Below are positions 1 to 64,000 of a stretch of 64,000 nucleotides of DNA, piece by piece (within the stretch, counting starts at the first letter, position 1; each line of letters begins with the position of its first letter). Origin of the DNA: Actinomycetota bacterium (GTDB lineage: Bacteria > Actinomycetota > Aquicultoria > Subteraquimicrobiales > UBA9087). The position numbers were made by a program, and so were the translations under genes. The stretch is from the NCBI GenBank assembly GCA_030019215.1, contig JASEEZ010000003.1:12109-76108 (forward strand), in the 5' to 3' direction. The notes below the pieces were generated by a model. That model worked only from the letters and a program-made list of their open reading frames with translations, searched no databases and was not told where the DNA came from.

Positions 1-657
1 GAGCTTCGGGCCAAGGGTCTGAGCTCTTACAAATTGGCCCTCTTCGGTGCCCTCGAGGACATCGATGTCGAGGTCGCCAGCGGCCAGATCGCTCTAGCCC
101 TAAAGGACATCACCCTCGCCGACCGAGCATATTCTCTCTACAGGGTTGAGGCCCAGGGGGTTCTGGAGAAGAAGGACGTCGGTGCCTCGATTCCGGAGTC
201 CACCTTTTTGAAGGATGAGACCGTCTACGAGAAGACAAACCTGGTCGACTACATCAAGCGACTCAAGGGAGTGGAGGAACTGGAGGAGGTCCATGGGGTC
301 GCAATCACTGCCCTATCCACGCAGCCTGAACAGAAAAAATACGATCCGGCGAGAGGGCTGGCCGAGCTACCCAGATCGGAGGAGCTTCTGGTGGTAATCA
401 CCGTGGAGAATCAGGGGAATCAGGTTGAAAGGGATATCCCCGTGGTGGTCACGCTCAAGTCAGAGATAGATCCCCGCGAGCAAAAGCGGGAGACGAAAAT
501 GTCATCCCTCCTGCCCGGAGAGAAAAAGACGAGCACAATCAGTGGGCTCAAGCCAGTGGCCGGGGTCGTGAATCTCCTCACTGTGACGGTGGGTCCGGTT
601 CCGAACGAGAAATACACCCGGAACAACGTGAGGGAGTTCAAATTCACTATGCCTTAG
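1..657 (+). CDS. hypothetical protein; 5' end lies outside the window because the frame is open from base 1
   Basis: Frame 1 is open from base 1 to the TAG at 655-657. The track ORF at 34..657 is the in-window part. I recognise no family confidently; there is a possible beta-rich GerM-like C-terminal region. Confidence 0.4.
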   Translation, partial: ELRAKGLSSYKLALFGALEDIDVEVASGQIALALKDITLADRAYSLYRVEAQGVLEKKDVGASIPESTFLKDETVYEKTNLVDYIKRLKGVEELEEVHGVAITALSTQPEQKKYDPARGLAELPRSEELLVVITVENQGNQVERDIPVVVTLKSEIDPREQKRETKMSSLLPGEKKTSTISGLKPVAGVVNLLTVTVGPVPNEKYTRNNVREFKFTMP

Positions 658-1858
658 CTGGCCCCTCTGGTTTTAATCGCTTTTCGGCCTCCCTTTTCAC
701 CACCGTATAGACGATTCTTAAAGGAACCTTTGCCTCCCCAGCCAGGCGAGCGCAGTCTTCATATTCCGGTGAAAGGCTGACCACTTTTCCTTTAAACCTC
801 CCCACCTTGACCCTGGCCTGGCCAAAGTCGGTTTTGACTTCGATGGTTTCTCGGCTGATCTTTCTTCTGGTTTTCCTGGAGAGGTGAACTCCAAAGGTGG
901 TCGTTTCCCTGAAGAGGATGTTCAGGATCTCACTCTCCTCGCCCGCCTTGGCGAGAACGGAGAGGGCCAGTCCGGGTCGATTCTTCTTCATGTAGATGGG
1001 GGATGCCCAGACGTCAAGGGCCCCGGCCTTAAACAACTTGTCCATGACGTAGCCGTAGAATTCTGGGTTGAGGTCGTCGATGTTGGTCTCGATCACTAGG
1101 ACTTCATCCATCTCGGCCGACTCAAACTCTTCGATCTCTCCCAAGATGAGCCGAAGCACATTGGGTATCTCCAGGTCTCTGGTTCCCGCTCCGTAGCCGA
1201 TTGAGCTTATCCTCATTGGTGGCATATCTCCGAAGCTTTTAGCGTAGGTTTTAATGATGGCCGCCCCTGTGGGTGTGGTCAGCTCGGCTGTTATTCCTCG
1301 ACTGTAGATGGGTGCCTCTCTTAGGATTTCCAGAGTGGCGGGTGAGGGAATGGGGATGGCACCGTGTTCTGTCCTTGCCAGCCCCATCCCGGTGGCTAGG
1401 GGCGAGGAGTAAACCTCTTCGATGCCCAATTGGTGGAGTCCGATGGCCGCTCCCACAATGTCGATGATGGTGTCGGTGGCCCCTATCTCGTGAAAATGAA
1501 TTTGATCAAGACTTTTTTGGTGTATTTTCGCCTCCGCCTGGGCCAGCTTGAGGAATATTTCCTTGCTTTTTTCCTTGACGGGAGGGGCGATCGCGCTCTC
1601 ATTGAGCAGATTTTTGATATTTGTCCAGGTACGAACGATGCCCCTTTCCTCCGCTCGAATGCTTACCTTGGTGGCTCCTATCCCTAGTTTGCTGACTTTC
1701 CCCGCCTCTATCTCGTAGTTTTGCAGGGGGAGCTTTTCCAGCTCTTTCCGGAGAGCCTCCAAAGGAAGCCCGACATCCAGGAGGGCTCCCAGAACCATGT
1801 CCCCGCTTATTCCAGCGAAGCAGTCGAAATAGGCTATCTTCATTCCATCAGCCTCCAA
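647..1858 (-). CDS. larC: LarC-like nickel insertion protein (DUF111) for the nickel-pincer nucleotide cofactor
   Basis: 403 aa. N-terminus 'MKIAYFDCFAGISGDMVLGALLDVG' is the hallmark LarC/DUF111 start. Length and C-terminal domain fit. Confidence 0.75.
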   Translation of the reverse strand: MEADGMKIAYFDCFAGISGDMVLGALLDVGLPLEALRKELEKLPLQNYEIEAGKVSKLGIGATKVSIRAEERGIVRTWTNIKNLLNESAIAPPVKEKSKEIFLKLAQAEAKIHQKSLDQIHFHEIGATDTIIDIVGAAIGLHQLGIEEVYSSPLATGMGLARTEHGAIPIPSPATLEILREAPIYSRGITAELTTPTGAAIIKTYAKSFGDMPPMRISSIGYGAGTRDLEIPNVLRLILGEIEEFESAEMDEVLVIETNIDDLNPEFYGYVMDKLFKAGALDVWASPIYMKKNRPGLALSVLAKAGEESEILNILFRETTTFGVHLSRKTRRKISRETIEVKTDFGQARVKVGRFKGKVVSLSPEYEDCARLAGEAKVPLRIVYTVVKREAEKRLKPEGPAKA

Positions 1859-2050
1859 GAATTAGGACTGAAGTCAAAAAGACTGAAAACCGAAGTAACT
1901 AATTAAAGCTGAAGTTTCTAGGTTGAAGCCTGAAGTTAAAAACTTTTTTAAAATCTAACCCCTTCAGCTCTTCAATCTCTTTACCCCACACCCTTTACCT
2001 TTTAACCATCTGCCATTCGCCATCTACAATAGCTGCTTAATCCTTGCAGC

Positions 2051-2860
2051 TTACTGCTCCTTTATTCCATATTCTTTGCTATCAGCCATCTGATTTATTA
2101 CTGCCGCGAGATAACCGGCTCCGAAACCATTGTCGATGTTGACTACTCCCACACCGGGGGCACAGGAATTTAGCATGGTGAGGAGAGCCGCCAAACCGCC
2201 GAAGCTTGCCCCATAACCAACGCTTGTGGGAACGGCAATGACCGGACAGGCAACCAGCCCGCCGACGATGCTGGGCAGTGCCCCCTCCATCCCGGCGACA
2301 ACCACGATCACCCGGGCTCTAGACAATTCTTTTCCGTGGGCCAGCAATCGGTGAAGGCCGGCGACCCCCACATCGTAGAGGCGTTCGGCCCGGCTTCCCA
2401 TTAGTTCGGCGGTCAGGGCCGCTTCCTCGGCCACAGGGATATCGGATGTTCCCGCCGTCAGCACGAGAACGAAGCCGACCTTCCTTGCCCTCCTTCTTTC
2501 GACCGTGATTATCTTCGCCCGCTTGTGATATTTGGCCGCCCGAGAGATCTTCTTCATGGCCAGATAATGTGACTCTTCGGCTCTGGTGGCCAGGATATTT
2601 TGGTCGCCTTCCAGGAGCTCTCTGGCGATCTCCTCAATCTCCGCGGGCGTTTTTCCGGCGCAGTATATTACCTCGGGGAATCCTTTCCTCAAGGCTCGAT
2701 GGCGATCTGGTTTGGCGAATCCCAGGTCGGAAAAGGGAAGACGCTTGAGTTTCTCCACCGCGGCCTCGATTTCAATCTTTCCCTCTCGAACCCCCTTTAG
2801 TAGGCGGAAAAGCTCGGTTTCAAGCAATTTTTCCCTCCTCAAGAGATGATTCAACCGCAT
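2051..2860 (-). CDS. larB: LarB, pyridinium-3,5-biscarboxylic acid mononucleotide synthase (PurE-like)
   Basis: 269 aa. 'VLVLTAGTSDIPVAEEA...VVVAGMEGALPSIVGG' is a PurE/AIR-carboxylase-like core with the LarB N-terminal extension. It lies between larE and larC. Confidence 0.75.
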   Translation of the reverse strand: MRLNHLLRREKLLETELFRLLKGVREGKIEIEAAVEKLKRLPFSDLGFAKPDRHRALRKGFPEVIYCAGKTPAEIEEIARELLEGDQNILATRAEESHYLAMKKISRAAKYHKRAKIITVERRRARKVGFVLVLTAGTSDIPVAEEAALTAELMGSRAERLYDVGVAGLHRLLAHGKELSRARVIVVVAGMEGALPSIVGGLVACPVIAVPTSVGYGASFGGLAALLTMLNSCAPGVGVVNIDNGFGAGYLAAVINQMADSKEYGIKEQ

Positions 2861-3671
2861 TTACTTTTCGATGATCGGCTGAGTGCAGGATTGTGCGGGC
2901 CAAGCCGAGCTCCTTGAATCGGCCGAGGACCCGATCATAGTCTCTCAGCAGCCGGGGGATTTCCGTATCCTTGATCTCGATTTCAGCGAACCTATCGTTC
3001 TGGAGGCGTACCCTCACCTGAGCGAATCCGATTTCTTTGAGGAAGGTTTCGGCTAGATCAACGAGGCGCAGTTTCTCGATGGTTATCCTCTCTCCGTGCG
3101 GTAGCCTGGTGGCCAGGCAGGATTGAGGGGGTTTGTCCCACGTGGTCAGGGCGAGGTCTTTGGAGAGCAGACGAATCTCCTCTTTGGTCAGCTTCGCTTC
3201 GGCTAGTGGACTGCGTATCCTAAGTTCCTTGGCCGCTCGAAGGCCCGGGCGAAAGTCGTTCAGATCGTCGCGGTTTGTGCCATCGATCACCTGAGCGATC
3301 TCCCTTTTCAGGGCGAGGTCGATCAATTTCGAATATAGGTTGCGTTTACAGAGGTAGCACCGCTCTTCCGTGTTGGCCAGAAATTCATCTCGAAGTTCAT
3401 CGGCAATCACTATATGTTCTACGCCCATTTCTTGGGCTAGCCTCTTGGCCTCCTCCAGCTCGCCGGAGGGAAGGATTTCAGAGGAGGCGGTGATGGCGAT
3501 CACTTTCTTTCCTAGAACCGCCTGAGCTATATTTAACAGAAGGGTGCTGTCGGCTCCTCCGGAAAAGGCAATCATCACGCTTCCCATATCGAGAACGGTC
3601 TCGCGCAAATTTTGATATTTGCATTTTAAGGGGATGTCCTTGTCTATCGTCTGCTTCGAGGGACTCACCAT
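2820..3671 (-). CDS. larE: LarE, ATP-dependent sacrificial sulfur transferase (PP-loop ATPase)
   Basis: 283 aa. PP-loop 'AFSGGADSTLLL'. Adjacent to larB (41-nt overlap) and co-directional with larB and larC. Confidence 0.75.
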   Translation of the reverse strand: MVSPSKQTIDKDIPLKCKYQNLRETVLDMGSVMIAFSGGADSTLLLNIAQAVLGKKVIAITASSEILPSGELEEAKRLAQEMGVEHIVIADELRDEFLANTEERCYLCKRNLYSKLIDLALKREIAQVIDGTNRDDLNDFRPGLRAAKELRIRSPLAEAKLTKEEIRLLSKDLALTTWDKPPQSCLATRLPHGERITIEKLRLVDLAETFLKEIGFAQVRVRLQNDRFAEIEIKDTEIPRLLRDYDRVLGRFKELGLARTILHSADHRKVNAVESSLEEGKIA

Positions 3672-3810
3672 CTCTCCTCCCGGCGCTTGAGCCGGTTTCG
3701 GGCAAAAATTGCCTCGGTGCGGATTCCCGATCCTATCCGATGGTCAGCTTTTTCTTAAAGAGCTTGTATTGTATAATCTAAACCAAACTTTAGAAAGGAG
3801 CAATCAGCTT

Positions 3811-4281
3811 TTGGACATACCTCTCCTGGCCTGGCTTGTGACCTGCTTTATTCTGCTGGCCTGGCTTGCTTTTCTCACAGTGAGCGTAAGGGGACTTCAG
3901 CGCCGGCACAGGGTTGTCTCGGAAGCGGCGAGGCGGGAGAACTTGAGCGATACCATCCTCCGCTTTGCCGAGGATATGCAGTTCCTGCGGGGGCGACTCG
4001 AGGGGCTTGAATCGGCTCAGCGAGAGATGGCAGATTACCTTCGGAGCACCATTCAAAAGGTGGGATTGGTGAGATTCGATGCCTTCGAGGATGTTGGAGG
4101 TAAACTCAGTTTCGCAGTGGCCTTTCTCGACGACCACGGTGATGGAGTCGTGGTGAGCTCCATCAATGGGCGGCAGGAAACTCGAATCTACGCCAAGCCG
4201 ATTCGAAAAGGGGAGTCCATCTACGCTCTCTCCGCCGAAGAGCGAGGGGCCCTGGCCAGGGCCATGAGTAAAGGTGTTTAG
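3811..4281 (+). CDS. DUF4446 family membrane protein
   Basis: 'VRFDAFEDVGGKLSFAVAFLDDHGDGVVVSSINGRQETRIYAKPI..GESIYALSAEE' matches the DUF4446 core. An N-terminal TM helix is present. I chose the TTG at 3811, 10 nt after AGGAG, which gives 156 aa, typical for the family; the track ATG at 3709 would give 190 aa. Confidence 0.55.
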   Translation: MDIPLLAWLVTCFILLAWLAFLTVSVRGLQRRHRVVSEAARRENLSDTILRFAEDMQFLRGRLEGLESAQREMADYLRSTIQKVGLVRFDAFEDVGGKLSFAVAFLDDHGDGVVVSSINGRQETRIYAKPIRKGESIYALSAEERGALARAMSKGV

Positions 4282-5797
4282 GGTGAGGAGATTATCCCCG
4301 ATCGATCAAGTTTATCTGGTCATCCGCTTCTCGAGCATCCTTGTGATCTGGCTTGCTTTCGGTCTCGGTCGCTTCCCACCTGAGATCCCACGGCTGTTTG
4401 CCTGGCTTCTACCATCCATTTTTACCCTCTACAGTGCCATTTTTGCTCTCTCACTGGGGTTGCTTCCAAGGCATCACCGACTCTTATATCTGATCGTCTT
4501 GCCGTTTGACCTCTTCTGTCTGACCTTTGCGGTCTACTTCACGGGTGGGGCCGATAGCCCATTCTACGTGGGCTACTTCATCTTGGCCAGCATCTATGCC
4601 CTTTGCTTCAAGGCTAGCTTGGGTATAGCTGTCGGATTTTCCTCAGCTGCCCTTTTTTCCCTGGGTAGCCTGAGGGAGCTTCCCACATCGGGCTGGGCCG
4701 ATCTGGGCGTCAAGACCAGTCTCCTCGTGGGAATGACCATCCTTCTGGCCATGATAACCGGAACCGAAAGGATGGAGAGGGAGGAGATAAGGAGGCTTAA
4801 CCTTATTCTTTCGGAGAAGAACGAGGAGCTTTCCAGGAAGGTGACAGAGCTCAACGCCATCTCCGGAATGGCCATGGCCATTCACTCCACACTGGACGTC
4901 GACGCCCTCACCAAGTTGACACTGAATCTGCTCAAGAAGGTGCTGAATTTGGGTGCTTGCTCCTTAATGATGATTGAGAAGAAAACCGGACAGATCCTTT
5001 TCTCGGCTACGGAGAGCTTGTCGAAGGAGGAGGCCAAAAAGGCTCTCTCCGAGGAGATAGCCAAGGGCATTTTATCGGGCAGGGAACAAAAGGTTGCCGA
5101 CTATGAACAGCTGAGCTTCTTCAGATGCATTCCTCTTCTTCACAGAGAGAACATAGTAGCTGCTCTTTGCACCGACTCCAAGGCCCTCGATGACATTTCC
5201 TCCGACGATGTGATGATACTCTCGGCCATCGCCAGCGAGTTGGCGGTGGCGATAGAAAATGTCCGCCTCTACGAGTTGACCAAAAAGCTTTCCGTAACCG
5301 ATGAGCTCACCGGTCTTTACAACTACCGACATCTCCAGCAGAGGCTAGAAAGCGAGCTCGAACGAGCGGAGCGCTACGTTCATCCTCTCTCCCTGATCAT
5401 GATAGATGTGGATGATTTTAAGTTGTATAACGATACTTACGGACATGTTCAGGGTGACTCTGTCCTGGCGAAAGTGGCTCGGATAATAAAAGGTAGCTGT
5501 CGGGAGTTGGATGTGGTGGCCAGATATGGAGGAGAGGAGTTTGCTATAATTTTGCCAGAAACTGACAGTTCCGGTGCTTTTGTGGTGGCGGAGAAGGTCA
5601 GGGAGGCGGTAGCCGAGCATAAGTTTTTGGGCCGGGATGGCCAAAGGGATGCTCGACTGAGTGTGAGTCTTGGAATAGCCAGTTACCCGGTTCACGCGGC
5701 TGATCTTGAGGGTTTGGTTAAAGAGGCGGATAATGCTCTTTACAGAGCCAAGACTGGGGGCCGAAACAGAATCTGCAAACCGGGCGAGGAGGGATGA
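4274..5797 (+). CDS. membrane-anchored GAF-GGDEF diguanylate cyclase
   Basis: 507 aa. About 5 N-terminal TM helices, a GAF domain, and a GGDEF domain with 'RYGGEEFAIILPETD' and the RxxD-like region. GTG start at 4274 overlaps the DUF4446 stop. Confidence 0.75.
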   Translation: MFRVRRLSPIDQVYLVIRFSSILVIWLAFGLGRFPPEIPRLFAWLLPSIFTLYSAIFALSLGLLPRHHRLLYLIVLPFDLFCLTFAVYFTGGADSPFYVGYFILASIYALCFKASLGIAVGFSSAALFSLGSLRELPTSGWADLGVKTSLLVGMTILLAMITGTERMEREEIRRLNLILSEKNEELSRKVTELNAISGMAMAIHSTLDVDALTKLTLNLLKKVLNLGACSLMMIEKKTGQILFSATESLSKEEAKKALSEEIAKGILSGREQKVADYEQLSFFRCIPLLHRENIVAALCTDSKALDDISSDDVMILSAIASELAVAIENVRLYELTKKLSVTDELTGLYNYRHLQQRLESELERAERYVHPLSLIMIDVDDFKLYNDTYGHVQGDSVLAKVARIIKGSCRELDVVARYGGEEFAIILPETDSSGAFVVAEKVREAVAEHKFLGRDGQRDARLSVSLGIASYPVHAADLEGLVKEADNALYRAKTGGRNRICKPGEEG

Positions 5798-5804
5798 TGT
5801 ACAA

Positions 5805-6641
5805 GTGGCGATAAGGATAGGATACCTGGGTCCCCAAGGGACCTTCACCGAAGAAGCCTTGCTTTCGGCTATCCCTCTCGAGGGCAAGGAACTCGTCTCC
5901 TACTCCACCGAACAAGAGGTCATCTACGCGGTGGAAAGAAAAGAGGCGGATAAGGGCATCGTCCCCATCGAAAATTCCATCGAGGGTTCGGTGAATGTGA
6001 CCCTGGATATGCTCACCTTCGAAGCGAGTCTTCTAATCGAGAGGGAAATAATCACTCCCATCAGGCATTACTTGATCTCTTCCCCGGGCATGAGCCTCAA
6101 GGATGTCTCTCTCTTGATCTCTCATCCGCAGGCCACCGCCCAGTGCCGGGGTTATCTGGCCGGGAATTTGCCCAACATTCCCGTGGTGGCCGCGAATAGT
6201 ACGGCCGAGGCAGTTAAGAGGGCGGCCGAGGAAGGGAGAACGGTGGCGGCCATCGGCACCAGGTTGGCGGCGGAACTCAATGGCTTGGTGATTCTGGACT
6301 CGGATATCCAGGACTTCAAGGACAATAAAACTAGATTCGTCATCGTGGGCAGGGAAGCGGCGCCCCGCACCGGCAATGATAAGACTTCCATGGTCTGCTT
6401 CATCTATGAGGATAGACCCGGCAGCCTTCTCCAGATATTGCAGGAGTTCGCTTACCGGTATATCAATCTGACAAAGATACAATCACGTCCTACCAAGAAA
6501 GCCTTGGGGGATTACTGCTTCTGGATCGATATGGAGGGACATCTGGAGGACGAGGCCATTGCCTCAGCCATCAAGTGTCTGCGCTGCAAGCTCCGCGATG
6601 TGAAGGTGCTCGGTTCCTATCCCAAAGCGGATAAGACCTAG
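5805..6641 (+). CDS. pheA: prephenate dehydratase with C-terminal ACT domain
   Basis: 'VAIRIGYLGPQGTFTEEA', '...TKIQSRPTKK...', ACT domain. I chose GTG 5805 as start (classic 'M-IAYLGP' N-terminus). The track ORF begins at 5706 inside the upstream gene. TAG stop. Confidence 0.75.
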   Translation: MAIRIGYLGPQGTFTEEALLSAIPLEGKELVSYSTEQEVIYAVERKEADKGIVPIENSIEGSVNVTLDMLTFEASLLIEREIITPIRHYLISSPGMSLKDVSLLISHPQATAQCRGYLAGNLPNIPVVAANSTAEAVKRAAEEGRTVAAIGTRLAAELNGLVILDSDIQDFKDNKTRFVIVGREAAPRTGNDKTSMVCFIYEDRPGSLLQILQEFAYRYINLTKIQSRPTKKALGDYCFWIDMEGHLEDEAIASAIKCLRCKLRDVKVLGSYPKADKT

Positions 6642-6756
6642 TGCCGTTACAACTTTAAGATAGTACCGTTACAACCTAATTTGCCTGATTGGTCTTACTC
6701 CATTAGAAAAGTGACCTTCTAACAAGGTAAAGTGAAAATAGTTGTAACGGCACTAG
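6638..6756. repeat. MITE-like element with inverted termini CTAGTGCCGTTACAAC / GTTGTAACGGCACTAG and an internal direct copy (TAGTACCGTTACAAC); copy 1 of 2
   Basis: Terminal inverted repeats read directly at 6638-6653 and 6741-6756. AT-rich interior. A second copy with the same termini is at 22975-23152. Confidence 0.6.
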
Positions 6757-8962
<2,206 letters not shown>

Positions 8963-9121
8963 TGTTCCCTCCAAATGATGCAACTCTTTTTAAACACAAT
9001 AGCTGGGAGGCGTCAAGTGTTGCACCCGATGGTGGAAGAAATTCCCTCGACTGCGCTCAGGATATTCGAGTGGCGCTGTGAAATTGTTTAAGCAGTTACC
9101 CTGTGGTAAACTTTTTCTGGA

Positions 9122-9163
9122 GGGTTACGCTAACTGGTAAGCGGGCGGTCTTGAACCCCGCAG
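9122..9163 (+). other. decayed tRNA 5' fragment (D-arm and anticodon-arm-like) immediately 5' of tRNA-Ser(TGA)
   Basis: 'GGAGGGTTACGCTAACTGGTAAGCGGGCGGTCTTGAACCCCGC' aligns with the 5' half of the fragment at 10772 and with type-II tRNA-Ser. It lacks a T-arm and an acceptor 3' strand. Confidence 0.4.
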
Positions 9164-9167
9164 ATAT

Positions 9168-9256
9168 GGTGGGATGGCAGAGTGGTTGAATGCACCGGTC
9201 TTGAAAACCGGCAAGGTCGTAAGGCCTTCAGGGGTTCGAATCCTCTTCCCACCGCC
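9168..9256 (+). tRNA. tRNA-Ser (anticodon TGA), type II with long variable arm, CCA encoded
   Basis: Acceptor GGTGGGA/TCCCACC. Anticodon loop CTTGAAA. T-loop GGTTCGAATCC. Discriminator G followed by CCA. Confidence 0.85.
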
Positions 9257-9466
9257 AATATGTGCGGGGCAAGTCCCTCACCCTCCGCCATTTTTGCGAA
9301 GCAAAAATGTCCTGAGTGAATCGGAGTTTGGCAAAGATGAGCCGAAGGGCAACAGTCCTAAGCAGCCTCGGGGGACAAAACGGGAAATGGACAGTGAGGA
9401 GTCGGCAGTAAATAAATCTTAAATCTTTTTACTCCCGACTCTCCACTAATAAACTCCCAACTTATT

Positions 9467-9559
9467 GGAGAGGTGCCCGAGTGGTTGAAGGGAGCCGCCT
9501 GCTAAGCGGTTAAGCCGGGAAACTGGCTTCGAGGGTTCGAATCCCTCCCTCTCCGCCAC
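9467..9559 (+). tRNA. tRNA-Ser (anticodon GCT), type II, CCA encoded
   Basis: Acceptor GGAGAGG/CCTCTCC. Anticodon loop CTGCTAA. T-arm GAGGGTTCGAATCCCTC. Discriminator G followed by CCA. Confidence 0.85.
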
Positions 9560-9656
9560 ATTTTAGTTGGTAGTTAGGAGTCGGGAGTCGGTAGTAAATA
9601 AAATCTTTATAAATCTTTTCACTCCAGACTACCCACTAACAAACTCCCGACTAAAT

Positions 9657-9732
9657 GCGCTCGTGGCTCAACGGATAGAGCGACGGACTACGAATCCGTA
9701 GGTTGGGGGTTCGATTCCCTCCGAGCGCACCA
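9657..9732 (+). tRNA. tRNA-Arg (anticodon ACG), CCA encoded; the substrate of TadA
   Basis: GCGCTCG acceptor. Anticodon loop CTACGAA. T-arm GGGGGTTCGATTCCCTC. Then CGAGCGC, discriminator A and CCA. Confidence 0.85.
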
Positions 9733-9910
9733 TTCTTGCGTGAAGTTCTCTTTGAATGGTGTAACTGAGGCACTAGGGGGTATGGGGGATTTATCCCCCA
9801 TGATTTAGGGGGTGACAGCCCCGCCGCAGGCGGGGCGTCCTCAGGGGGACTTGTCCCCCTAGGAACGTCGCGGAGGCGACGAGGGGGTTCGATTCCCTCC
9901 GAGCGCACCA
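9733..9910 (+). other. GC-rich multi-hairpin spacer followed by a 27-nt duplicate of the tRNA-Arg 3' end (9884-9910)
   Basis: Three G5/C5 hairpins (GGGGGATTTATCCCCC, GCCCCGCCGCAGGCGGGGC, GGGGGACTTGTCCCCC) nested in a CTAGGGGG/CCCCCTAG outer stem. 'GGTTCGATTCCCTCCGAGCGCACCA' at 9884-9910 is identical to the 3' end of the tRNA-Arg at 9657-9732. Confidence 0.55.
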
Positions 9911-9929
9911 GAAATGCGGTTAATAGTGG

Positions 9930-10121
9930 GTGGTTTGTAGCAAAATTCTGTATGATGTTGAGCCTAGGCTACGGGAGAAACGTTATGGGGAAGGTCTGCC
10001 AAGCGTGTATTATGATTCAGAATCTTATAAAGTTAAAAAAGAATGCTGGAAGAAAACAGGATTTATCAGACGTAGAAGTGTTAGAGAAAGTGGAAAAGGT
10101 TCTTGCAAAGGAAGAGGATGA
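9930..10121 (+). CDS. small hypothetical ORF in AT-rich insert (a 59-aa alternative frame with a CQAC pair also exists)
   Basis: 63-aa ORF in a roughly 35% GC island between the duplicated tRNA-Arg end and tadA. No recognisable family. The coding frame is uncertain. Confidence 0.2.
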   Translation: MVCSKILYDVEPRLREKRYGEGLPSVYYDSESYKVKKECWKKTGFIRRRSVRESGKGSCKGRG

Positions 10122-10303
10122 AACGGACTAAAGTTTTGAAGGGATACCATCATAGCTATTCTGAGGAATCTATTAAACAATATATGGCTTTGCCTACCGA
10201 AATGAAACTCAAATGGTTGGAGGAGGTAAATAGATTTTCTTACTGCGCTTTACCCCCAAAAAACAAAAAAATTAGGGAACTTCTTAGAGCTGGTAAAATT
10301 TAG
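10103..10303 (+). CDS. small hypothetical protein (66 aa, basic N-terminus, helical C-terminus) in AT-rich insert
   Basis: 'MQRKRMKRTKVLKGYHHSYSEESIKQYMALPTEMKLKWLEEVNRF...'. Low-GC codon usage unlike its neighbours. Possibly a remnant cargo gene of an integrated element. Confidence 0.25.
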   Translation: MQRKRMKRTKVLKGYHHSYSEESIKQYMALPTEMKLKWLEEVNRFSYCALPPKNKKIRELLRAGKI

Positions 10304-10315
10304 CTAGGTAAAGAT

Positions 10316-10762
10316 ATGACAGATGAAGAATATATAAAAATAGCTATTGGGGAGGCGAGAAAGGCCGCTTCCCAAGATGAGGTGCCTGTTGGCGCCGTTA
10401 TTGTTTTTGGTGATGAAATTATCGCTCGTGCCCACAATGAGCGCGAGGCCAGGCGCGATCCCACCGCCCACGCTGAGATTTTGGCCATTCGGGAGGCGGC
10501 TCGGCATCTTGGGAGCTGGCGATTGGCGAGTTGCACCATCTATGTGACTAAGGAACCCTGCCCCATGTGCGCCGGGGCGATCTTTCAAGCTCGCATCGAC
10601 CGGTTAGTTTATGGGGCTCCGGACGAGAAAGCGGGGGCGGTGGGCACTCTATACAACATAGTCAACGACGAAAGATTGAACCACCAGGTTGAAGTGGTGG
10701 CTGGAGTTTGCGAAAAAGTTTGTCGAGAGCTCCTGCAAGATTTTTTCAAAAAAAGGCGATAA
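10316..10762 (+). CDS. tadA: tRNA-specific adenosine deaminase (A34 of tRNA-Arg(ACG))
   Basis: 148 aa. CDA-fold zinc motifs 'HAEILAIREAA' and 'PCPMCAGAI'. Confidence 0.9.
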   Translation: MTDEEYIKIAIGEARKAASQDEVPVGAVIVFGDEIIARAHNEREARRDPTAHAEILAIREAARHLGSWRLASCTIYVTKEPCPMCAGAIFQARIDRLVYGAPDEKAGAVGTLYNIVNDERLNHQVEVVAGVCEKVCRELLQDFFKKRR

Positions 10763-10771
10763 AATAGTTTT

Positions 10772-10846
10772 GGAGGGGTCGCATAGTCCGGTCTAGTGCG
10801 GCGGTCTCGAACCCCGCAAAATTTGGCGGTGGCACACGCGGAGCCC
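10772..10846 (+). other. decayed tRNA-Ser-like 5' fragment (pseudo-tRNA) upstream of tRNA-Ser(CGA)
   Basis: 'GGAGGGGTCGCATAGTCCGGTCTAGTGCGGCGGTCTCGAACCCCGC' closely parallels the 5' half of the tRNA-Ser(GGA) at 11218 (acceptor, D-arm, CGA-like anticodon arm). It has no T-arm or acceptor 3' strand. Confidence 0.45.
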
Positions 10847-10882
10847 TGAAGCGATCGGGGAATCTATTTCATAAGATAAGAT

Positions 10883-10973
10883 GGTGGGGTGCCAGAGCTT
10901 GGTTTATTGGGCTGGTCTCGAAAACCAGTGTCCGCTTAGGCGGACCGTGAGTTCGAATCTCACCCCCACCGCC
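10883..10973 (+). tRNA. tRNA-Ser (anticodon CGA), type II, CCA encoded
   Basis: Acceptor GGTGGGG/CCCCACC. Anticodon loop CTCGAAA. T-arm GTGAGTTCGAATCTCAC. Discriminator G followed by CCA. Confidence 0.85.
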
Positions 10974-11217
10974 AATATGTGCGGGGCGAATCCCACCCCC
11001 TCCGCTACCCCGCCTGTGGCAGGGTGCCCTGAGCTTAGCTGAAGGGCGAGATAGCAATTAGTTAGTAGTGGGGGAGTTGGGGGCCGGAGTTAATGAAAAA
11101 TGGAGAACGAAAAATGAAAAATTACAACGTAAAATTAAGAATGTTTTTAAATCCTTAAATCATTCTTCATTTTTAGTTCTTAATTCTGACTGTCAACTAA
11201 CAGACTCTTGATTAACT

Positions 11218-11308
11218 GGAGGAGTCGCATAGTTGGCCTAGTGCGCGCGACTGGAAATCGCGTTGGGTACCAAAAGTACCCTCGAGGGTTCGAATCCCTC
11301 CTCCTCCG
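11218..11308 (+). tRNA. tRNA-Ser (anticodon GGA), type II, CCA not encoded
   Basis: Acceptor GGAGGAG/CTCCTCC. Anticodon loop CTGGAAA. Long variable arm. T-arm GAGGGTTCGAATCCCTC. Discriminator G followed by CTA. Confidence 0.8.
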
Positions 11309-11351
11309 CTAGTTGGAAAATCTTTCTTTTTGATTCATAAACAGATATTTT

Positions 11352-11433
11352 TAGAGTGTAGAGTGGGGACGCTGTAGAGTAGAGTGGGGACGCTGTAGAG
11401 TGGGGACGCTGGTTGCAACTGTTGCAGTCGTCC
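11352..11433 (+). repeat. three tandem TAGAG(TAGAG)TGGGGACGCTG repeats ending in an imperfect GGGACG...CGTCCC hairpin (REP/subterminal-hairpin-like), directly 5' of the Y1 transposase gene
   Basis: Tandem copies read at 11352-11374, 11375-11395 and 11396-11411. Hairpin GGGACGCTGGTTGCAACTGTTGCAGTCGTCCC at 11404-11433. Confidence 0.6.
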
Positions 11434-11456
11434 CTTAATTCTGTTAAATTCAGCCT

Positions 11457-12446
11457 ATGCCCAGACAACCAAGACTTGAAGCCCCAGGACTTATCTATCA
11501 CGTAATTGCACGAGGAATAGAGAGAAGAGAGATCTTTACTGACAAGGATGATTACACCTTCTTTCTTACCTGTTTTGGCGAGATTTTAGTTGAGACTCAT
11601 GCAGATTGTCTTGCTTTCTCTCTTCTTCCCAATCACTTTCACCTTCTGTTTAGATCAGGGGAAATTCCTCTCTCAACCATTATGAGACGACTTCTCACCA
11701 GATATGCTTTATTCTTCAACCGAAGACACAGACGATCTGGTCATCTTTTCCAAAACCGCTACAAATCAATCATTTGTCAAGAAGACCCCTATCTTCTCGA
11801 GCTTGTGCGCTATATTCATCTTAATCCCATACGAGCAGGCATTACAAAATCCTTGAGTGAGCTTAATTCCTATTCCTATACAGGACATAGCGCTCTCTTA
11901 GGAAGAGCACGCTTTGGCTGGTACCTGCCAGAAGCTATTCTTGGCTACTTTGGCAAAACTCAAAAGAAAGCTATCAAGAAATACTTAGAATTCATTGGTG
12001 ATGGTCTATCAATGGGAACAAATCCCACATATACTGGCAACAGCCCTAAGAGCTCTTTTGGTTATCCAAAGAGATATCCCAAGAAAAAGCAGATCTCTGA
12101 TGGGAGAATCCTTGGAGATGAAGATTTTGTCCGCGCTCTACAGGAGTGTGAAGAGAAAGAAAAGGAGAAAGGGAGTAAAGTGAGTATAGAAGAGTTGACT
12201 AAACGAGTAGCTAAGACATATTCTTTGGAGCCTGAGCAAATTAGAGGGAGGGGGAGAGCAAAACAATTAAGAGAAGCGAGAACTTTAGTAGCTTACGTTG
12301 CCACTACTTACCTAGGTTTTTCTTTTGCCGAAATAGCTCGTTACCTGAAAGTACATCGCTCAACATCAGCTAGAATGTTAGAGCGAGGCAAAGAGATTGC
12401 AAAGGGTATCGATGCTAAGCAGTGGATAATAGCAAAGGAGAAGTAA
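11457..12446 (+). mobile_element. IS200/IS605-type (Y1, HUH) transposase domain fused to a DnaA-C-terminal-like HTH domain (RAYT-like)
   Basis: 329 aa. N-terminus 'LIYHVIARGIERREIF...LLPNHFHLLF...FQNRY' (HUH plus catalytic Tyr, the Transposase_17 pattern). C-terminus 'QLREARTLVAYVATTYLGFSFAEIARYLKVHRSTSARMLERG' is DnaA_C-like. It is flanked by REP-like repeats. Confidence 0.7.
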
Positions 12447-12535
12447 TGCAACAAATACAACGAACGTCCCTTATCCCTTTTATCCCTTCAACGAACGTCC
12501 CTTATCCCTCTTATCCCTTATAGTTGCAAAGATTT
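12447..12535 (+). repeat. two direct CAACGAACGTCCCTTATCCCT(Y)TTATCCCTT repeats bracketed by TGCAAC...GTTGCAA, 3' of the Y1 transposase gene; CGTCCC is inverted relative to the upstream GGGACG repeats
   Basis: Direct repeats read at 12458-12489 and 12490-12521. TTGCAA motifs at both ends mirror the GTTGCAAC of the upstream hairpin. Confidence 0.55.
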
Positions 12536-12587
12536 ATTATTTTTCCATCAAAGTCGCGGCGATAACCACCAGAAAAGGTGAGTGTAA

Positions 12588-13565
12588 GTGGACAAAATTA
12601 TAGAGGTTGAGAGTTTGACCAAGAAGTTTGGTGAACTAGTTGCTGTCGATTGTGTCTCCTTCGATGTTGAAAAGGGGGAGATATTTGGCTTTCTCGGTCC
12701 GAATGGGGCGGGGAAGTCGACCACCATAAATATGCTCTGCACGCTTCTCAAGCCCACTTCGGGTGGGGCGATTCTCAATGGATTCGATGTCCTCAAGGAA
12801 CCCCATGCGGTCCGCAGATCGATAGGGCTAGTCTTTCAGGATCCGAGCCTGGATGATCGCCTCACCGCCAGAGAGAATCTGGAGTTTCACGCCATGGTCT
12901 ATAATCTCGCCCCAAAGGATATGTGGGATAGAATAGCGGAAGTCCTCCGCTTGGTTGATCTCGAAGACAGGCAGAATGACCTGGTCAGAAACTTTTCCGG
13001 AGGAATGAAAAGGAGGCTGGAGATCGCCCGGGGTCTCATTCACTATCCGAAGGTTCTCTTTCTGGACGAGCCAACCCTGGGGCTGGACCCCCAAACCAGG
13101 AATCACATCTGGCAATATGTCCACGACCTCAAGGAGCGCGAGGAAATCACCATCTTTTTGACCACCCACTATATGGACGAGGCTGAAAACTGCGGCCGCA
13201 TAGCCATCATCGATTACGGAAGGATAATAGCCCTGGATACCCCGGATGGTCTAAAAAGGCAAGTGGGCGGAGATATCATTACCATAAAGACTGTTGATAA
13301 TGAAAGGGCTGCTCGGGAGATAAAGGAGAGATACGGTCTCGAGGTGTCAAGGGATGATGGGTCGTTAAAGTTTGAGATAGTTCGAGGAGAGGAGTTCATA
13401 CCCGATCTCATAAGCGGACTTAGCATCGAGATAACGTCCATCAACTGGAGGAAACCCACCTTGGAGGATGTGTTCCTCAAGCTGACGGGTCGAGCTATAA
13501 GGGAGGAGGATGCCGGGCCGGTGGATCGCATGCGGATGTACGCCAGGACCAAGGGGAGACGCTGA
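12588..13565 (+). CDS. ABC transporter ATP-binding protein (ABC-2/DrrA-like exporter ATPase)
   Basis: GTG start. Walker A 'GPNGAGKST'. Signature 'FSGGMKRRLEIARGL'. Walker B 'VLFLDEPT'. Confidence 0.85.
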   Translation: MDKIIEVESLTKKFGELVAVDCVSFDVEKGEIFGFLGPNGAGKSTTINMLCTLLKPTSGGAILNGFDVLKEPHAVRRSIGLVFQDPSLDDRLTARENLEFHAMVYNLAPKDMWDRIAEVLRLVDLEDRQNDLVRNFSGGMKRRLEIARGLIHYPKVLFLDEPTLGLDPQTRNHIWQYVHDLKEREEITIFLTTHYMDEAENCGRIAIIDYGRIIALDTPDGLKRQVGGDIITIKTVDNERAAREIKERYGLEVSRDDGSLKFEIVRGEEFIPDLISGLSIEITSINWRKPTLEDVFLKLTGRAIREEDAGPVDRMRMYARTKGRR

Positions 13566-13618
13566 AAATTGGTACACTGACTTGAGCGCCTCTTGCCGGT
13601 GGAGGAGCGGAGGTTCAA

Positions 13619-14398
13619 ATGGAAAATTTGAGAGCGATTTATACGATTTGGCTTAGGGATGTGAAGAGGTTCTGGAGGGACAAGCCCCGAATGATTGGAA
13701 CGGTGGCTCAGGCCTCATTGTTCCTTTTCGTTCTGGGGACTGGTCTGGGAAGGGGTTTGGCGGGTGCCTTCGCCGGCGGCCGAGACCCGTTCCTCGCACC
13801 CGGGATTGACTACGTCGTTTTTATCTATCCAGGCATCATCGGCATGACCATCCTTTTTACCTCCCTCTTCTCCGCCTTGTCCATCATCTGGGATAGGGAG
13901 TTCGGTTTTCTTAAGGAAGTGTTGGTCGCCCCGATTTCTCGGTCAGCCGTGGCCATCGGCAAAGCTCTGGGTGGGGCCACCGTCGCCCTCTTCCAGGGAA
14001 CGATCATGCTCGTCTTCGCACCATTTGTGGGGGTTGCGTTGACCCCTGGGATGGTCATCAAGTTGTGGCTCTTCATGTTCCTGATAGCTTTTTCTTTTAC
14101 CTCCATGGGGATAGTCATCGCTGCCCGGATGAGGACGATGGAGGGCTTTCACATGATAATGAACTTCGTTGCCTTGCCCATGTTCTTTTTATCCGGTGCG
14201 ATGTTTCCCTTGAAAGGTTTGCCGGGGTGGATGGAGTGCCTGGTCAATATGGATCCCTTGACTTACGGCGTGGACATGTTACGCTACACCGTCGTTGGTC
14301 TCAATCAATACCCTCTCTCCCGTGACCTTCTTGTCATGGTCGGCTTTGGTCTGCTCATGATCGTCCTGGCCGTGTTCGAGTTCAATAGGGCGGACTGA
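13619..14398 (+). CDS. ABC-2 family transporter permease
   Basis: 259 aa with 6 predicted TM helices. Immediately downstream of the ABC ATPase. Confidence 0.75.
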   Translation: MENLRAIYTIWLRDVKRFWRDKPRMIGTVAQASLFLFVLGTGLGRGLAGAFAGGRDPFLAPGIDYVVFIYPGIIGMTILFTSLFSALSIIWDREFGFLKEVLVAPISRSAVAIGKALGGATVALFQGTIMLVFAPFVGVALTPGMVIKLWLFMFLIAFSFTSMGIVIAARMRTMEGFHMIMNFVALPMFFLSGAMFPLKGLPGWMECLVNMDPLTYGVDMLRYTVVGLNQYPLSRDLLVMVGFGLLMIVLAVFEFNRAD

Positions 14399-14425
14399 AT
14401 GTGCTTGCCCTGTGTTATAATTGGG

Positions 14426-14697
14426 TTGACCGTGCTAGGCGGGGAGTCAGCGGTGCCCTGTACCCGCAATCCGCTACAGCGGGGCCGAATTCCTGCCTGA
14501 GGCACTGGCTGTGAGGACCGTTCTTGGGCAAGGGATGCTGAAGGCCGGGTCCTGTGCGACGGAGGCTTGCGAACCCCGTCAGGTCCGGAAGGAAGCAGCG
14601 GTAAGCAAATACCTCCGGGTGCCGCAGACAAACCTGGCTGGAGTCACCTACCCGAGTCACGCTCGTGGTTTTGATGTCGAGGGCAGGTGCACGGTCA
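14426..14697 (+). ncRNA. ffs: signal recognition particle RNA, long (Bacillus-type) form with Alu domain
   Basis: The 5' 'GACCGTGCTAGGCGGGGAGTCAGCGGTGCCCTGTACCCGCAATCCGC' is near-identical to B. subtilis scRNA. The universally conserved domain IV 'GTCAGGTCCGGAAGGAAGCAGC' is at about 14576-14597. The 3' 'GGTGCACGGTC' pairs with the 5' GACCGTGC. It is followed by a T-rich tract. Confidence 0.85.
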
Positions 14698-14730
14698 TTT
14701 TTTATTTCACTCTTTTCCTCAAAAACTATT

Positions 14731-14766
14731 GACAACCCCACCCTGAAATCTTATGTTTTGTGTAGT
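14731..14766 (+). promoter_or_regulatory. sigma70-like promoter (TTGACA-17-TATGTT) upstream of the MarR/efflux cluster
   Basis: TTGACA at 14731-14736 and TATGTT 17 nt downstream, read directly. Confidence 0.45.
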
Positions 14767-14856
14767 GAAATATTTTTATCGCAAAGGATTTGGAAATTGA
14801 AGCGGGCAGATGTTGAGAGGTACATAGGAGAGATTGAGTTCCTCTTCGCCCAGGCG

Positions 14857-15240
14857 ATGAAGAGAATTCGGGTGCGGGAACATCGTGAACTCCGCGAGCT
14901 TGAAGTAACCCTTCCCCAATTTGCTGCCTTGATGGCTATAAGTTTCAAGGATGGTTGCATGATGAGGGAGCTGGCGGAGGAGTTATCGCTTGCCCTCGGT
15001 ACGGTGACTGGAATCATCGACCGTCTCGTTCGGGCCGGGCTGGTCGAGCGCTATCGAGATGAAAAGGATAGACGGATCGTCAGGGTGAGACTGACTCAGG
15101 CCGGCGGGGGGTTGGTGCGGAAAATCAAGGAGATGAGGAGGAATCACTATATTTCCATCTTGGAGAAGATGGATGAGGAGGACGTGAGAGCGCTCGTCGA
15201 GTCGCTCAGGAAGTTTCTTTTGGTGGTTGTGGGCGAATAA
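14857..15240 (+). CDS. MarR family transcriptional regulator
   Basis: Winged-HTH pattern 'LTLPQFAALMAI...MRELAEELSLALGTVTGIIDRLVRAGLVERYRDEKDRRIVRVRLT'. Start taken at ATG 14857; the upstream TTG 14797 is also possible. The track ORF 14665 begins inside the SRP RNA. Confidence 0.65.
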   Translation: MKRIRVREHRELRELEVTLPQFAALMAISFKDGCMMRELAEELSLALGTVTGIIDRLVRAGLVERYRDEKDRRIVRVRLTQAGGGLVRKIKEMRRNHYISILEKMDEEDVRALVESLRKFLLVVVGE

Positions 15241-15278
15241 GTTTCGGCGAGCACGTGTTCTTTTGAGGGGGGAGTGCG

Positions 15279-16682
15279 ATGGGCAAAAGAGTAAAATGGA
15301 TGATCTTGGTTGGTGCGGTACTCCTGGTATCAGGGGTGGCCTGGGGTGTTGTCGGAGCCAGGCGAGCTGCCGTGGAGGTGGAGACGATCACTGTCGAGAA
15401 GGGAGATATCTCCACCGTGGTGAGCGCCTCAGGAGAGACGATCGCCACAAAAGAGGTTGCCCTCAATTTTAAGATATCCGGCAAGCTCGATGAGGTTTTG
15501 GTCAAGGAGGGAGATGCTGTCGAGGCCGGTCAAACTTTAGCCCGTTTGGACACCAGAGACCTGGAAAATCAGCTTGAGCAGGCGAGGAAGCAGGTGTCCG
15601 TGTACAGCGCGGCATCCAGCAGCGCCGTGGTCACTCTGAGCGCCGCCAACAAGAGCCTCGGGAGTACCCAGGAGAAGACCACCCAGGACATCGCCGCCGC
15701 CCAGAGTGCTCGGAATGCGGCGAAGGCCAGCCGGGACTGGGCTCTCGTGGTGCGCGAGGAAGCCGTGAAGGAATGGCAAGATTTGGTGAAGAAATACGAG
15801 CATCCCATCTATCACCTCCCAAACTATACAGCGGCGCAGGAGGCCGAGGTGGATGCAGCTAAGGCAGCGGCCGATACGGCTCTAACAACCTATTTAAGCG
15901 CCGACGCCTCTTACAGAGCGGCGGAGGAAGCCCTGGTCACCACCGAGCGCGGTGCTCAAGTTCAGTTGACGACCACGGGGAACCAGGTGAGCACGGCCCG
16001 GGCCCAGTATAAATCGGCCCTGGCCCAGCTCCAGCTGGGGAGAGTCGGGCGGAAAATGGCGGAGGATAGTTTGAGCGACGCCACTCTGGTGGCCCCCTGC
16101 GCCGGGAGAGCGATCTCCATCTTGGCCGAGGAAGGGGAGTTCGTCTCGGGCGGTGCAGGGTTAAGCGCCTCTCTAACCGGAGTATCTTCTGACTTCATTG
16201 TCCTGGCCACCATGGATGAGATACAGGTCAAAGCCGATGTCGATGAGGTCGATATTGGGAGAGTCAAGGTTGGTCAGTCTGCCAATATCATCATGGATGC
16301 GTATCCGGCTAGAGTTTTGAAGGGAAAGGTAGTCGAAATTGCTCTGGCCTCTTCGACTACCAAGGGTGGAGGAATAGCTTTTCCCGTGAAGATTTTAATC
16401 TCTTCCGTTGAGGGCGTCGACCTCCGGCTGGGAATGAGCGCGGATGTGGATATCTTGGTGGACACCAAAGAGGATGTGGTTAAAGTTCCCGTCGAGTCGG
16501 TAGTCAGACGAGACGGGAAGGATCTAATCTTCGTTGTGGAGGACTCCATCGCCGGGATGCGCCAGGTTGAACTGGGTCTCTCCAATGAGGATTTCTACGA
16601 GGTCAAGAAGGGAATCAAAGCCGGTGAAAGGGTTGTCACCAGGGGAGCAAGCAAGCTTAAAGGCGGCGAAAGAGTGAAGTGA
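15279..16682 (+). CDS. HlyD/MacA-family periplasmic adaptor (membrane fusion protein)
   Basis: N-terminal TM helix, long coiled-coil, then beta-barrel/lipoyl-like segments typical of MFPs. Immediately upstream of a MacB-type ATPase and permease. Confidence 0.7.
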
Positions 16683-17398
16683 GTCCAACCGAGGAACTGG
16701 TCAAAGCAAGGGACCTTGTCAAGATCTATCGGCTGGAGGGGGTGGAGGTTCATGCGCTCAGGGGTGTTGCCTTCGATATAAGATGCGGAGAATTCGTTTC
16801 TATAATGGGGCCCTCCGGCTCGGGCAAATCCACCCTGATGCACATAATCGGTTGTCTCGATAGACCCACCTCCGGTTCAGTCCTCATCGATGGGCAGGAG
16901 ACGAAGGAGCTCACCGACAACGAGCTGGCGGCAATAAGGAACAAAAAGATAGGTTTCGTCTTTCAAACCTTCAATTTACTTCCTCGCATGAGTGCCCTGA
17001 AGAATGTGGAGCTACCTCTCATCTATGCCGGGTTTGGCCTCGGCGAGAGGGCGAGAAGGGCTAAGGAGACGCTCGAGGCAGTGGGCCTGGGAGAGCGCAT
17101 CAATCACCGGCCATCCCAACTTTCAGGGGGACAGCAGCAGAGGGTTGCCATCGCCCGGGCTCTGGTGAACGACCCCTCGCTCATTCTGGCCGATGAGCCC
17201 ACGGGGAATCTCGATTCGAAATCGGGTGCGGAGGTGATGTCCATCCTTGAGGGGTTGCACGACCAGGGAAGGACAATAATCCTCGTCACTCACGAGCTCT
17301 ACGTGGCCGAACACGCTCAGCGGATAATCCGCATCCTTGATGGGGAGATAGTCTCCGACGAGTGGGTCGAAAACTGTCGTTCCTTGGGGAGGCGCTGA
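16679..17398 (+). CDS. ABC transporter ATP-binding protein, MacB/LolD family
   Basis: Walker A 'GPSGSGKST'. Signature '[15 protein letters not shown]'. Walker B '[12 protein letters not shown]'. Confidence 0.85.
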
Positions 17399-18603
17399 TG
17401 GATATCCTGGAAAGCTTCCGGCTGGCTTTGGGAGGCCTGGCGGCCAACAAAATGCGCTCGGCCTTGACCATGCTCGGCGTCATCATCGGCGTGTCCGCCG
17501 TCATTCTTCTGGTCTCCATCGGTAGCGGCGTCAAGGCGGACATCTCTCGAGAGATAATGGGCCTTGGTTCGAATGTGACCATGGTCCTGCCGGGGAAAAT
17601 AGAGATGCATCCGGGTGCCGGTCAGACCGGCGGGTCCCTGGGGTTGGTCAACAAGCTTGCCCTCGACCACGTCGAGGCCCTCAAGAGGGAGGGAGCTCAT
17701 ATCAAGGAAGCCCTGCCCATCCTCAGTAGTGCAGCTTCGATGAGATACACCAATCTTTCAAGAACGGTCGATGTGGTGGGCACCGCTCCAGAGTACCCGG
17801 CCGTTAGGAACTTTCCGGTGGCCGAGGGAAGGTTCTTCTCCGCTGGGGAGGTGGGTGGCCTGAGGAGGGTGTGTGTCCTCGGGCAAACCGTGGCCGAAGA
17901 TTTCTTTGGTGACAGCAATCCGGTTGGGGAGAGAATCAGTCTTAGTGACCAGAAGTTTACCGTCATTGGGGTGATGACCGAAAAGGGCGGCGGGGCCATG
18001 GGGATAAACCTCGACGACCAGGTCTTCGTTCCCGTCACGGTGGCCCAAAATCTCTTCGGGACGGAGAATCTCAGTCTCATTTTCGTGGAAGCGGCCAGCC
18101 AGGCCGACGTCGATCTGGCGATGGTTGAGGCGAAGAGGATCCTGGCGAGGAGACTGGATGAAAACGACTTCACTGTCCTGGCTCAAGAGGAACTCCTGGG
18201 CATCCTGCAAACCGTGGTGGGGACATTGACGTTGATGCTCGGTGGCATCGCCAGCATCTCTCTGTTGGTTGGCGGGATTGGCATAATGAACATTATGCTG
18301 GTTTCGGTGACCGAGAGAACGAGGGAGATCGGCATAAGGAAAGCGGTCGGGGCTAAGACCTATGACATCTCCATTCAGTTCGTCATTGAGGCGACGACCC
18401 TGAGTGTTATCGGAGGGACGGTGGGTATAATCCTTGGCGCACTCGGTTCCCTGGTGGCAAGGAGCTTCTTGCCCAGCCAGATCACGGCTTGGTCGGTTGT
18501 CCTCGCCTTTTTCTTCGCGGCGGGGGTGGGTATCTTCTTCGGGGTTTATCCGGCCTACAAGGCATCGCATCTCGATCCCATCGAGGCCCTAAGATACGAA
18601 TAG
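17398..18603 (+). CDS. ABC transporter permease, MacB-type (periplasmic MacB_PCD plus FtsX-like 4TM domain)
   Basis: ATG overlaps the upstream stop (ATGA). N-terminal TM, large periplasmic domain, C-terminal FtsX-like TMs. Confidence 0.8.
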   Translation: MDILESFRLALGGLAANKMRSALTMLGVIIGVSAVILLVSIGSGVKADISREIMGLGSNVTMVLPGKIEMHPGAGQTGGSLGLVNKLALDHVEALKREGAHIKEALPILSSAASMRYTNLSRTVDVVGTAPEYPAVRNFPVAEGRFFSAGEVGGLRRVCVLGQTVAEDFFGDSNPVGERISLSDQKFTVIGVMTEKGGGAMGINLDDQVFVPVTVAQNLFGTENLSLIFVEAASQADVDLAMVEAKRILARRLDENDFTVLAQEELLGILQTVVGTLTLMLGGIASISLLVGGIGIMNIMLVSVTERTREIGIRKAVGAKTYDISIQFVIEATTLSVIGGTVGIILGALGSLVARSFLPSQITAWSVVLAFFFAAGVGIFFGVYPAYKASHLDPIEALRYE

Positions 18604-18611
18604 GGGTTCAA

Positions 18612-19799
18612 ATGAAGAACCAGGAGAAAAGAGATCTGTTACTCGGCGTCAAGAGGAACGTTTTTTTTCTGGGATTGGTCAGCCTGTTCACCGACGTCAG
18701 CAGCGAGATGATCTATCCCCTTGTGCCCATTTTTCTGACCACCGTTCTCGGAGCACCCGTCGCCATCGTGGGGCTGATCGAGGGGATAGCGGAGAGCACG
18801 GCTAGCCTTTTAAAGACCTTTTCTGGTTGGCTTTCGGACAGGTATGCCCGCAGAAAACCCTTCGTTTTGGGAGGCTATTCCCTCTCCGCTTTGGGGAAGC
18901 TCCTTTTGAGTGTGGCCTTCGTCTGGCCGATGGTGCTCGCCGCTCGTTTTGTTGACCGCTTAGGCAAGGGCATAAGAACATCTGCCAGAGATGCTTTGAT
19001 CGCCGACGAGACCGATGTGGCTCACCGCGGTAGGGCTTTCGGATTTCATCGGGCCATGGACACCGCGGGGGCGGTCATCGGTCCCCTGATCGCTCTCTTC
19101 CTGATGGCTGCACTCAAGGAGCGGTACAGGCTCATCTTTCTCCTGGCCTTCTTCCCCGCCGTCCTGGGTGTGGGCTTGCTACTTCTCTTTGTGAAGGAGA
19201 GGATGCGGGTTGGTTCCCCCCAGGCGGGGAAGGCTCCTCGCCTGAAGCTGGCCGGATTCGACAGGAGCTTCAAGTTACTGCTCCTCATAATAATCGTCTT
19301 TGGCCTGGGAAACTCAAGCGATGCTTTCTTGATCCTGAGGGCGAAGGACCTGGGGCTTTCCGCCACCCTGGTCGTCCTGGCCTACGTCCTTTACAACATC
19401 GTCTACGCGGTCTTTGCTATGCCGGCTGGGATCATCTCCGACAGGGTCGGCAGGAAGCGGTTGATGGCGGGAGGACTATTGATCTTCGCGATGGTCTATT
19501 TTGCCTTCGCTCTTGTCTCCAAAGCCATCTACGTCTGGCCCCTCTTCGCAATCTATGGATTTTATATCGCCATGACCGAAGGGGTGGGCAGAGCCCTGGT
19601 CACCGACCTTGCTGTCTCCAGAAGGAGAGGGATGGCTCTAGGTCTATACCACACCGCTGTGGGTCTTACCACCTTCGCCGCCAGCCTCATCGCCGGTCTC
19701 CTCTGGACTTATATTGGGGCATTCGCTCCCTTCGTCTACGGGGGAGCTATGTCCCTGATCGCTTCCCTGATGTTCATCGCGATCATGCCAGAATTGTAA
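18612..19799 (+). CDS. MFS transporter
   Basis: About 12 TM helices. 'GRLSDRYARRKP'-type MFS motif. Start at ATG 18612; the track ORF extends upstream into the permease gene. Confidence 0.7.
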   Translation: MKNQEKRDLLLGVKRNVFFLGLVSLFTDVSSEMIYPLVPIFLTTVLGAPVAIVGLIEGIAESTASLLKTFSGWLSDRYARRKPFVLGGYSLSALGKLLLSVAFVWPMVLAARFVDRLGKGIRTSARDALIADETDVAHRGRAFGFHRAMDTAGAVIGPLIALFLMAALKERYRLIFLLAFFPAVLGVGLLLLFVKERMRVGSPQAGKAPRLKLAGFDRSFKLLLLIIIVFGLGNSSDAFLILRAKDLGLSATLVVLAYVLYNIVYAVFAMPAGIISDRVGRKRLMAGGLLIFAMVYFAFALVSKAIYVWPLFAIYGFYIAMTEGVGRALVTDLAVSRRRGMALGLYHTAVGLTTFAASLIAGLLWTYIGAFAPFVYGGAMSLIASLMFIAIMPEL

Positions 19800-19883
19800 T
19801 CTTTTTGATGAAAAGGCGGTGATTTTTCCCTATTTTTGTGCTAGTTTTAGGGAAGGATTCCTTCCTTGGGGTGAGAAACTCAG

Positions 19884-21632
19884 GTGTCTTACATCTCTCT
19901 GTATAGAAAATATCGTCCTCAGACTTTTGGGGAAGTCGTTGGCCAGACCCACATCACTCAGACCCTGGCCAACGCGGTCAAGCAGAATCGCTTCTCCCAT
20001 GCCTATCTCTTTGCCGGACCCCGAGGAACGGGAAAGACAACCACCGCCAGAATCTTTGCCAAGGCACTCAACTGTGCCAAGGGGCCGACTCCCACCCCTT
20101 GCAATGAATGTGGAATCTGTTTGCAGATAATCGGGGGAAACTCCATCGACGTTCTGGAGATAGATGCCGCCTCCAACCGGGGCATAGATGAGATCAGGGA
20201 TCTAAGGGAAAAGATCCGCTTCACCCCGACGGAGGCTCGATACAAGATGTATATAATAGACGAAGTTCACATGCTTACCCCCGAGGCCTTTAACGCTCTC
20301 TTGAAGACGCTGGAGGAACCGCCTGAATGCGTAGTCTTCGTCCTGGCGACGACGGAACCTCATAAGGTTCTCCCCACGATCCTCTCTCGCTGTCAACGCT
20401 TTGATTTCAGGCGTATCCCGATTTCGGATGCGGTGGGATACCTCCACCAGATTGCGAAGGCCGAGGGAATAGTCATCGACGAGACTGTTCTTCCCTTGAT
20501 TGCCAGGCAGGCTCAAGGCTCCTTGAGAGACGCCATTGGGGTTCTGGAGCAGTTGTCCTCCTTTGCCGGTGAGAAGATCGGCCTGGATGAGGTTATCTCC
20601 CTTCTGGGCATGGTCGAAATTGAACTCCTGTTCGAGATCGTGGATATAGTGAGCAGGAGGGATACGGCCGGCGCCCTTTTCTTCGTGGAGAGGTTGATGG
20701 GGAGCGCGAGAGACATCCGGCAGTTCACGAAGGAACTCATAGACCACCTCAGAAATCTCTTCGTCATCCGGAGCACCGATGAACCGGCGGGGATGATAGA
20801 TGCTACCCCTGATGCCCTGGCCAGGATGGAGGCCCAGGCCTGCTCTTTCCAGCCATCCGAGATAATGAGATTCATGGATATTCTGACGGAAACTCACGGC
20901 GAGATGCGCTGGAGTCCAGATGCCAAGCTTCTCCTGGAGATGGCCCTGGTCAAGATGACAAAGCCGGAGGTGGATGCGTCTCTTGATGGGTTGCTGTATA
21001 GGATCGATGAGCTAGAGAGAAAGATCGAGGGACGAGGGACGAGGGACGAAAGTCAGAAGATAAAGAAGTTAGAGGCGAAAGAAATGGGGGAGGTGCACGA
21101 GGTTGAAGAGGTAAAAGAGGGAGAAGGCGCGAAGAAGGGGAAGGTGGAAGCGGTAAAGGGTACAGCGGGTGGAAAAAGAGATGAAGCGACACCCAGCCAG
21201 CAACCAGTTATCGGAAAGCAGGCTACAGGTCAAAAAATAGATATTGCTAGGGTGAGAAGAGCCTGGCCGGTGATTTTGAATCAGGTTAAAGAGAAGAAGA
21301 TATCCACTTACGCCCTCCTTCTGGAGTGCCAACCCTCCTCGGTAACGGAGAAGACCATCGTCCTGGAGTTCAGCGAGAGGGCCTCCTTTCATTTGCAGGA
21401 GATGGAAAAATCTCGCAATTTGAAGGTGCTCTTGCAATCTTTGAAAAAGGTATTGGGCATGGATGTGGATGTCGAGTGCACTTTGAGAGAGGATGAGGGA
21501 CCGAAGTCTCGGGAGACATCCCTCCGGGAAGAAAAGTTAACCGAGGAGCCGGTCGAGCCCCATATCGTCAAGCTGGTTCAGGATAGTTTCGGAGCAGAGA
21601 TAATCGAGGAAGTTGAATTCACAGAAGACTGA
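19884..21632 (+). CDS. dnaX: DNA polymerase III subunit gamma/tau
   Basis: GTG start. 'YRKYRPQTFGEVVGQTHI', Walker A 'GPRGTGKTT', and clamp-loader sensor motifs. Low-complexity acidic linker. Confidence 0.9.
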   Translation: MSYISLYRKYRPQTFGEVVGQTHITQTLANAVKQNRFSHAYLFAGPRGTGKTTTARIFAKALNCAKGPTPTPCNECGICLQIIGGNSIDVLEIDAASNRGIDEIRDLREKIRFTPTEARYKMYIIDEVHMLTPEAFNALLKTLEEPPECVVFVLATTEPHKVLPTILSRCQRFDFRRIPISDAVGYLHQIAKAEGIVIDETVLPLIARQAQGSLRDAIGVLEQLSSFAGEKIGLDEVISLLGMVEIELLFEIVDIVSRRDTAGALFFVERLMGSARDIRQFTKELIDHLRNLFVIRSTDEPAGMIDATPDALARMEAQACSFQPSEIMRFMDILTETHGEMRWSPDAKLLLEMALVKMTKPEVDASLDGLLYRIDELERKIEGRGTRDESQKIKKLEAKEMGEVHEVEEVKEGEGAKKGKVEAVKGTAGGKRDEATPSQQPVIGKQATGQKIDIARVRRAWPVILNQVKEKKISTYALLLECQPSSVTEKTIVLEFSERASFHLQEMEKSRNLKVLLQSLKKVLGMDVDVECTLREDEGPKSRETSLREEKLTEEPVEPHIVKLVQDSFGAEIIEEVEFTED

Positions 21633-21954
21633 AGACCAGCGGCCAGAGGTCAGGGGTCAAGAGTCAGGGGGCACGGGTCAAGGGATAAAGAACCAGGGAC
21701 GAAGGGTGAGAGAAGCAAAGAACGAAGGGTGAGAGAAATATAGGAACAGGGGGATTAACTTCCTGGTTTCCTAGCTTCCCGGGTTTCCTTGTTTTCATCC
21801 GACAGCCGACATCCATCATCCGACGAGGAATTTTCTCTAAGCTCTGAGCTCTTGGCTCTAAGCTAGCTGACAACTGTCATCTGTGAACTGTCAGCTATTT
21901 CGAATAACTAATAACGAATGGGCATGAAAATTTATGAGTAAAGGAGCGATCTCG

Positions 21955-22263
21955 ATGGATTTGGGAAAGATAATGAAGCAAGCACAGAAAGTACAGAAAG
22001 AGATGGTAAAGGCTCAGGAAGAACTGGCCGGCGAGCGCGTGGAGGCCAGCAGCGGTGGTGGGATGGTCAAGGTGATAGTCAATGGCAAGCAAGAGATCCT
22101 GGAGGTGAAGATAAACCCCGACGCCGTGAATCCCGAGGACGTGGAGATGTTAGAGGACATGGTTCTGGTGGCCGCCAACGAGGCTCTCGGCGAGTCTCGC
22201 GAGTTGGCATCGCGGAAGCTGAGCAAATTGACGGGGGGATTAAATCTCCCCGGGTTGGTGTAG
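21955..22263 (+). CDS. ybaB: nucleoid-associated protein YbaB/EbfC
   Basis: 'MDLGKIMKQAQKVQKEMVKAQEEL...GGGMVKVIVNGKQEILEVKI'. AAAGGAG sits 8 nt before ATG 21955. Confidence 0.85.
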   Translation: MDLGKIMKQAQKVQKEMVKAQEELAGERVEASSGGGMVKVIVNGKQEILEVKINPDAVNPEDVEMLEDMVLVAANEALGESRELASRKLSKLTGGLNLPGLV

Positions 22264-22299
22264 AAGACTGGATTCGTAAGGGTGGGAAGGGGAGGTTTA

Positions 22300-22911
22300 A
22301 TGTATTACGCGGAACCGGTGGCAAGGTTAATCGAGGAGTTGGCCAAATTGCCTGGCATCGGACCGAAATCGGCCCAGAGGTTGGCCTTCCATATTTTGAA
22401 GACCGATTCGGAGGAGACCAAAAAGCTGGCCGAGGCGATTCTGCAGGTCAAAGAGAAGATAAAATTCTGCAAGGCCTGCTTCAACGTTACTGATCAGGAA
22501 CTTTGCGAATACTGCCGCGATTCCAAACGTGATGGTTCCGTCATCTGTGTGGTCGAAGAACCCCGTGACATCGTGGCTTTGGAGAAGACCCGCGAGTTTA
22601 AGGGGCGATATCACGTCCTTCAAGGGGCGATCTCTCCCATCGAGGGGGTGGGACCCGAGGATATCAAGGTCAGGGAACTTTTGGATCGCCTCAAGGGCGA
22701 AGCGCAGGTGGAACAGAGGGTAAAGGAGATAATTTTGGCCACCAATCCCAACATCGAAGGTGAGGCCACGGCCATGTACATCGCCAAGCTGGTCAAGCCC
22801 CTGGGAGTGAAGGTCACCCGTATTGCCAGTGGTCTTCCCGTGGGGGGAGATCTCGAATACGCCGATGAGGTAACCCTGGGAAGGGCTCTGGAGGGTAGGA
22901 GGGAGTTGTAG
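22300..22911 (+). CDS. recR: recombination protein RecR
   Basis: '[33 protein letters not shown]' (HhH). C4 zinc finger '[16 protein letters not shown]'. Toprim domain. Forms the conserved dnaX-ybaB-recR operon. Confidence 0.9.
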
Positions 22912-22974
22912 AAAGGCGTGAAGAGCCTGAAGGAATGGAGGGATTGGCTGCTAGCCACTCTCAGCGGTCGGGGA

Positions 22975-23152
22975 CCAGTACCGTTACAACTAATTTTTCC
23001 TGAGAAATCTAAGCTTTTGTTCAATCTGTTTATTAAAGAAGCGTTCGCTGATATTAAGCCCGTTAGAATTTTTAATGTAAATGCAGTTACTAACATCAAA
23101 CAAAGTAAATTTAATTCTAACAGGCTGAAGCGACAAGTTGTAACGGTACCAG
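22975..23152. repeat. MITE-like element, copy 2 (termini CCAGTACCGTTACAAC / GTTGTAACGGTACCAG, AT-rich interior)
   Basis: Inverted termini at 22975-22990 and 23137-23152 share the CCGTTACAAC core with the element at 6638-6756. Confidence 0.6.
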
Positions 23153-23290
23153 TTATTTTACTATCCAACAAGCTAGATTGCCGTTAATCCATCGAATCCA
23201 GCCACTCGAGGCAAAAAGAGAGCGCTCGGTGGTTTTTGTCTGTATAATCCAGGAAGTATTTTGACGAGCTGAGTTGTGTGAGGTGAGGAG

Positions 23291-23863
23291 ATGAAGGATT
23301 TAGTTGAAATTCGCTGGCACGCAAGGGGTGGCCAGGGTGCCGTCACCGCGGCCAAGTTTTTGGCCGAAACGGCCCTGGCTGGAGGCAAGCACGTTCAAGC
23401 ATTTCCCGAGTATGGGCCGGAAAGAATGGGCGCTCCCATTCAGGCCTTCACTCGCCTTTCAACCGAGCCAATCCGCACCTACTGTAGTATCGTTAATCCG
23501 AACGTGGTCACGGTTTTGGACCTCACCCTCCTCGACGTCGTCGATGTCGCTCAAGGATTTTTGCCCGATAGTGTACTTATCATCAATACTTCGGATAAAC
23601 CTTCCAGCTTGAGGGGAAAGCTTAAATTAAAGGGCGGAAAGGTGTTTACGGTTGATGCCTCGACCATCGCCCTGGAGGAACTGGGGAAGCCCATTCCGAA
23701 TACTCCCATGCTTGGAGCGCTCATAAAGGTCACAGGGATTTTAGGTTTGGGGGAAGTGGTCAAACATTTCGAAGAAGCCTTTGAGGGTAAATTCTCCCCC
23801 AGGGTAATAGAGGGAAACATTAAGGCAATAAAGCGCGCCTTCGAGGAGGTGAAGGGCGAGTGA
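23291..23863 (+). CDS. porG: pyruvate:ferredoxin (2-oxoacid) oxidoreductase gamma subunit
   Basis: 'WHARGGQGAVTAAKFLAETA' gamma-subunit signature. First gene of a four-gene por cluster. Confidence 0.8.
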   Translation: MKDLVEIRWHARGGQGAVTAAKFLAETALAGGKHVQAFPEYGPERMGAPIQAFTRLSTEPIRTYCSIVNPNVVTVLDLTLLDVVDVAQGFLPDSVLIINTSDKPSSLRGKLKLKGGKVFTVDASTIALEELGKPIPNTPMLGALIKVTGILGLGEVVKHFEEAFEGKFSPRVIEGNIKAIKRAFEEVKGE

Positions 23864-24150
23864 AGGAGTGGAGAGCGGAAAAGTTGATGCCTGGAGCGCT
23901 TATCCCGGTTGGTGGGACTGCTCGCCAGTATAAGACGGGTGGCTGGCGCTCGGAGCATCCCGTTTGGGATGAGAGGGCTTGCAAGCAGTGCTTTTTATGC
24001 TGGATTTACTGCCCCGATGGATCGATCAAAGTTAGGGATGGGAAGGTAATTGGGATAGATTACGATTATTGTAAAGGTTGTGGAATTTGCGCCAATGAAT
24101 GCCCAGCAGATGCTATAAAGATGGCCGAGGGAGGTGAACCCAATGGCTAA
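23860..24150 (+). CDS. porD: pyruvate:ferredoxin oxidoreductase delta subunit (2x[4Fe-4S] ferredoxin)
   Basis: 96 aa. 'CKQCFLCWIYCP' and 'CKGCGICANECP' clusters. Confidence 0.8.
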   Translation: MKEWRAEKLMPGALIPVGGTARQYKTGGWRSEHPVWDERACKQCFLCWIYCPDGSIKVRDGKVIGIDYDYCKGCGICANECPADAIKMAEGGEPNG

Positions 24151-25351
24151 GTTGACCGAAAAAATCGTGGCCATAACGGGAAATGCCGCCGTGGCTCAAG
24201 CGATGAGGCAAATTAATCCCGATGTGGTCGCCGCTTACCCCATCACCCCTCAGACCGATATCGCTGAGACCTTTGCCGAATTCGTGGCCGATGGCTTAGT
24301 GGACACGGAATACGTGACCGTGGAGAGCGAACACTCCGCGATGAGCGCCTGCGTTGGGGCATCCGCTGCTGGAGCGCGGGTTATGACGGCCACGTCTTCA
24401 CAGGGGTTGGCCTTGATGTGGGAGATTCTCTACATCGCTGCGGGGATGCGCCTCCCCATAACTATGACCAATGTCAATCGGTGTTTGAGTGCCCCGATCA
24501 ACATCCATTGTGACCATTCCGACAGCATGGGGGCCAGGGATTCGGGCTGGATTCAAATCTACTCCGAGAACGCCCAAGAAGCCTACGACAACGTCATCCA
24601 GGCTATCAGGATAGCGGAGCATAAGTCGGTCTTGCTCCCGGTCATGGTAAACATGGATGGCTTCATCGTCAGCCACAGCATCGAGCGAGTGGAGCTCCTG
24701 GACGATGAGGTGGTCAAGAGATTTGTTGGCGAGTACAAGCCGGTCTATCCTTTGCTCGATGTCGAAAATCCGGTGACCCATGGTCCCTTTGATGGTTTGG
24801 GTGGCTTTTATTTCGAGCACAAGAAAGCTCAGATCGAGGCCATCGAGAGATCCAGGAAGGTCGTCTTGGACGTCGCCGACGAGTTTAAGAGGATATCCGG
24901 TCGAGAGTATGGCTGTTTCGAGCCCTATCGCTTAGACGATGCCGAGGTCGCCCTCGTGGTTTTAAATTCGGCTGCGGGAACTAGCAAGTGTGTTGTCGAT
25001 GCGATGCGAGAAGAAGGATACCCAGTTGGCATCCTAAAACTGAGGGTGTTCAGGCCGTTTCTCGCACGGGAGTTGAGTGAGGCTCTGAAGCACTTAAAGG
25101 CCGTGGCCATACTCGAGCGGGCGACCTCTCCGGGTTCATTTGGTCCTCTCTATGCGGAGATAAGATCGGCCCTTTACGATTTGGAGGCCAGGCCCAAAAT
25201 GGTTAATTTGATCTATGGATTGGGCGGAAGAGAGTTTAGACCCGAGCACGCCAAGGAGGCTTTTGGGGTTTGTCTCAAAGTGGCCCAAACGAAGAGGGTT
25301 GAAAAACCCCTCGGTTACTTGGGGCTCAAGGAAGTGGAGGTGATCTCATGA
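24134..25351 (+). CDS. porA: pyruvate:ferredoxin oxidoreductase alpha subunit
   Basis: 405 aa. 'ITGNAAVAQAMRQINPDVVAAYPITPQT' N-terminus typical of POR alpha. Confidence 0.8.
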   Translation: MNPMAKLTEKIVAITGNAAVAQAMRQINPDVVAAYPITPQTDIAETFAEFVADGLVDTEYVTVESEHSAMSACVGASAAGARVMTATSSQGLALMWEILYIAAGMRLPITMTNVNRCLSAPINIHCDHSDSMGARDSGWIQIYSENAQEAYDNVIQAIRIAEHKSVLLPVMVNMDGFIVSHSIERVELLDDEVVKRFVGEYKPVYPLLDVENPVTHGPFDGLGGFYFEHKKAQIEAIERSRKVVLDVADEFKRISGREYGCFEPYRLDDAEVALVVLNSAAGTSKCVVDAMREEGYPVGILKLRVFRPFLARELSEALKHLKAVAILERATSPGSFGPLYAEIRSALYDLEARPKMVNLIYGLGGREFRPEHAKEAFGVCLKVAQTKRVEKPLGYLGLKEVEVIS

Positions 25352-26268
25352 AAATCAAGGAGCTTTCCGCGACAAAAGAGAGATTCACCTCCGGCCACAG
25401 GCTTTGTGCCGGTTGCGGGGCTGGCATCGTGGTGAGACAGGTCCTGATGGCGACCGACAAGCCGGTCGTCGTCTGCTGCCCAACCGGGTGTCTGGAGGTC
25501 TCCTCGACCATTTATCCCTCGACCGCCTGGGATACTCCTTACATTCACAACGCTTTCGAGAACGCGGCGGCGACGCTGAGCGGGGTGGAATCCGCGTACC
25601 GGTTTTTGAGGAAGAAGGGGAGGATCGACAGGGAAATCAGATTCGTCGCCTTCGGCGGCGATGGTGGCACGTACGACATCGGCCTGCAGGCTCTTTCGGG
25701 AGCTCTTGAGCGTGGTCACGGGATGGTCTACGTCTGCTACGACAACGGCGCTTACATGAATACGGGGATTCAACGTTCTAGCGCCACCCCTCGAGGGGCT
25801 TGGACGACCACCTCTCCGGTGGGTAAAGTCATCCCCGGAAAGACCCAGGACAGAAAAGACCTAACTGCCTGTGTGGCCGCGCACGATATTCCATACGTGG
25901 CGCAAGCTTCACCCAGCCACTGGCGCGACCTCGTTACCAAGGCGCGAAAGGCCTTCGAGGTCGATGGCCCGGCTTTCTTGAACATTCTCTCTCCTTGTCC
26001 TCGAGGCTGGAGGTATCCGGGGAGCCAATCCATCGCCGTGGCCAGATTGGCCGTCGAGACCTGCTTCTGGCCACTTTTTGAGGTTGAGGATGGGCGGTGG
26101 AAGCTCAATTATAAGCCCAAGGAGAAGAAACCCCTGGTAGAATGGTTGAAACCACAGGGGAGGTTCAAGCATCTCTTTGCTCCCGAAAACGAGCATATCA
26201 TCGAGGAGCAACAAGCCAAGGTGGATAAAGACTGGGAAAGACTCCTCAGGCTCTGCGGGGAAGCTTAA
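25348..26268 (+). CDS. porB: pyruvate:ferredoxin oxidoreductase beta subunit (TPP-binding)
   Basis: 'CAGCG...' N-terminus and TPP motif 'GGDGGTYDIG'. Confidence 0.8.
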   Translation: MKIKELSATKERFTSGHRLCAGCGAGIVVRQVLMATDKPVVVCCPTGCLEVSSTIYPSTAWDTPYIHNAFENAAATLSGVESAYRFLRKKGRIDREIRFVAFGGDGGTYDIGLQALSGALERGHGMVYVCYDNGAYMNTGIQRSSATPRGAWTTTSPVGKVIPGKTQDRKDLTACVAAHDIPYVAQASPSHWRDLVTKARKAFEVDGPAFLNILSPCPRGWRYPGSQSIAVARLAVETCFWPLFEVEDGRWKLNYKPKEKKPLVEWLKPQGRFKHLFAPENEHIIEEQQAKVDKDWERLLRLCGEA

Positions 26269-26296
26269 AAGACTCGCTTGTTTAAAGGAGATTGTA

Positions 26297-26334
26297 CCCC
26301 CTCGATAGAATTTTTCGAGGGGGTTTTCTTTTAT
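26297..26334 (+). terminator. intrinsic terminator after the por operon
   Basis: CCCCCTCGA-loop-TCGAGGGGG followed by TTTTCTTTTAT. Confidence 0.7.
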
Positions 26335-26394
26335 CCCGGTTTTTAAAAGACGCGATTTTGCCGATGAAATGAGTGGTGGCCGGAGGAGACAAAG

Positions 26395-28662
26395 ATGGTC
26401 CACGTAAACCTACGAGTGAAGTTGGGTTTAACCATCGCGCTTATAATCCTGTTAGTGGCCGGCGTTATGGTCTACTTCTTTGTGCAACAACAGAAGGCAC
26501 ATTGGCTGGAGAGGGAGAAAGAGAGCAACCATCTGATGACGTCATTTGTTGTGCATCACATCGAGGATTCCCTCGCCGATGGCGAGCTTGATGAAGAAGA
26601 AAGAGGACGTCTCCTGGAGTACATCGAGGCGATGGGGGAAAAGATTGTGCACTTCCGAGTGGTGGACGAAAACGCCAGGATTTTAGTATCGCTGGATGCT
26701 CAAGGGGTGGGTGAGGCGGACGAGGACAAATGCGTCTCGAAGGCGTTGAGGGAAAGAAAAACCATCGAACACATCTGGGCCTTTCACCGCGGAAAAGGAG
26801 AGGAAGGTGAGATAGTCGAGACCTTTGGCTTCTGGGATAGGAGGACCCGGGCTCTGGAGATCGTCGTGCCCTATTTCTCCGGAGGGCGGTTGGCGGGAGC
26901 TGTTCACATCTATACCAGCCTCGTGGAGCTGACCGCAATCATTGACAGGGTCTATTTACAGACCACTCTCTTGGCCACCGCAACTTACGTTCTCTGTTTT
27001 CTATTTCTCTGGATTGGACTCTCAAGATTCGTCTATCGCCCCATTGACATACTGAAGAGCGCCGCCGATCAGGTTGCTCGGGGGGATTTCACCAAGCGGG
27101 CAAGGATCGTCTCGAGAGACGAGTTCGGTGATCTCTTTGTCACCTTCAACAGGATGACCGAGACTCTCTCCTCGCTCATAGCCCAGGTTGAGGCGGCTCA
27201 TCGGCAGACGAAATCTTCTGTGGCCAGCGTGGGGCGGGCGCTGGGCTCCACCCTTGATCGGAGTGAACTGCTGAGGACCATCTTGAATGCGGCCATCGGC
27301 GTCTCCGGTGCCCAGACCGGTTCGGTGATGCTCCTCGACGAGAAAAGCGGGAATTTGGTCATCGAGGCGGCCCATGGTCTGGATGAAAAGGTTGTCCGGA
27401 CCACCAGCCAGAAGCTGGGACAGGGAATCGCCGGCTGGGTGGCCAAAGAGGGGGAGCCCCTGCTTCTCATCGATGGGGTTAAAGATCAGCGCTTTGAGCC
27501 CATAAAGGCCAGGGAGGAGATCAAGGATGCCATCTGCGTTCCCCTGAGAGTCAAGGACAAGATCATCGGGGTGCTGAACGTCAACAACAAGGTGGGGAAG
27601 GAGACCTTTGACCATGATGATCTTGAGTTCCTGGCGGCCCTGGCCAATGAGGCGGCTGTGGCTCTTGAAAATGCCGAGCTTTATCAGGACATCCGCAGGA
27701 ATTTCTTCAGTACCATTCGGGCGTTGGCCGAGGCGGTGGATGCCAAGGATCCCTATACGCGGGGCCACTCGGAGCGGGTGACCCAATATGCCCTGGCGAT
27801 TGCTCAAAAGTTGGGCCTTTTCAAATCTGAAGTGGAGGCCGTCTAGGTCGCTGCCATCCTGCACGATATCGGCAAAATCGGCATCGGTGAGGAAGTTCTC
27901 TTAAAACCGGGCAAATTCAGTCTCGACGAGATGCTTATAATGCAAACCCACCCCCTCATCGGAGTGAACATTCTTGCTCCCATAGAGTTTCCCTGGGATA
28001 TCCTGCCAATAGTTCGCCATCATCACGAGCGCTTTGATGGTCTGGGTTATCCCGCTGGTTTGAAGGGGGGAAGGATTCCCCTGGGGGCTCGCATCCTGGC
28101 TGTTGCCGATGCCTTTGAGGCGATGATTTCGGCGAGGCCTTATAGGAAAGCTCGGCCGCCTGAAGATGCCCTGGAAGAACTCCAAAGGAATGCCGGGACT
28201 CAGTTTGACCCCTCAATGGTTAAGGCATTCGCTGCTGCCTTTAAGAAGGGGAAGGTCGAGTTGCCCGGTGAGCCCGAGGCAAGGGCGGGGATTTTGACCG
28301 AGGGGGCCAAGAAGGAAGCGGTTAAGGAGGTCTTCGCCGGTATGGCCAATTCTCTTCTTAAACAGTATGCAAGGATAAGCGGCCCCCGTCTAAAGAGAAA
28401 ATTAGAGGGAGAGCTGCGAGAGGCTTTTAGGGAGAGGGGTCTCGATGTGAGCCGGGGAAAAGTCGGAATAGGCGAGGTGTCGGGCCTGTCATTTAAGCAG
28501 GAGATATCCCTTTACAGGGATTTCCTTCAGCGGGAGGCCTCTCTCATTGAGCGAGCTGTGGGAAGGCACATTCTGGAATATTTCCTCTCCGTCAGCCTTG
28601 GGGATTTGAGCGAAAGATTGAAACCTCTGGCTGAGGAGTACGGTTTCAATAAGCCCATCTGA
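26395..28662 (+). pseudogene. sensor HAMP-GAF-HD-GYP c-di-GMP phosphodiesterase interrupted by an in-frame TAG at 27844-27846 (inside the HD-GYP domain), plus a C-terminal domain of unknown function
   Basis: Same frame on both sides of the TAG. Upstream: 'DAKDPYTRGHSERVTQYA...SEVEAV*'. Downstream: 'VAAILHDIGKIGIGEE...HHERFDGLGYPAGL', the HD and GYP motifs. TAG is used as a normal stop elsewhere (pheA, ybaB, recR). Confidence 0.7.
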
Positions 28663-28762
28663 GCTTGCTCCCCACTACCCCTGTTGCTAAAATAGGATAA
28701 GCCTGCCCGCCATTGGCTTCCCGATGTTCATCGGGATGGCAGGCGGGCTGTCTGGAGGCAGA

Positions 28763-30004
28763 ATGGGAATAATTGTTCAGAAATATGGTGGCACATCCGT
28801 GGCCAATGTGGAGCGGATAAGGGGCGTAGCCAAACGCGTCGTTAAGACTAAGGAAGACGGGAACTCTGTGGTGGTTGTGGTCTCGGCTCTGGGGGAGACC
28901 ACCGACGAGCTTCTAAGGCTAGCCCACCAAATCTCGCCGCATCCTCCCGAGCGGGAACTGGACATGCTTCTGGCCACCGGTGAGCAAGTTTCGGTGGCCC
29001 TTCTGGCCATGGCTATTCAGGCTCTGGGCCACGATGCGATATCGTTTACAGGTCCACAGGTGGGGATAGTGACCGATGCTGTCCACACCAAAGCCAAGAT
29101 AATCGATATTAAATCCGAGCGCATTTTGGACGAGATCGAGAGGGGTAGAATTGTTATCGTCGCCGGTTTTCAGGGGGTGACCGTCGATCAGGACATTACC
29201 ACTCTGGGAAGGGGGGGATCGGATACCACGGCCGTCGCTCTGGCTGCGAAGCTCAAGGCAGATGTTTGTGAGATCTACACCGATGTGGGGGGAGTGCACA
29301 GTGCCGATCCCAAGATCGTGTCGGATGCCCGGAAGTTACCCATCATCTCCTACGATGAGATGCTGGAGATGTCGGCCACAGGTGCCAAGGTGATGCAGCT
29401 CAGAGCGGTGGAATACGGTAAAAATTACGGAGTTCTTATTCATGTCAGATCGAGTTTTTCCGATGAACCGGGGACGCTGATCAAGGAGGGGGAGGAGATG
29501 CTGGAGAGGCCGATCATAAGTGGCATCACCTATGATGTGGGTGAAGCTAAGGTGACCATCTTGGATGTTCCGGACAGGCCCGGCGTGGCGGCAGGGGTCT
29601 TCAGAGCGCTGGCCGATGCCAACGTGAATGTGGATATGATCATCCAAAACGTGAGCGAGAAAGGTTATACCGATATCTCCTTCACCGTGGCCAAGGAGGA
29701 TCTCCGCAGGGCGAGCGAAGTTATGAAAAGAATAGTCAGTGAGCTGGGTGCTCGCGGTTTGACATGCGATGAGGAGATAGCCAAAGTTTCTCTGATCGGT
29801 GCCGGAATGAAGACTCACCCCGGAGTGGCCGCTGACATGTTTGGTGTTCTGGCGGAAAAAAACATAAACATCGAAATGATTAGCACTTCCTCGATCAAGA
29901 TTTCTTGTGTGATCAGAGCAAGGGAAGTGGAGAGGGCGGTCAGAGCCGTCCATGAAAAATTTGATTTAAGCAAGGAGCAAGTGAAGCAGGTGGCGGGGGA
30001 CTAA
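28763..30004 (+). CDS. lysC: aspartate kinase with C-terminal ACT domains
   Basis: '[19 protein letters not shown]' and '[16 protein letters not shown]'. Two ACT domains. Confidence 0.9.
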
Positions 30005-30135
30005 GCTAAGGGACGAAGGGCGAAGGACGAGGGACGAAGATTTTTTCAGCCGTCATCCGACATCCGACGGCACAAGGCACAAGGCACCTGACATCCGTCA
30101 TCCGACAAGAACTAGAAATGAGTGGTGAAGAAAAA

Positions 30136-31137
30136 ATGAAAGAATATAATGTGGCGATCGTGGGAGCCACCGGGGTGGTTGGTGAAGAGATGAGGAAAAT
30201 TCTCGAAGAAAGGAACTTCCCCGTTGCCAACTTAAAACTCCTGGCTTCCGCAAGATCCGCCGGGCGTAGGCTAACCTTTAGAAGAACGGGCATTCTCGTT
30301 GAGGAGCTTTCAGCGGGCTCCTTCAAGGGAGTTGATATCGCCCTGTTTTCAGCCGGTGCCACGGTGAGCAGGGAGTTCGCCCCTCTCGCGGTGAAGGCAG
30401 GGGCTCTGGTCATCGACAACAGCAGTGCTTTCAGAATGGAGCCTGACGTCCCCCTCGTGGTTCCCGAGGTCAACCCGGAGAAGGCGAGGGAACACAAAGG
30501 GATCATCGCCAACCCGAACTGCTCCACCATTCAGATGGTGATGGTCCTCAAACCGCTCCACGCTAGGTCGCGGATAAGGCGGGTGGTGGTCTCCACCTAT
30601 CAGGCTGTTTCTGGTACAGGCAAGGGGGCCGTACGGGAGTTGCTCGGACAGTCGAAGGCGGTTTTGTCCGGGGAGCCGGCAAGGGTGGAGGTTTACCCTC
30701 ATCAAATAGCCTTCAATCTCCTCCCGCATATCGATGTATTCCTAGAGAACGCCTACACCAAGGAGGAGATGAAGATGGTCAACGAGACCAGGAAGATAAT
30801 GGGCGATTCAGGGATGAGGATCACTGCCACCTGTGTCAGGGTTCCGGTTTTCGTCTCCCACTCGGAATCAGTGAATATTGAAACGGAGAAAAAGATAACC
30901 GCCGAGGAGGCTAGGGAGATTCTTGAGAAGGCTCCCGGGGTTGAGGTCATCGACGATCTCGAATCTTGCGCCTACCCCTTGCCCATTTTTGCTGAGGGGA
31001 AGGACCTCTGCTATGTGGGAAGGATTCGTGAGGATGATTCCATCGAAAATGGACTCAATCTGTGGGTCGTCGCTGACAATCTGCGCAAGGGAGCAGCTCT
31101 TAATGCTGTTCAAATAGCTGAACTTTCGATAAAATAG
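30136..31137 (+). CDS. asd: aspartate-semialdehyde dehydrogenase
   Basis: 'MKEYNVAIVGATGVVGEEM'. Catalytic 'IANPNCSTIQMV'. Confidence 0.9.
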   Translation: MKEYNVAIVGATGVVGEEMRKILEERNFPVANLKLLASARSAGRRLTFRRTGILVEELSAGSFKGVDIALFSAGATVSREFAPLAVKAGALVIDNSSAFRMEPDVPLVVPEVNPEKAREHKGIIANPNCSTIQMVMVLKPLHARSRIRRVVVSTYQAVSGTGKGAVRELLGQSKAVLSGEPARVEVYPHQIAFNLLPHIDVFLENAYTKEEMKMVNETRKIMGDSGMRITATCVRVPVFVSHSESVNIETEKKITAEEAREILEKAPGVEVIDDLESCAYPLPIFAEGKDLCYVGRIREDDSIENGLNLWVVADNLRKGAALNAVQIAELSIK

Positions 31138-31235
31138 TTTTGGGGACAGCCTTCAGGGCGGGCCCTCGGGCAGCGGGAAAAACCTGCGGGACCTTTGCGA
31201 GTGGAACCGCAGGTTTTTAAATACAGAGGTTAAAC

Positions 31236-32144
31236 ATGGATAAAGAGGAACGTTTCCAAAAGGGAGAAAAGACGTGCTGGGTTAGTATTTGGGTAAACCT
31301 GGCCCTGACCATTTTTAAGGCATTGGCCGGTATCCTGGGAAGGAGCCAAGCCATGACGGCGGATGCCGCTCACTCCTTCTCCGATATCTGTAGCGATGTG
31401 GTGGCGCTGGTCAGCCTCAAAATAGCTAAAAAACCGGTGGATGAACGCCATCCCTATGGCCATGGAAAGATAGAGGCGATAGCCGCGGCGGCGGTGGGGG
31501 GGATGGTGGCCCTGGTAGGCGTGACCATTTTGTGGATGGCCGTGCAGACCATTCCGGGCAGGGTCATTCGCATTCCCGGGGCAATCGCTCTGGTAGCTGC
31601 GCTTATATCCATACTGGTTAAGGAGGCTTTATTTCAATACACGGTGAGGGTGGGTAAGCGCTTGGGCAGCCCGGTCGTGGTAGCCAATGCTTGGCATCAT
31701 CGTTCTGATGCTTTCTCATCGGTGGTGGCTCTGGTGGGTATCACAGGAGCTCGGATGGGCTATCCCATCTTGGACCCCCTGACGGGAGTCGCGGTTTCGC
31801 TGTTCGTGGTGAAGGTGGCCTATAATATAGTTTTGGGTGCATTTCATCAGCTGATGGACACCTCCCCCGGGGTAGAGGTGTTGGCTAGGATCACGCAGAT
31901 TGCCGAGGAGGTTCCGGGCGTCGAGCACGTTCACGAGATCAAAGCCCGTCGCACGGGGCAATACCTACTCGTGGATTTAAAGTTGGAGGTCGACCCCGGT
32001 ACCAGCGTGGCTATGGGACACACCATCGCCGGCGAGGTCAAACACAAGATCGTGAAGAACATGGGCGATGTGGCGGATGTCATGGTCCACATCAATCCCC
32101 ATAAACATCATCCTCCCCACCGTCATCCGGGAACCACCGATTGA
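31236..32144 (+). CDS. cation diffusion facilitator family transporter (CzcD/FieF-like)
   Basis: 6 TM helices with 'HSFSDICSDVVALVS' and 'HHRSDAFSSVVALVG' metal-site motifs. C-terminal cytoplasmic domain. His-rich tail. Confidence 0.8.
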   Translation: MDKEERFQKGEKTCWVSIWVNLALTIFKALAGILGRSQAMTADAAHSFSDICSDVVALVSLKIAKKPVDERHPYGHGKIEAIAAAAVGGMVALVGVTILWMAVQTIPGRVIRIPGAIALVAALISILVKEALFQYTVRVGKRLGSPVVVANAWHHRSDAFSSVVALVGITGARMGYPILDPLTGVAVSLFVVKVAYNIVLGAFHQLMDTSPGVEVLARITQIAEEVPGVEHVHEIKARRTGQYLLVDLKLEVDPGTSVAMGHTIAGEVKHKIVKNMGDVADVMVHINPHKHHPPHRHPGTTD

Positions 32145-32186
32145 TTTCCTTTCCCCGTCGGAACCTAGACTCGGTGTTAAGTTAGG

Positions 32187-32436
32187 CTCTTCTCCAAAAA
32201 TGGTGGGCAGAAATTGCCAAGGCGAGATAAAGTGCGGAGAGAACTTTAGGATTCAAGGATCCAAGTGGTCAAGGGGTCTAGTGAAAGTCTTGCAAAATAA
32301 ATCACCTGAATCCTAGGACCCCAGAATCCTTGAATCCTTCTGTAAGAAATTTTTGCCTCCTCGAATCCTTTCATGAACCACTCTTTTGGATGAGAACGAG
32401 ATTAATAATTTTATCCACTAAAAATGGGGAAGAACC
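32187..32436. repeat. ~230 bp repeat element, copy 1 (termini CTCTTCTCCAAAAATGGTGGG ... TTATCCACTAAAAATGGGGAAGAACC; interior GAATCC word repeats)
   Basis: Aligns end-to-end with 58488-58691, with shared blocks 'GAGAACTTTAGGATTCA', 'CAAGGGGTC.AGTGAAA' and 'ACTCTTTTG'. It abuts the start of the helicase gene. Confidence 0.65.
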
Positions 32437-32457
32437 TTGAGTTATAATTTAAGAGGA

Positions 32458-34731
32458 ATGGACCCATTGGCGTTTGTGGACTCGATCAAGAGCAATCCCA
32501 CTTACAAGGGGCAGATCGTCCACGTGGAGAGAATTCCTCCCAGAGAAGCAATCTTCGGAAAGCCGGAGCACCCTCTGCCTTCCCGAATCAAACAGCGCTT
32601 GGCTGATCTGGGGATCACTGAATTATATGGTCACCAGGCTAGGGCCATCGACCTCGTCCGTCAAGGGAAGAACGTGATCGTAGTCACTGGCACGGCGAGC
32701 GGCAAGAGTCTTTGCTACAATGTTCCCGTCTTGGAGGCCATTTTGGAGAACGCCAAGAACACCGCCTTCTATCTCTTTCCCACCAAGGCTTTGGCCCAGG
32801 ATCAACTCAGGGTTCTTGGGGAGTTTGATTTGGCCCCTCTGGTTTCGGTTACCTACGACGGAGATACCCCCGGCGATGAAAGAGTTTGGATTAGGCGCAA
32901 TGCCAATGTGGTCCTCACCAATCCAGACATGCTCCACTATGGGATCTTGCCCAATCACAGGATGTGGGGGAATTTTCTTCTCAATCTCAGGTACGTCGTT
33001 GTGGACGAGGCACATGTCTTTCGCGGTGTCTTCGGTTCCAACGTGGCCAACCTGATCAGGCGTCTGAGGAGGCTCTGCAAGCACTACCGCTCTAACCCTC
33101 AGTTCACCCTGTCCTCGGCGACCGTGGCCAATTCCGGAGAGCATGCCCGAAGGCTGACCGGACTTGAAGTCGAGGTCGTTGACGAGGATTGTTCCCCCCA
33201 CGGAGAAAAGTTCTTCCTATTCTGGAATCCACCCTATCTCGATGAGGCCAAGGAGAGGCGTCGGAGTTCCAACTCGGAGGCCGCTCACCTTTTCGCCTCG
33301 CTCGTTAAGAGTGGCGTCAGGAACATCACCTTCAGCAAATCTCGCCAGACGGCGGAGCTCGTCTTCAAATACGCTCGCGAAGAGCTTAAGGGCAGTCCGG
33401 AACTGTTGGATAGGATGAGGTCGTACCGAGCTGGATATCTGGCCCCCGAGCGCCGGGAGATCGAGCGAGGGCTCTTCGGTGGAGAGCTTTTGGGGGTGAG
33501 CTCCACCAATGCACTGGAGCTTGGGGTGGATATCGGCACTTTGGATGCCTGTGTGATCAATGGATATCCGGGAACCATCGCTTCCACCTGGCAACAGGCT
33601 GGGAGAGCGGGCCGCAAGCGGGGAAGTTCTCTGGCCATCCTGTTGGCCCAGGATGACCCCCTGGATCAGTATTACATGAAGCACCCCGAGGCCTTCTACG
33701 GCAAGAGCTGTGAGGAGGCCATCGTGGATTTCGAGAATCCCTCCATCTTCTTCCAGCACCTTACATGTGCCGCTTGTGAACTTCCCTTAACCAAAGAGGA
33801 TGAGGAGTTCTTCGGTCGTGCCTATCCTGAAATGGTCAAATCTCTCCTCTCTCGGGGGGAGCTCATGGAGAGAAAGTCTAGGTGGTTCTGGGTGGGGCGG
33901 AGGGTTCCTGCCCAGGAGACCAACATCCGTTCCGCCTCTCGGGATGTCTACTCCATAGTCGAGCTGGAAACGGGGGCCCTTCTCGGAACCATAGACTCCA
34001 CCACCACCTTCATTTACGTCCACCCGGGGGCCATCTATCTCCATCAGGGCGATTCCTACCTGGTGGTCGATCTGGACTTGGCTGCTAAGGTTGCCTTTGT
34101 GGAGAGAGCCTGCGGCGATTACTACACTCAGCCCAGGGAAGAGACGAGTCTGGTTGTTCTGGGGGAAGATTTGCGGAGAGAAATTGGCCGGACGAGGGTC
34201 TGCTTCGGGCGAGTCGATGTCACCAGCCATGTCATCGCCTTCCAGCGAAAGCGAATCTTCACGGGTGAGGTTTTGGGGACGGAGAAGCTGGATTTGCCGC
34301 CCCAGCGCTTTAAGACGGAGGCCTTCTGGTTTACCATCCCGGATGATGTCCTCTCCCAGCTTGCCCCGAGTGAGCGGGAGCTGGCCGGGGGCATTCACGC
34401 TGTAGAACACGCCGCCATCGCTCTGCTCCCCATGTACGCGATGTGCGATAGGTGGGACATTGGCGGGGTCTCCACCCCATTCCATCCACACACGGGCTTT
34501 CCATCCATCTTCATCTACGATGGTTTTGAGGGCGGAGTAGGAATCGCTGCCCGCGGATATGATCTCTGTGAGAATCTTTTAAAGGAGACCTTGAGCCACA
34601 TCGGGGACTGCGAATGCAAGGTGGGTTGCCCTTCCTGCATCCAGTCACCCAAGTGTGGAAACTGGAATGAACCCCTGGATAAAAAGGTGGCCATCGAGAT
34701 TTTGGAGAAAATATTAGGGAGGGGTAGGTAG
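32458..34731 (+). CDS. ATP-dependent helicase of the YprA/MrfA family (DEAD/DEAH helicase plus C-terminal DUF1998 zinc-ribbon domain)
   Basis: Walker A 'GTASGKS'. 'LFPTKALAQDQ'. 'VVDEAH'. C-terminal 'CECKVGCPSCIQSPKCGNWNEPLD' (DUF1998 4-Cys). ATG 32458 aligns with the Bacillus YprA N-terminus; TTG 32437 is the alternative. Confidence 0.8.
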   Translation: MDPLAFVDSIKSNPTYKGQIVHVERIPPREAIFGKPEHPLPSRIKQRLADLGITELYGHQARAIDLVRQGKNVIVVTGTASGKSLCYNVPVLEAILENAKNTAFYLFPTKALAQDQLRVLGEFDLAPLVSVTYDGDTPGDERVWIRRNANVVLTNPDMLHYGILPNHRMWGNFLLNLRYVVVDEAHVFRGVFGSNVANLIRRLRRLCKHYRSNPQFTLSSATVANSGEHARRLTGLEVEVVDEDCSPHGEKFFLFWNPPYLDEAKERRRSSNSEAAHLFASLVKSGVRNITFSKSRQTAELVFKYAREELKGSPELLDRMRSYRAGYLAPERREIERGLFGGELLGVSSTNALELGVDIGTLDACVINGYPGTIASTWQQAGRAGRKRGSSLAILLAQDDPLDQYYMKHPEAFYGKSCEEAIVDFENPSIFFQHLTCAACELPLTKEDEEFFGRAYPEMVKSLLSRGELMERKSRWFWVGRRVPAQETNIRSASRDVYSIVELETGALLGTIDSTTTFIYVHPGAIYLHQGDSYLVVDLDLAAKVAFVERACGDYYTQPREETSLVVLGEDLRREIGRTRVCFGRVDVTSHVIAFQRKRIFTGEVLGTEKLDLPPQRFKTEAFWFTIPDDVLSQLAPSERELAGGIHAVEHAAIALLPMYAMCDRWDIGGVSTPFHPHTGFPSIFIYDGFEGGVGIAARGYDLCENLLKETLSHIGDCECKVGCPSCIQSPKCGNWNEPLDKKVAIEILEKILGRGR

Positions 34732-34781
34732 TCCATTTCTGTTGTCCATCGACCACCCTAGCCCTCAAAGGGGGTGACCCA

Positions 34782-35252
34782 ATGTACATTGGTGTGATCG
34801 GCGCCGGACGGTGCGATGCGAGAACCTTCGATATCGCTTATGAAGTTGGCAAGCTCGTTGCACAGAGGGGGGCTATTTTGGTCTGTGGTGGCCTGGGGGG
34901 AGTGATGGAGGCCGCCTGCAAGGGAGCCAAGAGCAAAGCGGGCTTAACGCTCGGCATTCTTCCCTCCGAAGACAGAAAACAGGCCAATCCATATGTGGAT
35001 GTGGCCGTTCCCACAGATCTGGGCGAGGCCAGAAATGCTCTGGTGGTTCGAGCGGCCGATGTGCTCATCGCCGTTGGTGGGGAGTTTGGCACGTTGTCCG
35101 AGATTGCTTTGGCTTTGAAGATTGGAAAACCCGTCGTTGGCATCGGCACTTGGGAATTGGCCAAAAGGGGTAGACCTATCGAGGCCATTCTGGTTGCCAA
35201 GGATCCTCACGAGGCCGTAGAAAGAGCCTTTCAGGCGTTCTTGAAGTCTTGA
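34782..35252 (+). CDS. TIGR00725/LOG-like Rossmann-fold nucleotide-binding protein
   Basis: 156 aa. 'IGVIGAGRCD...ILVCGGLGGVMEAACKGA...IAVGGEFGTLSEIALA' is the LOG/SLOG pattern. Confidence 0.65.
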   Translation: MYIGVIGAGRCDARTFDIAYEVGKLVAQRGAILVCGGLGGVMEAACKGAKSKAGLTLGILPSEDRKQANPYVDVAVPTDLGEARNALVVRAADVLIAVGGEFGTLSEIALALKIGKPVVGIGTWELAKRGRPIEAILVAKDPHEAVERAFQAFLKS

Positions 35253-35388
35253 GCCCCGTAAATATACGGGGTGAAAGGCGGTGGGAACTTCAATGGTTTG
35301 TCAGCCAGACTGGGCGATGTTATACTGAGTTTACTCGTATCGGGCGGTTCTTTTTCTGCCCTGGAGGGAAATTTCTTCTCGGGAGAGG

Positions 35389-35895
35389 TTGTCGATGAAA
35401 ACCAGCGTCGATGTGCATAACTTTTTGCAGTCTCTGGAGGTCCCCCATGAGATTTTCTTGCTGAGGAGCCCCGTCAAAACCGCGAAAGGGGCGGCCGTTA
35501 TCCTGGGGCTGAAAACTTCCGAGATCCTCAAGTCAGTTTTGTTCCTCGCTGATGAAAAACCCATATTGGTTATCCTTCCCGGGGATAAGAAGGTGAGTTA
35601 CAAGAAGTTGAAGAAACTACTGGGCGCCTCTCGCATTCGATTGGCCACCACCCGGGAGGTAATGAATTTAACCGGCTACATAATCGGGGCTACACCTCCC
35701 CTCGCGCACCAGACTTCCCTCCTCAGCCTGATCGATGGGGATGTCATGAAGTGCGATGTCGTCTACACTGGTGGCGGGGAACTGAATGCCATGCTCAAGA
35801 TGAGAGCGGAGGATCTGAAGCAGGTGACCAATGGTGAGGTGGTAGACGTGGCCGACCCGCTCAAAGAAACACCCCGAACGTTTTTGGAAAGTTGA
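35389..35895 (+). CDS. YbaK/ProX-family aminoacyl-tRNA deacylase
   Basis: 168 aa. 'KSVLFLADEKPILVILPGDKKVSYKKLKKLLG' YbaK/EbsC editing-domain pattern. Confidence 0.7.
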   Translation: MSMKTSVDVHNFLQSLEVPHEIFLLRSPVKTAKGAAVILGLKTSEILKSVLFLADEKPILVILPGDKKVSYKKLKKLLGASRIRLATTREVMNLTGYIIGATPPLAHQTSLLSLIDGDVMKCDVVYTGGGELNAMLKMRAEDLKQVTNGEVVDVADPLKETPRTFLES

Positions 35896-36073
35896 TGCAT
35901 CTTGACAGCGTTCTATGGTTTGGGTAACTTAGGTGGTTAGCTTTCCCGAGTCCTCTTTTGGGCGCACTTCAAGAACCGGCTTTGGTTTGCCATCAAACGG
36001 AGGTGTTTGGGGGAGATTCTTTCAGGGGCGAAGGCGTTGTAAAAATTAGAGGGGCAAAGCATGAGGTTCTTAA

Positions 36074-37879
36074 ATGGAGATCATCGAAACCCCCGAAGGA
36101 CGTTGCAAGCAGTGTTATGCCTGTGTTCGCCTCTGTCCCGTTAAAGCCATAAAGGTTGGCCAGGGACAGGTGAAAGTCGATAGCAAAAAATGCATTTTTT
36201 GCGGTCGCTGTATAGTCGCTTGTTCCCGAGGAGCCAAGGTTGTCGTCTCGGAGAGGGAGGCGGTCGAGGATTTGTTGGCCAAGGGCCAGGCCGTGGCAAT
36301 CCTGGCTCCCGAGTATGTGGCCTACTTTCATCCCACCGATCCCCTCAGAGTTCAAGCTGCCCTGTTGAAAATGGGTTTTCATGTTGTTGAGGATACTATC
36401 GTCGGCGAGGAGCTCGTGGCCGATGAGTATCTGCGCTTGTTCCGGGAGTCTAAGGAGCCCGTCATCCGCTCCGCTTGCCCAGTCATCGTGGAATGGGTGG
36501 AAAAGTACTTCCCCGACCTCCTCTCTTATCTTGCCCCCCTCGTTTCCCCACCCATAGCTCAGGGAAGATTGTGCAAGGAGATTTATGAGGGTGCCGCCAC
36601 GGTCTACATCGGTCCCTGCCTGGCCGTGAAGGCAGAGGCCAGAGCGGAGGGCCTTGAGGAGGCTCTCGATGCCGTCTTGACCTTTCCCGAGCTGGAGGAG
36701 GTGTTCAAGGGGGCGAAGATCGACCCAAAGTCTTTAAAGGGACTTCCTGCCGAAAAAAAGACCTCCAAATTGGCTGGCTTGCGCATTCTCCCTCAAAGGG
36801 TTTCCCTCTTCGGGGGTTTCCCTCGGGAGGAGATCGCCAGGAGAAGTCTCTTAGACCGCGATATTCGAGTGGTAAGGGATGTGGGCGAGATGCAACCCTT
36901 GGTGGAGGCCTTTGGCCGGAAAGAGGTGAAACCCAAGATAATCGATGCCCTGAGCTGTGATGGTTGTCTGGCCAGCCCCTTGATGGGAAACTCCCCGCGG
37001 CTAGCTATAAGTAAACTGAGCCTCTTTGCGAGGCGAAAGGTTGTGGAGAGGCACTACCAGAAATTGGCGAAGGGGGCGAGGAGCGCCGAAGATCGCACCA
37101 AAATACTTTCGGGGTTACCCTCCATCGAGATGGGGAGGAAATTTTCGTCCAAGAAGGTGGACTTTCCTCTGCCTCATGAAAGAGAGCTCAAGGAAATTTT
37201 GGCTTCCGGGAAGATCAAATCGGTGGAAGACATCCTCGATTGTGGCGCTTGTGGTTATGATACCTGCGAGGCCACGGCAATCGCCATTTATCAGGGGGAT
37301 GCGGAATGGGGGATGTGCTTTCCCCATCAAAGAGAGGAAATGGTTCGCCTAATGAAAGCCCTGGAGAAAACCTCCATAACCGATGGGGTGACCGGCTTGT
37401 TCAACTACCATGGTTTGACCCACTGTGTGGGGAAGGAGATCAAGCGATGTCAAAGATATCAGGATACTTTTTCGGTGATCATCTTTGACGTCGATTACTT
37501 CAAGCTCATCAACGACACGTACGGGCACGTGAAGGGCGACTTATTGCTCAAGCTTATTGCTGATGTCTTAAGGCAGAATTTGCGGGAGGCGGACTCCGCA
37601 GCTCGCCAGGGAGGCGATGAGTTCACGGTGGTCCTGCCGGAGACGACAAAAACGGAAGCATTCGCCGTGGGGGAGAAGCTTCGTCAGAGGGTCGGTGAGG
37701 TCTCCTTCAAATTAGATAGTAAGGAAAAGGTGAAGGCCACCATAAGCCTGGGCATCGCCGGTTATTCGCCCGGGATAGCGAATCCCGAAGAGTTGATGGA
37801 GTTGGCCGATCAGGCCATGTACAAGGCCAAGAAGAGTGGCAGAAATTGTGTCTACATTGCTCCCGATAAGGGTGTCTGA
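36074..37879 (+). CDS. [FeFe]-hydrogenase-like iron-sulfur sensory domain fused to a GGDEF diguanylate cyclase
   Basis: N-terminus has two ferredoxin-like CxxCxxC sites ('CKQCYACVRLCP', 'CIFCGRCIVAC'). Degenerate H-cluster-like motifs ('SACPVIVEW', 'GPCLAVKAE', 'LSCDGCLASPLMG'). Cys-rich 'CGACGYDTCEA'. C-terminal GGDEF with 'RQGGDEFTVVLPE'. Confidence 0.7.
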   Translation: MEIIETPEGRCKQCYACVRLCPVKAIKVGQGQVKVDSKKCIFCGRCIVACSRGAKVVVSEREAVEDLLAKGQAVAILAPEYVAYFHPTDPLRVQAALLKMGFHVVEDTIVGEELVADEYLRLFRESKEPVIRSACPVIVEWVEKYFPDLLSYLAPLVSPPIAQGRLCKEIYEGAATVYIGPCLAVKAEARAEGLEEALDAVLTFPELEEVFKGAKIDPKSLKGLPAEKKTSKLAGLRILPQRVSLFGGFPREEIARRSLLDRDIRVVRDVGEMQPLVEAFGRKEVKPKIIDALSCDGCLASPLMGNSPRLAISKLSLFARRKVVERHYQKLAKGARSAEDRTKILSGLPSIEMGRKFSSKKVDFPLPHERELKEILASGKIKSVEDILDCGACGYDTCEATAIAIYQGDAEWGMCFPHQREEMVRLMKALEKTSITDGVTGLFNYHGLTHCVGKEIKRCQRYQDTFSVIIFDVDYFKLINDTYGHVKGDLLLKLIADVLRQNLREADSAARQGGDEFTVVLPETTKTEAFAVGEKLRQRVGEVSFKLDSKEKVKATISLGIAGYSPGIANPEELMELADQAMYKAKKSGRNCVYIAPDKGV

Positions 37880-37996
37880 TCCACTGGCCAGGAACCAGAG
37901 TTCAGGGGCCAGCCTTCAGCTACCAGTCACCAGGTACGAGGCACAAGGAACCAGGAACCAGGAACCAGGAACATCTGTCATCCGACAAGATCGTTT

Positions 37997-39016
37997 ATGA
38001 AGAAAGCCATTCTCCATACGAGACTGAAGGACAATAAGGTAAAATGCAACGTTTGTCCGAGGCGGTGTACCATCGCTCCGGATAAGCGCGGTTATTGCGG
38101 GACCAGGCTAAACAGAGGGGGAACCCTGTACACTCTGATTTATGGCAAGGCCTCCTCTATCGCTGCCGACCCCATCGAGAAGAAACCCCTTTTTCATTTC
38201 TATCCCGGCAGTTCCGTTCTTTCCTTCGGTACGCTGGGATGTAATCTCAGGTGCAAGCATTGTCAGAACTGGCAGATCGCTCACGCCGAACCGGATCTTG
38301 AGGGAAGGGGGCTGACCGATGTCTCTCCCGAGGAGGCCGTGCGGCTGGCCGAGAGATATGGTTGTCGGGGAATTGCCTGGACATACAACGAGCCCATCAT
38401 CTGGCTTGAGTATACTCTGGACACGGCCAAACTCTGCAAGGAGCACGATCTGTACACCGTTTACGTCACCAACGGCTACATAGCCCCCGAAGCTCTCGAT
38501 GCCATGGGGCCCTACCTCGACGCTTTCAGGGTGGACGTCAAGGGGTTCAGCAATGATTTTTACAGGTGGCTTGCCCAGGTGCCCGACTTCACCCCCATCC
38601 TTGAGGCCGCCATCCGGGCTAAGGAGAAATGGAATATGCACGTGGAGGTGGTGACGAATATAATCCCCACGCACAATGATGACGAGGGGCAACTTCGGGG
38701 AATCGCCAGATGGATTCGAGAATCCCTTGGTGCTCTCACCCCCTGGCATGTGACCCGCTTCTACCCCTATCTTGAGCTCTCGCATCTCTATCCAACACCC
38801 GTTGAAACCATCGAGCGGGCCAGGGAGATAGGCTTCGAAGAGGGGCTCTGCTTCGTCTACGTGGGCAATATCCCGGGACACCCCGGTGAACATACCCAGT
38901 GCTACAACTGCAAAAACCTGGTCATCGAGAGAAGAGGCTACTCTCTTGGGAGGTACGAGGTCGAGGACGGGAAGTGTAACTTCTGTGGCGCCGATTTGAA
39001 TATAGTCGGCGGCTAA
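37997..39016 (+). CDS. radical SAM enzyme, AmmeMemoRadiSam-system type (AmrS / PFL-activase-like)
   Basis: 339 aa. 'CNLRCKHCQNW' CxxxCxxC radical SAM motif. N-terminal 'CNVCPRRCTI...GYCG' auxiliary Cys cluster typical of AmrS. No AMMECR1 or Memo partner in the window. Confidence 0.65.
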   Translation: MKKAILHTRLKDNKVKCNVCPRRCTIAPDKRGYCGTRLNRGGTLYTLIYGKASSIAADPIEKKPLFHFYPGSSVLSFGTLGCNLRCKHCQNWQIAHAEPDLEGRGLTDVSPEEAVRLAERYGCRGIAWTYNEPIIWLEYTLDTAKLCKEHDLYTVYVTNGYIAPEALDAMGPYLDAFRVDVKGFSNDFYRWLAQVPDFTPILEAAIRAKEKWNMHVEVVTNIIPTHNDDEGQLRGIARWIRESLGALTPWHVTRFYPYLELSHLYPTPVETIERAREIGFEEGLCFVYVGNIPGHPGEHTQCYNCKNLVIERRGYSLGRYEVEDGKCNFCGADLNIVGG

Positions 39017-39077
39017 TCTCACCTTTTGCCACTCGTTCCGAGTTCCGTTATTAGGAATTAGTTATTCGAAATTCGTC

Positions 39078-39215
39078 TGTCAGCTTAGAGCTCGGAGTTT
39101 AGAGCTTAGAGAAAAATCTTTTGTCTCTACGCTCTCTGCTCCCTGCTCTCTGCTTTCCTCGTTATTCGTCCTTTCGCCCTTCGTCCCTGACCCCTGGCCT
39201 CTGTCAACCGTCAAC
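39078..39215. repeat. ~135 bp repeat element, copy A (CAGCTTAGAGCTCGGAG...CTCTACGCTCTCTGCTCCCTGCTCTCTGCTTTCCTCGTTATTCGTCC...CCTGGCCTCTGTCA)
   Basis: About 95% identical to the reverse complement of 54062-54200. The termini are shared with a diverged third copy at 61141-61380. Confidence 0.7.
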
Positions 39216-39362
39216 CAACTTTGTGTCCCCACATATCTCTATTAATCTCAATTTATCTCCACGAATCCCCATCTCGCCGAAATCCAGCATCCAACCGCCA
39301 ACTAGTTTTAGAAGGTGTTCCTCTTTTTTACCCGAAATATAAATTGAAAAGGGGCGGGGAGA

Positions 39363-39800
39363 ATGAGAACGAAACGGGCTGTATCTTCAGGGGGAGTAAT
39401 CTTCCGCCGGGCGGGAGAGGGATTTGAGGTCGCCATAGCCAGAAGGAAAGAGGATGTCTGGTGTCTACCCAAGGGATTGGTGGAGGAGGGAGAGGAGCTG
39501 GAGGGAACAGCTCTGAGGGAGGTTGAAGAGGAGACCGGACTCTCCGGTAAGATCGTTGGCAAGATTGGCGTCGTCGATTACTGGTTCTACTGGAAACCGG
39601 AGGATGTTCGATACCACAAGTTTGTCCACTTCTATCTGGTTGAATACCAGAAGGGAAGCGTGGAAGACCACGATTACGAGCTGGAAGAGGTGAGGTGGGT
39701 ACCCATCGACGAGGCGACAAAGATGCTTTCCTACAAAAGCGAGGTGGAGATGGTGAAAAAAGCAGAGAGGATGCTCCGCGGCCGAGGAGGGGGAAAGTGA
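39363..39800 (+). CDS. NUDIX hydrolase
   Basis: Nudix box 'GLVEEGEELEGTALREVEEETGL'. Confidence 0.8.
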   Translation: MRTKRAVSSGGVIFRRAGEGFEVAIARRKEDVWCLPKGLVEEGEELEGTALREVEEETGLSGKIVGKIGVVDYWFYWKPEDVRYHKFVHFYLVEYQKGSVEDHDYELEEVRWVPIDEATKMLSYKSEVEMVKKAERMLRGRGGGK

Positions 39801-40747
39801 TAGCCCTTCCCCATCAGTGGGAGCGGGCCATAGAAAGGATATTGGATGCTCCGAAGGGGGTTGTCTTCCTGTTGGGGGGCATCGATACCGGGAAGACTAC
39901 CTTTTCTCAGGCTCTGGCTGCTGCGGCGACCGAGAAAGGGGTGAAGGTGGGAATCATCGATGCCGATGTCGGCCAATCTACCTTTGGTCCTCCAGCAACT
40001 ATTGGGTTCGTCTCCATCCCGAAATCGCCAAAGTTCGAGAAGCTTGAGCCCAGCGATCTTTACTTCGTGGGCAACAACTCCCCCCGGGGGCACCTGTTGC
40101 AGGCGGTCGTGGGGGTCAAAAAGATGGCTGAGAGGGCTTTTCGAACGGGTTGCGAGATGGTCATAGTGGATACCAGTGGCCTCATCGCTCCCCCCATGGG
40201 GGAGGCGTTGAAGTTCCATAAGATAGATATACTCCGTCCCAGGCACATCGTGGCTTTCCAAAGGGCTAAAGAGCTGAAGAGCATCTTGGAATTTCTGGGA
40301 GGCTACGGGTATTTCAGGCTACACCGTCTGGCGGTTCCGTCCACGGTGCCCACTATCTCCACGGAGAAAAGGATAGAGATTCGAAGAAAAGCCTACAGCC
40401 GCTATTTCAAAGGTGCCCAGCTGGTTGGGTTGGATCTGGGGAATGTCTCTACATTTCCTCCTGATGCTGATATCGGGGGAAGGCTCGATCTGATGCATCT
40501 TTTGGTTGGCCTGAAGGATGATAGGGGGCAGACTTTGGGCATTGGCATCCTGACTCACTTCTATCCCAGGAGGAATTCGGTGGAGGTATTAACTCCGGTG
40601 GGTCCCAGTAGCCGAATTTCCGGTCTTGTGCTGGGGTGCATCAAGCTGCTTCCTCATGGTGAGGAGGTGGAGAGAATGCCTCCCTGGAAGGTCCGGAAGG
40701 AGGTCTCGACCCCGGAGGGCTCTCCGACCCGAGGGGGAAAGAAATGA
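39797..40747 (+). CDS. Clp1/Grc3-family P-loop polynucleotide kinase-like protein
   Basis: GTG overlaps the NUDIX stop (GTGA). Walker A 'GGIDTGKTT'. Clp1-type Walker B 'IIDADVGQS'. The track ORF 39695 starts inside the NUDIX gene. Confidence 0.6.
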   Translation: MIALPHQWERAIERILDAPKGVVFLLGGIDTGKTTFSQALAAAATEKGVKVGIIDADVGQSTFGPPATIGFVSIPKSPKFEKLEPSDLYFVGNNSPRGHLLQAVVGVKKMAERAFRTGCEMVIVDTSGLIAPPMGEALKFHKIDILRPRHIVAFQRAKELKSILEFLGGYGYFRLHRLAVPSTVPTISTEKRIEIRRKAYSRYFKGAQLVGLDLGNVSTFPPDADIGGRLDLMHLLVGLKDDRGQTLGIGILTHFYPRRNSVEVLTPVGPSSRISGLVLGCIKLLPHGEEVERMPPWKVRKEVSTPEGSPTRGGKK

Positions 40748-41352
40748 GCCCCTCTCCCAAAGAGATATTCTCGAAATACCTGGATAAGGCCATAGCGGAG
40801 AGTCTTTCCTTGGCTGAGGAGGTGAGGGAGTGCAAGCGATGCGACCTTCCCGGCCGGGGGGATTTTTCTCCTCTTCCTGGGTCTGGCTATCCCTTGGCTG
40901 ATATTTTCTTGGTTAAGGATTTCCCCAACCGATTAGAGAGTGAGGAGGGCATCCCCTTTTTCGGGGAAGTGGGGGAGGCTTTAAGGCGCGCCTTTGTCAC
41001 CCTCGAGTTGGAGGTTGCCACTCTGTATGGTACCAATTCGATAAAGTGCCACATAACGGATCGGGTAAGTGAGCAGCAGATCGATGCCTGTTCTGAGCAT
41101 TTGAAGCTGGAAATAGAGATAGCTGAACCCAGGTTGATTTTAGCCATGGGTTCTCTAGCGGTATCCACTCTGCGGAGAGCTATCGGGCAAGGAGATGGGG
41201 AGCTTTCCTTCGAGCCAGGCGAGTTATTTCGGCCACGCCCGGACATTCAGGTTCTGGTTACCCACGATCCGGAGGCGGCTTTGAAGAAACCCCGGTTGAA
41301 GGGGGAGCTTTGGAGGGATCTCAAGAGACTCAAAGAACTATGTGGTAAATGA
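40744..41352 (+). CDS. uracil-DNA glycosylase superfamily protein, family 4-like Fe-S type with a divergent catalytic motif
   Basis: 'CKRCDL' plus 'C..(14)..C' 4-Cys set. 'IPFFGEVGEAL' motif B-like. The GE(A/G)PG catalytic motif is replaced by 'VKDFPN'. Confidence 0.55.
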   Translation: MSPSPKEIFSKYLDKAIAESLSLAEEVRECKRCDLPGRGDFSPLPGSGYPLADIFLVKDFPNRLESEEGIPFFGEVGEALRRAFVTLELEVATLYGTNSIKCHITDRVSEQQIDACSEHLKLEIEIAEPRLILAMGSLAVSTLRRAIGQGDGELSFEPGELFRPRPDIQVLVTHDPEAALKKPRLKGELWRDLKRLKELCGK

Positions 41353-41353
41353 A

Positions 41354-41384
41354 AGAGGAGCCCCGCCGTCGGCGGGGCTCCTCT
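41354..41384. terminator. GC-rich hairpin between convergent UDG-like and ferredoxin genes
   Basis: AGAGGAGCCCCGCC-GTC-GGCGGGGCTCCTCT perfect 14-bp stem. Flanks are only weakly U-rich. Confidence 0.5.
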
Positions 41385-41402
41385 TGCTCCTCTCGTCCTT
41401 TC

Positions 41403-41588
41403 TCAGTCCTCTTCGATCTTGATGGCTCCCATCGGGCACTCCTCGACGCAGATTCCGCAACCGGTGCACTCTTCTTCATTGACCACCACTGATATCTCAT
41501 CTACCAGGTCGAGCACCCCATTTGGGCAGCTATCGACGCAGATTCCGCAACCTGAGCACTCGTCTTTGTCGATTACTGGTCTGGACAT
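41403..41588 (-). CDS. 2x[4Fe-4S] ferredoxin
   Basis: 61 aa. 'CSGCGICVDSCP' and 'CTGCGICVEECP'. AAGGAG sits 8 nt before the ATG (MSRPV...). The track ORF is longer (77 aa). Confidence 0.75.
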   Translation of the reverse strand: MSRPVIDKDECSGCGICVDSCPNGVLDLVDEISVVVNEEECTGCGICVEECPMGAIKIEED

Positions 41589-41705
41589 TGTTTTCACTCC
41601 TTCCCCTCGTCGCGAATTTTCAAAAGATTTATACAAAAATTACTCGCGGTTGTAAAGGGAAATTTTGAAAAAATGAAGAAATTATCGAGGGAAACGGGGG
41701 TTGCC

Positions 41706-41840
41706 ATGGGCAGAAAAATCTTTTGGGCGATTTTGATCGCCTCTCTTCTCCTCCTGGCGGTGGGCGCCTATCACCGGGAATTCTCGGAGATCTACACCAA
41801 TGCCAGGTACATCTGTCTCTCTTGTGTGGGGATCGAGTGA
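41706..41840 (+). CDS. small membrane protein (44 aa) with C-terminal CxxC, translationally coupled to the NapH-like gene
   Basis: 'MGRKIFWAILIASLLLLAVGAYHREFSEIYTNARYICLSCVGIE', translated by hand; it is not in the track because it is under 60 aa. Its TGA stop overlaps the downstream ATG (ATGA). Confidence 0.45.
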   Translation: MGRKIFWAILIASLLLLAVGAYHREFSEIYTNARYICLSCVGIE

Positions 41841-42622
41841 TGGCCGGGAAAGCGCTGTTCTTTAAGAGCCTTAAGCGCCGGATAAAATATCAACTCCTCT
41901 TTCTGGTCTTCGCCAACGCCTATTTTTTATCATTTTTGAAGGTCATTCCCTGCCCCATCCTCAACTGCTATTCTTGTCCATTGGCGACCTTTGCCTGTCC
42001 CATCGGGACGATTCAACATTTTCTGGCAATCGGTGCTTTTCCCTTTGTTGTGGTTGGGGTGCTGGGTTTGGTTGGCGCCTTTGTGGGCAGGATGACCTGT
42101 GGCTGGCTCTGCCCCTTTGGTTTTCTTCAGGATCTCATGGCGAAGTTGAGCCGCAAGAAATACCCCATCCCCCATTTCTTAACCCATTCTCGCTTTGTTA
42201 TCCTGGTTGTTTTGGTGGTTTGCCTGCCATTTGTTTTGCACGAGCACTGGTTTTGCAAGCTGTGCCCGGCGGGTGTCCTGGAAGCCGGTCTCCCGGTGGT
42301 CGTGGTCAACCCCGATATCCGTTCCCAGATAGGCTTTCTCTTTGTGGTGAAGATAGTGATCCTTGTGGGATTTCTGGTCTGGATGGTCTTTTCAAAGAGA
42401 CCCTTTTGCCGAGTGGCCTGTCCATTGGGAGCGATCCTCTCCCTTTTCAATCGGGTGAGCTTTTACAGAATAAGGGTAACCGAAAGGAAAGCAATGTTTG
42501 AGGCTTGCCGAAAACTTTGCCCCGTCGATTTAAATATCTACGAAGACCCCGACTCCATCCACTGCGTTAGAGCCCTCGATTGCCTAAAGTGCCCCGGTCT
42601 CTCGTGGGGGAAGAGGACCTAA
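41840..42622 (+). CDS. NapH/MauN-like membrane polyferredoxin (COG0348 4Fe-4S binding protein)
   Basis: TM helices with 'CPIGT', 'CGWLCPFGFLQD', 'CKLCPAGVLE' and 'CRVACPLGA' Cys motifs. ATG 41840 chosen; the track ORF 41723 is an upstream in-frame extension. Confidence 0.7.
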   Translation: MAGKALFFKSLKRRIKYQLLFLVFANAYFLSFLKVIPCPILNCYSCPLATFACPIGTIQHFLAIGAFPFVVVGVLGLVGAFVGRMTCGWLCPFGFLQDLMAKLSRKKYPIPHFLTHSRFVILVVLVVCLPFVLHEHWFCKLCPAGVLEAGLPVVVVNPDIRSQIGFLFVVKIVILVGFLVWMVFSKRPFCRVACPLGAILSLFNRVSFYRIRVTERKAMFEACRKLCPVDLNIYEDPDSIHCVRALDCLKCPGLSWGKRT

Positions 42623-42652
42623 AAGCTTACCTCCAAAAAATTTTTACCCAAG

Positions 42653-42681
42653 ACTTGACAATATTAGACTTAGTTTTTATA
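42653..42681 (+). promoter_or_regulatory. sigma70-like promoter (TTGACA-17-TATATT) upstream of dnaK
   Basis: Read directly. About 45 nt upstream of the dnaK ATG. Confidence 0.5.
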
Positions 42682-42724
42682 TTAGTAATAGGCTTAGATA
42701 ATTGTGAAAAGGAGTGATACCGAA

Positions 42725-44596
42725 ATGGCAAAGGCGATTGGTGTCGATTTGGGGACGACTAACTCTTGTGTGGCCGTCTTGGAGGCAGGAGAATCTGTGG
42801 TTATCCCCAATGCTGAAGGGGGGAGGGTTACTCCTTCCGTTGTTGCTTTTTCCAAGACGGGCGAGGTACTGGTTGGGGAGGTGGCGAAGAGACAAGCCAT
42901 CGTCAACCCCGAGCACACTATAGGGTCGATCAAACGCTTGATGGGAACGGATGAGAAGATAAAAATCGAAGACAAGGAGTACACACCGCAACAGATTTCC
43001 GCCTTCATCCTTCAGAAGCTAAAGAGGGATGCCGAGGCCTACCTCGGCGAGAAGATCACTCAGGCTGTCGTCACCGTTCCCGCCTACTTCGACGATGCTC
43101 AGCGTACTGCCACCAAAGATGGGGGAACCATCGCTGGGCTCGAGGTCTTGAGGATTATCAATGAGCCGACCGCGGCCTCCCTGGCTTACGGTCTGGAAAA
43201 GGAAAAGGAGGAGAGGATTCTCGTCTTTGACCTGGGCGGGGGAACCTTTGACGTTTCCATCCTGGAGATAGGTGAGGGTGTCTTTGAGGTCAAGTCCACC
43301 AGCGGCAACACCCATCTGGGTGGAGACGATTGGGATCAGAAGGTCATCGATTGGATGGCCAACGATTTCAAGGCAAAACACGGCATCGATTTGAGGAAGG
43401 ATAAGATGGCGTTGCAGAGGCTCAAGGAGGCGGCCGAGAAGGCCAAGTGTGAGCTCTCCTCGGCTCTCACAACCGCCATTCATCTTCCCTTCATCACGGC
43501 GACCCCCGAGGGCCCTTTGCATCTTGAGATGACCTTAACCAGGTCGGAGTTGGAGAAAATGACCTACGATCTTTTGGAGAAGTGCACTGGTCCCTTCAAT
43601 CAGGCCATGAAGGACGCCGGTATCGAACCCAAGGATCTAGATCACGTGATCCTCGTCGGCGGAGCGACGCGCATGCCCATGGTCCGAGAGCTGATCAAGA
43701 AGTTGACCGGGGGCAAGGAACCCCATAAGGGGGTCAATCCCGATGAGGTTGTGGCCGTTGGGGCGGCCATCCAGGCTGGTGTTCTCATGGGTGAGGTCAA
43801 GGAAGTGCTGCTTCTCGATGTCACTCCTTTGTCTCTGGGCATCGAGACCAAGGGCAGTATCTTTACGAAGTTGATTGAGCGAAACACCACCATTCCCACG
43901 AAGAAAAGCGAGATATTTACCACGGCCGAGGACAACCAGACTAGCGTGGAGATACACGTCCTCCAGGGCGAGCGTCCGATGGCCACAGACAACAAGACCC
44001 TGGGCAAGTTTCATTTGATCGGCCTACCACCGGCGCCACGGGGCATACCCCAGATTGAAGTCGCCTTCGACATTGATGCTAATGGCATCGTTCATGTCTC
44101 GGCAAAGGATCTCGCTACCGGCAAAGAGCAGGCGATGACTGTAACCGGGACGAGCGCTCTGGCTAAAGAGGAGATCGGCAAGATGATTAAAGAGGCGGAG
44201 GCTCACGCCGAGGAGGATCGCCGCAGGAGAGAAGAGGCCGAAGTGAGAAATAATGCCGACAATCTAATTTACGCTACCGAGAAGGCTTTGAGGGAAGCGG
44301 GCGATAAGCTGAGCGCTGAGGATAGGTCCAAGATCGAGAGCGCTCTCACCGAGGCCAAGGAGGCCCTGAAGGGGACGGATATCCAGAGAATCAAGACCGC
44401 TGCCGAGAATCTCTCGCAGGCCTCCCTCAAGATAGGCGAGATACTCTACGCTGCCCAGCAGGCTAAAAGCCGGGCTCAGACTGGTGGAGAACAGGCTGGC
44501 CCCGCCGCTGGCGAGGGTCCCGCTGAGGGCGAGGTTGTCGATGCCGACTACGAGGTCGTTGACGAGGAAAAGAAGAAGGAGAAGGAAGAAAAGTAA
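42725..44596 (+). CDS. dnaK: molecular chaperone DnaK (Hsp70)
   Basis: '[20 protein letters not shown]', '[12 protein letters not shown]', and C-terminal EEVD-like acidic tail. Confidence 0.95.
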
Positions 44597-44652
44597 CCCC
44601 AGAGCTATTTTTGGATGCCCCGCCTTTGGCAGGGTGGAGGGTGGTGAGGTGA

Positions 44653-45186
44653 GTGACGGAAAGAAGCATGGAGGAACTCGGAACGGACAAGGACAAAGGA
44701 GCGCACAAGCGCGTCTCCTGGAAGAAGAGGTGTGAGAAGAAGGAGGAGGAACTCGCCGATTGCGTAGATACGCTCAAGAGGCTTCAAGCGGAATTCGAAA
44801 ACTATAAAAAGCGTATTATCAGGGAACAGTCACAGTTTTTGGAGTTCGCCTCCCAGAATCTCATTGGCGAACTCCTTCCCGTTTTGGACAACTTTGAAAG
44901 GGCGCTGGCGGCGGGCGAGTGTAATCGGGATGACTTTCTGAAGGGGATCGAGCTGGTTTGCGCACAGTTCAAGAAAGTTCTGGAGAAGGAGGGCTTGCAG
45001 GCCATCGATCCTCTCGGAAAACACTTCGACCCTCATGAGCACGAGGCGATGATGCAGGTGGAAAGCGACGAGCATGAAGAGGGCACCGTGGCCGAGGTTT
45101 TACAAAAAGGTTATCTCTTAAAAGGCCGGGTCATCCGCCCTGCCATTGTGAAAGTGGCCAGAAAGAGCGGCGAAGGCAAGGAGTGA
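44653..45186 (+). CDS. grpE: nucleotide exchange factor GrpE
   Basis: Coiled-coil N-terminus. 'LLPVLDNFERAL' and 'KGYLLKGRVIRPAIVKV'. Confidence 0.9.
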   Translation: MTERSMEELGTDKDKGAHKRVSWKKRCEKKEEELADCVDTLKRLQAEFENYKKRIIREQSQFLEFASQNLIGELLPVLDNFERALAAGECNRDDFLKGIELVCAQFKKVLEKEGLQAIDPLGKHFDPHEHEAMMQVESDEHEEGTVAEVLQKGYLLKGRVIRPAIVKVARKSGEGKE

Positions 45187-45225
45187 AACAACCCCGCCCC
45201 GACGAGTCGGGGGGTGGTGGATGGA

Positions 45226-46344
45226 ATGAATGGCAGAAGGTATAAGGATTACTACGCTATTTTAGGTGTATCTCGGGACGCCAGCCAGGAAGAGATCAAG
45301 AAGGCCTATCGAAAGCTGGCTCGAAAGCATCACCCGGATGCCAATCCTCAGAACAAAAAAGAGGCAGAGGAAAAGTTCAAGGAGATATCCGAAGCCTACG
45401 AGGTTTTGGGGAATACTAAGAAGCGCCAGGAGTACGATCAGGGCGTTCGGTTCTTCGAGACGGGGTTTCGGCCGGGGTTTGACTTTCGAGATTTCGGCTT
45501 CGAGAGGCCCTTTGGTAATTTCGGTAGGTTTGCCGATCTCTTCGATCTTTTTGGTTTCGGGGGAGGCGCTTACGAGCGGGCACCCGAGCGTGGCAAGGAT
45601 CTACATTACAGCATCCAGCTCTCCTTTGAGGATGCTATGAGGGGAGTAGTTACCAAGATAAATATCCCCAGGCAGACAACATGTCCCGCTTGCAGGGGTA
45701 GCGGTGCCAGAGCCGGTACCGCTCCCAAAGTCTGTCCCGAATGCAGTGGCCGAGGGATGGTTGCTCAGAATCAAGGATTTTTTAGCATCAGCCGCACTTG
45801 CCGAAGGTGTATGGGGCGGGGCACCATAATTGAGAATCCCTGCCCTTCCTGCCATGGAGCGGGGGTCACCAAGGAGACCCAACCTGTAACGGTTAAGATC
45901 CCCGCCGGGGCTGAGAATGGCACCCGGATAAGATTTGCCGGAAAAGGCGAGGGGGGTTTGAGGGGCGGACCCCCGGGTGATCTTTACATCATCACGAAGG
46001 TTGCAACGCACCCCACATTTAAACGGAGAGGTGGCGACATTTTATTGGATTTGCCCTTGACCTTTACCGAGGCTGCCCTGGGAACCAAGATTAAAATCCC
46101 CACTCTCAATGGCACGGTTTCTTTGAAAGTGCCTCCGGGAACCCAGGACGGTCAGGTTTTGAGATTGAGAGGGAAAGGGGCTCCCAGGGTGAAGGGTTTG
46201 GGGAAAGGAGATATGCTGGTTGTAGCGAGAATTGCTGTTCCCCGCAGGCTCTCATCGAGAGAGAAAAAGATTTTGGAGGAGTTTGCGAAGGTGCATAAGG
46301 AGAATCCCCGGGAACACCTAGAGGGGCTGAAGAGCAAAAAGTGA
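45226..46344 (+). CDS. dnaJ: molecular chaperone DnaJ
   Basis: J-domain 'DYYAILGV...HPD'. G/F-rich region. Four CxxCxGxG zinc motifs. Confidence 0.9.
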
Positions 46345-46428
46345 AAGAAACAATCCTTAAGGATTTCTCGATCTTGGGCTGGCAGCTAGTAGCTGGGGGC
46401 TGGCAGCTAAATCCGTGAGGTGCGAGAG

Positions 46429-46818
46429 ATGACCGAAAAAAAGAAGCGAGGTCTATATATGATAGGGGTCGTGGCCAGGTTGGCGGGAGTCCATCCTCAG
46501 ACCCTGAGGATGTATGAACGAAAGAAGCTAATTTCCCCCTCCCGTAGCGAGGGTAGCACTCGCCTTTATTCGGATGAGGATATCGAGACCCTTAAATACA
46601 TTCAGGGGCTAACACGAGATTATGGTATTAACCTGGCCGGCGTGAGGATGATCATGGATTTGAGGAGAGAACTCAAGCGGATGCAGAGATTCATCGAGGA
46701 GATGGAGAAACACACGAAGGAACTCGAGGAGGAAATGAAGCGCGAGATAGAGAGGGTTCACCGGATCTACCGGCGCGAGATCATCCCAGTTTCCCGAGGG
46801 CAGATAATGAAGAGATGA
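46429..46818 (+). CDS. hspR: MerR-family heat-shock repressor HspR
   Basis: 'YMIGVVARLAGVHPQTLRMYERKKLISPSRSEGSTRLYS' MerR HTH. Sits between dnaJ and clpB as in HspR regulons. GAGGTG 7 nt before the ATG. Confidence 0.75.
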   Translation: MTEKKKRGLYMIGVVARLAGVHPQTLRMYERKKLISPSRSEGSTRLYSDEDIETLKYIQGLTRDYGINLAGVRMIMDLRRELKRMQRFIEEMEKHTKELEEEMKREIERVHRIYRREIIPVSRGQIMKR

Positions 46819-46836
46819 AACGAGGGGTTATGAGAG

Positions 46837-49425
46837 ATGTTCGATAGGTTCACAATCAAGTCACAGGAGGCAATAAGCGAAGCTCAACGAAAGGCGGGGC
46901 GCCTGAGCCACCAGGGGATAGATGTGGAACATCTGTTGTTGGCCCTCCTTGAGCAACCAGAGGGAGTGGTGCTCTCCCTTCTGCGGAGGCTCGAGGTGGC
47001 TCCGGAGGCCGTTAAGGCCAGGGTCGAGGCGGAACTAGATGGGTTGCCCAAGATTTCCGGGGTGACCGAGACCTACATTACGCCTCGCCTTAGAAGGGTC
47101 TTTGATATTGCTCTCGCCGAAGCGGAGAAGCTTAAGGACGAGTATGTGAGCACGGAGCACCTTCTCATCGGCATCTTGGAGGAAGGTGGGGTCGCCTCTT
47201 CCATTCTCGGGGAGTTCGGCGTCACCAAAGATAATGTACTCCGCGTCCTTGCCGATGTTCGAGGTCCTCATCGGGTAACGGATCCGAATCCGGAGCAAAA
47301 GTATCAGGCACTTCAGCGCTACGGGCGTGATCTCACGGAACTGGCTCGGCGAGGGAAGCTTGATCCCGTCATTGGTCGGGATGATGAGATAAGGCGGGTC
47401 ATGCAGGTGCTCTCCCGCAGAACCAAGAACAACCCCGTTCTTATCGGTGATCCCGGTGTGGGCAAGACGGCCATCATCGAAGGCCTGGCCCAGAGAATAG
47501 TTGCCGGGGACATTCCCGATGGCCTCAAGGACAAAAGAATTGTGGCTCTGGATATGGGAGCTCTGGTGGCGGGGACCAAGTATCGCGGCGAGTTCGAGGA
47601 CAGGTTGAAAGCGGTTCTCAAGGAGATAGCCGAGGCCGAGGGACAGGTCATTCTGTTCATCGACGAGCTACACACGGTGGTGGGAGCCGGAGCTGCCGAG
47701 GGGGCAATCGATGCCTCCAATATGCTCAAACCCATGCTCGCCCGGGGCGAACTTCGCTGCGTTGGAGCCACAACCCTCAACGAATACCGCAAATATATCG
47801 AGAAGGATGCGGCTTTGGAGCGAAGATTTCAGCCGGTTTATGTTGGGCAGCCCACCGTCGAGGACACCATCGCCATCCTCAGGGGCTTGAGGAAACGCTA
47901 CGAGGTTTACCACGGGGTCAAGATCACCGATTCGGCCCTCGTCGCAGCGGCCCTCCTTTCCGATCGGTACATAAGTGACCGATTCTTGCCGGATAAGGCC
48001 ATCGATTTGGTGGATGAAGCCGCCTCTCGCTTGAGAATCGAGATCGACAGTTTACCCACGGAGATCGACGAGGTTGAAAGGAGAATCAAACAACTTGAGA
48101 TAGAGCGCGCGGCTTTGAGGAGAGAGAAGGATAAGGCCTCCAAGGAACGCCTGGAGAAGCTGGAAAGGGAACTGGCTGAACTCAAAGAAAAGTCGACCCG
48201 GATGAAGGCCCACTGGCAAGCCGAAAAGGAGGCCATCACCCGCATCCGCGATCTCAAGGAAAAGATTGAGCAGACTAAGATAGATGAGCAGAAGGCGGAG
48301 AGAGAAGGAGATCTTGAGAGAGCGGCCAGGCTCAGATACGGTGTCCTCCCTGATTTGGAGAAAGACTTGAAGGCGGCAACCAAGAGGTTGGCCGAGCTCC
48401 AGAAGGAACAGCGAATGCTCAAGGAAGAGGTCGATGAGGAGGACATTGCTGAGGTGGTCTCCAGGTGGACAGGAATCCCCCTCACCAAGCTCATGGAAGG
48501 TGAAGTCGAGAAGCTCGTTCACATGGAGGATCGCCTGAGGCGGCGAGTGGTTGGTCAGGATGAGGCCGTCAAGGCGGTCTCCAACACCATTCGCCGGGCG
48601 AGAGCGGGTCTTCAGGATGTCAACAGACCTCTTGGCTCCTTCCTCTTCCTCGGTCCAACAGGGGTGGGCAAGACGGAACTCGCTCGATCCCTTGCGGAGT
48701 TCCTCTTCGACGACGAGCGGGCGATGGCCAGATTGGATATGAGCGAATACATGGAGAAACACACTGTCTCCCGGATGATAGGGGCTCCCCCGGGCTACGT
48801 CGGTTATGAGGAGGGTGGTCAGCTCACCGAGGCGTTGAGGAGAAGGCCTTATTCTGTGATCCTCTTGGACGAGATAGAGAAGGCCCATCCGGATGTCTTC
48901 AATATCCTCCTTCAGATACTCGATGAGGGCAGGCTCACGGATGGCCATGGGAGGACGGTTGATTTCAGGAACGCTATAATCATCATGACCTCCAACATCG
49001 GGAGTCAGTGGATTCAGGAGTTGACTGACAGGAAGGAGCTCAAGGAGAAGGTCACCGAGGCTCTCAAGACGAGCTTCCGCCCGGAGTTTTTAAACCGCAT
49101 CGATGAGGTAGTCATCTTCAACAGGCTCGGCATGGAGGAAATCGAAAAAATTATCAACATTCAAGTTGAGCATTTGAAGCACCGCTTGGCCGAGAAGGGC
49201 TTGACTATCGAGTTGACTCCGGCGGCCAAGGAGCTTCTGGCCATGGAGGGATTCGATCTCGTCTACGGCGCTCGCCCGCTGAAACGGGTCATTCAGCGGA
49301 TGGTTCAGGATGCCTTGGCCCTCAAGATATTGGCGGGTGAGATTAAGGAGGGCGATCACATCGTGGTGGATGCCGAGGCCGGTGAAATAGCCTTCAAGAG
49401 ACCCAAGAAAAGAGCGGCTAGCTAA
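46837..49425 (+). CDS. clpB: ATP-dependent chaperone ClpB
   Basis: 862 aa. Two AAA+ modules ('GDPGVGKTA', 'GPTGVGKTE'), the middle coiled-coil, and an N-domain. Confidence 0.95.
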
Positions 49426-49526
49426 GCCAAGAGCGCCCCACCAGTGGCAGGGTCATCCTGGTTCGAAAGACAAAAAGGCCAACCAAGGAGAAACGCTGAA
49501 ATTATCTCGGGTTCCGGTAAGAATTT

Positions 49527-49793
49527 TTATTGAAATCTGCCTAGATCGCGCCGGTGAAGAACAGCTAAAATAGTCACGGTTTGAGCGCCAACTTCATAAA
49601 TTATTCGATAATCCCCCACTCGATACCGAAAAGTCTTTTCCGCCCCTTTTATGGTTTTTATTTTCTTGCCGGATGGGAAAGGGTTTTCTTGTAAGCCTTC
49701 TATCGCCTTCGCGGTGGAATTGAGAGTCTCCTTGGGGAGCTTTTTAAGATCGTTCTTAACTCGCCTTTTTGCTTCGAGTTTGAACTTTCTCAC
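49527..49793 (-). CDS. type II toxin, RelE/ParE family
   Basis: 88 aa. 'FKLEAKRRVKNDLKKL...YRVGDYRIIYEV' ParE/RelE pattern. Overlaps the upstream antitoxin gene. Confidence 0.7.
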   Translation of the reverse strand: MRKFKLEAKRRVKNDLKKLPKETLNSTAKAIEGLQENPFPSGKKIKTIKGAEKTFRYRVGDYRIIYEVGAQTVTILAVLHRRDLGRFQ

Positions 49794-50043
49794 CTTTTAC
49801 CTCAGCTAGTAATTCTTCCCAGGAGACAGAGGGCTCTTTTCTTGCCTCTTCGATAAAGGTTTTAAACTTTGGGTTATCCATGGAGAGAATTAAATTCTCA
49901 AGTTCCTCTTCGTCAACGGCAGTAAGTCTTGCGACCGGTCTCCCCCGTAGGGTTATAATATAACCCTTTACTTTGCCTGCTCGAAGCGATCTTAAGATGA
50001 GTGAAGCTTGGCTTTTTAGTTCCTTTACTCCAATAACTGGCAT
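49756..50043 (-). CDS. type II antitoxin, Phd/YefM family
   Basis: 'MPVIGVKELKSQASLILRSL...GYIITLRGRPVARL' Phd/YefM pattern. Start taken at MPVIG. Confidence 0.65.
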   Translation of the reverse strand: MPVIGVKELKSQASLILRSLRAGKVKGYIITLRGRPVARLTAVDEEELENLILSMDNPKFKTFIEEARKEPSVSWEELLAEVKGEKVQTRSKKAS

Positions 50044-50045
50044 AC

Positions 50046-50118
50046 CATACCCCTTAGTGGTCAATTAAGTAACCACTTTATTTTTACATCAGAAATTTTG
50101 TTTGTCAAGTGGTAACTC
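50046..50118 (-). promoter_or_regulatory. toxin-antitoxin promoter (TTGACA-16-TAAAAAT on the minus strand) overlapped by an imperfect inverted repeat GTTACCACTT/AAGTGGTTAC, a probable autoregulation operator
   Basis: Read on the minus strand: AGTTACCACTTGACAAACAAAATTTCTGATGTAAAAATAAAGTGGTTAC. Confidence 0.45.
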
Positions 50119-51148
50119 ATAGCGAGGTCTGTATCAAATCTTCTACTTTACCTTTCAGTCCCGAGGAGACGTGGACCTTTCCGTCCGAGGTAACGAGCAC
50201 TCCTTCGATATCCCTGGTTTGTTCAATGAATTTCATCCCCCTGGGATAGCCCATTACGAAGATGGCCGTGGAGAGGATGTCCGCCTCCGCACAACTACGG
50301 CCGGTCACGACCGTCACGCTCATCACGCCACCGGCGGGTCTACCGGTCTTCGGGTCGAGGATGTGGTGGTAGCGTTTTCCATTCTTGATAAAATATTGCT
50401 GGTAGTCCCCCGAGGTGCTCACGCTCTTGTTCACCAGGCTCAAAATCCCGATGGTCTGCCCGCTCTTTCGAGGGTGCTCTATGCCGATCCTCCAGGGCTC
50501 GCCGTCGGGCTTGGAACCCCGGACCCTGGTGGTGCTCCCCGTGGTTATCAGGGCCTGGGTCACCCCCCTTTTCTTTAATGACTCTATAGCCTTGTCTGCG
50601 GCGTATCCCTTGGCCACTCCTCCGAGGTCGATCATCATCCCGGGCCTTTTGAGCAAGACGGTTTTGGTCTTCTCATCGATTTTGATATCTTTCAGGTCGA
50701 ACAAGGGTAAAATCCCGTCTATTTCACTCTGTCTTGGGAGCCGCGGATTCTCACCGAATTTCCAGAGCGGAATCAGAGGACCCACGGCAATGTTGAAGGT
50801 TCCCCCCGTCTCCTCCCCGTAAGATTTACTCAAAGAGATCACCGCGAGGACTTCGTCGGACACTTCGACTGCCTTCTTTCCCGCCGCCCGATTTATCTTC
50901 GAAATCTCGCTCTTTGGGTCGAAGAAGTTCATCGAGTCCTCCACTTTTCTCACCTCGGCCATGGCTTCGTCCACAGCTTTCTCAACTCGGGCTTTGCTAT
51001 CTCCGTAGGCCTTGATTTTAACGAAGGTGTCCAGGAGTATCTCTTCTCTGACGAAGGGCTCTCCGGTATAGCCCCGGTTTTGGGTCGTCCACAGGATGAC
51101 CCCCAAGCCGATGAGCAGGATGGCAATCCAAATCCACTTCGGTTTCAT
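50117..51148 (-). CDS. apbE: FAD:protein FMN transferase (ApbE family)
   Basis: 343 aa. N-terminal signal/TM. 'LGGVAKGYAADKA', 'SGDYQQYFI..GKRYHHILDPKTG' ApbE motifs. Confidence 0.8.
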   Translation of the reverse strand: MKPKWIWIAILLIGLGVILWTTQNRGYTGEPFVREEILLDTFVKIKAYGDSKARVEKAVDEAMAEVRKVEDSMNFFDPKSEISKINRAAGKKAVEVSDEVLAVISLSKSYGEETGGTFNIAVGPLIPLWKFGENPRLPRQSEIDGILPLFDLKDIKIDEKTKTVLLKRPGMMIDLGGVAKGYAADKAIESLKKRGVTQALITTGSTTRVRGSKPDGEPWRIGIEHPRKSGQTIGILSLVNKSVSTSGDYQQYFIKNGKRYHHILDPKTGRPAGGVMSVTVVTGRSCAEADILSTAIFVMGYPRGMKFIEQTRDIEGVLVTSDGKVHVSSGLKGKVEDLIQTSL

Positions 51149-51234
51149 GTTCTCTCCTTGCCCAGGTTAAGGCGGCCAGTATAAGTAGTATAATTAAACC
51201 ACAATTTTGCCGGGGAGTCTCAAGATCGGAGACG

Positions 51235-51876
51235 ATGGCAGAGATGCTTGAGTTGGTCAAGATATTTACCGCCGCTCTGGGGATAGCCTTTTCCGGAGCG
51301 ATGGTTCCCGGGCCCCTGCTCACCGTGACCATATTTGAATCGGCGCGCAGGGGATCTGGAGCGGGCTTTCTCATAGTGGTTGGACACGCCGCGCTCGAAC
51401 TGGTCCTGGTGATCGGTTTTCTCTTCGGGTTGCAAAGGTTTTTGGGAAATCCCTTTGTGGTCAGGGCGATTGGGGTAGTCGGCGGGGTTTTCCTTCTCTG
51501 GATGGGCTTTGGCATGTTGCGGGGATATGCGCGCCGGGTGGTCTTGAACCTCGACGGCGACGAGAAAAAAATTCGGCTGGGTCCATTTGCCGAGGGCATC
51601 GTCGTCAGTCTCTCCAATCCCTACTGGACCATCTGGTGGATCACGATCGGCCTTGCCTTGGCCATTTACTCCTTGAAATACGGACTTCTGGGGTTGAGTG
51701 TCTTTTACGTGGGCCACATCCTGGGGGATTTTATCTGGTACGGGTTGGTCATCGCTGGGGTGGTCTCCGGGAGGCGTTTCTTGAGCGATAGGGTCTATCG
51801 GGCAATTTTGCTCGTCTGCGGTCTTTTCTTGATTCTCCTGGCGGTCTGTTTTATCCTCGGCCTCAAGTTATTTTAA
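51235..51876 (+). CDS. LysE/RhtB-family amino acid efflux transporter
   Basis: 213 aa, 6 TM helices. 'GIAFSGAMVPGPLLTVTI' N-terminal motif. Confidence 0.7.
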   Translation: MAEMLELVKIFTAALGIAFSGAMVPGPLLTVTIFESARRGSGAGFLIVVGHAALELVLVIGFLFGLQRFLGNPFVVRAIGVVGGVFLLWMGFGMLRGYARRVVLNLDGDEKKIRLGPFAEGIVVSLSNPYWTIWWITIGLALAIYSLKYGLLGLSVFYVGHILGDFIWYGLVIAGVVSGRRFLSDRVYRAILLVCGLFLILLAVCFILGLKLF

Positions 51877-51995
51877 ATGTCGATTTTTGCCACCGACGGG
51901 GTTATAATTAGGGTGCTAAACGATGAGTCGAATTGTTGCCCCGGCATTTTCACTGAGCCAGGATGATCGGGGAGTGGATGGCGAGGGGATCGGCT

Positions 51996-52961
51996 ATGCC
52001 GAAAATAGGGGTACCTCGGGCCCTTCTCTATTATAAGTACTTCCCCCTCTGGAAGACTTTCTTTGAGGGATTGGGGGCGGAGGTTGTGGTATCTCCCCCC
52101 ACCAACAAGCGTATCTTGAATCTGGGGACGGAGACGGCGGAAAGCGAGGCTTGTCTCCCGGTGAAGGTCTTCTATGGCCACGCACTAGCGCTCAAAGGGG
52201 AGGTGGATGCGCTCTTTGTTCCCCGCGTGGTGAGTGTGGAGGGGAAGGCCTATACCTGCCCGAAGTTTCTGGGGCTTCCCGACATGATCAAGGCCCTCGA
52301 CGATGATTTGCCGCCCGTGCTGGGCACCACCTTTAACCTCCGCCAGGGCTGGCGAAGGTTTTTTGCCTCTATTTATGAGCTTGGAAGCCATCTCACGAGA
52401 AATCCCTTAAAGATATTGCGGGCTTTCTATAATGGTGCCAGGGAGCTCAAGATATTCGACCAAAAACTGCGCGAAGGTTCTCTCGTCCCTGAGGCATTGG
52501 GCGAGACCGACTTCAAAAATCTTGCTAATCCCACCCTCACTATAGGGGTTGTTGGTCATCCCTACAACATCTTCGATTCCTATGTGAGCATGAATCTCGT
52601 AAAGCGCCTGCACAGGCGAGGGGCGAAAGTTCTTACCCCCGAGATGGTTCCCCCGGAGGCGATCGAGGAGAGCATCTCCTCACTCCCAAAGAGTCTCTTC
52701 TGGACCTACGAGAAGGACGTTGTGGGAGCGATCTTTTATTGGCTCGAGAACAATATGGTCAATGGCATTATCTATATGATCTCCTTCGCCTGCGGACCCG
52801 ACTCTCTCATCCAGGTTTTGGTGGAACAGGAGGCGAGAAAGATATCACCCGTGCCCTTGATGCCTTTGGTCATCGATGAGCACAGTGGCGAAGCTGGCCT
52901 GGTCACGCGTCTGGAGGCCTTTCTGGATATGATCGATCGGAAGAGGGCGAGGGTCCATTGA
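51996..52961 (+). CDS. DUF2229 (CoA-enzyme activase-associated) domain protein, first of two
   Basis: 'MPKIGVPRALLYYKYFPLWKTFFEGLGAEVVVS' is the typical DUF2229 N-terminus. GAGGGGA 7 nt before ATG 51996. Confidence 0.65.
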   Translation: MPKIGVPRALLYYKYFPLWKTFFEGLGAEVVVSPPTNKRILNLGTETAESEACLPVKVFYGHALALKGEVDALFVPRVVSVEGKAYTCPKFLGLPDMIKALDDDLPPVLGTTFNLRQGWRRFFASIYELGSHLTRNPLKILRAFYNGARELKIFDQKLREGSLVPEALGETDFKNLANPTLTIGVVGHPYNIFDSYVSMNLVKRLHRRGAKVLTPEMVPPEAIEESISSLPKSLFWTYEKDVVGAIFYWLENNMVNGIIYMISFACGPDSLIQVLVEQEARKISPVPLMPLVIDEHSGEAGLVTRLEAFLDMIDRKRARVH

Positions 52962-54046
52962 AGGTGACCTTCCCTCACATGGGAACGATAGATTCACTGC
53001 TTTCCGATCTCTTCACTCGCCTGGAGATCGATTTCCTCGTGCCCCCAAAGACCTCGACGAAGACGATAAGTTTGGGGGCGAGGTATGCCCCGGAGTTTGC
53101 CTGTTTTCCTCTTAAGGTCAACATCGGAAATCTTATCGAGGGACTGGATCTGGGAGCGGATACCGTGGCTATGGTTGGGGGGTTGGGTCCCTGTCGCTTT
53201 GGTTTCTATGCCGAGGTTCAAAATAGAGTCCTTCGCGATATTGGATACGATTTCGAGATGATCGTCCTGGAGCCGCCCGCCATCGGGATGAAGATTTTCC
53301 TGGAGAGATGTCGGAGGTTGGCGCCGAAGAAATCACTCTGGCAGATCTTCCAGGCGGTTAGGATTGGCTGGAAGAAGGCCGTCGCCGTTGACGAGGTGGA
53401 AAAGAGGGTCTTGCAGACCAGGGCTTTTGAGAGGAAAAAGGGTGATACCACAAGAGCTCATCGCAGGGCTCTGAAAGTTCTCAGCGAAGCTGTGACGGCG
53501 GAGGAAATTCGGTCTGCCCGCGAGGAGGCCCTGGCCATCATCGATTCCGTGGAGAGAAGGGAACAAGATTCTCTTCGGGTGGGCATAGTTGGTGAGTTTT
53601 ATATCCTCCTTGAACCTTTTGTGAATTTTGGCATCGAGGAGTATTTGGGGAACGAGGGTATTTATCTTGAGCGCTCGGTTTATCTGACGGATTGGCTCAA
53701 TCCCGGTGGGAAGAAACCGGTTTTTGGCACGACCAGGGAGAAGATCCATCACGCGGCCGAACCCTATCTCGCTCATTTCGTTGGCGGGGAAGGGCAGGAT
53801 ACCATCGGGCACATAGTGGAGTGGGCGCGGGAGGGCTTCGATGGAATAATTCACTTCCTCCCCTTTACCTGCATGCCGGAGATAATCGCCAAAAGTATTT
53901 TCCCCAAAATTGACAGGGAGCTGGATATTCCCATTCTCTCCCTCGTCATCGATGAGCAAACGGGAAGGGCCGGGGTCATCACCCGCCTGGAAGCTTTCAT
54001 CGATTTGATGAGGAACAAGAGAAAGAAACGGCTGGTGGCCAGCTGA
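52958..54046 (+). CDS. DUF2229 domain protein, second copy
   Basis: 'FPHMGTIDSLLSDLFTRLEIDFLVPPKTSTKTISLGARYAPEFACFPLKV'. Overlapping start/stop with the upstream DUF2229 gene. Confidence 0.65.
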   Translation: MKVTFPHMGTIDSLLSDLFTRLEIDFLVPPKTSTKTISLGARYAPEFACFPLKVNIGNLIEGLDLGADTVAMVGGLGPCRFGFYAEVQNRVLRDIGYDFEMIVLEPPAIGMKIFLERCRRLAPKKSLWQIFQAVRIGWKKAVAVDEVEKRVLQTRAFERKKGDTTRAHRRALKVLSEAVTAEEIRSAREEALAIIDSVERREQDSLRVGIVGEFYILLEPFVNFGIEEYLGNEGIYLERSVYLTDWLNPGGKKPVFGTTREKIHHAAEPYLAHFVGGEGQDTIGHIVEWAREGFDGIIHFLPFTCMPEIIAKSIFPKIDRELDIPILSLVIDEQTGRAGVITRLEAFIDLMRNKRKKRLVAS

Positions 54047-54061
54047 CAGATGCTGGGTGTC

Positions 54062-54200
54062 CAGAGGCCAGGGTTCAGGGACGAGGGACGAAGGACGAAT
54101 AACGAGGAAAGCAGAGAGCAGGGAGCAGAGAGCGTAGAGGCAAAAGATTTTTCTCTAAGCTCTAAGCTCCGAGCTCTAAGCTCCAAGGAACCAGGAACAA
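54062..54200. repeat. ~135 bp repeat element, copy B (inverted relative to copy A at 39078-39215)
   Basis: The reverse complement aligns at about 95% identity with 39078-39215. Confidence 0.7.
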
Positions 54201-54258
54201 GAAACCAATCATCCGACCTCCGTCATCCGACATCCGGCAGAGTGAGGAGGAAGAAAGA

Positions 54259-55245
54259 ATGGAGGGCTATCTCGGGGTCGACGTTGGCTCCGTCAGCACG
54301 AATCTCGTGATCATGGACGAGAAAGACGATCTTTTGGCCTATGTTTATCGGCGCACGATGGGTCAGCCAATAGTCGCCGTTCAGGAGGGGCTGAAGGAGC
54401 TTGAGGAAAAGCTCCCCGCATCGGTTGAGGTTCGAGGGGCGGGTACGACTGGAAGTGCCCGGTATTTGAGCGGGGTCATCGCCGGAGCCGACATCGTCAA
54501 AAACGAGATCACAGCCCACGCGGTGGCCGCCAGTCACGTTGTTCCCGATGCCCAAACCGTTCTGGAGATCGGGGGGCAGGACTCCAAACTCATCATCATC
54601 CGCGAGGGGGTAGTCGTTGATTTCGCCATGAATACCGTTTGTGCGGCCGGAACTGGTTCCTTTCTGGACCATCAAGCTGCGAGACTGGGTATTCCCATCG
54701 AGGAGTTTGGTTCCTATGCTCTGAAATCGAAGTCGGCAGCGCAAATCGCCGGGAGGTGCACCGTCTTCGCCGAATCCGACATGATTCACAAGCAGCAAAT
54801 AGGATACCGGTTGGAGGATATCATCTACGGATTGTGCCAGGCCCTTGTCCGGAATTACCTGAACAATTTGGCCAAAGGAAAGGAAATTTTATCTCCCGTC
54901 GTCTTTCAAGGTGGGGTAGCTGCCAATCTTGGTATCCGGAGAGCTTTTGGGGAGGCTCTGGAGAGCGAGATAGTCGTTCCCGAATATTATCACGTGATGG
55001 GAGCCATCGGTGCTGCACTTTTGGCCAAGGAAGCTGTAGAAGGAAGGACCGCTCCCTCCAATTTCAAGGGCTTCTCCGCTGCGGAGATAAAATATGAAAC
55101 TAGCAGTTTTCACTGCAAGGGCTGTTCCAATAACTGTGAGATCGTGAAGATTGAAGTTGGGGGAAGGGTGCTCGCTCGCTGGGGTGGGCGTTGTGGTAAG
55201 TGGGAAGTAGAGCAGGTTGAGGAAGCTGTTGCCGGACCCATCTAG
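54259..55245 (+). CDS. BadF/BadG/BcrA/BcrD-type ATPase (CoA-substrate-specific enzyme activase, HgdC-like)
   Basis: 'LGVDVGSVSTNLVIMDE', 'GAGTTGSARYLSG' and 'VCAAGTGSFL' ASKHA-fold activase motifs. Confidence 0.75.
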   Translation: MEGYLGVDVGSVSTNLVIMDEKDDLLAYVYRRTMGQPIVAVQEGLKELEEKLPASVEVRGAGTTGSARYLSGVIAGADIVKNEITAHAVAASHVVPDAQTVLEIGGQDSKLIIIREGVVVDFAMNTVCAAGTGSFLDHQAARLGIPIEEFGSYALKSKSAAQIAGRCTVFAESDMIHKQQIGYRLEDIIYGLCQALVRNYLNNLAKGKEILSPVVFQGGVAANLGIRRAFGEALESEIVVPEYYHVMGAIGAALLAKEAVEGRTAPSNFKGFSAAEIKYETSSFHCKGCSNNCEIVKIEVGGRVLARWGGRCGKWEVEQVEEAVAGPI

Positions 55246-55274
55246 TCTCAATGAGAATGGGAATGAGAGGACAA

Positions 55275-55314
55275 GGGGTGCCCCGATGAACATCGGGGCA
55301 CCCCTTTACTTTAT
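55275..55314 (+). terminator. intrinsic terminator after the activase gene
   Basis: GGGGTGCCCCGATG-AA-CATCGGGGCACCCC followed by TTTACTTTAT. Confidence 0.7.
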
Positions 55315-55667
55315 CCGGTGCGGACTTTCGTGTTTTAAAGCTACAGGCAAACAATTAATTTTGCAAAGGCTAGACCTCCAAAAACACGCAGTTGTCTGCC
55401 CCAGCGAAGCGAGCTTTGCGGGGCTGCTCGGCTCTCGGCCTCGCTCCCCGCCTTCGGCGGGACCGTGCCCGCTCGGCCTCTGAGACGGTTTTCTTGAGGT
55501 CTAACCTTTGCCTTGGTCAAATCTTCGGTTGTTTGCGACGAATGAGTGAGTTTTCTTGCCTGAGAACACAAACGTTTTGTCTTGTCTTTATCTTAGATAG
55601 CGATCGCGAGTTGACTTTTAATGAGGCGAACTGTAAAAATTAGGAACAGCGGCTTAAAAAGAGGTGC

Positions 55668-56576
55668 TTGGTGTTCAAGATCGTTAAAAAAGAAGAACTC
55701 ACCGCCGATGTTTACCTGATCGAGTTGGAAGCCCCCGACATTGCCAGGAAAGCACAGCCTGGTCAGTTCATCGTGCTTCGCATCGGCGAGCGAGGCGAGC
55801 GCATCCCTCTGACCATCGCCGATTTTGACCGGGCAAAAGGAACGATTTCCATCCTCTTTCTGGTGGTTGGTAAGTCCACCAGGTGGCTTTCCGATCTCCG
55901 GGCCGGGGATCACCTTGTTGATGTCAGCGGTCCACTGGGCAAACCGAGTGAGATAGAAAGGGTGGGGACCGTCCTTTGTGCTGGTGGTGGAGTGGGGATA
56001 GGTGCCATTCATCCAATTGCCCGAGCCTTTCGCGAGGCGGGCAACCGTGTCATCGTGGTCATGGGTTTCCGCAGCAAAGACCTCATCGTCTTCGAGGATG
56101 AGATGAGGGCAGTCTGCGACGAGTTTCATATCTGCACCGACGATGGTTCCCGCGGTTTTAAGGGTTTCGTAGCCCAGTTGGTCGACAAAATTCTTAAAGA
56201 AGACGAGGTCGATCTAGTCTATGCCATTGGCCCCACGATGATGATGCGCACCGTCTGTGATACCACTCGGCCTCACAGGATAAAAACTGTGGTTAGCCTG
56301 AACCCAGTTATGGTGGATGGTACGGGGATGTGTGGTTCTTGCCGGGTCTCGGTGGGTGGAAAGACTAAGTTCTGCTGTGTGGACGGCCCCGAGTTCGATG
56401 GCCAGCAGGTGGACTTTGACCTGCTCATGGCCAGACAAAAAATTTATCTAGAAGAAGAGAAACTATCGATGGAGCGATATGAAGCAAAAGGGGAAGGACG
56501 AAGGGCGAAGTCCGAAAGGCGAGTGAAGGACGAAAAGCGAAAAGCGGAGGGCGAGTGTCGAAAAGTGAAGAGTTGA
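55668..56576 (+). CDS. nfnA: NfnA/SudB-type ferredoxin-NADP+ reductase small subunit (FAD/NAD-binding, PyrK-like, [2Fe-2S]); its C-terminal ~30 aa are encoded by a GGACGAAGG-type repeat
   Basis: 'GQFIVLRIGERGERIPLTIA', 'LCAGGGVGIGAIHPIA', 'CGSCRV...C'. The tail 'AKGEGRRAKSERRVKDEKRKAEGECRKVKS' is translated from repeat DNA. Confidence 0.75.
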   Translation: MVFKIVKKEELTADVYLIELEAPDIARKAQPGQFIVLRIGERGERIPLTIADFDRAKGTISILFLVVGKSTRWLSDLRAGDHLVDVSGPLGKPSEIERVGTVLCAGGGVGIGAIHPIARAFREAGNRVIVVMGFRSKDLIVFEDEMRAVCDEFHICTDDGSRGFKGFVAQLVDKILKEDEVDLVYAIGPTMMMRTVCDTTRPHRIKTVVSLNPVMVDGTGMCGSCRVSVGGKTKFCCVDGPEFDGQQVDFDLLMARQKIYLEEEKLSMERYEAKGEGRRAKSERRVKDEKRKAEGECRKVKS

Positions 56577-56577
56577 A

Positions 56578-56964
56578 ATGAAAGATAGATTGGAAAATAA
56601 CGATATCTATCAAAAAGCAGTTGAAATATATAATAAATTTTTGGAAGAGGATTTGGATATTTTGAGGAGAGATTATTGCGGCCGCGAAGTTGGAAAACAG
56701 CTGATATGTAGTTTGGGTTCGATAAGTTCGAATATCGAAGAGGGTTATGGAAGAGGATTCGGTAAAGAGTATATATATTTTTTAAGGGTTGCTCGAGGGT
56801 CGGCGAGGGAAAGCAAAGGTTGGTATCAGCGAAGTAAAAAATTTCTTCCGCCTAAGATTATTGACCAAAGAGTAAAAGCATTGGATGAAATTATTTCTAT
56901 GTTGGTTGTGACTGTAAATAAACTGGAAACAAAAATTCGTCCTTCGTCCCTCGACCTTCCGTGA
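56578..56964 (+). CDS. four-helix-bundle protein (TIGR02436, 23S rRNA intervening-sequence protein family), low-GC insert between nfnA and nfnB
   Basis: 'VGKQLICSLGSISSNIEEGYGRGFGKEYIYFLRVARGSARESKGW' matches the family's GKQLxRSxxSIxxNIAEGYGR...ARGSxxE core. About 35% GC versus about 55% in the neighbours. Flanked by inverted GGACGAAGG / CCTTCGTCC repeats. Confidence 0.75.
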   Translation: MKDRLENNDIYQKAVEIYNKFLEEDLDILRRDYCGREVGKQLICSLGSISSNIEEGYGRGFGKEYIYFLRVARGSARESKGWYQRSKKFLPPKIIDQRVKALDEIISMLVVTVNKLETKIRPSSLDLP

Positions 56965-56979
56965 GAGGTCCGATAATAG

Positions 56980-58407
56980 GTGACGAGAGTTAGGAGCAAT
57001 CGGGGATTGGAGAAATCAAAGAAAGCGATGGTTTTGAAACGTGTGCAAATGCCCGAGCGGGCTCCCGGGGTGCGCGTTACGAATTTCAATGAAGTTGCTC
57101 TGGGTTATTCCCCGGAGCGGGCCATCCAGGAAGCCAGCCGCTGTCTTCAGTGCAAGGATTCTCCCTGCAGGCGAGGTTGCCCGGTGGAAGTAGACATTCC
57201 CGCCTTTGTAAAATGCATCAAGGAAGGGGATTTCACAGGGGCCATTCGCGAGATCAAGAAGAAGAACTTTCTTCCGGCCATCTGTGGACGGGTCTGTCCT
57301 CAAGAAAATCAATGTGAGCGATTCTGTGTCTTGGGTAAGAAAAGGGATCCTCTGACCATCGGGGGACTGGAGAGATTTGCCGCCGACCACGGACGCGACA
57401 AAAACCCACTGGATGAGCCATCGAAACCGAAGCCAACAGTTAAAAGAGTGGCGGTCGTCGGCTCCGGTCCCGCCGGACTCACGGTCGCCGGTGACTTGGC
57501 CAGGGTGGGCCATGAGGTTACCCTTTTTGAGGGACTGCACAAACCCGGTGGGGTTCTGGTCTACGGGATCCCTGAGTTCAGGCTCCCCAAGGAGATCGTC
57601 GAGTTCGAGGTCGACTACGTTAGGCAGCTGGGTGTGGAGATAAAAACCAACGCTGTCATCGGAAAACTCTTCACCATCGATGAACTCTTCAAAAGAGGTT
57701 ATCATGCCATCTTCATTGGGGTGGGGGCGGGCCTTCCGCTGTTCATGGGCATCCCCGGCGAGAATCTCGATGGAGTCTATTCCGCCAACGAATTTCTAAC
57801 CCGCGCGAATCTAATGAAGTCCTATCTGTTCCCGGAATACGATACCCCCATCAAACGTGGCGGGAGGGTGGCGGTTGTCGGCGGGGGAAATGTGGCCGTT
57901 GATGCCGCCCGAGTGGCTCTTCGCCTGGGGGCCGACGAGGTTTACCTCGTCTATCGGCGAGGCGAGGCGGAGATGCCGGCAAGGGCGGAGGAGATACGTC
58001 ATGCCAAAGAGGAGGGAATAATCTTCGAGGTTTTGACCCTCCCGGTTAGGTTGTTGGGGAAGAACGGCTGGGTCTGCGGAATGGAGTGTGTGAGGGTGGA
58101 GTTGGGCGAGCCGGATGAATCAGGACGCCGCCGTCCAATCCCCATCAAAGGCTCGGAGTTCGCCCTCGACGTGGATGTGGTGGTCGTCGCCATCGGGACG
58201 AGGGCAAACCCTCTTCTTCCGAGCACCACCCCGGGTCTGGAGCTCAATGAGCGTGGTTACATTGTTGCCGATGAAGAGACCGGAAGAACGAGCAGGGAGG
58301 GGGTTTTTGCCGGCGGAGATATTGTCACCGGTGCGGCCACGGTGATTTCGGCCATGGGGGCGGGGAGGAAAGCCGCCCGCGCCATCGATGAGTATTTAAA
58401 AAAGTAA
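56980..58407 (+). CDS. nfnB: NfnB/GltD-type NADPH-dependent oxidoreductase large subunit (glutamate synthase small-subunit-like)
   Basis: 'CLQCKDSPCRRGCPVEVDIP', 'VAVVGSGPAGLTVAGDLAR', 'VAVVGGGNVAVDAAR'. GTG at 56980; ATG 57028 is the alternative. Confidence 0.8.
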   Translation: MTRVRSNRGLEKSKKAMVLKRVQMPERAPGVRVTNFNEVALGYSPERAIQEASRCLQCKDSPCRRGCPVEVDIPAFVKCIKEGDFTGAIREIKKKNFLPAICGRVCPQENQCERFCVLGKKRDPLTIGGLERFAADHGRDKNPLDEPSKPKPTVKRVAVVGSGPAGLTVAGDLARVGHEVTLFEGLHKPGGVLVYGIPEFRLPKEIVEFEVDYVRQLGVEIKTNAVIGKLFTIDELFKRGYHAIFIGVGAGLPLFMGIPGENLDGVYSANEFLTRANLMKSYLFPEYDTPIKRGGRVAVVGGGNVAVDAARVALRLGADEVYLVYRRGEAEMPARAEEIRHAKEEGIIFEVLTLPVRLLGKNGWVCGMECVRVELGEPDESGRRRPIPIKGSEFALDVDVVVVAIGTRANPLLPSTTPGLELNERGYIVADEETGRTSREGVFAGGDIVTGAATVISAMGAGRKAARAIDEYLKK

Positions 58408-58487
58408 GCCCGCTGCTTGCTCAAGAAATCCGGGATATTTGTCGATAAATATTAAGACGTCTGGGACCATCTGGGTTAACAAATTTG

Positions 58488-58691
58488 ACTCTTCTCCAAA
58501 AATAGTGGGTGGAACAACTAGGTGCGATGAAGCCTAAAGAGAACTTTAGGATTCAGGGATTCTAGGGGCCAAGGGGTCAAGTGAAAAACACTTGAATCCT
58601 CGAATCCTTGAACCCTCGAACCCTTCTACGTGCAACTCTTTTGAGAAAAGAACAAGATTAAAAGTTTATCCACTAAAAATGGAGAAGAACC
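58488..58691. repeat. ~230 bp repeat element, copy 2 (same termini as 32187-32436)
   Basis: End-to-end alignment with copy 1. Sits directly upstream of the histidine kinase gene. Confidence 0.65.
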
Positions 58692-58720
58692 ATAAATTTG
58701 GATTATTATCGGGGTGAGAA

Positions 58721-60480
58721 ATGGATTTTGAGCCAGGAATGAGGCTGGGAATAGTCAGGAATGCGGCCAGAGTGCGGTGGCTGGTCATTGCCTACGTTCT
58801 TCTCTTTGTCTATTTTAACCCCACCCCACTGATAAAACTGCCCTTGGTTCTGGCGCTGATGGCCATGGCGGCCGCGTATAATCTCCTGGTTCATTTTGGC
58901 ATCTTTCCCTTTAAACTGACCGAAGGCGAAGGTCCAGGAGCGGTCTATGCCACGGTTTTAGGGGACATTGCGCTGGTCACTATGCTTATCGTGCTAACGG
59001 GCGGGGCCCATAGCCAGTTTTACTTTCTATATTTCCTCATTCTCCTTCTCGTGGCCGTCGCTTTCACCCTCCCCGTTGCCCTCGCTTTTACCCTTCTCAT
59101 CTCCACGATCTACTTTACCATTTACTCTTTGAGGCATCCTTTTCCCATGGAGTGGCTCAACGTCTCCTTGGGCCTGATCCTGGTTTGGTTTGCCATGACC
59201 CTGGCTTGTTACTATCTAGTTGGTGAGATCAGAAGGCAATCGGAGAGCTGCCGAATTGCCTACGGCGATCTCCAAAGTCACCATGAAGAGGTGGAGCGCC
59301 TTTCCCAAAAACTGGGAAGGGCTCTTACCGATTTGTCCACCATCTATAAACTCAGCAGGCAGATGGTGGCCAAGACCAACCCGCGAGAACTTTTGGATAT
59401 GGCGGTGCGGATGTGTAGGGAGGTTCTCGGTGCGGAATCGGTCTCCATAATGCTTCTGGGTAAAGACAGAGGAGAGCTCACCATTGAAGCAGCTCAAGGT
59501 CTAAGTGAGGAGTTGGTTAAGAATACTCGGGTGAAGGTCGGTGAGCGTGTCGCCGGCTGGGTGGTCAAAGAGGGCAAACCCTTACTGCTCGATCAAGATC
59601 TCAGCGGAATGGAGTTTAAGAAATTCCACAAGAGAGCGTCGGTCAAGTCCTCTTTGTGTGTCCCTTTGGTTGTGGGGGAGAGCCGATCGGGGCATTGAAC
59701 GTCACGAACAAAAAGTCGGGAGAGGAATTTACTCGAGATGAGCTGGAGCTACTCACCTCCTTCGCCGAGCACGTGGCAATAGTTTTGCAGAGAAATGTTC
59801 TCCTTTCAGAATTGGAGGAGAACCGGAGCATTCAGGAGCGCTTGACGAAAAAGATAATCGATGCGCAGGAGGAGGAGAGAAAGAGAATCGCTCTGGCTAT
59901 CCACGATAGTGTGGTTCAACTGATCGCCAGTACTCTTTTAAGACTCGACGCCTGCGAAGCACACCTTAGTGGCAATGATCGAGCAAGGGCGGAGCTTTAT
60001 AAGGCAAAAGAGGTGCTCGATGACAGTTTGGGTGAGATGAGAGGGCTCATCTCGGATCTTCGTCCAGTTCTCCTCGACGATCTTGGTCTCATTCCCGCTC
60101 TGCGCAAGACTGCGGAGGAGTGGGGAAAGGAAATGGGTATAACGACGGAGATCACGCTCGAGGGGCCTCACCCCGATTTGCCAAAGTCGGCGGAGACGGC
60201 CCTGTTCCGGATTGTCCAGGAGGCCTTGGCCAATGTGAAAAACCACGCCAAGGCCACCCGGATGGATTTGAAGATAACATCTGCAGATGGGCGACTGGAA
60301 ATCAAAGTGAAAGACAATGGTGTAGGTTTCGATTTTGAAAAAATCATCGCCAAATCCCTTACCAGCAAGAACATCGGTTTTGAGTCCATGCAGGAGAGAG
60401 CGAAGATGTGCGAAGGCAGCCTGGAGATAAATAGCGCCCCTGGGAAGGGAACGGAGGTCAAAGTTGTCGTCCCGCTTTGA
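58721..60480 (+). pseudogene. membrane GAF sensor histidine kinase (HisKA_3/NarL-type) split by a frameshift in a G5 run at 59674-59678 (inside the GAF domain)
   Basis: Frame 2 gives '...SSLCVPLVVGESRSGH*'. Frame 1 continues 'GGEPIGALNVTNKKSGEEF...' and then 'IHDSVVQLIAS' (HisKA_3) and HATPase_c. Adding one G restores 'CVPLVVGGEPIGALNV'. Confidence 0.7.
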
Positions 60481-60498
60481 GAGCGATAGGAGTGTTTA

Positions 60499-61130
60499 AT
60501 GGAGAAGATAAGGGTTCTTATCGCTGATGATCATACTCTGGTGCGGGAGGGCCTGCGGGCGATATTGGAACTGGCCGAAGATGTTGAAGTCGTCGGCGAG
60601 GCGAAGGATGGGGAAGAAGCTGTTCGGAAGGCACGCGAGCTGACCCCCGACATAGTCTTGATGGATGTAAAGATGCCGAATATGGATGGGTTGCAGGCGA
60701 CCCGGCTGATCAAGGAGGAGCTACCCCAGGTGGATGTAGTTATGCTGACGATGTACGCCGACGACGAGTACGCGCTGGAGGCTATCAAGGGTGGAGCCAC
60801 CGGATACATTTTGAAGAACACCCCCGGGATACCTTGCTCGACATCCTCCGCAGGATACATCGGGGTGAGGCCTTCGTCCAGCCTGAAGTCACCAAGGGGC
60901 TGCTTGGGGAAATCGTCAAACCCACTTCCAGGGAGAAGGTTTTAACCGATCGGGAAAGGGAAATTCTACAGCTAATGGCCGATGGGCTGACCAACAAGGA
61001 GATTGCCAAGAGGCTCTTCGTCGGTCTGGAGACCGTCAAGAGCCATGCGAGAAACATCTTTGCCAAGCTCGAGGTCTCCGATAGAGCGCAGGCCGTCGCC
61101 AAAGGCTTGAGAGAGCGCCTGGTCAAGTAA
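60499..61130 (+). pseudogene. NarL/LuxR-family response regulator split by a frameshift in a C5 run at 60821-60825
   Basis: The REC domain ('IADDHTLVREGL...VLMDVKMPNMDG') ends 'GYILKNTP' then goes out of frame. The LuxR HTH ('LTDREREILQLMADGLTNKEIAKRLFVGLETVKSH') follows in the +2 frame. One extra C restores 'KNTPRDTLLDILRRIH'. Confidence 0.7.
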
Positions 61131-61140
61131 CTGACCAGCA

Positions 61141-61380
61141 AAATCAGCTTAGAGCTCAGAGCACGGAGCTAGTGAGTTGATAGTCGTCAGTCGGGAGTCG
61201 TCAGTTTTTAGCCCCCAGCTTCCAGTCGCCAGTTACCAGTCCTCTTTGGTTTTGCTGAAAGCTGGCAGCTGGAGGCTGGAGGCTGTTATTTTTACTCCCC
61301 ACTCCCGACTTTCTATCCACGCTGGTGGCTGGAAGCTGGTAGCTGGCCCCTGGCCTCTGTCATTTGTTATCCCTCATTTG
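61141..61380. repeat. diverged third member of the CAGCTTAGAGCTC...CCTGGCCTCTGTCA element family with a different word-repeat interior (AGTCGTCAGTCGGGAGTCG; GCTGGCAGCTGGAGGCTGG)
   Basis: Shares both termini with the copies at 39078 and 54062. The interior is replaced by other oligo-word tandem repeats. Confidence 0.5.
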
Positions 61381-61514
61381 AGGGATATTTTTTTACCCCT
61401 TTTGAGTAAGAAAAAATCTCCCTTTGGTCTATTGAGTCCACCCGTACATCTCCCGATATAAAAAATGGAAAGAGCGTTAATTTATTCACATGCCTGATAG
61501 GCAGGTGGAAAGCG

Positions 61515-62384
61515 ATGCTTCAGCTGAGAGAAAAGATTCACCTGGTGAGAATAAGCATACCGTTGGTGTTGGTGCTGGTTCTGGCTATGGTGGCACCGAC
61601 TTATGTGAGCTTTGCCTTCTATCCCACGGCCATCGTGGAGCCGTATAAGATGATTTCCAGCACTCTTCCTGCTGAGGACCCTCTGTTGAGTGTGGTGATG
61701 GAGAGGCAGGTTCCGGGGGAGAAGGCCACCTTGACTTTCTTCGATGTTGGCCACGGCGACTGCGCCTTGGTTGAATATGTGGGGAAGGTGGTGATGGTGG
61801 ATGCCGCCACTGCCCAGGCTTGCCGTGATAAGGTCATTCCCCGGCTCAAGCAAAAAGGTATATCCAAGATTGATGCGTTGATAGTAACCCATTTCCATCC
61901 CGATCACATCGGTGGCCTGCCCGAATTGCGCAAGGAGTTCGAGATAGGGGAGATAATCCAGAGCGGGACGACCATGAGAGATTTCTTCGCCGTGATAGAT
62001 CCAGAGGAGGAGCTCAGGCTATATGCGGGTGAGAATGACAGGAGCCTCATAACTGCCTTCAATATTCACGGTGAGATGGTGCTCATCTTCGGCGACAACG
62101 AATTCTACAGTCAGAGTGAGTTCTGCAAGGAGTTTCTGGAGTATCAATGGAGCGGTGAGGATTGGGAGAGGAAACCCCTTGAGGTCAAAGTGCTCAAGTA
62201 CCCCCATCATGGAGTACATGACTATCCTCTCTTCGAGGACATCGAGGCCGAGAGTGTGGTCATAAGCTGTGGCACCGACGCACTGCGGTGGAATGTCCCG
62301 ACCACCGTCATCAAGCAGTACGAGGGCATTGGAAGCAAAGTTTACTGGACAGCCAAAGATGGAGATGTAGAGATAGCTTTTTGA
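61515..62384 (+). CDS. MBL-fold metallo-hydrolase (ComEC C-terminal-domain-like) with N-terminal TM/signal
   Basis: 'LTFFDVGHGDCALVEY' and 'LIVTHFHPDHIGGL' metallo-beta-lactamase motifs. Confidence 0.7.
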   Translation: MLQLREKIHLVRISIPLVLVLVLAMVAPTYVSFAFYPTAIVEPYKMISSTLPAEDPLLSVVMERQVPGEKATLTFFDVGHGDCALVEYVGKVVMVDAATAQACRDKVIPRLKQKGISKIDALIVTHFHPDHIGGLPELRKEFEIGEIIQSGTTMRDFFAVIDPEEELRLYAGENDRSLITAFNIHGEMVLIFGDNEFYSQSEFCKEFLEYQWSGEDWERKPLEVKVLKYPHHGVHDYPLFEDIEAESVVISCGTDALRWNVPTTVIKQYEGIGSKVYWTAKDGDVEIAF

Positions 62385-62494
62385 TGGAGAAATAATTTGA
62401 ACTAAAGGGGAAGATGTTAGACCGAGCACTCAGCGCCTGAGTGCTCGGTCACTCCATTTAAAAGTATTGAGGCCGGTGTTGATTGAATTAGCTA

Positions 62495-62680
62495 TTATTT
62501 CTTCTGGGCGATGGTCATGAGCACGAATGCGATTGCGAAAAGCAGGGAGGTGTCGGCAAATCTCAGGAAAGCACTCGGCGAGATGTTAAAAACGGGCGCG
62601 CCAATGATGAATTTTGCAACCAGGGAACCGATTAGGCTTACGACGGCAATAATGAGTGCGATGGTGCTCAAAGTCTTCAA
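62495..62680 (-). CDS. small membrane protein (61 aa, two TM helices)
   Basis: TTG start preceded by AAAGGTGGTGA. Hydrophobic 'TIALIIAVVSLIGSLVAKFIIG' and 'LLFAIAFVLMTIA'. Lies downstream of, and on the same strand as, the CpsB gene. Confidence 0.4.
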   Translation of the reverse strand: MKTLSTIALIIAVVSLIGSLVAKFIIGAPVFNISPSAFLRFADTSLLFAIAFVLMTIAQKK

Positions 62681-62768
62681 CTTTCTTCACCACCTTTCTT
62701 GCCTATTTAAATTTACTTCCTTCATTCTCCGAATATGAGGAATCTCCTTTTATTTTTACCTGAAGGGT

Positions 62769-63536
62769 TCACTCTGGAGGTTCACCCTGTCGCCCTGAAG
62801 AGATAACTTTACCGTCGATGACTTTTCTCGGATTTTCGACGAAGAGTTCCCGAACCTTTTCCGGCCCGACGCATCTTTCAACTGCCTCGATTGCCTTCGA
62901 CAATGACGTCAGGCGCTCGTCGGGATGGTGGGCATCGGAGGCGATCAAATGCACGAGGTTTTGCCTCAGCAGTTTTTTGCAGAGTTGCTGGATGGGATCT
63001 TCACGGGGGCCGGCTATGCTCACGGCGTTTATTTGTATTAGGCAGCCCTTATTGACGAACTTGGAGATAAGCGCCGGATTCTCCACGATCTGCTGGTTTC
63101 TCTCCGCATGGGCGATGATTGGAGTTAGTCCCCTAAGTTGTAGCTGGAATAAGAGATCCTCGGCGAAGATGGGTACCTCCTGGAAGGGGAGTTCGACCAG
63201 CAGGTGTTTTCCATTGGAGTTTATGGTCAGCATCTCGTCTTCCAACTGATTAAGGATTTCAGGAGAGAGGGAGACCTCCATTCCGAGCAGGACCTCGAGG
63301 GGAATCTTTCCCTTCCTCAGTCGGCGCTTAAGTTCCGCAAGTTTGGTTCGAATATCATTTCGGGACGGGTTGTAAAACCCCTCTTTAAGGTGGGGGGTGG
63401 CCACCATCGTCCCGATGCCATTTTTCACCGCCAGTACGGCGATCTTGAGACTTTCATCGAAATTCCCCGCCCCATCGTCGATTCCGGGGAGGATGTGGGA
63501 GTGAATATCTATAAACTCTATAAATTGGTTTAGCAT
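62769..63536 (-). CDS. CpsB/YwqE-family manganese-dependent protein-tyrosine phosphatase (PHP domain)
   Basis: 'FIDIHSHILPGIDDGA' hallmark N-terminus. 'ATPHL' and 'IASDAHH' motifs. Start taken at MLNQFIEF. Confidence 0.8.
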   Translation of the reverse strand: MLNQFIEFIDIHSHILPGIDDGAGNFDESLKIAVLAVKNGIGTMVATPHLKEGFYNPSRNDIRTKLAELKRRLRKGKIPLEVLLGMEVSLSPEILNQLEDEMLTINSNGKHLLVELPFQEVPIFAEDLLFQLQLRGLTPIIAHAERNQQIVENPALISKFVNKGCLIQINAVSIAGPREDPIQQLCKKLLRQNLVHLIASDAHHPDERLTSLSKAIEAVERCVGPEKVRELFVENPRKVIDGKVISSGRQGEPPE

Positions 63537-63681
63537 TTTTTCATAAATCCTCCCAAAGCAAAGATATTTAGTGTATCCTTCCACAAGGAGAATGCTTTAC
63601 CCTTATTTAAAATATCTAATGGACAATCCCTGCATAGTTAATTTTCGTGGCATCTGGAAAAGAGAAAACGGATGGCCAAAA

Positions 63682-64000
63682 TCAGCGCTGAGTGGCAGCA
63701 AATTCGATAGCGTTAGCCAGAACTCGGACTTGTTCACTGCTTTTAGCAATTTGAGAGGCTGGGGTGTTAAAGGCAGGCACAGGAGTCCAGATATGGAATG
63801 ACAGAGTGATAGCAATGGCTTTACCATTTCTATAATCTGCCACGGTGGCAGCAGGCTCTCCGAGTTCGTTTTCAACGATTGTTTTAACTGTAGGGTTCGA
63901 GTAGACATCCAGCCCCAGGGTGCTGGTATCGTAGGATGAAGCAAAGGATGCCGGTAAATTTTTTGCCAGAGGATGTTTGCGCTGTAGAACCGTGTATTTA
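63682..64000 (-). CDS. hypothetical protein, C-terminal part only; the gene continues beyond the window end
   Basis: Hand translation of the minus strand gives an open, protein-like frame ending '...NGKAIAITLSFHIWTPVPAFNTPASQIAKSSEQVRVLANAIEFAATQR*' (TGA at 63682-63684). It is not in the track because there is no Met in the window. It sits upstream of cpsB, so it may be a polysaccharide-locus gene. Confidence 0.4.
   Translation of the reverse strand, partial: KYTVLQRKHPLAKNLPASFASSYDTSTLGLDVYSNPTVKTIVENELGEPAATVADYRNGKAIAITLSFHIWTPVPAFNTPASQIAKSSEQVRVLANAIEFAATQR

Follow-up and report, generated by a model that had tools for sequence, protein, structure and literature searches.

Location and structure of the two elements

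The window analysed here is one continuous stretch of DNA, 64 kb in length, and belongs to a deep-branching Actinomycetota MAG. Two AT-rich palindromic inserts are located in its intergenic spacers, copy 1 between pheA and serS and copy 2 between recR and porG. The determined features of the two copies are as follows.

6638–6641, no strand: left target-site duplication CTAG of copy 1; the TAG stop codon of pheA occupies 6639–6641, and CTAG is directly repeated at 6753–6756
6642–6752, plus strand: copy 1, predicted miniature inverted-repeat transposable element (MITE) of 111 bp; compared with the family it is rearranged, carries a deletion and has one terminus more (nhmmer E=5e-10)
6642–6653, plus strand: outer left terminal inverted repeat of copy 1, TGCCGTTACAAC (motif search)
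6664–6675, plus strand: internal direct copy of the terminus in copy 1, TACCGTTACAAC, followed by the usual left subterminal sequence of the family (CTAATTTGCCTGA)
6700–6727, no strand: putative degenerate remnant of a CCCGTTAGA-type hairpin module in copy 1 (CCATTAGAAAAG..CCTTCTAACAAGG), then TAAAG; a weak likeness seen by eye in comparison with L040, L046 and L026, without statistics
6741–6752, minus strand: right terminal inverted repeat of copy 1, GTTGTAACGGCA (motif search)
6753–6756, no strand: right target-site duplication CTAG of copy 1
22975–22978, no strand: left target-site duplication CCAG of copy 2; a single CCAG is present at the empty site of relatives
22979–23148, plus strand: copy 2, predicted MITE of 170 bp, consisting of the 98-bp family core, in which a 68-bp hairpin element is nested together with its 4-bp flank (nhmmer E=2e-16)
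22979–22990, plus strand: left terminal inverted repeat of copy 2, TACCGTTACAAC (motif search)
23058–23125, no strand: nested second-type hairpin of copy 2, GCCCGTTAGAATT...AATTCTAACAGGC, 68 bp, flanked by TTAA (23054–23057) and TGAA (23126–23129)
23137–23148, minus strand: right terminal inverted repeat of copy 2, GTTGTAACGGTA (motif search)
23149–23152, no strand: right target-site duplication CCAG of copy 2

From its left end, copy 1 consists of the outer terminus, a direct repeat of it 22 bp inward, the putative degenerate remnant of a hairpin and a right half that is shortened. The same double-terminus layout was found in L028, a locus of the sister Actinomycetota lineage UBA9087. The bases next to the two CTAG repeats of copy 1 differ, and the repeat is therefore exactly 4 bp long. 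A TAG stop codon can fall inside a CTAG target; the target of copy 1 contains that of pheA, and the element therefore follows directly after the gene.

In the original prediction, which was made from the sequence of the window alone, the elements had been placed at 6638–6756 and 22975–23152. The places were correct, and the extents were too long, as the target duplications had been included. Inverted termini were rightly recognized, but their length, given as 15–16 nt, was overestimated: the true terminus is 12 nt (TRCCGTTACAAC), and the palindromic CTAG target of copy 1 had been counted in. The extra internal direct terminus described for copy 1 is present. Both copies had also been thought to lie immediately 3' of a gene ending in TAG, which is the case for copy 1 and not for copy 2, where recR ends at 22911, 63 bp before the left CCAG. 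Likewise, the CTAG suggested as the target-site duplication at each end was found at copy 1, and copy 2 is bounded by CCAG/CCAG instead.

The 13-mer GTRCCGTTACAAC has five exact matches in the window, all of them inside the two elements, and the remaining matches each carry three mismatches. The exact matches of CCGTTACAAC, also five in number, are located at 6644+, 6666+, 6741-, 22981+ and 23137-. When up to one mismatch was allowed, seven matches were obtained versus 1.79 expected, and seven was reached in none of 100 shuffles. The family profile (nhmmer) retrieved copies 1 and 2 only from the 64 kb. The two copies are homologous in their subterminal sequences as well as in their termini. 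Both were recovered in independent assemblies (Logan, JGI, NCBI) and are therefore no assembly artefacts.

Several other repeats were noticed in the window. Intergenic spacers with blocks of degenerate tandem heptamers (GGGACGA, AGAGCAG, CTAAGCT, GGAACCA, CATCCGA) are located at 21014–21059, 21809–21919, 30009–30110, 37896–37990, 39068–39203, 54062–54235, 56480–56540, 58583–58624 and 61146–61359. Of these, 39082–39180 is a 95% inverted copy of 54084–54182, and bases 1–49 of L028 match the block at 61152–61200 at 88%. The blocks are reminiscent of the cyanobacterial STRR repeats, which are also heptameric. At 9168–11308 and 14430–14694, five clustered tRNA genes, the spacers of which are repeated, and a large bacterial SRP RNA were observed, together with an exact 28-nt duplicate of a tRNA 3' end at 9883–9910, which is not called as tRNA by Rfam.

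Empty site and insertion history

To follow the recR-porG spacer, RecR homologues with 93–94% identity were traced to their contigs and the spacers were aligned with the window. Three independent sources, L058 (SRR13124528), L060 (GCA_003491635, UBA9087) and L062 (SRR28264341), align with the window base for base except for a gap of 174 columns, which corresponds to the element and one CCAG. In these relatives the site is empty, with CCAG present once, and reads ...GGTCGGAGGCCAGTTATTTTAC..., and the filled site of the window reads ...GGTCGGGGACCAG-(TACCGTTACAAC...GTTGTAACGGTA)-CCAGTTATTTTAC..., with the 170-bp element inserted and CCAG duplicated. In the case of the Logan contig L063 (SRR22388173), the RecR of which is 100% identical, the copy 2 insertion is present and the contig breaks 54 nt inside it (L063 1146–1196). 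Assemblies break at repeats in this manner, and the break would agree with further copies of the element in that genome.

At the pheA-serS site, relatives whose SerS is about 90% identical have copy 1 at the same place and with 98% identity. Where the SerS identity drops to about 75%, the spacer is only 8–11 bp long and lacks copy 1, and the terminus motif is absent from approximately 60 kb of the sequence of these relatives. The comparison of the two spacers in related genomes, which had been suggested as a check, thus revealed presence and absence at both sites, with an exact empty site in the case of recR-porG. The lineage of the relatives with about 90% identical SerS would have split off after the insertion of copy 1 and before that of copy 2. 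As judged from these alignments, copy 1 is the older of the two, and one of the window copies dates a recent transposition in the lineage. In the relatives, serS is followed by a UbiA-family gene, and a 377-aa ORF with a faint LAGLIDADG match was also observed downstream of this gene (L050 4014–5147).

Conservation of copy 1

Between the window and the relatives with about 90% identical SerS, 2 of the 111 positions of copy 1 are changed, compared with 39 of 279 third codon positions of pheA (Fisher p=1.6e-4), and serS is 87.5% identical to the same relatives. In this comparison, conservation within the 10-kb locus, taken in windows of 150 nt, was highest at 6501–6790. The contrast with the downstream spacer, 2 of 111 versus 6 of 68 differences, was borderline (p=0.055). 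Copy 1 is conserved far better than expected of a decaying neutral insertion. The conservation could be due to exaptation, to gene conversion among copies, or to a recombination tract which also covers the 3' end of pheA.

In the case of exaptation, copy 1 would be a MITE by origin and would now be maintained by selection as a structure acting in cis in the pheA-serS spacer, such as an RNA hairpin or a signal for processing or termination. The low divergence relative to the pheA third positions and to serS and the position of the most conserved windows point in this direction, as does the predicted fold of the sense-strand RNA of copy 1 (-39.9 kcal/mol, z=-5.6). Both substitutions in copy 1 fall at predicted pairs and keep the pairing (G.U to A-U and A-U to G.U), which could easily be chance. 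However, the 3' end of pheA also belongs to the conserved tract over about 140 nt, and a recombination tract or a locally low rate may therefore be responsible; the contrast with the downstream spacer is borderline, as given above, and the comparison refers to one divergence level. Simple promoter and terminator scans gave no site at either copy, which also counts against exaptation of copy 1. Exaptation is for these reasons considered rather unlikely. If the conservation of copy 1 reflects selection, it would represent the domestication of a MITE beside an aminoacyl-tRNA synthetase gene.

The wider family

Further copies were searched for in one genome per species, 596 Gb in total, with two 10-mers spaced 87–147 bp apart, and 45 loci were obtained. 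The commonest family size corresponds to a gap of about 76 bp, which is outside this range, and approximately 25 chance matches of the 10-mer pair are expected in 596 Gb by our own estimate. About 19 of the 45 loci were counted as true relatives by extra shared features, six belonging to type 1 and 13 to a CPR form. According to the MAG labels, the type-1 loci are from Nitrospinota (L015, L039, L040), Thermodesulfovibrionia (L046), Deltaproteobacteria (L029) and UBA9087 (L028). The 13 loci of the related form, with CCCCGTTACAAC ends, were found in Saccharibacteria, Sungiibacteriota and a Parcubacteria-group bacterium. The remaining loci were rejected as long perfect palindromes containing the 10-mer by chance, as iteron-like GTTACAAC arrays, or as chance matches.

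The GTTACAAC arrays form an observation of their own. In four or five MAGs that are unrelated to one another, large primase-like genes have inverted arrays of these tandem 8-mers at their 3' end or shortly beyond it (L005 2404–2630, L019 4705–4833, L030 1309–1440, L035 750–870, L009 3649–4498). The genes encode either Toprim or PriCT with DUF3631, or a BT4734-like N-terminal domain with DUF5906. The arrays look like iterons or the replication origin of an integrative or plasmid-like element separate from the MITE.

JGI metagenome contigs were scanned with a 19-base left-end pattern, the right end not being required. All 18 loci detected were MITE-sized, 98–132 bp. In total, 26 distinct copies of 98–170 bp were collected, the two of the window and 24 others, in agreement with the expectation of further copies in the original prediction. 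The aligned family core is about 100 bp long and non-coding, TRCCGTTACAACTAATT...(AT-rich)...CAAGTTGTAACGGYA, and in both window copies and the 24 others it is bounded by 12-nt inverted termini, 5'-TRCCGTTACAAC...GTTGTAACGGYA-3'. An element contains as many as four or five occurrences of the motif CCGTTA.

The metagenomes Ga0184631 and Ga0184616 contain six loci each, at least one pair of which (L064/L074) is the same site in both. Two copies are present within one Nitrospinota MAG (JACQEW01), as in the 64-kb window. The copies sit beside unrelated genes in many genomes and in either orientation relative to their neighbours. Copy 2 and L028 share an 83-bp BLAST alignment with 98.8% identity.

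No conserved open reading frame was open across most copies of the family. A GTG-initiated ORF of 89 aa reads through all of copy 2 (window 22918–23187); it is probably spurious and was judged non-coding, since most members of the family have this frame closed. The full-text literature search for the terminal and hairpin motifs gave only unrelated primers and shRNAs, and keyword searches on MITEs, CTAG and CPR yielded nothing pertinent. The family is one for which no Rfam, plasmid or literature match was found; the feature itself is of an ordinary kind.

Target duplication and target choice

Direct repeats of 4 bp flank the copies, perfectly in 22 of 26 cases and with one mismatch in the other four. 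The original prediction had named CTAG or TA as possible duplicated flanks; duplications of 4 bp with CTAG as the commonest were found, and not of TA. Since the repeats include the non-palindromic tetramers CTCG, CGAG, TTAG, CTAA, CCAG, TTCA and CTTG, an outward extension of the inverted repeat does not explain them, and they are true duplications. The targets reconstructed from the 22 perfect cases have C in 19, T in 19, A in 18 and G in 18 at the successive positions, resulting in the consensus CTAG, and the flanks outside the tetramer are unconstrained. IS5 duplicates a 4-bp target 5'-YTAR-3' (PMC5009759). This pattern fits 15 of the 22 duplications, ten of which are CTAG, and the other seven are non-YTAR. 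TTAA, which is also a YTAR site, was never seen among the type-1 target duplications.

A different register would be obtained if the family were of the IS630/Tc1 type, duplicating only the TA within a CTAG target and having termini of the form GTRCC...GGYAC. CTAG is the classical IS630 target, and a 2-bp register is as compatible as a 4-bp one with copy 1 and with the empty site at copy 2. However, the flanks TTAG/TTAG (L040, L079), CTAA/CTAA (L029, L076, L077), TTCA/TTCA (L069) and CTTG/CTTG (L080) would each need matched changes of the end base and the outer flank, while a 4-bp duplication explains them directly. In addition, the central dinucleotide is not always TA (CGAG, CTCG, CCAG). The 2-bp register is therefore very unlikely, and the duplication is read here as 4 bp.

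Predicted RNA folding and possible protein binding

The predicted single-strand folds are strong for copy 2 (z=-4.4) as well as for copy 1, and hairpin modules recur across phyla, as would be expected of a structured non-coding RNA gene or a riboswitch-like element that is not mobile DNA. The fold energy originates mainly from the inverted termini, however, and the terminal helix tolerates A.C as often as G.U: at terminal position 2 of the oriented alignment, five A.C and five G.T mismatches were counted. The lack of strand bias at this position is what a protein-binding site in double-stranded DNA would show, and speaks less for an RNA helix under selection. The copies are found in either orientation relative to the neighbouring genes, and target duplications and an empty site are present. 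Rfam gave no match at the gathering threshold over the window, and at E<=10 only chance miRNA-type matches (E>0.1) were obtained with two family members, L026 and L040. An RNA gene as the sole explanation is, on this evidence, extremely improbable.

A palindromic operator or other protein-binding site conserved at orthologous positions, which the original prediction had named as its refuting alternative and to which the inverted 12-mer pair and the recurring CCGTTA would correspond, can practically be dismissed, since the element is absent from the orthologous recR-porG site of close relatives, is patchily distributed beside unrelated genes in many genomes, and has arms 87–146 bp apart.

Nested hairpin elements

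The 68-bp segment at 23058–23125 of copy 2 is missing from L028 and L080, which are otherwise near-identical copies of the 98-bp core. Hairpins with CCCCGTTAGA ends, about 27–100 bp long, form a second, smaller palindromic element type. Standalone hairpins of this type with 4-bp repeats were found in L033 at 7461–7559 (TGAA), in L013 at about 1605–1685 (TCAA) and in L045 at 5192–5253 (CCTG). Others are nested in type-1 copies at a different position and flanked by TAAA/TAAA, namely in L040 (3874–3917), L039 and L072, and the homologous type-1 copies L076, L079 and L069 are devoid of the hairpin. The converse nesting, a type-1 copy inside a hairpin-type element, was detected in L029 (1765–1975). 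Several CCCCGTTAGA hairpins have no duplication, and mobility of the second type is therefore probable rather than demonstrated.

The nested hairpin of copy 2 is probably mobile, because L028 and L080 lack the segment and standalone copies exist elsewhere. Copy 2 would either have carried this 68-bp hairpin of a related type, with CCCGTTAGA ends, or have received it later. The family provides an example of MITEs nested in MITEs.

A broader picture, in our opinion a doubtful one, would place the window copies in a larger, undescribed superfamily of mobile elements, palindromic and very small, of which they are the visible tip, with copy 1 domesticated between pheA and serS. A CCGTTA core may be common to type 1 (TRCCGTTACAAC ends), to the type 2 hairpins (CCCCGTTAGA ends, down to about 27–70 bp) and to the CPR form (CCCCGTTACAAC ends). 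These elements may nest in one another, may be common to CPR bacteria, Nitrospinota, Nitrospirota and deep-branching groundwater Actinomycetota, and may owe their movement to a transposase for which no gene lies between matching termini in the data searched.

Search for an autonomous element and proposed mechanism

A possible full-length autonomous element with a transposase, suggested in the original prediction, was not found in the loci, JGI contigs, plasmids or viral contigs. Among 130 fetched loci, no terminal pairs 0.4–4 kb apart enclosed a transposase, and only chance pairs were present. One of these chance pairs involves the third site in L006, which is located inside a gene. A 1.36-kb candidate pair (L120, L124) was rejected as an insertion sequence, as its 269-aa ORF is conserved together with the flanks, the partner terminus has two mismatches and there is no duplication. 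All-against-all clustering of 526 ORFs from the loci, combined with Pfam, revealed no shared transposase; only the primase-like genes beside the different GTTACAAC repeat arrangement were obtained. BLAST of two elements against plasmids gave no match. In viral contigs, the scan with one terminus resulted in 49 single matches, which is about the chance level by our estimate, and the two matches found with both termini were rejected as they look like chance or phage operator repeats. An autonomous partner is commonly missing for bacterial MITEs, and membership in this class is compatible with such a result.

Both window features are very probably copies of a non-autonomous DNA transposon, i.e. 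a MITE, as had been proposed; the further copies, the 4-bp duplications and the empty site are all in favour of this assignment. The insertion polymorphism with its exact empty site, the duplications, the multiple copies, the target preference and the lack of coding capacity were observed directly. A DDE-type transposase with IS5-like target choice, acting in trans, is presumed from them, as would be any effect on the expression of neighbouring genes.

According to the proposed mechanism, a transposase supplied in trans would bind the termini and probably also the extra subterminal sites containing CCGTTA. It would excise or copy the element and join it to a target, preferably CTAG, cut with a 4-nt stagger, the repair of which would leave the 4-bp duplication.

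The annotation of the two inserts is settled by these results: they are selfish mobile DNA and not regulators or RNA genes. The 12-nt termini together with the 4-bp CTAG-type duplication provide a short diagnostic for insertion polymorphisms in poorly known groundwater lineages. The family is an orphan one.

Comparison with known systems

The Correia elements of Neisseria, RUP, Nezha and ERIC are bacterial MITEs. The window family resembles them in its size of about 100–170 bp, inverted termini, intergenic location, often right after stop codons, and in the long hairpins that would form if the elements were transcribed. Deletion and composite variants are also shared with Correia and other bacterial MITEs, and Correia is not known to have a cognate transposase. 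In contrast, the duplication of Correia, RUP and Nezha is the 2-bp TA, compared with 4 bp here, and their termini exceed the 12 nt of the window family, reaching about 26 bp in Correia; there is no sequence similarity.

In the case of IS1380/piggyBac-type elements, the likeness is confined to the CPR relatives and to hairpins of the nested type, and consists of a 4-bp duplication, termini beginning with CC(CC) and, in several copies, TNAA-like flanks (TGAA, TCAA, TAAA, TTAA). Unlike in that group, several hairpin copies have no duplication, and no transposase was found.

The IS701 family has a 4-bp target duplication, a wide phyletic spread and the terminal consensus ---YACT-Y--YR (PMC2266710). 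The exact 4-bp length of the duplication and the wide spread are common to the window family, whereas its terminus TRCCGTTACAAC does not fit the IS701 consensus and no transposase of this family was found.

The IS5-group MITEs are similar in being small and non-coding, with inverted termini and a 4-bp duplication preferring CTAG, CTAA and TTAG. The differences are that no IS5-family transposase is linked to the window family, that seven of the 22 targets are non-YTAR with TTAA never seen, and that the TRCCGTTACAAC termini do not resemble the ends of IS5, which we take to be GGAAGGTGCGAA... The termini are presumably unrelated, and IS5-group enzymes appear to fit best with respect to the duplication length and the target.

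Follow-up and report, generated by a model that had tools for sequence, protein, structure and literature searches.

Nested tRNA-Ser genes in the serS–tadA tRNA island

The serS–tadA tRNA island was analysed within the window, by which we mean the whole 64-kb stretch of DNA under study. At two loci of the island an intact tRNA-Ser gene lies nested between the 5′ and 3′ pieces of another tRNA-Ser gene. We refer to these arrangements as composite 1 (the tRNA-Ser(UGA) locus) and composite 2 (the tRNA-Ser(CGA) locus), to the enclosing pieces as outer remnants, and to the enclosed genes as inner genes. The outer remnants are of one sequence type (type A, acceptor GGAGRGG) and the inner genes of another (type B, acceptor GGTGGGR). 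The features of the island that concern us are as follows.

9119–9155, + strand: outer-1 5′ remnant of a type-A tRNA-Ser(UGA), with acceptor 5′ strand GGAGGGT, decayed D-arm, and anticodon-stem 5′ strand and loop, to CTTGAA (position 37)
9156–9167, + strand: inverted-repeat left arm of composite 1, CCCCGCAGATAT, 11/12 complementary to 9258–9269
9168–9257, + strand: inner intact type-B tRNA-Ser(UGA), CCA encoded (ARAGORN; Rfam tRNA model, 58.8 bits)
9258–9269, + strand: inverted-repeat right arm of composite 1, ATATGTGCGGGG, with an exact copy at 10975–10986
9270–9290, + strand: outer-1 3′ remnant, with T-loop (from position ~56/57), T-stem 3′ strand CCCTC, acceptor 3′ strand ACCCTCC, G73 and CCA
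9657–9910, + strand: third rearrangement, comprising tRNA-Arg(ACG) (9657–9732), a 150-nt insert (9733–9882) and a copy of the tRNA 3′ end (9883–9910)
10316–10762, + strand: tadA, used as synteny anchor, its product matching the TadA of an Actinomycetota MAG at 100% identity
10772–10811, + strand: outer-2 5′ remnant of a type-A tRNA-Ser(CGA), with acceptor 5′ strand GGAGGGG, D-arm, and anticodon-stem 5′ strand and loop, to CTCGAA
10812–10832, + strand: inverted-repeat left arm of composite 2, CCCCGCAAAATTTGGCGGTGG, 18/21 complementary to 10966–10986 (repeat I4)
10833–10882, + strand: filler between left arm and inner tRNA, with a terminator-like hairpin at 10844–10860
10883–10974, + strand: inner intact type-B tRNA-Ser(CGA), CCA encoded (ARAGORN; Rfam tRNA model, 50.8 bits)
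10975–10986, + strand: inverted-repeat right arm of composite 2, ATATGTGCGGGG
10987–11007, + strand: outer-2 3′ remnant, with CGAAT (T-loop), CCCAC, acceptor 3′ strand CCCCTCC, G73 and CTA

The acceptor strands of the outer remnants pair perfectly at both loci, GGAGGGT (9119–9125) with ACCCTCC in composite 1 (7/7) and GGAGGGG (10772–10778) with CCCCTCC in composite 2 (7/7), and the outer anticodon equals the inner anticodon at each locus (TGA/TGA and CGA/CGA). Both inner genes score as normal tRNAs, well above the gathering score of 29 bits, and presumably are functional tRNA-Ser genes. Each is bracketed by the inverted repeat CCCCGCA.ATAT / ATATGTGCGGGG, the terminal arms being 12 nt long in composite 1 and 21 nt in composite 2. 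The UGA insert extends exactly from tRNA position +1 to the CCA, which is the mature length, and lies between ATAT repeats; a check for target-site duplication found this ATAT on both sides of the insert, and composite 2 is without a clean equivalent. The left arm of composite 1 is similar to CCCGCAGATATGCGGG, the variable arm in the intact tRNA-Ser(CGA) gene that two relatives (L001 and L009) carry, and its right arm is part of a 55-nt direct repeat (D5). The left arm of composite 2 contains an inverted copy of the last 9 nt of its inner tRNA.

The filler of composite 2 showed no significant similarity to a tRNA or to the region upstream of the tRNA-Ser(CGA) gene of L010; derivation from that upstream region or from an inverted tRNA 3′ half was rejected, as 20/500 and 68/1000 shuffles, respectively, reached the observed scores and the 21-nt inverted repeat left no further significant match. 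The hairpin at 10844–10860 comes from a promoter and terminator scan of the tRNA island that found nothing beyond chance, the site counts there being at or below chance expectation. We also considered a REP-like family for the arms and rejected it: CCCGC...GCGGG hairpins are slightly in excess (9, where about 3 would be expected), but the set is heterogeneous and resembles terminators.

The original prediction placed two tRNA-Ser-like fragments upstream of intact tRNA-Ser genes, and there they are. Its limits for them (9122–9163 and 10772–10846) need revision to 9119–9155 and 10772–10811, both fragments being real, and the stretch 10812–10846 that it read as tRNA falls within 10812–10882, an inverted-repeat arm plus filler. 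Only outer 2 has the CGA anticodon that had been read for both; outer 1 has TGA. The T-arm (its T-loop truncated) and acceptor 3′ strand that had been thought absent follow the intact tRNAs immediately (9270–9290 and 10987–11007), and the island holds five partial tRNA pieces where three had been counted.

Identity and ancestry of the outer remnants

ARAGORN called no tRNA at the fragments in the window, and the Rfam tRNA model (RF00005) gave no match to either 5′ fragment over 8900–11500 at E values up to 10. The same Rfam search returned no intron (group I included), T-box or other plausible family, and its sX4 and plastid UTR matches were discarded as the tRNAs themselves. Model R1 is a covariance model built only from the tRNA-Ser genes of relatives. 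A tRNA-like score was obtained with R1 for fragment 2 (10772–10811; 20.1 bits, E ~8e-4, a partial match), whereas fragment 1 reached 5.7 bits (E ~1), which is weak alone.

Alignment of the island with related Actinomycetota MAGs, as had been proposed, revealed intact type-A tRNA-Ser genes that the outer pieces match in position, sequence and flanks. Labels such as L001 denote the relatives' loci compared with the window. The isoacceptors agree, outer 1 (TGA) standing where relatives have tRNA-Ser(UGA) and outer 2 (CGA) where they have tRNA-Ser(CGA). The outer-1 5′ remnant follows the UbiA gene, the place of the intact gene in L002 and L004–L007, and its alignment score against relatives' tRNA-Ser(UGA) was reached by 0/1000 shuffles; the outer-1 3′ remnant plus downstream flank aligned to the 3′ end and flank of the L002 tRNA-Ser(UGA) with a score of 78 (0/1000 shuffles). 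The outer-2 5′ remnant starts 10 nt past the tadA stop codon, the spacing that the intact gene has in L001, L002, L005, L008 and L009. It is identical at 37/40 positions to the first 40 nt of relatives' intact tRNA-Ser(CGA), and a local alignment of the fragment to these genes matched at 46/50, a score equalled by 0/1000 shuffles. The outer-2 3′ remnant runs into a flank homologous to that of the L001 tRNA-Ser(CGA) (score 101, 0/1000 shuffles). Judged by acceptor pairing, anticodon and orthology, the remnants at each locus are the two ends of one older gene, UGA at the first and CGA at the second.

Composite 1 occurs in six independent assemblies (the window, L016 and L017–L020) that represent different samples and two lineages, and so it is not an assembly artefact; composite 2 is known from one MAG assembly only. 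That single assembly, the silence of the general Rfam tRNA model and the low R1 score of fragment 1 could be taken to mean that the remnants are a chance resemblance or an assembly chimera. We find this barely credible given the 0/1000 shuffles in all five alignments of remnants to relatives, the synteny and continuous flanks, the recurrence of composite 1, and the divergence of the repeated parts, which a chimera would have left as identical copies.

The outer halves might instead make up a functional tRNA that is split or contains an intron. The inner tRNA would then be a variable-arm "intron", taken out by RNase P and 3′ processing so that the halves are left annealed. The perfect acceptor complementarity, the correct anticodon in a plausible loop, and arms that could keep the halves together would all suit such a gene. 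When the halves were joined in silico in three variants, however, ARAGORN recognised no tRNA. Once the interruption is removed, the outer pieces are without the T-stem 5′ strand and the TT of the T-loop, and they keep either the anticodon-stem 3′ strand or the variable-arm 5′ strand but not both; because of these missing parts they cannot rebuild a tRNA. There is also no group I intron match, and in L017–L020 the anticodon region is wholly lost, which largely refutes a working split tRNA and leaves it an exceedingly remote prospect.

The 5′ remnant has changed considerably among the assemblies that carry composite 1. In L016, whose UbiA is 99% identical, a palindromic 42-nt insertion (no copy of which was found in the window) lies within it, and in the sister lineage L017–L020 all of its anticodon-like part is gone through deletion and rearrangement. 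The inner tRNA-Ser(UGA) of L017–L020 is nearly identical to that of the window, with differences at only 2 D-loop positions while the 5′ remnant takes large indels. The 5′ remnant is thus not conserved, and the original prediction's alternative, a conserved leader for processing, is not supported. The indel-rich 5′ remnants argue against such a leader; they favour decayed pseudogene sequence that would now act as leader and trailer.

A milder version, in which the remnants have been exapted and are kept because the outer acceptor pairing and the arms give the inner tRNA a stem for its processing or regulation, comparable to the leader–trailer stems around rRNAs, strikes us as quite unlikely. 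Folding predicts a long rod of leader paired with trailer, with the cloverleaf at its tip (MFE -78.8 kcal/mol, z = -4.5), of which processing could make use. Both composites have the same arms, and the L017 lineage does not differ from the window in the outer acceptor pairing, the 3′ remnant or the initial 21 nt of the 5′ remnant, which could reflect constraint. Neighbouring non-coding DNA is about equally conserved (~95% identical between the window and L017), so any excess conservation of the remnants is marginal. In L017–L020, moreover, pairing with the right arm is lost and the sequence beside the inner tRNA forms a local hairpin instead. The L016 insertion into the leader and the 50 nt of unrelated filler in composite 2 also speak against an exapted stem, as do the native tRNA-Ser genes GCT and GGA of the same island, which are without leader–trailer stems of this kind.

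Probable displacement in situ and possible routes of insertion

We consider it likely that both composites arose by displacement in situ, a type-B tRNA-Ser gene having split the type-A gene of matching anticodon at each locus. The ancestral type-A tRNA-Ser(UGA) and tRNA-Ser(CGA) would have been broken mid-gene by an insertion that carried a complete type-B gene, and would have been killed by this insertion rather than by later decay. The inner gene would now be the working tRNA, probably transcribed from the promoter of the old gene; RNase P would remove what is left of the old 5′ part as a leader, and 3′ processing would trim away the old 3′ part as a trailer. The outer pieces may accordingly be viewed as pseudogene debris, unable to re-form a tRNA. 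The 5′ halves are real remnants but are not stray copies: with the downstream pieces they would be the two ends of an ancestral gene, parted by the intact gene that replaced it.

The junctions of the two composites are near-identical, with GGCGGTCTYGAACCCCGCA on the left and CCCACCGCCAATATGTGCGGGGC on the right. The 19-nt motif GGCGGTCTYGAACCCCGCA is common to both 5′ fragments (9144–9162 and 10800–10818, 95% identical; repeat D12). In both composites the junctions fall in the anticodon loop and the T-loop, and the same outer segments are absent. Such agreement in junctions and losses goes beyond independent decay, so that gene conversion between the loci or sequence-directed insertion is needed to account for it. 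The shared junctions point to a specific insertion mechanism, whether gene conversion, repair triggered by an endonuclease, or a tRNA that is mobile or retro-copied.

In the last of these, the inner tRNA and its inverted-repeat arms would form a minimal selfish cassette that inserts into cognate tRNA-Ser genes, destroying the resident gene yet taking over its role. Such a cassette might be a DNA element, or it might have been reverse-transcribed from a mature tRNA ending in CCA. We regard such a cassette as unlikely. Several observations fit it: the precise +1-to-CCA extent of the ATAT-flanked UGA insert, the recurrence of the same anticodon-loop and T-loop junctions in both composites, the stand-alone type-B gene of L010, in which no CCA is encoded, the T-loop as the motif recognised by SegB, a homing endonuclease of tRNA clusters, and a LAGLIDADG ORF that adjoins the composite in the sister lineage. 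No other copy of the cassette was found in the public collections searched, and no copy of the arms elsewhere in the window or in L001–L008. The right junction ATATGTGCGGGGCRARTCCC had 4 matches in a genome collection, about the chance expectation and none near a tRNA. A scan of metagenome contigs with CACCGCCAATATNTGCGGGG gave 4 matches, none with tRNAs, and is not exhaustive for the clade, as it missed the L017 contig (a JGI record) that has the pattern. Viral contigs scanned with both type-B tRNAs yielded nothing, and blastn against phages and plasmids returned generic tRNA-Ser similarity only (72–79%).

Xenologous gene displacement in situ has been described for operon genes and aminoacyl-tRNA synthetases, and the composites resemble it in that a distant version of a gene, equal in function, takes over the locus of the original. 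A clean end state for tRNA-Ser(CGA) is seen in L010, where a type-B gene ~94% identical to the inner gene stands alone at the same locus with no remnants. Clean cases are normally traceless, whereas in the composites the displaced gene has kept its two ends, one on either side of the newcomer. Bacterial tRNA gene turnover is usually inferred from phylogeny; with old and new tRNA genes physically interleaved, twice in 2 kb, each breakpoint can be placed to the nucleotide. We found no description of a bacterial tRNA gene nested in another that has the same anticodon.

The split, permuted and multiply-interrupted tRNA genes of Archaea and red algae (PMC4390854, PMC4033280) share with the composites a non-canonical interruption and complementary flanks. 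Those genes are spliced via a bulge-helix-bulge into a working tRNA, whereas here the host is a bacterium, the exons make no cloverleaf, and the "intron" would itself be the working tRNA. The nested tRNA-Ser genes thus offer a bacterial comparison case for the origin of disrupted tRNA genes. For annotation, a half-tRNA match beside an intact tRNA is a reason to check the far side of the intact gene.

Other rearrangements of the island

Besides the two nested composites, the window contains a third, separate rearrangement, at tRNA-Arg. The last 28 nt of this gene are repeated exactly (repeat D3, 100% identical), the second copy adjoins the ancestral downstream flank as found in L001 and L009, and the 150-nt insert between the copies is hairpin-rich (folding z = -3.2).

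tRNA genes are known integration sites, and the partial tRNAs might all be scars of integrative elements that target them, that is, attL/attR duplications. The tRNA-Arg locus fits this, with its 28-nt direct repeat and ancestral flank after the second copy, although only 150 nt separate the copies. The Ser loci differ from this: 5′ parts lie upstream, what lies downstream is of the other sequence type and does not repeat the adjacent intact tRNA, and only a tRNA lies between the pieces, with no ORF there and no integrase ORF in or beside the composites. As an account of the island, integrase scars are therefore very improbable.

Att-site duplications, and the model in which a mobile element disrupts archaeal tRNA genes (Sugahara et al. 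2012, PMC3293823), are alike to the composites in having partial copies, made by insertion, beside an intact tRNA of the same identity, and the tRNA-Arg duplication looks to be of this kind. In the composites, by contrast, the insert is essentially one complete tRNA gene of the other sequence type, placed between the 5′ and 3′ remnants of the old gene; there is no recombinase and no element body, and function would be restored by the insert and not by a rebuilt hybrid gene.

In L017–L019 a free-standing LAGLIDADG ORF (LAGLIDADG_3, 29.2 bits against a cut-off of 22.5) lies directly after the UGA composite and outside it. Phage T4 SegB recognises a conserved tRNA T-stem-loop motif and drives replacement of the tRNA region of rival phages (PMC2330249). 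One breakpoint of the composites likewise falls in the T-loop, but the endonuclease gene is outside the composite and absent from the 64-kb window, where the sole match came from the run-on of this ORF into tRNA-Ser(GCT). A link to a SegB-like endonuclease, drawn by analogy, may be considered only a lead.

Relatives carry independent insertions at the same genes, namely the palindromic 42-nt insert of L016, the LAGLIDADG ORF of L017–L019, and a PF05635 gene cassette in L002 and probably in L025. Together with the three rearrangements of the window, these support the repeated recombination or insertion that the original prediction proposed for the region, and they mark the serS–tadA tRNA island as an insertion hotspot.

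Composite tRNA-Ser loci of the island

Five tRNA genes were identified in the window by both ARAGORN and Rfam. Window TadA is 100% identical to a protein from an Actinomycetota MAG, and the closest named relative by TadA is Candidatus Oleimmundimicrobium. The seryl-tRNA synthetase gene (serS) lies about 1 kb from the island, which holds genes for all four tRNA-Ser isoacceptors, and has a 14-nt overlap with the convergent UbiA-family gene at the end of the latter.

Genes of the tRNA island and its surroundings (tRNA genes by ARAGORN and Rfam)
6826-8097, serS
8084-8983, minus strand, heme o synthase (UbiA family) gene
9168-9257, tRNA-Ser(UGA)
9467-9558, tRNA-Ser(GCU)
9657-9732, tRNA-Arg(ACG)
10316-10762, tadA
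10883-10974, tRNA-Ser(CGA)
11218-11309, tRNA-Ser(GGA)

The two tRNA-Ser-like 5' fragments reported upstream of intact tRNA-Ser genes are present, but their description was incomplete because matching 3' remnants also exist. The acceptor 3' strands, described together with the T-arm as lacking, lie past the intact tRNAs (9270-9290 and 10987-11007), and in both composites the first seven bases pair perfectly (7/7) with the seven bases 5' of the final G.

Parts of composite 1 (UGA locus) and composite 2 (CGA locus)
9119-9155, composite 1 outer 5' remnant (fragment 1), GGAGGGTTACGCTAACTGGTAAGCGGGCGGTCTTGAA
9156-9167, composite 1 left arm, CCCCGCAGATAT
9258-9269, composite 1 right arm, ATATGTGCGGGG
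9270-9290, composite 1 outer 3' remnant, CAAGTCCCTC ACCCTCC G CCA
10772-10811, composite 2 outer 5' remnant (fragment 2), GGAGGGGTCGCATAGTCCGGTCTAGTGCGGCGGTCTCGAA
10812-10832, composite 2 left arm, CCCCGCAAAATTTGGCGGTGG
Between left arm and intact tRNA-Ser(CGA), composite 2 filler, 50 nt
10975-10986, composite 2 right arm, ATATGTGCGGGG
10987-11007, composite 2 outer 3' remnant, CGAATCCCAC CCCCTCC G CTA

The outer acceptor pairs are GGAGGGT/ACCCTCC in composite 1 versus GGAGGGG/CCCCTCC in composite 2, a difference of one base pair with pairing kept in both. A CGA-type anticodon had been assigned to both fragments; this is correct for fragment 2, but the triplet in fragment 1 is TGA. At each locus the outer anticodon-like triplet equals the anticodon of the inner tRNA; each intact tRNA-Ser is therefore nested in a broken tRNA-Ser with which it shares the anticodon. 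In invoking recombination or insertion, the original prediction was right in spirit. Both composites have in common a right-hand repeat of 55 nt (84% identical, including 23 identical bases, CCCACCGCCAATATGTGCGGGGC) and, as determined by repeat search, a left junction of 19 nt (95% identical); the same search found the inverted arms to be complementary at 11 of 12 positions in composite 1 and 18 of 21 in composite 2.

Ancestry of the outer and inner genes

Related loci were retrieved by use of TadA and UbiA homologs. Intact tRNA-Ser(UGA) and tRNA-Ser(CGA) genes of type A (acceptor GGAGRGG) are found at the same places in the Oleimmundimicrobium-like clade (L002, L004-L008, and L011). The tRNA-Ser(CGA) gene starts approximately 10 nt past the tadA stop in L002, L005, and L008, and likewise in L001 and L009. 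The outer part of composite 2 is identical to the type A CGA genes of the clade at 37 of 40 positions, as far as CTCGAA. When the outer pieces and their flanks were locally aligned to relatives, the score beat 1000 shuffles in each of the five comparisons, and the flank 3' of each 3' remnant matches that 3' of the relatives' intact gene (for example, CCGCCATTTTTGCGAAGCAAAAATG in the window and CCGCCATTTTTACGAAGCAAAAATG in L002).

The outer pieces, fragments 1 and 2 included, are not scored by the Rfam general tRNA model, and the outer halves were rejected by ARAGORN when joined in silico. A covariance model (R1) trained on 16 tRNA-Ser genes, from relatives only, gave 20.1 bits (E ~8e-4) for fragment 2, but 5.7 bits for fragment 1 and 3-4 bits for the 3' remnants, none of these significant alone. 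Synteny, alignments to relatives, flank continuity, and the R1 score of fragment 2 show the outer pieces to be the ancestral tRNA-Ser genes in situ. The tRNA origin of fragment 2 is clear from its sequence alone; for fragment 1 the main support comes from its position, flank, and pairing.

The inner genes are of type B, with acceptor GGTGGGR and only about two-thirds of positions in common with type A. TadA identity defines three clades: W (the window with L001 and L009, 85-91%), X (L010, approximately 77% to all), and O (Oleimmundimicrobium-like). In L010, a type-B tRNA-Ser(CGA) stands alone at the same locus (approximately 94% identity), and the flank upstream of it is the native one. Because clade O has the type A1 CGA gene intact whereas only a remnant of it is left in the window, sequence comparison identifies it as ancestral and type B as the newcomer. 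L001 (796-886) and L009 (843-933) have a mosaic tRNA-Ser(CGA), the third version (A2); the sequence of its variable arm, CCCGCAGATATGCGGG, is also that of the arms flanking the inner genes, and its mosaic nature suggests frequent exchange among tRNA-Ser paralogs. The acceptor, D-loop, and T-arm of A2 resemble tRNA-Ser(GCU) of the L001/L009 lineage, and A2 has no encoded CCA.

Age, possible origin, and proposed processing of the composites

In both composites the old gene is broken after position 37, in the anticodon loop (CTYGAA), and resumes at approximately position 56/57, in the T-loop. The junction sequences are near-identical despite the differing inner tRNAs and outer D-arms. Independent decay would not account for them. 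If the arms are read as the variable arm of the old gene, as A2 suggests, then the same two neighbouring segments are missing at both loci; if they were brought by the insert, then it recombined on two occasions, each time at these two loops. The shared junctions would be explained by gene conversion across the 1.7 kb that separates the loci or by sequence-directed insertion.

In length the insert of composite 1 matches a mature tRNA exactly: it runs from +1 to CCA and has an ATAT repeat on either side. The type-B gene of L010 is without an encoded CCA. A cDNA origin would fit both features, which make a thin case for it. Directly 3' of the UGA composite, and outside it, L017-L019 contain a double-motif LAGLIDADG ORF. 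Phage T4 SegB, a free-standing endonuclease that targets a tRNA T-loop motif, drives replacement of tRNA regions (PMC2330249); a SegB-type replacement at the Ser loci would be an analogy only. The LAGLIDADG ORF (377 aa; 46-1179, minus strand, in L017, L018, and L019; LAGLIDADG_3, 29.2 bits, plus an HTH) occupies the spacer from the UGA composite to tRNA-Ser(GCU) in this sister lineage, and the window contains none. Searches of genome and metagenome contigs, viral contigs, phages, and plasmids found no copies of the cassette elsewhere, and so gave no support to its mobility. A tRNA-replacing mobile cassette of a new kind is an unlikely explanation of the composites.

The duplication at tRNA-Arg is similar to an att scar, whereas the Ser composites differ from one in having pieces of the wrong kind, no element body, and no integrase. 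Nor are they introns or split tRNAs, since no tRNA can be rebuilt from the exons. Xenologous displacement in situ describes the Ser composites best, the displaced gene being still represented by both of its ends. The literature found on nested or displaced tRNA genes covers disrupted tRNAs of archaea and algae as well as endonucleases of tRNA clusters, and no bacterial tRNA-in-tRNA was found in it.

The UGA composite is also present in L016, whose UbiA is 99% identical, and in four samples of the sister lineage (L017-L020), indicating that it is older than the split between the window and the sister lineage and is no assembly artefact. The CGA composite was seen in the window only; in L001 and L009 the gene at that locus is uninterrupted. 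Two D-loop positions distinguish the inner tRNA(UGA) copies of the window, L016, and L017-L020. Between lineages, no changes are seen in the 3' remnant or over the initial 21 nt of the 5' remnant; the adjoining non-coding DNA is also approximately 95% identical, and zero changes in 54 nt are only marginally unexpected. In L016 the 5' remnant is interrupted by a 42-nt palindrome (CTGTCCGCCATTGGCTTCGCCTGCAGGCGGTGACAGGCGGGC; GCGGGC is duplicated; L016 60-101, minus strand, near 9148 in the window) that has no copy in the window, and in L017-L020 the anticodon-like segment is gone, with a local hairpin GCCCCGCCGTCGGCGGGGC instead. These indels argue against any tRNA-like role of the outer anticodon and against a conserved leader element, leaving that alternative unsupported.

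The inner tRNA is most likely the functional gene. It would use the promoter region of the old gene, since in both lineages a conserved ...TGTGGTAAACTTTTTCT is found immediately 5' of the outer piece. Its transcript would include the old 5' part as a leader, cleaved off by RNase P, and the old 3' part as a trailer, cleaved off in 3' processing. In the predicted fold, leader and trailer form a rod that bears the cloverleaf at its tip and may play a role in processing.

Other insertions and repeats

At tRNA-Arg(ACG) (9657-9910), a 150-nt insert of four GC-rich hairpins (z = -3.2) is followed by an exact 28-nt copy of the gene's own 3' end and then by the ancestral downstream flank, a structure also found in L009 (1-70) and L001 (1-30). 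The hairpin GTCGCGGAGGCGAC directly 5' of the copy causes it to score as a type-II tRNA 3' half (R1, 16.4 bits). Between this remnant and tadA (9930-10303; L001 142-327) are two small overlapping ORFs of 63 and 66 aa, without Pfam match, which are kept in L001 and L009; the Oleimmundimicrobium-like clade retains just the ORF ends.

A unit of approximately 48 nt (TAAATCTTTT.ACTCC.GACT..CCACTAA.AAACTCC..ACT.A.TG) occurs at 9420-9467, 9610-9657, and 11171-11218, directly 5' of tRNA-Ser(GCU), tRNA-Arg, and tRNA-Ser(GGA), and not 5' of either nested gene. It has inverted partners 3' of the tRNAs (TAGTTAGGAGTCGGGAGT) and may be a spacer, promoter, or processing module.

In L002 (Ca. Oleimmundimicrobium), elements 5' of tRNA-Ser(UGA) and tRNA-Ser(CGA) (2747-3299 and 4458-4924) consist of the tRNA's initial 12-13 nt, a small hairpin, a PF05635 gene (23S rRNA intervening-sequence/four-helix-bundle family), and a promoter-like stretch that is repeated. 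L025 (1-40, minus strand) has a similar break, located after nt 17. The arrangement resembles a cassette with the tRNA-Ser D-arm region as its insertion site, supplying a new 5' end.

Immediately past tRNA-Ser(GGA), three tandem or overlapping copies of GTAGAGTGGGGACGCTG (11355-11412), which has no further occurrence in the window, lie just 5' of a 329-aa ORF (11457-12446) with an IS200-like Y1 transposase domain and a DnaA C-terminal HTH, a RAYT/REP-like arrangement.

Follow-up and report, generated by a model that had tools for sequence, protein, structure and literature searches.

What kind of unit is formed by a transposase-like gene, flanked by oppositely oriented GGGACG and CGTCCC repeats, that stands beside a tRNA-Ser gene in an uncultured Actinomycetota genome? 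An earlier note, made from the letters alone, had read the gene as a REP-associated tyrosine transposase (RAYT) and its flanks as REP-like hairpins that the enzyme might spread. We examined the gene, its flanks and their counterparts at related loci within and beyond the 64-kb window (the whole stretch of DNA that was analysed, 64,000 nt). We consider it quite likely that the locus represents a TIRtron, with one gene for a terminal inverted repeat (TIR)-associated tyrosine transposase (TIRYT) that works by the mechanism proposed below. As an element it is an ordinary additional member of the large, already described TIRYT/TIRtron class.

The gene encodes a RAYT-like Y1/HUH enzyme with a DnaA-like tail

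The 329-aa protein contains YHVIARG, LLPNHFHLLF and FQNRY. Pfam placed both Y1_Tnp (1.2e-13, 51.7 bits; cutoff 23) and Bac_DnaA_C (PF08299; 4e-9, 36.8 bits; cutoff 31.5) above threshold, which bears out the earlier reading of a Y1/HUH domain fused to a DnaA_C-like helix-turn-helix (HTH). The Y1-HUH domain spans about residues 1-135 (NHFH at 59-62, FQ at 98-99 and YIHLNP at 119-124) and the DnaA domain-IV-like HTH about residues 243-318, with a conserved middle region between the two. H60, H62, F98, Q99, Y102, Y119 and N123 were invariant across an alignment of 27 homologs, and P124 was kept in at least 90% of them. Judged from these motifs, Y119, within Y119-IHL-N-P, is the most likely catalytic tyrosine; 'Y---NP' is the tyrosine motif of class-2 TnpAY1 proteins (Quentin 2018, PMC6006769). 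FQNRY, which the earlier note listed for the HUH/Tyr N-terminus, is the 'W/FQ' motif of the family, and the tyrosine motif is YIHLNP.

An AlphaFold2 model (pLDDT 82.6) superposed on solved Y1 transposases. The top Foldseek match was E. coli TnpAREP (4ER8; E 2e-6, TM 0.76 on target), and TnpA of ISDra2/IS608 came next. The C-terminal domain matched DnaA domain IV in a PDB profile comparison (4e-5) and the DnaA DNA-binding domain 3PVP in Foldseek (TM 0.70). In NCBIfam the best match was REP_Tyr_transpos at 66.5 bits, under its curated cutoff of 80, and the IS200 transposase model NF033573, whose cutoff is 55, gave 13 bits; a PHROGs search returned no match. The reading of the protein as a Y1/HUH enzyme of RAYT-like and not of IS200-like type, with a DnaA_C-type HTH joined to it, is supported.

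Published motifs of TnpAY1 subclass 2.1 are NHVH or NH[YF]H, W[EQ] or FQ, and YIELNP or Y[IV]HLNP, together with a C-terminal HTH extension of the Bac_DnaA_C, HTH_23 or HTH_28 type (PMC6006769). The protein has the complete set NH[YF]H, FQ and Y[IV]HLNP, and thus the HuH, 'W' and Y motifs, plus the HTH extension. The motif set is identical to that of subgroup 2.1.2, the one with a Bac_DnaA_C tail (PMC6006769), and subclass 2.1 corresponds to RAYT group 1 (Bertels 2017, PMC5581495). The enzyme resembles E. coli TnpAREP in the fold of the catalytic domain and in the HUH and Y---NP motifs, but TnpAREP has about 165 aa, lacks the HTH, is a syntenic single-copy gene and works on REP hairpins with a GTAG foot, of which there are hundreds of copies. 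Similarly, the HTH shares a homologous fold with DnaA domain IV (3PVP, 1L8Q, 1J1V), but in this protein it is joined to a nuclease/ligase domain.

The flanking repeats are terminal inverted repeats with duplicated tips

The repeats around the gene are a 24-25-nt TIR and tandem copies of its outer tip (Table 1). A tyrosine-transposase gene bracketed by TIRs is the arrangement of the TIRYT/TIRtron class (Di Nocera 2013, PMC3733652). The gene-spanning inverted repeat (11403-11426 against 12447-12470) matches at 19 of 24 positions, a value that 6 of 500 flank shuffles also reached. The left TIR lies 30 nt before the ATG and the right TIR 0 nt after the stop codon, a placement like that in the family; the sequence type and position of the left TIR recur at five related loci (L010, L011, L012, L014 and L022).

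Table 1. Features of the element and its immediate surroundings, in window coordinates
Feature	Position	Strand	Description and basis
tRNA-Ser(GGA), left neighbour	11218..11309	+	ARAGORN; Rfam tRNA 54.2 bits; last sequence shared with L102
Window-specific segment	11311..12544	.	1234 nt holding the whole element; replaces 277 unrelated nt of L102; blastn, composition profile
Left TIR tip, two additional tandem copies	11358..11401	+	GTAGAGT(AGAGT)GGGGACGCT; include 7-12 nt of outside sequence; Tandem Repeats Finder, repeat search
Left TIR GGGGACGCTGGTTGCAACTGTTGCA	11402..11426	+	Tip GGGGACG and a direct pair of GTTGCA sub-repeats with 9-nt spacing; inverted-repeat search, homolog comparison
Locus-specific hairpin GGGACGCTG...CAGtCGTCCC	11403..11434	+	Left TIR folded back on a nearby CGTCCC; DNA fold
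Predicted promoter, leaderless mRNA	11422..11450	+	Family consensus aligned at the ATG
TIRYT / TnpAY1 subclass 2.1 gene	11457..12446	+	329 aa; Pfam, NCBIfam, alignment, AlphaFold2, Foldseek
Right TIR TGCAACAAATACAACGAACGTCCC	12447..12470	+	Directly after the stop codon; 19/24 complementary to 11403-11426
Flank outside the right TIR	12471..12519	+	TTATCCCTT 9-mers (period 9) and a second copy of the TIR outer 13 nt

Upstream, Tandem Repeats Finder reported the array GTAGAGTGGGGACGCT(G) at 11358-11411, with periods of 21 and 16 and 100% matches. Within it GTGGGGACGCTG occurs three times (11363, 11384 and 11400), in agreement with the three units first described. Downstream there are two units, as had been claimed, but each is 31 nt rather than 21 nt long (12458-12519, 96% matches), and the second contains CAACGAACGTCCC (12489-12501), which repeats the 13 outermost nt of the TIR. 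At both ends the duplicates hold exactly the TIR tip, in the correct orientation. The proposed bracketing of the downstream units by TTGCAA is right for one side only: TTGCAA stands at 12524, whilst the sequence at 12447 is TGCAAC.

The left TIR can fold into a local hairpin (-8.8 kcal/mol, z = -3.3; 2 of 200 shuffles folded equally well). To this extent the hairpin of the earlier note exists, but its counterparts in the closest homologs (L010, L011 and L012) folded no better than shuffles. The feature conserved in relatives is the gene-spanning TIR, rather than the IS200 subterminal hairpins or REP/BIME doublets with which the locus had been compared. A pattern search found no further copy of the repeat units or of the TIR in the 64-kb window, and no REP-type dispersed hairpin was found there; a high-copy REP-like family is therefore unlikely. 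A 17-mer of the upstream unit, GTAGAGTGGGGACGCTG, gave nine single matches in a collection of contigs from other genomes, all unrelated and chance-like. Open reading frames of similar size beside other repeat arrays in the window were unrelated housekeeping genes and not paralogs. The intergenic DNA of the window holds many tandem arrays with units of 7-16 nt.

The ends have a common anatomy across the family

Most of the 76 related loci analysed had the TIR-bracketed architecture. GGGAC lay 40-95 nt before the ATG in 67 (with a histogram peak at 50-64) and GTCCC at most 60 nt after the stop codon in 56; in the nearest homolog loci GGG(G)ACGTTGGTTGCnnnTGTTGC stood at matching distances from the gene. 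The oppositely oriented flanks that had been noticed are real, and their reading as functionally meaningful ends is supported. The count of the GGGAC 5-mer at related loci showed no orientation bias.

A family TIR consists of a near-invariant outer tip, GGGGACG, and 15-20 inner nt that are specific to the element. The tip consensus is (T)AGGGGACG[T/C], with GGGGACG[T/C] in about 80 loci. The motif GGGGWSAS is common to some, but not all, published TIRs (PMC3733652); the left tip here, GGGGACGC, agrees with it at 7 of 8 positions, and GGGGACAC of one related locus (L050) fits it exactly. The inner 22 nt of a left TIR match the right TIR of the same element at a mean of 74%, against 40% for the right TIRs of other elements. 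The inner TIRs carry two short direct sub-repeats 8-9 nt apart: 29% of loci had sub-repeats with a period of 8 and 10% had them with a period of 9, compared with about 2% in shuffles.

The HTH sequences also vary widely between elements. Inner-TIR similarity had a partial correlation of 0.41 with HTH identity and of 0.20 with Y1-domain identity (permutation p = 0.001 for each), values that are confounded by shared ancestry.

Extra tip copies were seen at 3 of 64 left ends and 4 of 54 right ends (about 5-7%, against about one in controls). We considered tandem tip duplication as a trait of the family and set it aside, the enrichment being weak (7 ends where about 2 are expected). There was no systematic signal of target-site duplication, with 3 of 44 loci above the 99th percentile of the null, and long flanking direct repeats were confined to L014 and L078. 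At the locus itself, a 10-nt TAGTTG[G/C]AAA pair (11310 and 12521) was tried as a target-site duplication and rejected, since it lies within chance expectation. A variant end, ATATA|ACGT, was present at one end of each of four elements whose mutual identity is only 42-48%.

The predicted promoter overlaps the inner end of the left TIR. Its -35 hexamer would be TTGCAG (11422-11427), separated by a 17-nt spacer from the hexamer TAAATT of an extended -10 element, TGtTAAATT (11442-11450); the ATG follows at 11457 without a Shine-Dalgarno sequence. In the family, TTGACA (at most one mismatch) lay at -42 to -28 in 44 of 81 loci, together with TG.TA at -15 to -11, and a Shine-Dalgarno-like motif was present in 4 of the 81. 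A generic sigma-70 scan did not call the candidate promoter here, which matched at 8 of 12 positions and so stayed below threshold.

The site, its relatives and signs of mobility

In a relative with 92% nucleotide identity (L102), the gene order is tadA, tRNA-Ser(cga), tRNA-Ser(gga), 277 unrelated nt and an ABC gene, with no Y1 gene; by blastn, L102 999-1113 aligns to window positions 11195-11310. In a second relative (L103, 97% identical) the sequence before the ABC gene could be read for 332 nt and held nothing of the element. The window-specific segment has about 41% G+C, whereas the window has 53%. From this comparison of sequences, the element in the tRNA-Ser/ABC-transporter interval is probably a recent insertion, and the low-G+C segment would have been gained recently either by insertion or by horizontal transfer. 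Because the gene is missing from the L102 site and has left no trace in L103, domestication is not indicated at this locus. The outcome that was to count against the original proposal, repeats confined to one place and a gene in conserved synteny, was thus found in its first half, the repeats being absent elsewhere within 64 kb, but not in its second.

Only one tRNA was seen in 84 related loci and none lay within 400 nt of an element; targeting of tRNA genes was accordingly rejected, and the adjacency to tRNA-Ser here is incidental. In Rfam only tRNAs were above threshold.

Evidence from elsewhere in the family points in two directions. Two related loci (L082 and L085) have 99.5% identity along 993 nt but unrelated flanks; the right end of the block that they share is ...CCTACGT and its left start is GG|ACGGCAAAGGGGACG. 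Conversely, the identical proteins P0013, P0039 and P0051 stood in a single genomic context in every sample, and L012 and L014, with a gene identity of only 72%, are syntenic, so that much of the family appears to be single-copy, vertically inherited and RAYT-like in behaviour. The copy in the window may itself no longer be mobile, because its TIRs (19/24) are more degenerate than the family norm.

A proposed mechanism and its alternatives

We propose that the C-terminal HTH would bind the element-specific sub-repeats of both TIRs and so position the enzyme; binding at the TIR would probably also repress the element's own promoter. The N-terminal HUH/Y1 domain (H60, H62, Y119) would then cut and rejoin one DNA strand at the conserved tip. 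The cut probably falls between GGGG and ACG, a position suggested by one near-identical pair (L082/L085) and the four variant ends. Target-site duplications would not be produced, in keeping with HUH chemistry. The tandem tip copies, three on the left and two on the right, would be secondary end duplications and not members of a dispersed REP family. A literature search on the TIRYT family returned descriptive work only, with no biochemical data for any TIRYT.

The published TIRtrons (PMC3733652) are similar to the present one in having a RAYT-like gene between long TIRs instead of REPs, similar distances between TIR and gene, a GGGG-type start and, in some cases, duplicated or clustered TIRs. 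They differ in the GGGGWSAS motif where GGGGACGC stands here, in the tandem tip copies that this locus has at both ends, and in their hosts, the present one being known from a metagenome-assembled genome of an uncultured Actinomycetota. Members of subclass 2.1 have no REP next to the gene and few copies per genome, and their patchy distribution is consistent with horizontal transfer (PMC6006769; PMC5581495).

A different target for the DnaA-like domain was suggested by Quentin 2018 (PMC6006769): the element would be the same, but the HTH would direct it to replication forks or origin-like DNA and not to the TIR. The homology to DnaA domain IV and the use of the lagging-strand template by HUH transposases fit this suggestion, as do the four TTATCCC 9-mers outside the right TIR, which match the DnaA box TTATCCACA at 6 of 9 positions. 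We nevertheless regard it as unlikely. The inner TIR co-varies with the HTH more than with the catalytic domain; the 8-9-bp spacing of the TIR sub-repeats is typical of tandem HTH sites; and HTH sequences that differ so widely between elements are unexpected if the target is a universal feature of the host. The predicted binding sites here (GTTGCA, 9-nt spacing) are unlike the DnaA box.

Alternatively, the gene could be an immobile relic or have been recruited by the host, with the tandem units arising by replication slippage and unrelated to the activity of the enzyme. Short intergenic arrays are abundant in the window, few loci of the family have extra tip copies, the TIRs of this copy are degenerate and single-copy behaviour is seen elsewhere in the family, all of which agree with such a history. 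It is hard to reconcile with an intact open reading frame that retains all catalytic motifs and a family-type predicted promoter, with the foreign G+C of a segment that close relatives lack, and with duplicated units that at each end contain exactly the TIR tip, correctly oriented; we judge it improbable.

Still less probable is the REPtron of the original proposal, in which a domesticated REP-associated transposase spreads GGGACG REP/BIME-like hairpins genome-wide. The best NCBIfam and fold matches (the latter to TnpAREP bound to REP) and the hairpin at the left end speak for it; single copies with a stable location are common in the family, and moderately abundant TIR-derived repeat families occur in a few genomes (Di Nocera 2013, PMC3733652). 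The NCBIfam score is, however, under the curated cutoff; a family of several hundred copies should show several within 64 kb, where the units are limited to this locus; the closest homologs keep the gene-spanning TIR but not the hairpin; no REPs were found near subclass 2.1 genes (Quentin 2018, PMC6006769); and the gene is absent from the corresponding site in L102 and has left no trace in L103.

A canonical IS200/IS605-type insertion sequence, moved as a single strand by 'peel and paste' between asymmetric subterminal hairpins, can be dismissed as highly improbable despite the shared HUH/Y1 fold and catalytic residues, the lack of target-site duplications and the near-identical copies in different contexts, given the low score with the IS200 model, the Y---NP in place of Y---Q, the symmetric inverted repeats instead of two different hairpins, a 329-aa protein with an HTH where TnpA of IS200, IS608 and ISDra2 has about 150 aa, and the absence of a tnpB gene here, IS608/ISDra2 being multicopy and often paired with tnpB.

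Family TIRtrons as possible mobile elements

Returning to the TIRtron interpretation, a broader and decidedly tentative proposal, which we think rather doubtful, is that TIRtrons of this family are active, autonomous elements with a hybrid mode of recognition. The HTH would read duplex sub-repeats, spaced by 8-9 bp and overlapping a leaderless promoter, and the HUH/Y1 domain would nick GGGG|ACG; the tip copies and the ATATA|ACGT ends would be footprints of this activity. Such hybrid recognition may be without prior description for Y1 transposases. If true, the proposal would contradict the published view of class-2 TnpAY1 proteins as lacking evidence of mobility. Quentin 2018 (PMC6006769) reported no such evidence and considered that the HTH may not read the TIR, in contrast to the empty site, the copies in unrelated flanks and the covariation of HTH and inner TIR described above.

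The single instance matters little, since it adds just another TIRYT gene, from an uncultured Actinomycetota. The comparative data bear on the question of domestication or continuing mobility in RAYT group 1, and they provide concrete hypotheses for an HUH tyrosine enzyme that acts on inverted repeats instead of hairpins, built from the invariant tip, the matched inner TIRs with their sub-repeats, the promoter in the TIR, the empty site, the copies in unrelated flanks and the possible cut position. The family is large, with 33,592 clusters (50% identity) at E <= 0.001 and 1,336 at E <= 1e-30. A plasmid search gave 24 matches, and all of the 15 listed were below 40% identity; because the plasmid matches are distant, the family appears to be mostly chromosomal.

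Protein and class

The 329-aa protein carries a Y1_Tnp domain (residues 12-121, 1.2e-13) and a Bac_DnaA_C domain (residues 244-303, 4e-9), both above the curated Pfam cutoffs. The top NCBIfam model was the REP-associated tyrosine transposase (66.5 bits against a cutoff of 80); for IS200 the score was only 13 bits. Full-length relatives number in the thousands, labelled 'transposase' or 'REP element-mobilizing transposase RayT', and an exhaustive HMMER search matched 33,592 clusters (50 % identity) at E <= 0.001 and 1,336 at E <= 1e-30. An AlphaFold2 model (pLDDT 82.6) superposed best on the E. coli TnpAREP + REP complex (4ER8; TM 0.76 on target), followed by IS608 and ISDra2 TnpA. Its C-terminal domain superposed on the DnaA DNA-binding domain 3PVP (TM 0.70), and the family profile matched DnaA domain IV in the PDB (4e-5). 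Domains and fold thus bear out the earlier note, which had proposed a RAYT-like Y1 enzyme with a DnaA_C HTH. That note had also taken FQNRY as the tyrosine motif, which does not hold. Alignment of 27 homologs gave H60, H62, F98, Q99, Y102, Y119 and N123 as invariant and, because the catalytic tyrosine motif of class-2 TnpAY1 is Y---NP (PMC6006769), the nucleophile is most likely Y119.

TnpAY1 subclass 2.1 is defined by the motifs NH[YF]H, FQ and Y[IV]HLNP with an added C-terminal HTH, which in subgroup 2.1.2 resembles Bac_DnaA_C; the subclass was equated both with RAYT group 1 of Bertels 2017 and with TIRYT, a group described in Di Nocera 2013 (Quentin et al. 2018, PMC6006769). TIRYT genes have terminal inverted repeats (TIRs) on both sides ('TIRtrons'), some of which share the motif GGGGWSAS (Di Nocera 2013, PMC3733652). 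Our protein has all three motifs and a Bac_DnaA_C-like C-terminal HTH, the same set as subclass 2.1.2. The locus is a new member of this already described class (TIRYT/TIRtron = TnpAY1 subclass 2.1.2 = RAYT group 1); the instance is of modest interest, and the family-level regularities are testable leads.

Features of the Y1 locus and of repeats elsewhere in the window
Feature	Position	Strand	Remark
Small insertion (possible)	9930-10303		G+C 0.35-0.45; between tRNA-Arg and tadA-like deaminase gene
tRNA-Ser(GGA)	11218-11309		left neighbour of Y1 ORF
Window-specific segment	11311-12544		about 41 % G+C
Upstream tandem copies	11358-11411		GTAGAGTGGGGACGCT, perfect
Left TIR	11403-11426		GGGACGCTGGTTGCAACTGTTGCA
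-35-like box	11422-11427		TTGCAG
Extended -10-like element	11442-11450		TGtTAAATT
Y1 transposase ORF	11457-12446	+	ATG start, 329 aa
Right TIR	12447-12470		TGCAACAAATACAACGAACGTCCC
Downstream tandem unit	12458-12519		31 nt, x2
Pyrimidine-rich short repeats	12471-12519		TTATCCC(T)T 9-mers
ABC-transporter ATPase gene	12588-13565		right neighbour of Y1 ORF
Heptamer mosaics	21026-21049, 21644-21919, 30011-30087, 37929-37972, 39047-39259, 54077-54236, 56488-56557, 56936-56959, 58549-58625, 61268-61346		
122-nt mosaic	39082-39203, 54062-54182		opposite orientation, 95 % identity
122-nt mosaic, partial copies	21828-21864, 21028-21050, 37944-37987		
23S rRNA-intervening-sequence protein gene	56578-56964		PF05635

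Terminal inverted repeats

The two TIRs form the longest inverted repeat of the region, with a score reached by 6 of 500 flank shuffles. They match the closest homolog loci in type and placement: every one with readable flanks carries GGG(G)ACGTTGGTTGC[A/G]nnTGTTGC[A/G], ending 30 nt 5' of the ATG, and in all of them the reverse complement begins 0-2 nt 3' of the stop. We extended the comparison to 80 more distant loci from metagenomes (proteins 39-55 % identical). GGGAC lay 40-95 nt 5' of the ATG in 67/76 loci, with a histogram peak at 50-64, and GTCCC lay within 60 nt 3' of the stop in 56/76. The family tip consensus is (T)AGGGGACG[T/C]. The 15-20 nt inside the tip vary among elements but are matched between both ends of the same element (mean identity 74 % with the partner end versus 40 % with other elements). 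This inner part usually holds two direct sub-repeats, 8 nt apart in 29 % of loci and 9 nt apart in 10 % (shuffles, ~2 %); those of the window are GTTGCA...GTTGCA, 9 nt apart.

The oppositely oriented flanks had been recognised as meaningful, which is supported, but had been interpreted as IS200-type hairpins and possible REP-like units. The window does have a local hairpin (-8.8 kcal/mol, z = -3.3); folding revealed no counterpart in the related loci L010, L011 and L012, and the hairpin is a property of the window copy only. We read the flanks as TIRs; a REP or IS200-hairpin reading is not supported.

Tandem tip copies

Tandem Repeats Finder located tandem units on both sides, as previously described, although the downstream unit length is 31 nt; apart from this length and the tyrosine motif, the earlier description was accurate. 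The innermost GGGACG, 54 nt 5' of the ATG, and the innermost CGTCCC, ending 24 nt 3' of the stop, hold the canonical TIR positions; extra tip copies are found at 70 and 91 nt on the upstream side and at 55 nt on the downstream side. Across the family, 3/64 left and 4/54 right flanks held additional copies of the 10-nt tip of the same element, against ~1 for mismatched controls (for example at L012, L010, L023, L068 and L097; a further case, L110, has its left tip duplicated in tandem, 16 nt). Tip duplication is a genuine but minority trait, and having it at both ends is unusual for the window locus. Plain slippage is a possible cause of the units, because short tandem arrays are abundant in other intergenic regions of the window too.

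Short pyrimidine-rich repeats adjoin the outer side of the tip in the window, in L014 and L017 (left flank) and in L012 (right flank). In the window, TTATCCC has 6/9 positions in common with the DnaA box TTATCCACA; L014 has the same CGTCCC-TTATCCC junction as the window, and L012 has TATTCCC four times.

Mobility

The same site was compared in two relatives. L102 is 92 % identical in nucleotides from window position 12545 onward and has the same gene order (tadA, tRNA-Ser(cga), tRNA-Ser(gga), ABC transporter); its tRNA and ABC gene are separated by just 277 unrelated nt, without a Y1 gene. In L103 (97 % identical), the available 332 nt 5' of the ABC gene contain nothing recognisable of the element. 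The window-specific segment is poorer in G+C than the whole window (53 %). The window copy was probably gained recently. About 45 nt 5' of the ABC gene, L103 has a hairpin with both tip pentamers (279-303; GCGTCCCG-CACAAGTA-CGGGACtGC), which might be a terminator or a footprint, or might have arisen by chance.

Elsewhere, L082 and L085 share 99.5 % identity across 993 nt but have unrelated flanks, the shared block starting at GG/ACGGCAAAGGGGACGTAGG and ending in CCTACGT. At one end of four elements ATATA/ACGT replaces GGGG/ACGT (L027 and L090 left, L044 and L082 right), although their proteins are only 42-48 % identical to each other; ATATAACGT did not recur outside these four in 379 kb of related loci. 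Such ends may show where cleavage or joining takes place, or may represent a different target. There was in general no target-site duplication across loci, which fits HUH chemistry. L014 (4560-4650, 5650-5700) and L078 have a 24-32-nt direct repeat outside both TIRs (GAGTTTAAGGTCTGTGCCGTCCG...ATCAAATAG), which in L014 copies the 3'-terminal part of the molybdopterin oxidoreductase gene upstream; the repeat was not found at other loci. Several Logan contigs (L015, L016, L018-L021) stop 1-2 nt beyond the right tip, and contig L013 (1063 nt) has GGGGACG and CGTCCCCT as its exact two ends. The assembly graph therefore branches right at the ends of the element, as expected if flanks vary within the sampled populations.

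Against mobility, the homologs P0013, P0039 and P0051 each occur in one context across many samples, L012 and L014 have an upstream gene in common (72 % gene identity), plasmid copies are few and distant, and the window TIRs are imperfect (19/24). We read the family as probably low-copy elements with occasional movement or transfer and otherwise vertical inheritance. A solo left-TIR-like copy lies 0.8-1.5 kb downstream of the element in L110 and L112, and L112 also has a decayed gene fragment of the element (positions L110 4764-4794, L112 5486-5516 and 4601-4629); the non-coding stretch concerned varies in length between MAGs of the same population.

Predicted promoter and proposed mechanism

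When loci were aligned at the ATG, TTGACA (<=1 mismatch) started at -36 or -35 in 35/81 and within -42..-28 in 44/81, with an extended -10 element TGnTAnnnT at -15 to -7; a Shine-Dalgarno-like motif was present in only 4/81. This geometry would predict a leaderless mRNA. A generic promoter scan made no call at the corresponding window site (11422-11450). The -35 box overlaps the left TIR at its inner end; because binding there would also cover the box, autoregulation is suggested.

We propose that the conserved tip is a candidate site for the conserved catalytic domain and the variable paired sub-repeats a candidate target of the variable HTH. Consistent with this pairing, pairwise inner-TIR similarity correlated with identity of the HTH domain (r = 0.59; partial correlation 0.41 when controlling for the Y1 domain) and more weakly with identity of the Y1 domain (partial correlation 0.20 when controlling for the HTH); permutation gave p = 0.001 for each partial correlation, with statistics that ignore phylogeny. 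On the grounds that GGGGWSAS is unlike a DnaA box, it has been questioned whether the HTH reads the TIR (Quentin 2018, PMC6006769); the sub-repeats may offer an alternative target. The L082/L085 boundaries and the ATATA/ACGT ends suggest a cut between GGGG and ACG.

Other repeats in the window

Within the 64 kb, GTGGGGACGCTG and CGAACGTCCC occurred at the Y1 locus only, and degenerate TIR searches gave no other convincing match. Many intergenic regions are mosaics of 7-8 nt tandem repeats (ACCAGGA, GAGCTTA, CATCCGA, GGGACGA), reminiscent of cyanobacterial STRR-type heptamer arrays; L102 has similar arrays. GGGACGA includes the GGGACG of the TIR tip, which may be a coincidence. The 122-nt mosaic of heptamer blocks is a repeat dispersed among intergenic regions and has no relation to the TIR of the Y1 gene. 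The AT-rich segment beside tRNA-Arg, with overlapping 59-66-aa ORFs, may be another small insertion in the same tRNA cluster, and the 23S rRNA-intervening-sequence protein gene has GGACGAA/TTCGTCC heptamer arrays on both sides.

Follow-up and report, generated by a model that had tools for sequence, protein, structure and literature searches.

Introduction

Heptanucleotide arrays have been reported for decades from cyanobacteria, Beggiatoaceae, Bacteroidetes, Xanthomonas and Geobacter. The closest described systems are the STRR (short tandemly repeated repetitive) sequences of heterocystous cyanobacteria, 7-bp repeats that form hairpins between hupS and hupL and whose function is unknown, a role in stability or translational coupling having been proposed (PMC2670836). 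An STRR has also been reported inside an RNA gene, according to the title of Vioque 1997, cited in PMC2858038. Other heptameric SSRs include TAACTGA in Beggiatoaceae, Cyanobacteria and Bacteroidetes, GGGAATC in Xanthomonas, and those of Geobacter metallireducens (PMC4679880, PMC4692102, PMC2700814). An excess of heptamers in bacteria has been described together with the idea of polymerase slippage, and a G-quadruplex (G4) reading was developed for the GGGAATC heptamers of Xanthomonas and Nostoc (PMC4692102). Intergenic regions can hold mixed assemblages of heptamers; MacGregor proposed binding of S1, Csp or Csr to the TAACTGA repeats, and CspB binds heptamer repeats with one protein per heptamer (PMC4679880).

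Here we analyse a 64-kb stretch of DNA (hereafter the window) from an uncultured Actinomycetota lineage. Like STRR, its arrays have a 7-bp unit, are tandem and imperfect, occupy many intergenic sites, including sites within one operon, and could form hairpins. Proteins of the window, Asd among them, are identical to ones annotated 'MAG: Actinomycetota bacterium'. Since the host is not a cyanobacterium, the arrays are best called STRR-like rather than STRR in the strict sense. They further differ from STRR in that many word families are chained in one spacer, in an apparent 5'-to-3' order, that modules are common to several spacers and species, and that arrays serve as the arms of a gene cassette. 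With the other heptameric SSRs they share an intergenic heptamer excess, sets of 2-6 copies, mixed heptamers, near-identical repeat-filled spacers at different loci, and variation in length and sequence between close relatives. However, the words differ, and where one dominant word per genome was described for those systems, about 10 families coexist here in 64 kb. TAACTGA sets lie within a few nt of start codons, whereas the present arrays end ~20-40 nt upstream, before the RBS.

REP, BIME and REPIN elements are intergenic, often intra-operonic mosaics of motifs in both orientations, with hairpin-forming doublets, and a role in RNA processing, stability or translational decoupling has been demonstrated for REP. 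The window resembles these systems in its intra-operonic mosaics, its use of both orientations, its hairpins and its RAYT-like Y1 gene, but its unit is a 7-nt tandem repeat, whereas those elements use an imperfect palindrome of 20-40 nt that carries GTAG at its 5' end. Another likeness is to the IVS of 23S rRNA, for whose encoded proteins, related to the Avd of DGRs, the PF05635 family is named (PMC10053308). The window carries a PF05635/TIGR02436 ORF bracketed by inverted repeats able to pair into a stem; unlike the IVS, this cassette lies between nfnA and nfnB rather than in rRNA, and its arms are heptamer arrays. Excision of the stem by RNase III would here be only an analogy. Finally, the arrays share with contingency-locus SSRs the unit-length indels expected of slipped-strand mispairing, but they lie outside the promoters and reading frames of surface or virulence genes, and a 7-nt unit between a stop codon and an RBS has no obvious on/off consequence.

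Results

Intergenic spacers are built from heptanucleotide arrays

A first-pass annotation of the window had described its spacers as concatenations of short imperfect tandem words, 6-13 nt long. Tandem repeats were indeed found at 21633-21933 and in most of the other spacers it cited, far above chance, although the actual unit is a heptamer. In non-coding DNA, 830 of 7,219 nt fell in lag-7 periodic segments (at least 15 of 21 lag-7 matches), compared to a mean of 1.8 and a maximum of 32 in 100 dinucleotide shuffles. Self-identity in this DNA was 0.315 at lag 7, 0.304 at lag 14 and 0.297 at lag 21, over a background of ~0.26, while coding DNA displayed a 3-nt period only. At other lags the periodic segments covered 136 nt (lag 8), 43 nt (lag 10) or none (lags 4-6, 9 and 11-13). 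TRF returned more than 30 arrays of period 7 or 14, with 2.6-6.3 copies and 67-100% match. Each array consists of 2-8 imperfect copies of one heptamer, and between adjacent arrays the sequence often shifts gradually, one unit at a time (Table 1). The units include GGACGAA, CATCCGA, AACCAGG, CTCTAAG, AGCAGAG, GCTGGAA, AGTCGGG, GGTCAGG and GGCACAA.

The excess of individual words over chance was borne out for GGGACGAAGG (4 occurrences in non-coding DNA versus a shuffle mean of 0.03), CATCCGAC (8 versus 0.14), GAACCAGG (6 versus 0.32) and CTAAGCTC (6 versus 0.26), but not for CTGAAG, whose 11 occurrences in non-coding DNA were not significant (shuffle mean 4.9, shuffle maximum 11). The 1859-2050 spacer, also cited as a site of the pattern, gave no lag-7 signal. 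A GGACGA word does lie inside dnaX, as an array at 21026-21049. Array density was ~10-fold that of 2.1 Mb of unrelated loci, a background made of metagenome-contig loci matched by the GGDEF-hydrogenase protein at ≤44% identity. The architecture can in this respect be called unusual, although its kind is known from STRR and heptamer SSRs (PMC2670836, PMC4692102, PMC4679880).

Independent Logan assemblies match positions 55425-58534 exactly and 23117-39072 save for one 7-nt difference. Because they reproduce these stretches, the arrays are not an assembly artefact. With Rfam 15 covariance models, the array spacers gave no match, not even when E values as high as 0.5 were allowed. CRISPR was dismissed for want of a regular repeat-spacer layout, and DGR-like adenine-specific variation was rejected by eye, the differences between units being ordinary and mostly transitions.

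Table 1. Arrays, predicted hairpins and associated genes of the 64-kb window
Feature	Position	Strand	Remarks
larC-larB spacer: irregular CTGAAG/CTTCAG words round an A/T-rich centre	1859..2050	.	lag-7 periodicity absent
tRNA-Ser/tRNA-Ser spacer hairpin, AGTCGGN / NCCGACT arms	9393..9447	+	z = -4.95; A/T-rich loop with AAATCTTTT motif
tRNA-Ser/tRNA-Arg spacer hairpin, AGTNNNN heptamers and complements	9562..9655	+	z = -3.8
AATGAAA and ATTCTTA arrays, tRNA-Ser(cga)/tRNA-Ser(gga) spacer	11092..11187	+	
Y1_Tnp + DnaA_C protein gene, RAYT-like Y1 (HUH) transposase	11457-12446		
(CGAGGGA) x3.4 perfect array inside dnaX coding sequence	21026..21049	+	linker between domain III and DnaX_C
GGTCAGG-type array, ~6 units	21636..21684	+	directly 3' of dnaX stop codon; TRF period 7/14, lag-7 run
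TTCCTGG-type array, reverse complement of AACCAGG word	21760..21794	+	TRF, sequence
CATCCGA-type array ('E' family)	21795..21825	+	word families
CTCTAAG-type array ('C' family)	21834..21864	+	88% match to 54149-54182
CTGTCAN array, then CGAATAA array	21865..21920	+	TRF
GGACGAA-type array x4 ('A' family)	30009..30040	+	3' of lysC stop codon
CATCCGA / GGCACAA / CATCCGA arrays	30045..30108	+	end upstream of asd RBS
Period-8 variant, inverted GGATTCAA / TTGAATCC arrays, hairpin	32235..32345	+	z = -3.0; leader homologous to 58489-58691
CCAGNNN arrays that merge into (AACCAGG)n, followed by CATCCGAC	37886..37990	+	TRF
Inverted copy of 122-nt composite module (G-A-B-loop-C arrays)	39082..39203	-	95% identity to 54062-54182
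122-nt composite module: CCAGGGT, GGACGAA, AGCAGAG arrays, loop CAAAAGATTTTT, CTCTAAG array	54062..54182	+	
Predicted hairpin, AGCAGAG arm pairs CTCTAAG arm	54100..54190	+	z = -5.1; 5-bp helices between 2x2 internal loops
GGAACCA array, then CATCCGA array	54183..54240	+	
Cassette left arm, GGACGAA/GAAAAGC arrays	56488..56557	+	read through as charged C-terminal tail of NfnA
PF05635 / TIGR02436 four-helix-bundle ('23S rRNA IVS') protein gene	56578..56964	+	between nfnA and nfnB
Cassette right arm, TTCGTCC array, reverse complement of A word	56934..56959	-	
Period-8 inverted arrays (GGATTCAG... / GAATCCTC...)	58540..58630	+	z = -3.0
Nested inverted arrays 3' of response-regulator gene	61145..61363	+	TRF, folding; CTTAGAG, AGTCGGG, CCAGCTT/GCTGGAG, CCCGACT, GCTGGAA, CCTGGCC
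Predicted hairpin	61205-61290		z = -6.9
Intrinsic terminator (TATCCCTCA...TGAGGGATA, then T7)	61368..61394	+	only canonical one adjoining an array

Array tracts are replaced between close relatives

The comparative series began with near-identical strains and extended to relatives sharing 75-92% identity in their Asd and NfnB proteins. At the near end, L166 and the window showed 0 mismatches in 15.9 kb, and L166 lacked a single AGGAACC unit (at 37946). The two could come from a shared sampling site or population; that the 7-nt difference reflects an assembly choice is less likely. Arrays are here shown, on the sequences compared, to gain or lose exact 7-nt units between otherwise identical sequences.

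Further out, ordinary spacers of the window were 88-100% identical to those of its relatives; array spacers were unalignable but still heptameric. The lysC-asd spacer spans 30005-30135 (asd probably starts at 30136), and is wholly replaced in relatives with 90-98% identical asd. L161 and L164 share 99.93% identity over 4.3 kb, yet are wholly different upstream of asd. Replacement spares the edges, the stop-proximal and RBS-proximal ends of spacers being conserved while the array tracts are swapped. In the spacer containing 54183..54240, for example, L167 shares the 39 nt immediately preceding the ATG at 100% identity, while the interior is replaced. The relatives' contigs break inside arrays, and some of the wholesale replacement seen at the ends of contigs could represent chimeric joins at repeats.

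Words and composite modules recur at distant loci

The same words were said to recur at distant loci, and this held: within the 64 kb, families are present at 2-7 spacers each, in both orientations, and the 122-nt composite module occurs twice, inverted, at 95% identity. Neither TIR nor TSD was found at the ends of the duplicated module, which has no defined termini; because of this, a MITE or IS-derived element was rejected.

Relatives carry some of the modules at loci that are not orthologous; the matches span 35 nt and 23 nt at 100% identity, 64 nt at 89% and 43 nt at 91%. Positions 54148-54182 are 100% identical to positions 171-205 of L168, and 21871-21893 to the nfnA-nfnB spacer of L168, a non-orthologous site. 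Mosaic modules are shown to be copied from spacer to spacer, in either orientation, both inside this genome and among related species. The architecture had been taken for genome-specific, which does not hold given these identical modules elsewhere in related species. Contigs labelled Nitrospirota, Deltaproteobacteria and Aminicenantia, too, display this architecture, built there from other words. In the genome-contig search the best Asd match was 70% and no orthologous spacers were present, and an exact 22-mer of the module had no match in metagenome contigs.

Many arrays pair into predicted hairpins

Ten of the 12 array modules folded, from the window and other genomes, gave z of -3 to -7.9; the two exceptions, 30005-30117 and 37880-37996, are unstructured. 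Many arrays, though not all, are shown by folding to be inverted pairs predicted to form long imperfect hairpins with A/T-rich loops. Spacers 21633-21933, 30005-30117 and 37880-37996 folded no better than shuffles, and over whole spacers the mean z of array spacers was -1.5 compared to -0.8 for other spacers (P = 0.37, Mann-Whitney test). Since three array spacers are unstructured and whole-spacer z-scores are no different, hairpin formation cannot be a general function, and we dropped it as a defining trait of the arrays.

T runs sit in the hairpin loops, not in tails. Scans for intrinsic terminators returned 18 and 29 sites versus 21.8 and 24.0 expected, none inside an array, and a promoter scan revealed no enrichment. 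The terminator at 61368..61394 is conserved in L168, where the arrays upstream of it are replaced.

The first-pass annotation had suggested looking for strand asymmetry. E words lie towards the downstream start, 21 in sense and 1 in antisense orientation, and G and A words cluster close to the stop codon of the upstream gene, at mean relative positions of 0.11 and 0.16, respectively. This polarity count is weak, being drawn from only ~4-5 independent spacers. In two spacers, 39017-39362 and 61131-61363, modules are reversed, and a role tied strictly to one strand is less likely for it. As nearly all genes of the window are on one strand, the directions of transcription and replication are inseparable. 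Arrays lie mostly between functionally linked same-strand genes, namely dnaX-ybaB, lysC-asd, nfnA-nfnB, a DUF2229/HGD-D-like gene and its BcrAD activase neighbour, and the tRNA cluster.

A PF05635 cassette has heptamer-array arms

The suspected link between the arrays and a repeat-flanked cassette in nfnAB proved correct, as GGACGAA/TTCGTCC arrays are the inverted arms of this cassette. Its ORF matches Pfam PF05635 (E = 1.8e-13) and also TIGR02436, and the arms are predicted to pair in both MFE and centroid folds. The cassette shares 92% nt identity with L170, compared to 63% for the flanking nfnA and 71.5% for nfnB, and is absent from the closer relatives L167 and L168. The arms bracket a horizontally mobile PF05635 gene.

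Inverted heptamer arms also surround PF05635 genes elsewhere: those of L170-173 belong to the same GGACGA word family, those of L174 consist of the related words GGCGATG/GACGATA, and those of L175-184 of GGGACGA. In 10 contigs carrying the P0287 cassette, the ORFs differ by at most 4 of 366 nt; the upstream (GGGACGA)n counts 2 units at its shortest and at least 6 at its longest, and 3 or 4 units make up the downstream array. PF05635 homologues from 160 unrelated loci and from plasmids included none that was informative. A distant homologue on a Pseudanabaena plasmid has no arrays, so the link between cassette and arrays is limited to a subfamily. Searching viral contigs (IMG/VR) for (GGGACGA)3 retrieved 12 array contigs, and the stretches retrieved round these arrays hold no PF05635 gene, which argues against PF05635 as a general source of arrays.

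The best NCBIfam match of the Y1_Tnp + DnaA_C protein is NF047646, 'REP-associated tyrosine transposase', at 66.5 bits, below the curated cut-off of 80. Its gene is flanked by GTAG-initiated repeats of its own and by a hairpin with GGGGACG / CGTCCC. The GGGACG core of this hairpin is common to the commonest heptamer, and nothing else is shared with the A arrays. The flanking 16-mer was found only beside that gene, as were the GTAG-initiated repeats.

Discussion

We put at roughly 65% the probability that these spacers are STRR-like, hypervariable heptamer arrays assembled into BIME-like mosaics by slippage and inter-spacer exchange, and probably functioning as RNA hairpin or spacer elements. 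Replication slippage or unequal exchange would make the arrays grow; modules may spread by ectopic recombination or gene conversion, shared flanking words providing the homology; and quasi-palindrome template switching could maintain the complementarity of the arms. Because they lie between linked same-strand genes and display sense-strand polarity, the arrays are probably transcribed inside polycistronic RNAs, in which they may set RNA processing, stability or translational decoupling, as proposed for STRR.

It is also possible, if less probable, that the arrays are neutral or selfish filler, slippage-prone DNA piling up in unconstrained spacer with no cellular function, the hairpins and polarity being by-products of array origin and of selection acting only on the stop and RBS ends. 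Such filler would account for a turnover fast enough to replace tracts wholesale between near-identical strains, for polymorphic copy number, for three array spacers with no structure beyond shuffles, and for arrays invading coding stretches that tolerate them, as in the linker of dnaX and the tail of NfnA. It accounts poorly for arrays that, although replaced in sequence, still occupy the same spacer positions in species whose proteins are 85-92% identical, for exact modules conserved across species at different loci, for the sense orientation of the E words, and for other spacers of the same genomes that remain array-free and conserved. Alternatively, the modules might be REPIN/BIME-like miniature elements that the RAYT-like Y1 (HUH) transposase mobilises in the form of single-stranded hairpins. 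The modules are dispersed in either orientation, mosaic, hairpin-forming and intra-operonic, the window encodes a protein whose best match is to this very family, and the flank of its gene shares a core with the commonest heptamer. This reading is nevertheless unlikely given the sub-threshold match, a flanking 16-mer confined to its gene, modules devoid of a REP-type palindrome, a 122-nt copy without defined termini, and unit indels that slippage explains without a transposase. 

A further suggestion, that arrays are multivalent platforms for a single-strand nucleic-acid-binding protein with a ~7-nt footprint, one protein unit per heptamer, would suit the strict 7-nt spacing of 2-8 units and the sense-strand polarity. 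The S1/Csp/Csr proposal for TAACTGA and the CspB stoichiometry (PMC4679880) point to a cold-shock/S1 OB-fold protein, while GGGACGA-type arrays bracketing PF05635 genes in four independent contexts point to the Avd-like PF05635 protein itself. Since many unrelated words coexist in a spacer and words differ between genomes, one sequence-specific binder is improbable, and the 12 IMG/VR contigs and the array-less distant homologue count against the PF05635 protein; we consider such platforms quite doubtful. G-quadruplexes, in DNA or RNA, formed by G-rich words (GGGACGA, CAGGGGT) just 3' of stop codons would explain the 7-nt period by a G3 tract and a 4-nt loop. On the sense strand, the G- and A-type arrays do lie on the 5' side of spacers, four or more GGGNNNN units in a row make a canonical G4 motif, GGGAATC offers a precedent (PMC4692102), and some arrays (21650-21684 and 54068-54100) approach the criterion of at least 4 G3 runs with loops of 1-7 nt. 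Many G-type arrays, however, have fewer than 4 such runs, and most words (CTCTAAG, CATCCGA, GGAACCA, AGCAGAG, AATAACG, GGAATTA) share the 7-nt period with no G or C tract on either strand, making G4 very improbable as a general cause. Least credible, at odds of a few in a hundred, is the proposal of the first-pass annotation that arrays lie at operon boundaries and serve as transcription terminators. RNA polymerase could pause at long hairpins, and a canonical terminator does come after the array tract at 61145-61363, but it is the only such case, terminator-like sites do not exceed shuffle expectation, T runs are misplaced for the purpose, and the arrays part normally co-expressed neighbours (nfnA/nfnB, lysC/asd, dnaX/ybaB, activase components, tRNAs) rather than operons.

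STRR-like arrays, as we prefer to read them, extend the heptamer-array phenomenon to a deep-branching uncultured actinobacterial lineage, and the comparative series shows their dynamics directly, through 7-nt indels, tract replacement beside conserved spacers, and modules at different spacers. Two concrete leads emerge, the mobile PF05635 cassette with its heptamer-array arms and the RAYT-like Y1 gene. Both enter a more speculative and improbable proposal, in which the heptamer-array hairpins are arms and remnants of small mobile cassettes, a class not described so far. A 'loaded' form, an Avd-like PF05635 gene between inverted (GGGACGA)n / (TCGTCCC)n arms, would cross genomes and re-insert at the same intra-operon junction, and 'empty' modules would be non-autonomous derivatives that fill and remodel spacers, mobilised via single-stranded hairpins by the Y1-DnaA_C protein or by an RNA/reverse-transcriptase route. 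If true, such cassettes would be a concrete generating machinery for the long-unexplained heptamer repeats of bacteria. Whatever their origin, heptamer tracts break short-read assemblies and make repeat-encoded protein tails possible, as in NfnA and DnaX, which matters for the annotation of MAGs.

Intergenic words are heptanucleotide arrays

The region between dnaX (19884-21632) and ybaB (21934-22263) is a string of tandem arrays of GGTCAGG-like, TTCCTGG, CATCCGA, CTCTAAG, CTGTCAN and CGAATAA units (21633-21933), and with Tandem Repeats Finder the window gave over 30 period-7 or period-14 arrays, almost all of them in spacers. Self-identity of the non-coding DNA peaked at lags of 7 (0.315), 14 (0.304) and 21 nt (0.297) over a background of ~0.26; coding DNA showed a 3-nt period only. 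Stretches with at least 15/21 matches at lag 7 covered 830 of the 7,219 non-coding nt, compared to a mean of 1.8 and a maximum of 32 in 100 dinucleotide shuffles. Under the same criterion, lags 4-6, 9 and 11-13 covered 0 nt, lag 10 covered 43 nt and lag 8 136 nt. The first-pass annotation had described spacers built from short tandem words. These measurements confirm it and show, more precisely, that the repeated unit is 7 nt long; the interpretation attached to the observation is partly supported. Its words, such as CATCCGAC (8 observed in spacers versus 0.14 expected) and GGGACGAAGG (4 versus 0.03), were strongly over-represented, CTGAAG was not, and the larC-larB spacer that it cited (1859-2050) lacks a 7-nt signal. 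Since independent assemblies recover this sequence, the arrays are not an assembly artefact.

We conclude that these are heptanucleotide arrays resembling short tandemly repeated repetitive sequences (STRR), set in BIME-like mosaics, a classification supported by the literature (PMC2670836, PMC4692102, PMC4679880, PMC2700814). Cyanobacterial STRR, whose function is unknown, are 7-bp repeats that form hairpins between hupS and hupL (PMC2670836); the window arrays share with them the 7-nt tandem units and, in many modules, predicted hairpins. Heptamer SSRs are in excess in bacteria, polymerase slippage being the suggested cause (PMC4692102), mixtures of different heptamers and duplicated spacers filled with repeats occur in Microcystis and Bacteroidetes (PMC4679880), and Geobacter metallireducens has heptanucleotide repeat families of four or five (PMC2700814). 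The window adds a further case of a kind of element that is already known and mechanistically unexplained.

Arrays separate linked genes and share modules

About ten heptamer families occur at 2-7 loci of the window, on one strand or the other. Neighbouring arrays often merge gradually, one unit at a time, as in 54068-54140 (CCAGGGT, TCAGGGA, CGAGGGA, CGAAGGA, CGAATAA, CGAGGAA, AGCAGAG). Modules are copied between spacers: a 122-nt composite, in which the loop CAAAAGATTTTT separates arrays of G-type, GGACGAA and AGCAGAG units from one of CTCTAAG units, is present twice, with neither terminal inverted repeats nor a target-site duplication at its ends, and four matches to L168, a relative's contig, lie at non-orthologous spacers. 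Likewise, a GGAATTA/GAAACTC/AATAACG composite is common to the lysC-asd spacer of L161 and the DUF2229-BcrAD spacer of L167, contigs from two other relatives. Ectopic recombination at shared end words would account for such exchange.

Because the arrays lie mostly between same-strand genes that belong together, the earlier placement at operon boundaries is a wrong description. Words appear to follow an order in the transcription direction: those of G-type (YCAGGGG) and A-type (GGACGAA) adjoin the upstream stop codon (mean relative positions 0.11 and 0.16), and CATCCGA-type words lie on the downstream-gene side, 21 in sense and 1 in antisense orientation. The count comprises only 4-5 independent spacers, and modules are inverted in two spacers.

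Coordinates of array-associated features in the window and at comparison loci
Feature	Window position	Counterpart or context	z or identity
Hairpin, 5-bp helices with 2x2 internal loops between	54100-54190		z = -5.1
Hairpin	61205-61290		z = -6.9
Hairpin	9385-9466	tRNA spacer	z = -4.95
Hairpin	9559-9656	tRNA spacer	z = -3.8
Hairpin, period 8	32235-32345		z = -3.0
Hairpin, period 8	58540-58630		z = -3.0
Hairpin		L026, tRNA spacer	z = -5.5
Comparison locus		L003	z = -7.9
Inverted AAGGCGT/ACGCCTT arrays		L012, both sides of asd	
122-nt module	54062-54182 (+)	39082-39203 (-)	95%
Shared module	54148-54182	L168 171-205, nfnA-nfnB spacer	100%
Shared module	21871-21893	L168 218-240	100%
Shared module	39078-39141	L168 146-209, opposite strand	89%
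Shared module	21867-21908	L168 4314-4272	91%
Cassette comparison	56522-56960	L170 5816-6260; L167 6712-6796; L168 1-298	
Array-separated genes		dnaX-ybaB(-recR)	
Array-separated genes		lysC-asd	
Array-separated genes		DUF2229/HGD-D-like gene and BcrAD/BadFG activase	
Array-separated genes		nfnA-nfnB	
Array-separated genes		tRNA cluster	

Many inverted array pairs are predicted to form hairpins

Inverted array pairs are frequent, and in many modules they fold far better than shuffled sequences, with A/T-rich loops in which AAATCTTTT is frequent. Hairpins were not predicted everywhere: 21633-21933, 30005-30117 and 37880-37996 folded no better than shuffles, and, taken whole, spacers with arrays showed no more structure than those without (P = 0.37). 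Rfam gave no family match in any spacer at E up to 0.5, and a scan of the window revealed no enrichment of terminator-like sites; the sole canonical terminator (61368-61387) lies immediately 3′ of an array tract. Template switching could uphold arm complementarity, and the arrays may act at the RNA level within polycistronic transcripts, in processing, stability or decoupling.

Period-8 inverted arrays occur in two homologous leaders of ~250 nt (88-95% identity in blocks), which precede a DEAD/MrfA-type helicase gene (32187-32436) and a GAF-domain gene (58489-58691). The helicase leader is exchanged for other arrays in relatives.

Arrays vary by whole units and are rapidly replaced

Close relatives were found by exact-protein look-ups. 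Contig L166 matches window positions 23117-39072 with 0 mismatches, the sole difference being that it lacks one AGGAACC unit, at 37946. Similarly, in ten contigs with the cassette coding for P0287, a PF05635 homologue, the ORF differs at no more than 4/366 nt while the arrays comprise 2 to at least 6 GGGACGA units upstream and 3 or 4 units downstream. Such exact-unit indels could result from slippage or unequal exchange.

Whole tracts are replaced quickly, with their ends conserved. In relatives with a 90% identical asd (nucleotides), the ordinary spacers asd-czcD, LDcluster4-tRNA_edit and tRNA_edit-GGDEF retain ~88-91% identity; the lysC-asd and czcD-helicase spacers and the one downstream of the GGDEF gene are unalignable yet heptameric. 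The lysC-asd spacer of L161 consists of ~34 successive heptamers, end to end; L161 and L164, with 99.93% identity across 4.3 kb, have only the final ~25 nt in common upstream of asd. Between the window and L167, the DUF2229-BcrAD spacer keeps its stop-proximal part and the 39 nt 5′ of the ATG, its interior being exchanged. Contigs of relatives usually terminate within array tracts, and short-read contigs (L161-L165, L166, L169, L175-L184) end repeatedly inside heptamer tracts or shared leaders; such repeats thus break assemblies up, and MAGs will contain too few of them.

Arrays form the arms of a cassette in nfnAB

A gene of the PF05635/TIGR02436 four-helix-bundle family (56578-56964) sits between nfnA and nfnB. 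As the first-pass annotation had suspected, this cassette is linked to the words, since GGACGAA-type arrays make up one arm (56488-56557) and the complementary array the other (56934-56959); the two pair in the predicted fold. The nfnA reading frame runs on through the left arm, giving a charged, repeat-encoded tail that takes the place of the native NfnA C-terminus. The closer relatives L167 and L168 (NfnB 91% and 85% identical) lack the cassette, whereas L170-173, with an NfnB only 75% identical, carry it at the same junction. Nucleotide identity of L170-173 to the window is 92% in the cassette, 63% in nfnA and 71.5% in nfnB. A cassette far more similar than its flanks and missing from closer relatives indicates a horizontally mobile element that inserts recurrently at one site within the nfnAB operon.

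Homologues 55% identical (L175-184) are surrounded by inverted GGGACGA/CCCTCGT arrays, and one 69% identical, in a MAG named Candidatus Aminicenantia (L174), by inverted GGCGATG/CATCGCC arrays, with additional heptamer hairpins in neighbouring spacers. The association is not general: a Pseudanabaena plasmid homologue (36% identical) lacks arrays, and no PF05635 gene was present in the stretches fetched around (GGGACGA)n in 12 IMG/VR contigs. Our literature search found no report connecting PF05635 genes with heptamer arms, and we regard the cassette-arm relation as a lead, not a conclusion.

Heptamer arrays occur in other lineages

Lag-7 coverage was 14.7 nt/kb in the window versus 1.45 nt/kb in 2.1 Mb of unrelated loci, where the signal is concentrated in a small number of contigs (labels Nitrospirota, Deltaproteobacteria or Aminicenantia) whose spacers have this architecture but are built from different words; L026, L003 and L012 of the table are examples. 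Arrays of three or more exact GGGACGA units are present in 12 viral or proviral IMG/VR contigs (L186-L197), several with an inverted CCCTCGY array close by, so this word is widespread outside the studied lineage.

Other features of the window

The gene at 11457-12446 codes for a Y1_Tnp (IS200-like) domain fused with a DnaA_C helix-turn-helix, and its top NCBIfam match, under the cut-off, is 'REP-associated tyrosine transposase'. Within 11358-12519, its upstream flank holds three copies of GTAGAGTGGGGACGCT and a GGGGACGCTG...CAGTCGTCCC hairpin; its downstream flank has two copies of a 31-nt repeat that includes CGTCCC. The core GGGACG is common to these flanks and the commonest heptamer. We consider this RAYT-like gene a lead, not a conclusion.

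The 3′-terminal 28 nt of tRNA-Arg(acg) (9705-9732) are exactly repeated 150 nt downstream (9883-9910), with many G5/C5 palindromes between the copies. The duplication may represent an att scar left by integration, or else a second, degenerate tRNA. Trailers of 41 nt immediately 3′ of two different tRNA-Ser genes (9248-9288 and 10965-11005) are 90% identical and contain CCGCCAATATGTGCGGGGC. A response-regulator gene (60499-61130) is apparently split into a receiver-domain ORF (60499-60945) and a second ORF (60834-61130) in two frames. Its L168 orthologue codes for an unbroken 210-aa receiver and GerE protein, and the split could reflect a frameshift, a pseudogene or a sequencing error. An unusual fusion protein (36074-37879), kept in relatives and with top metagenome matches only 44% identical, joins ferredoxin-like 4Fe-4S domains, an Fe-only-hydrogenase large-subunit C-terminal domain and a GGDEF diguanylate cyclase. 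Finally, 14430-14694 codes for a large (Alu-domain-containing) bacterial SRP RNA (209 bits) in this Actinomycetota genome.
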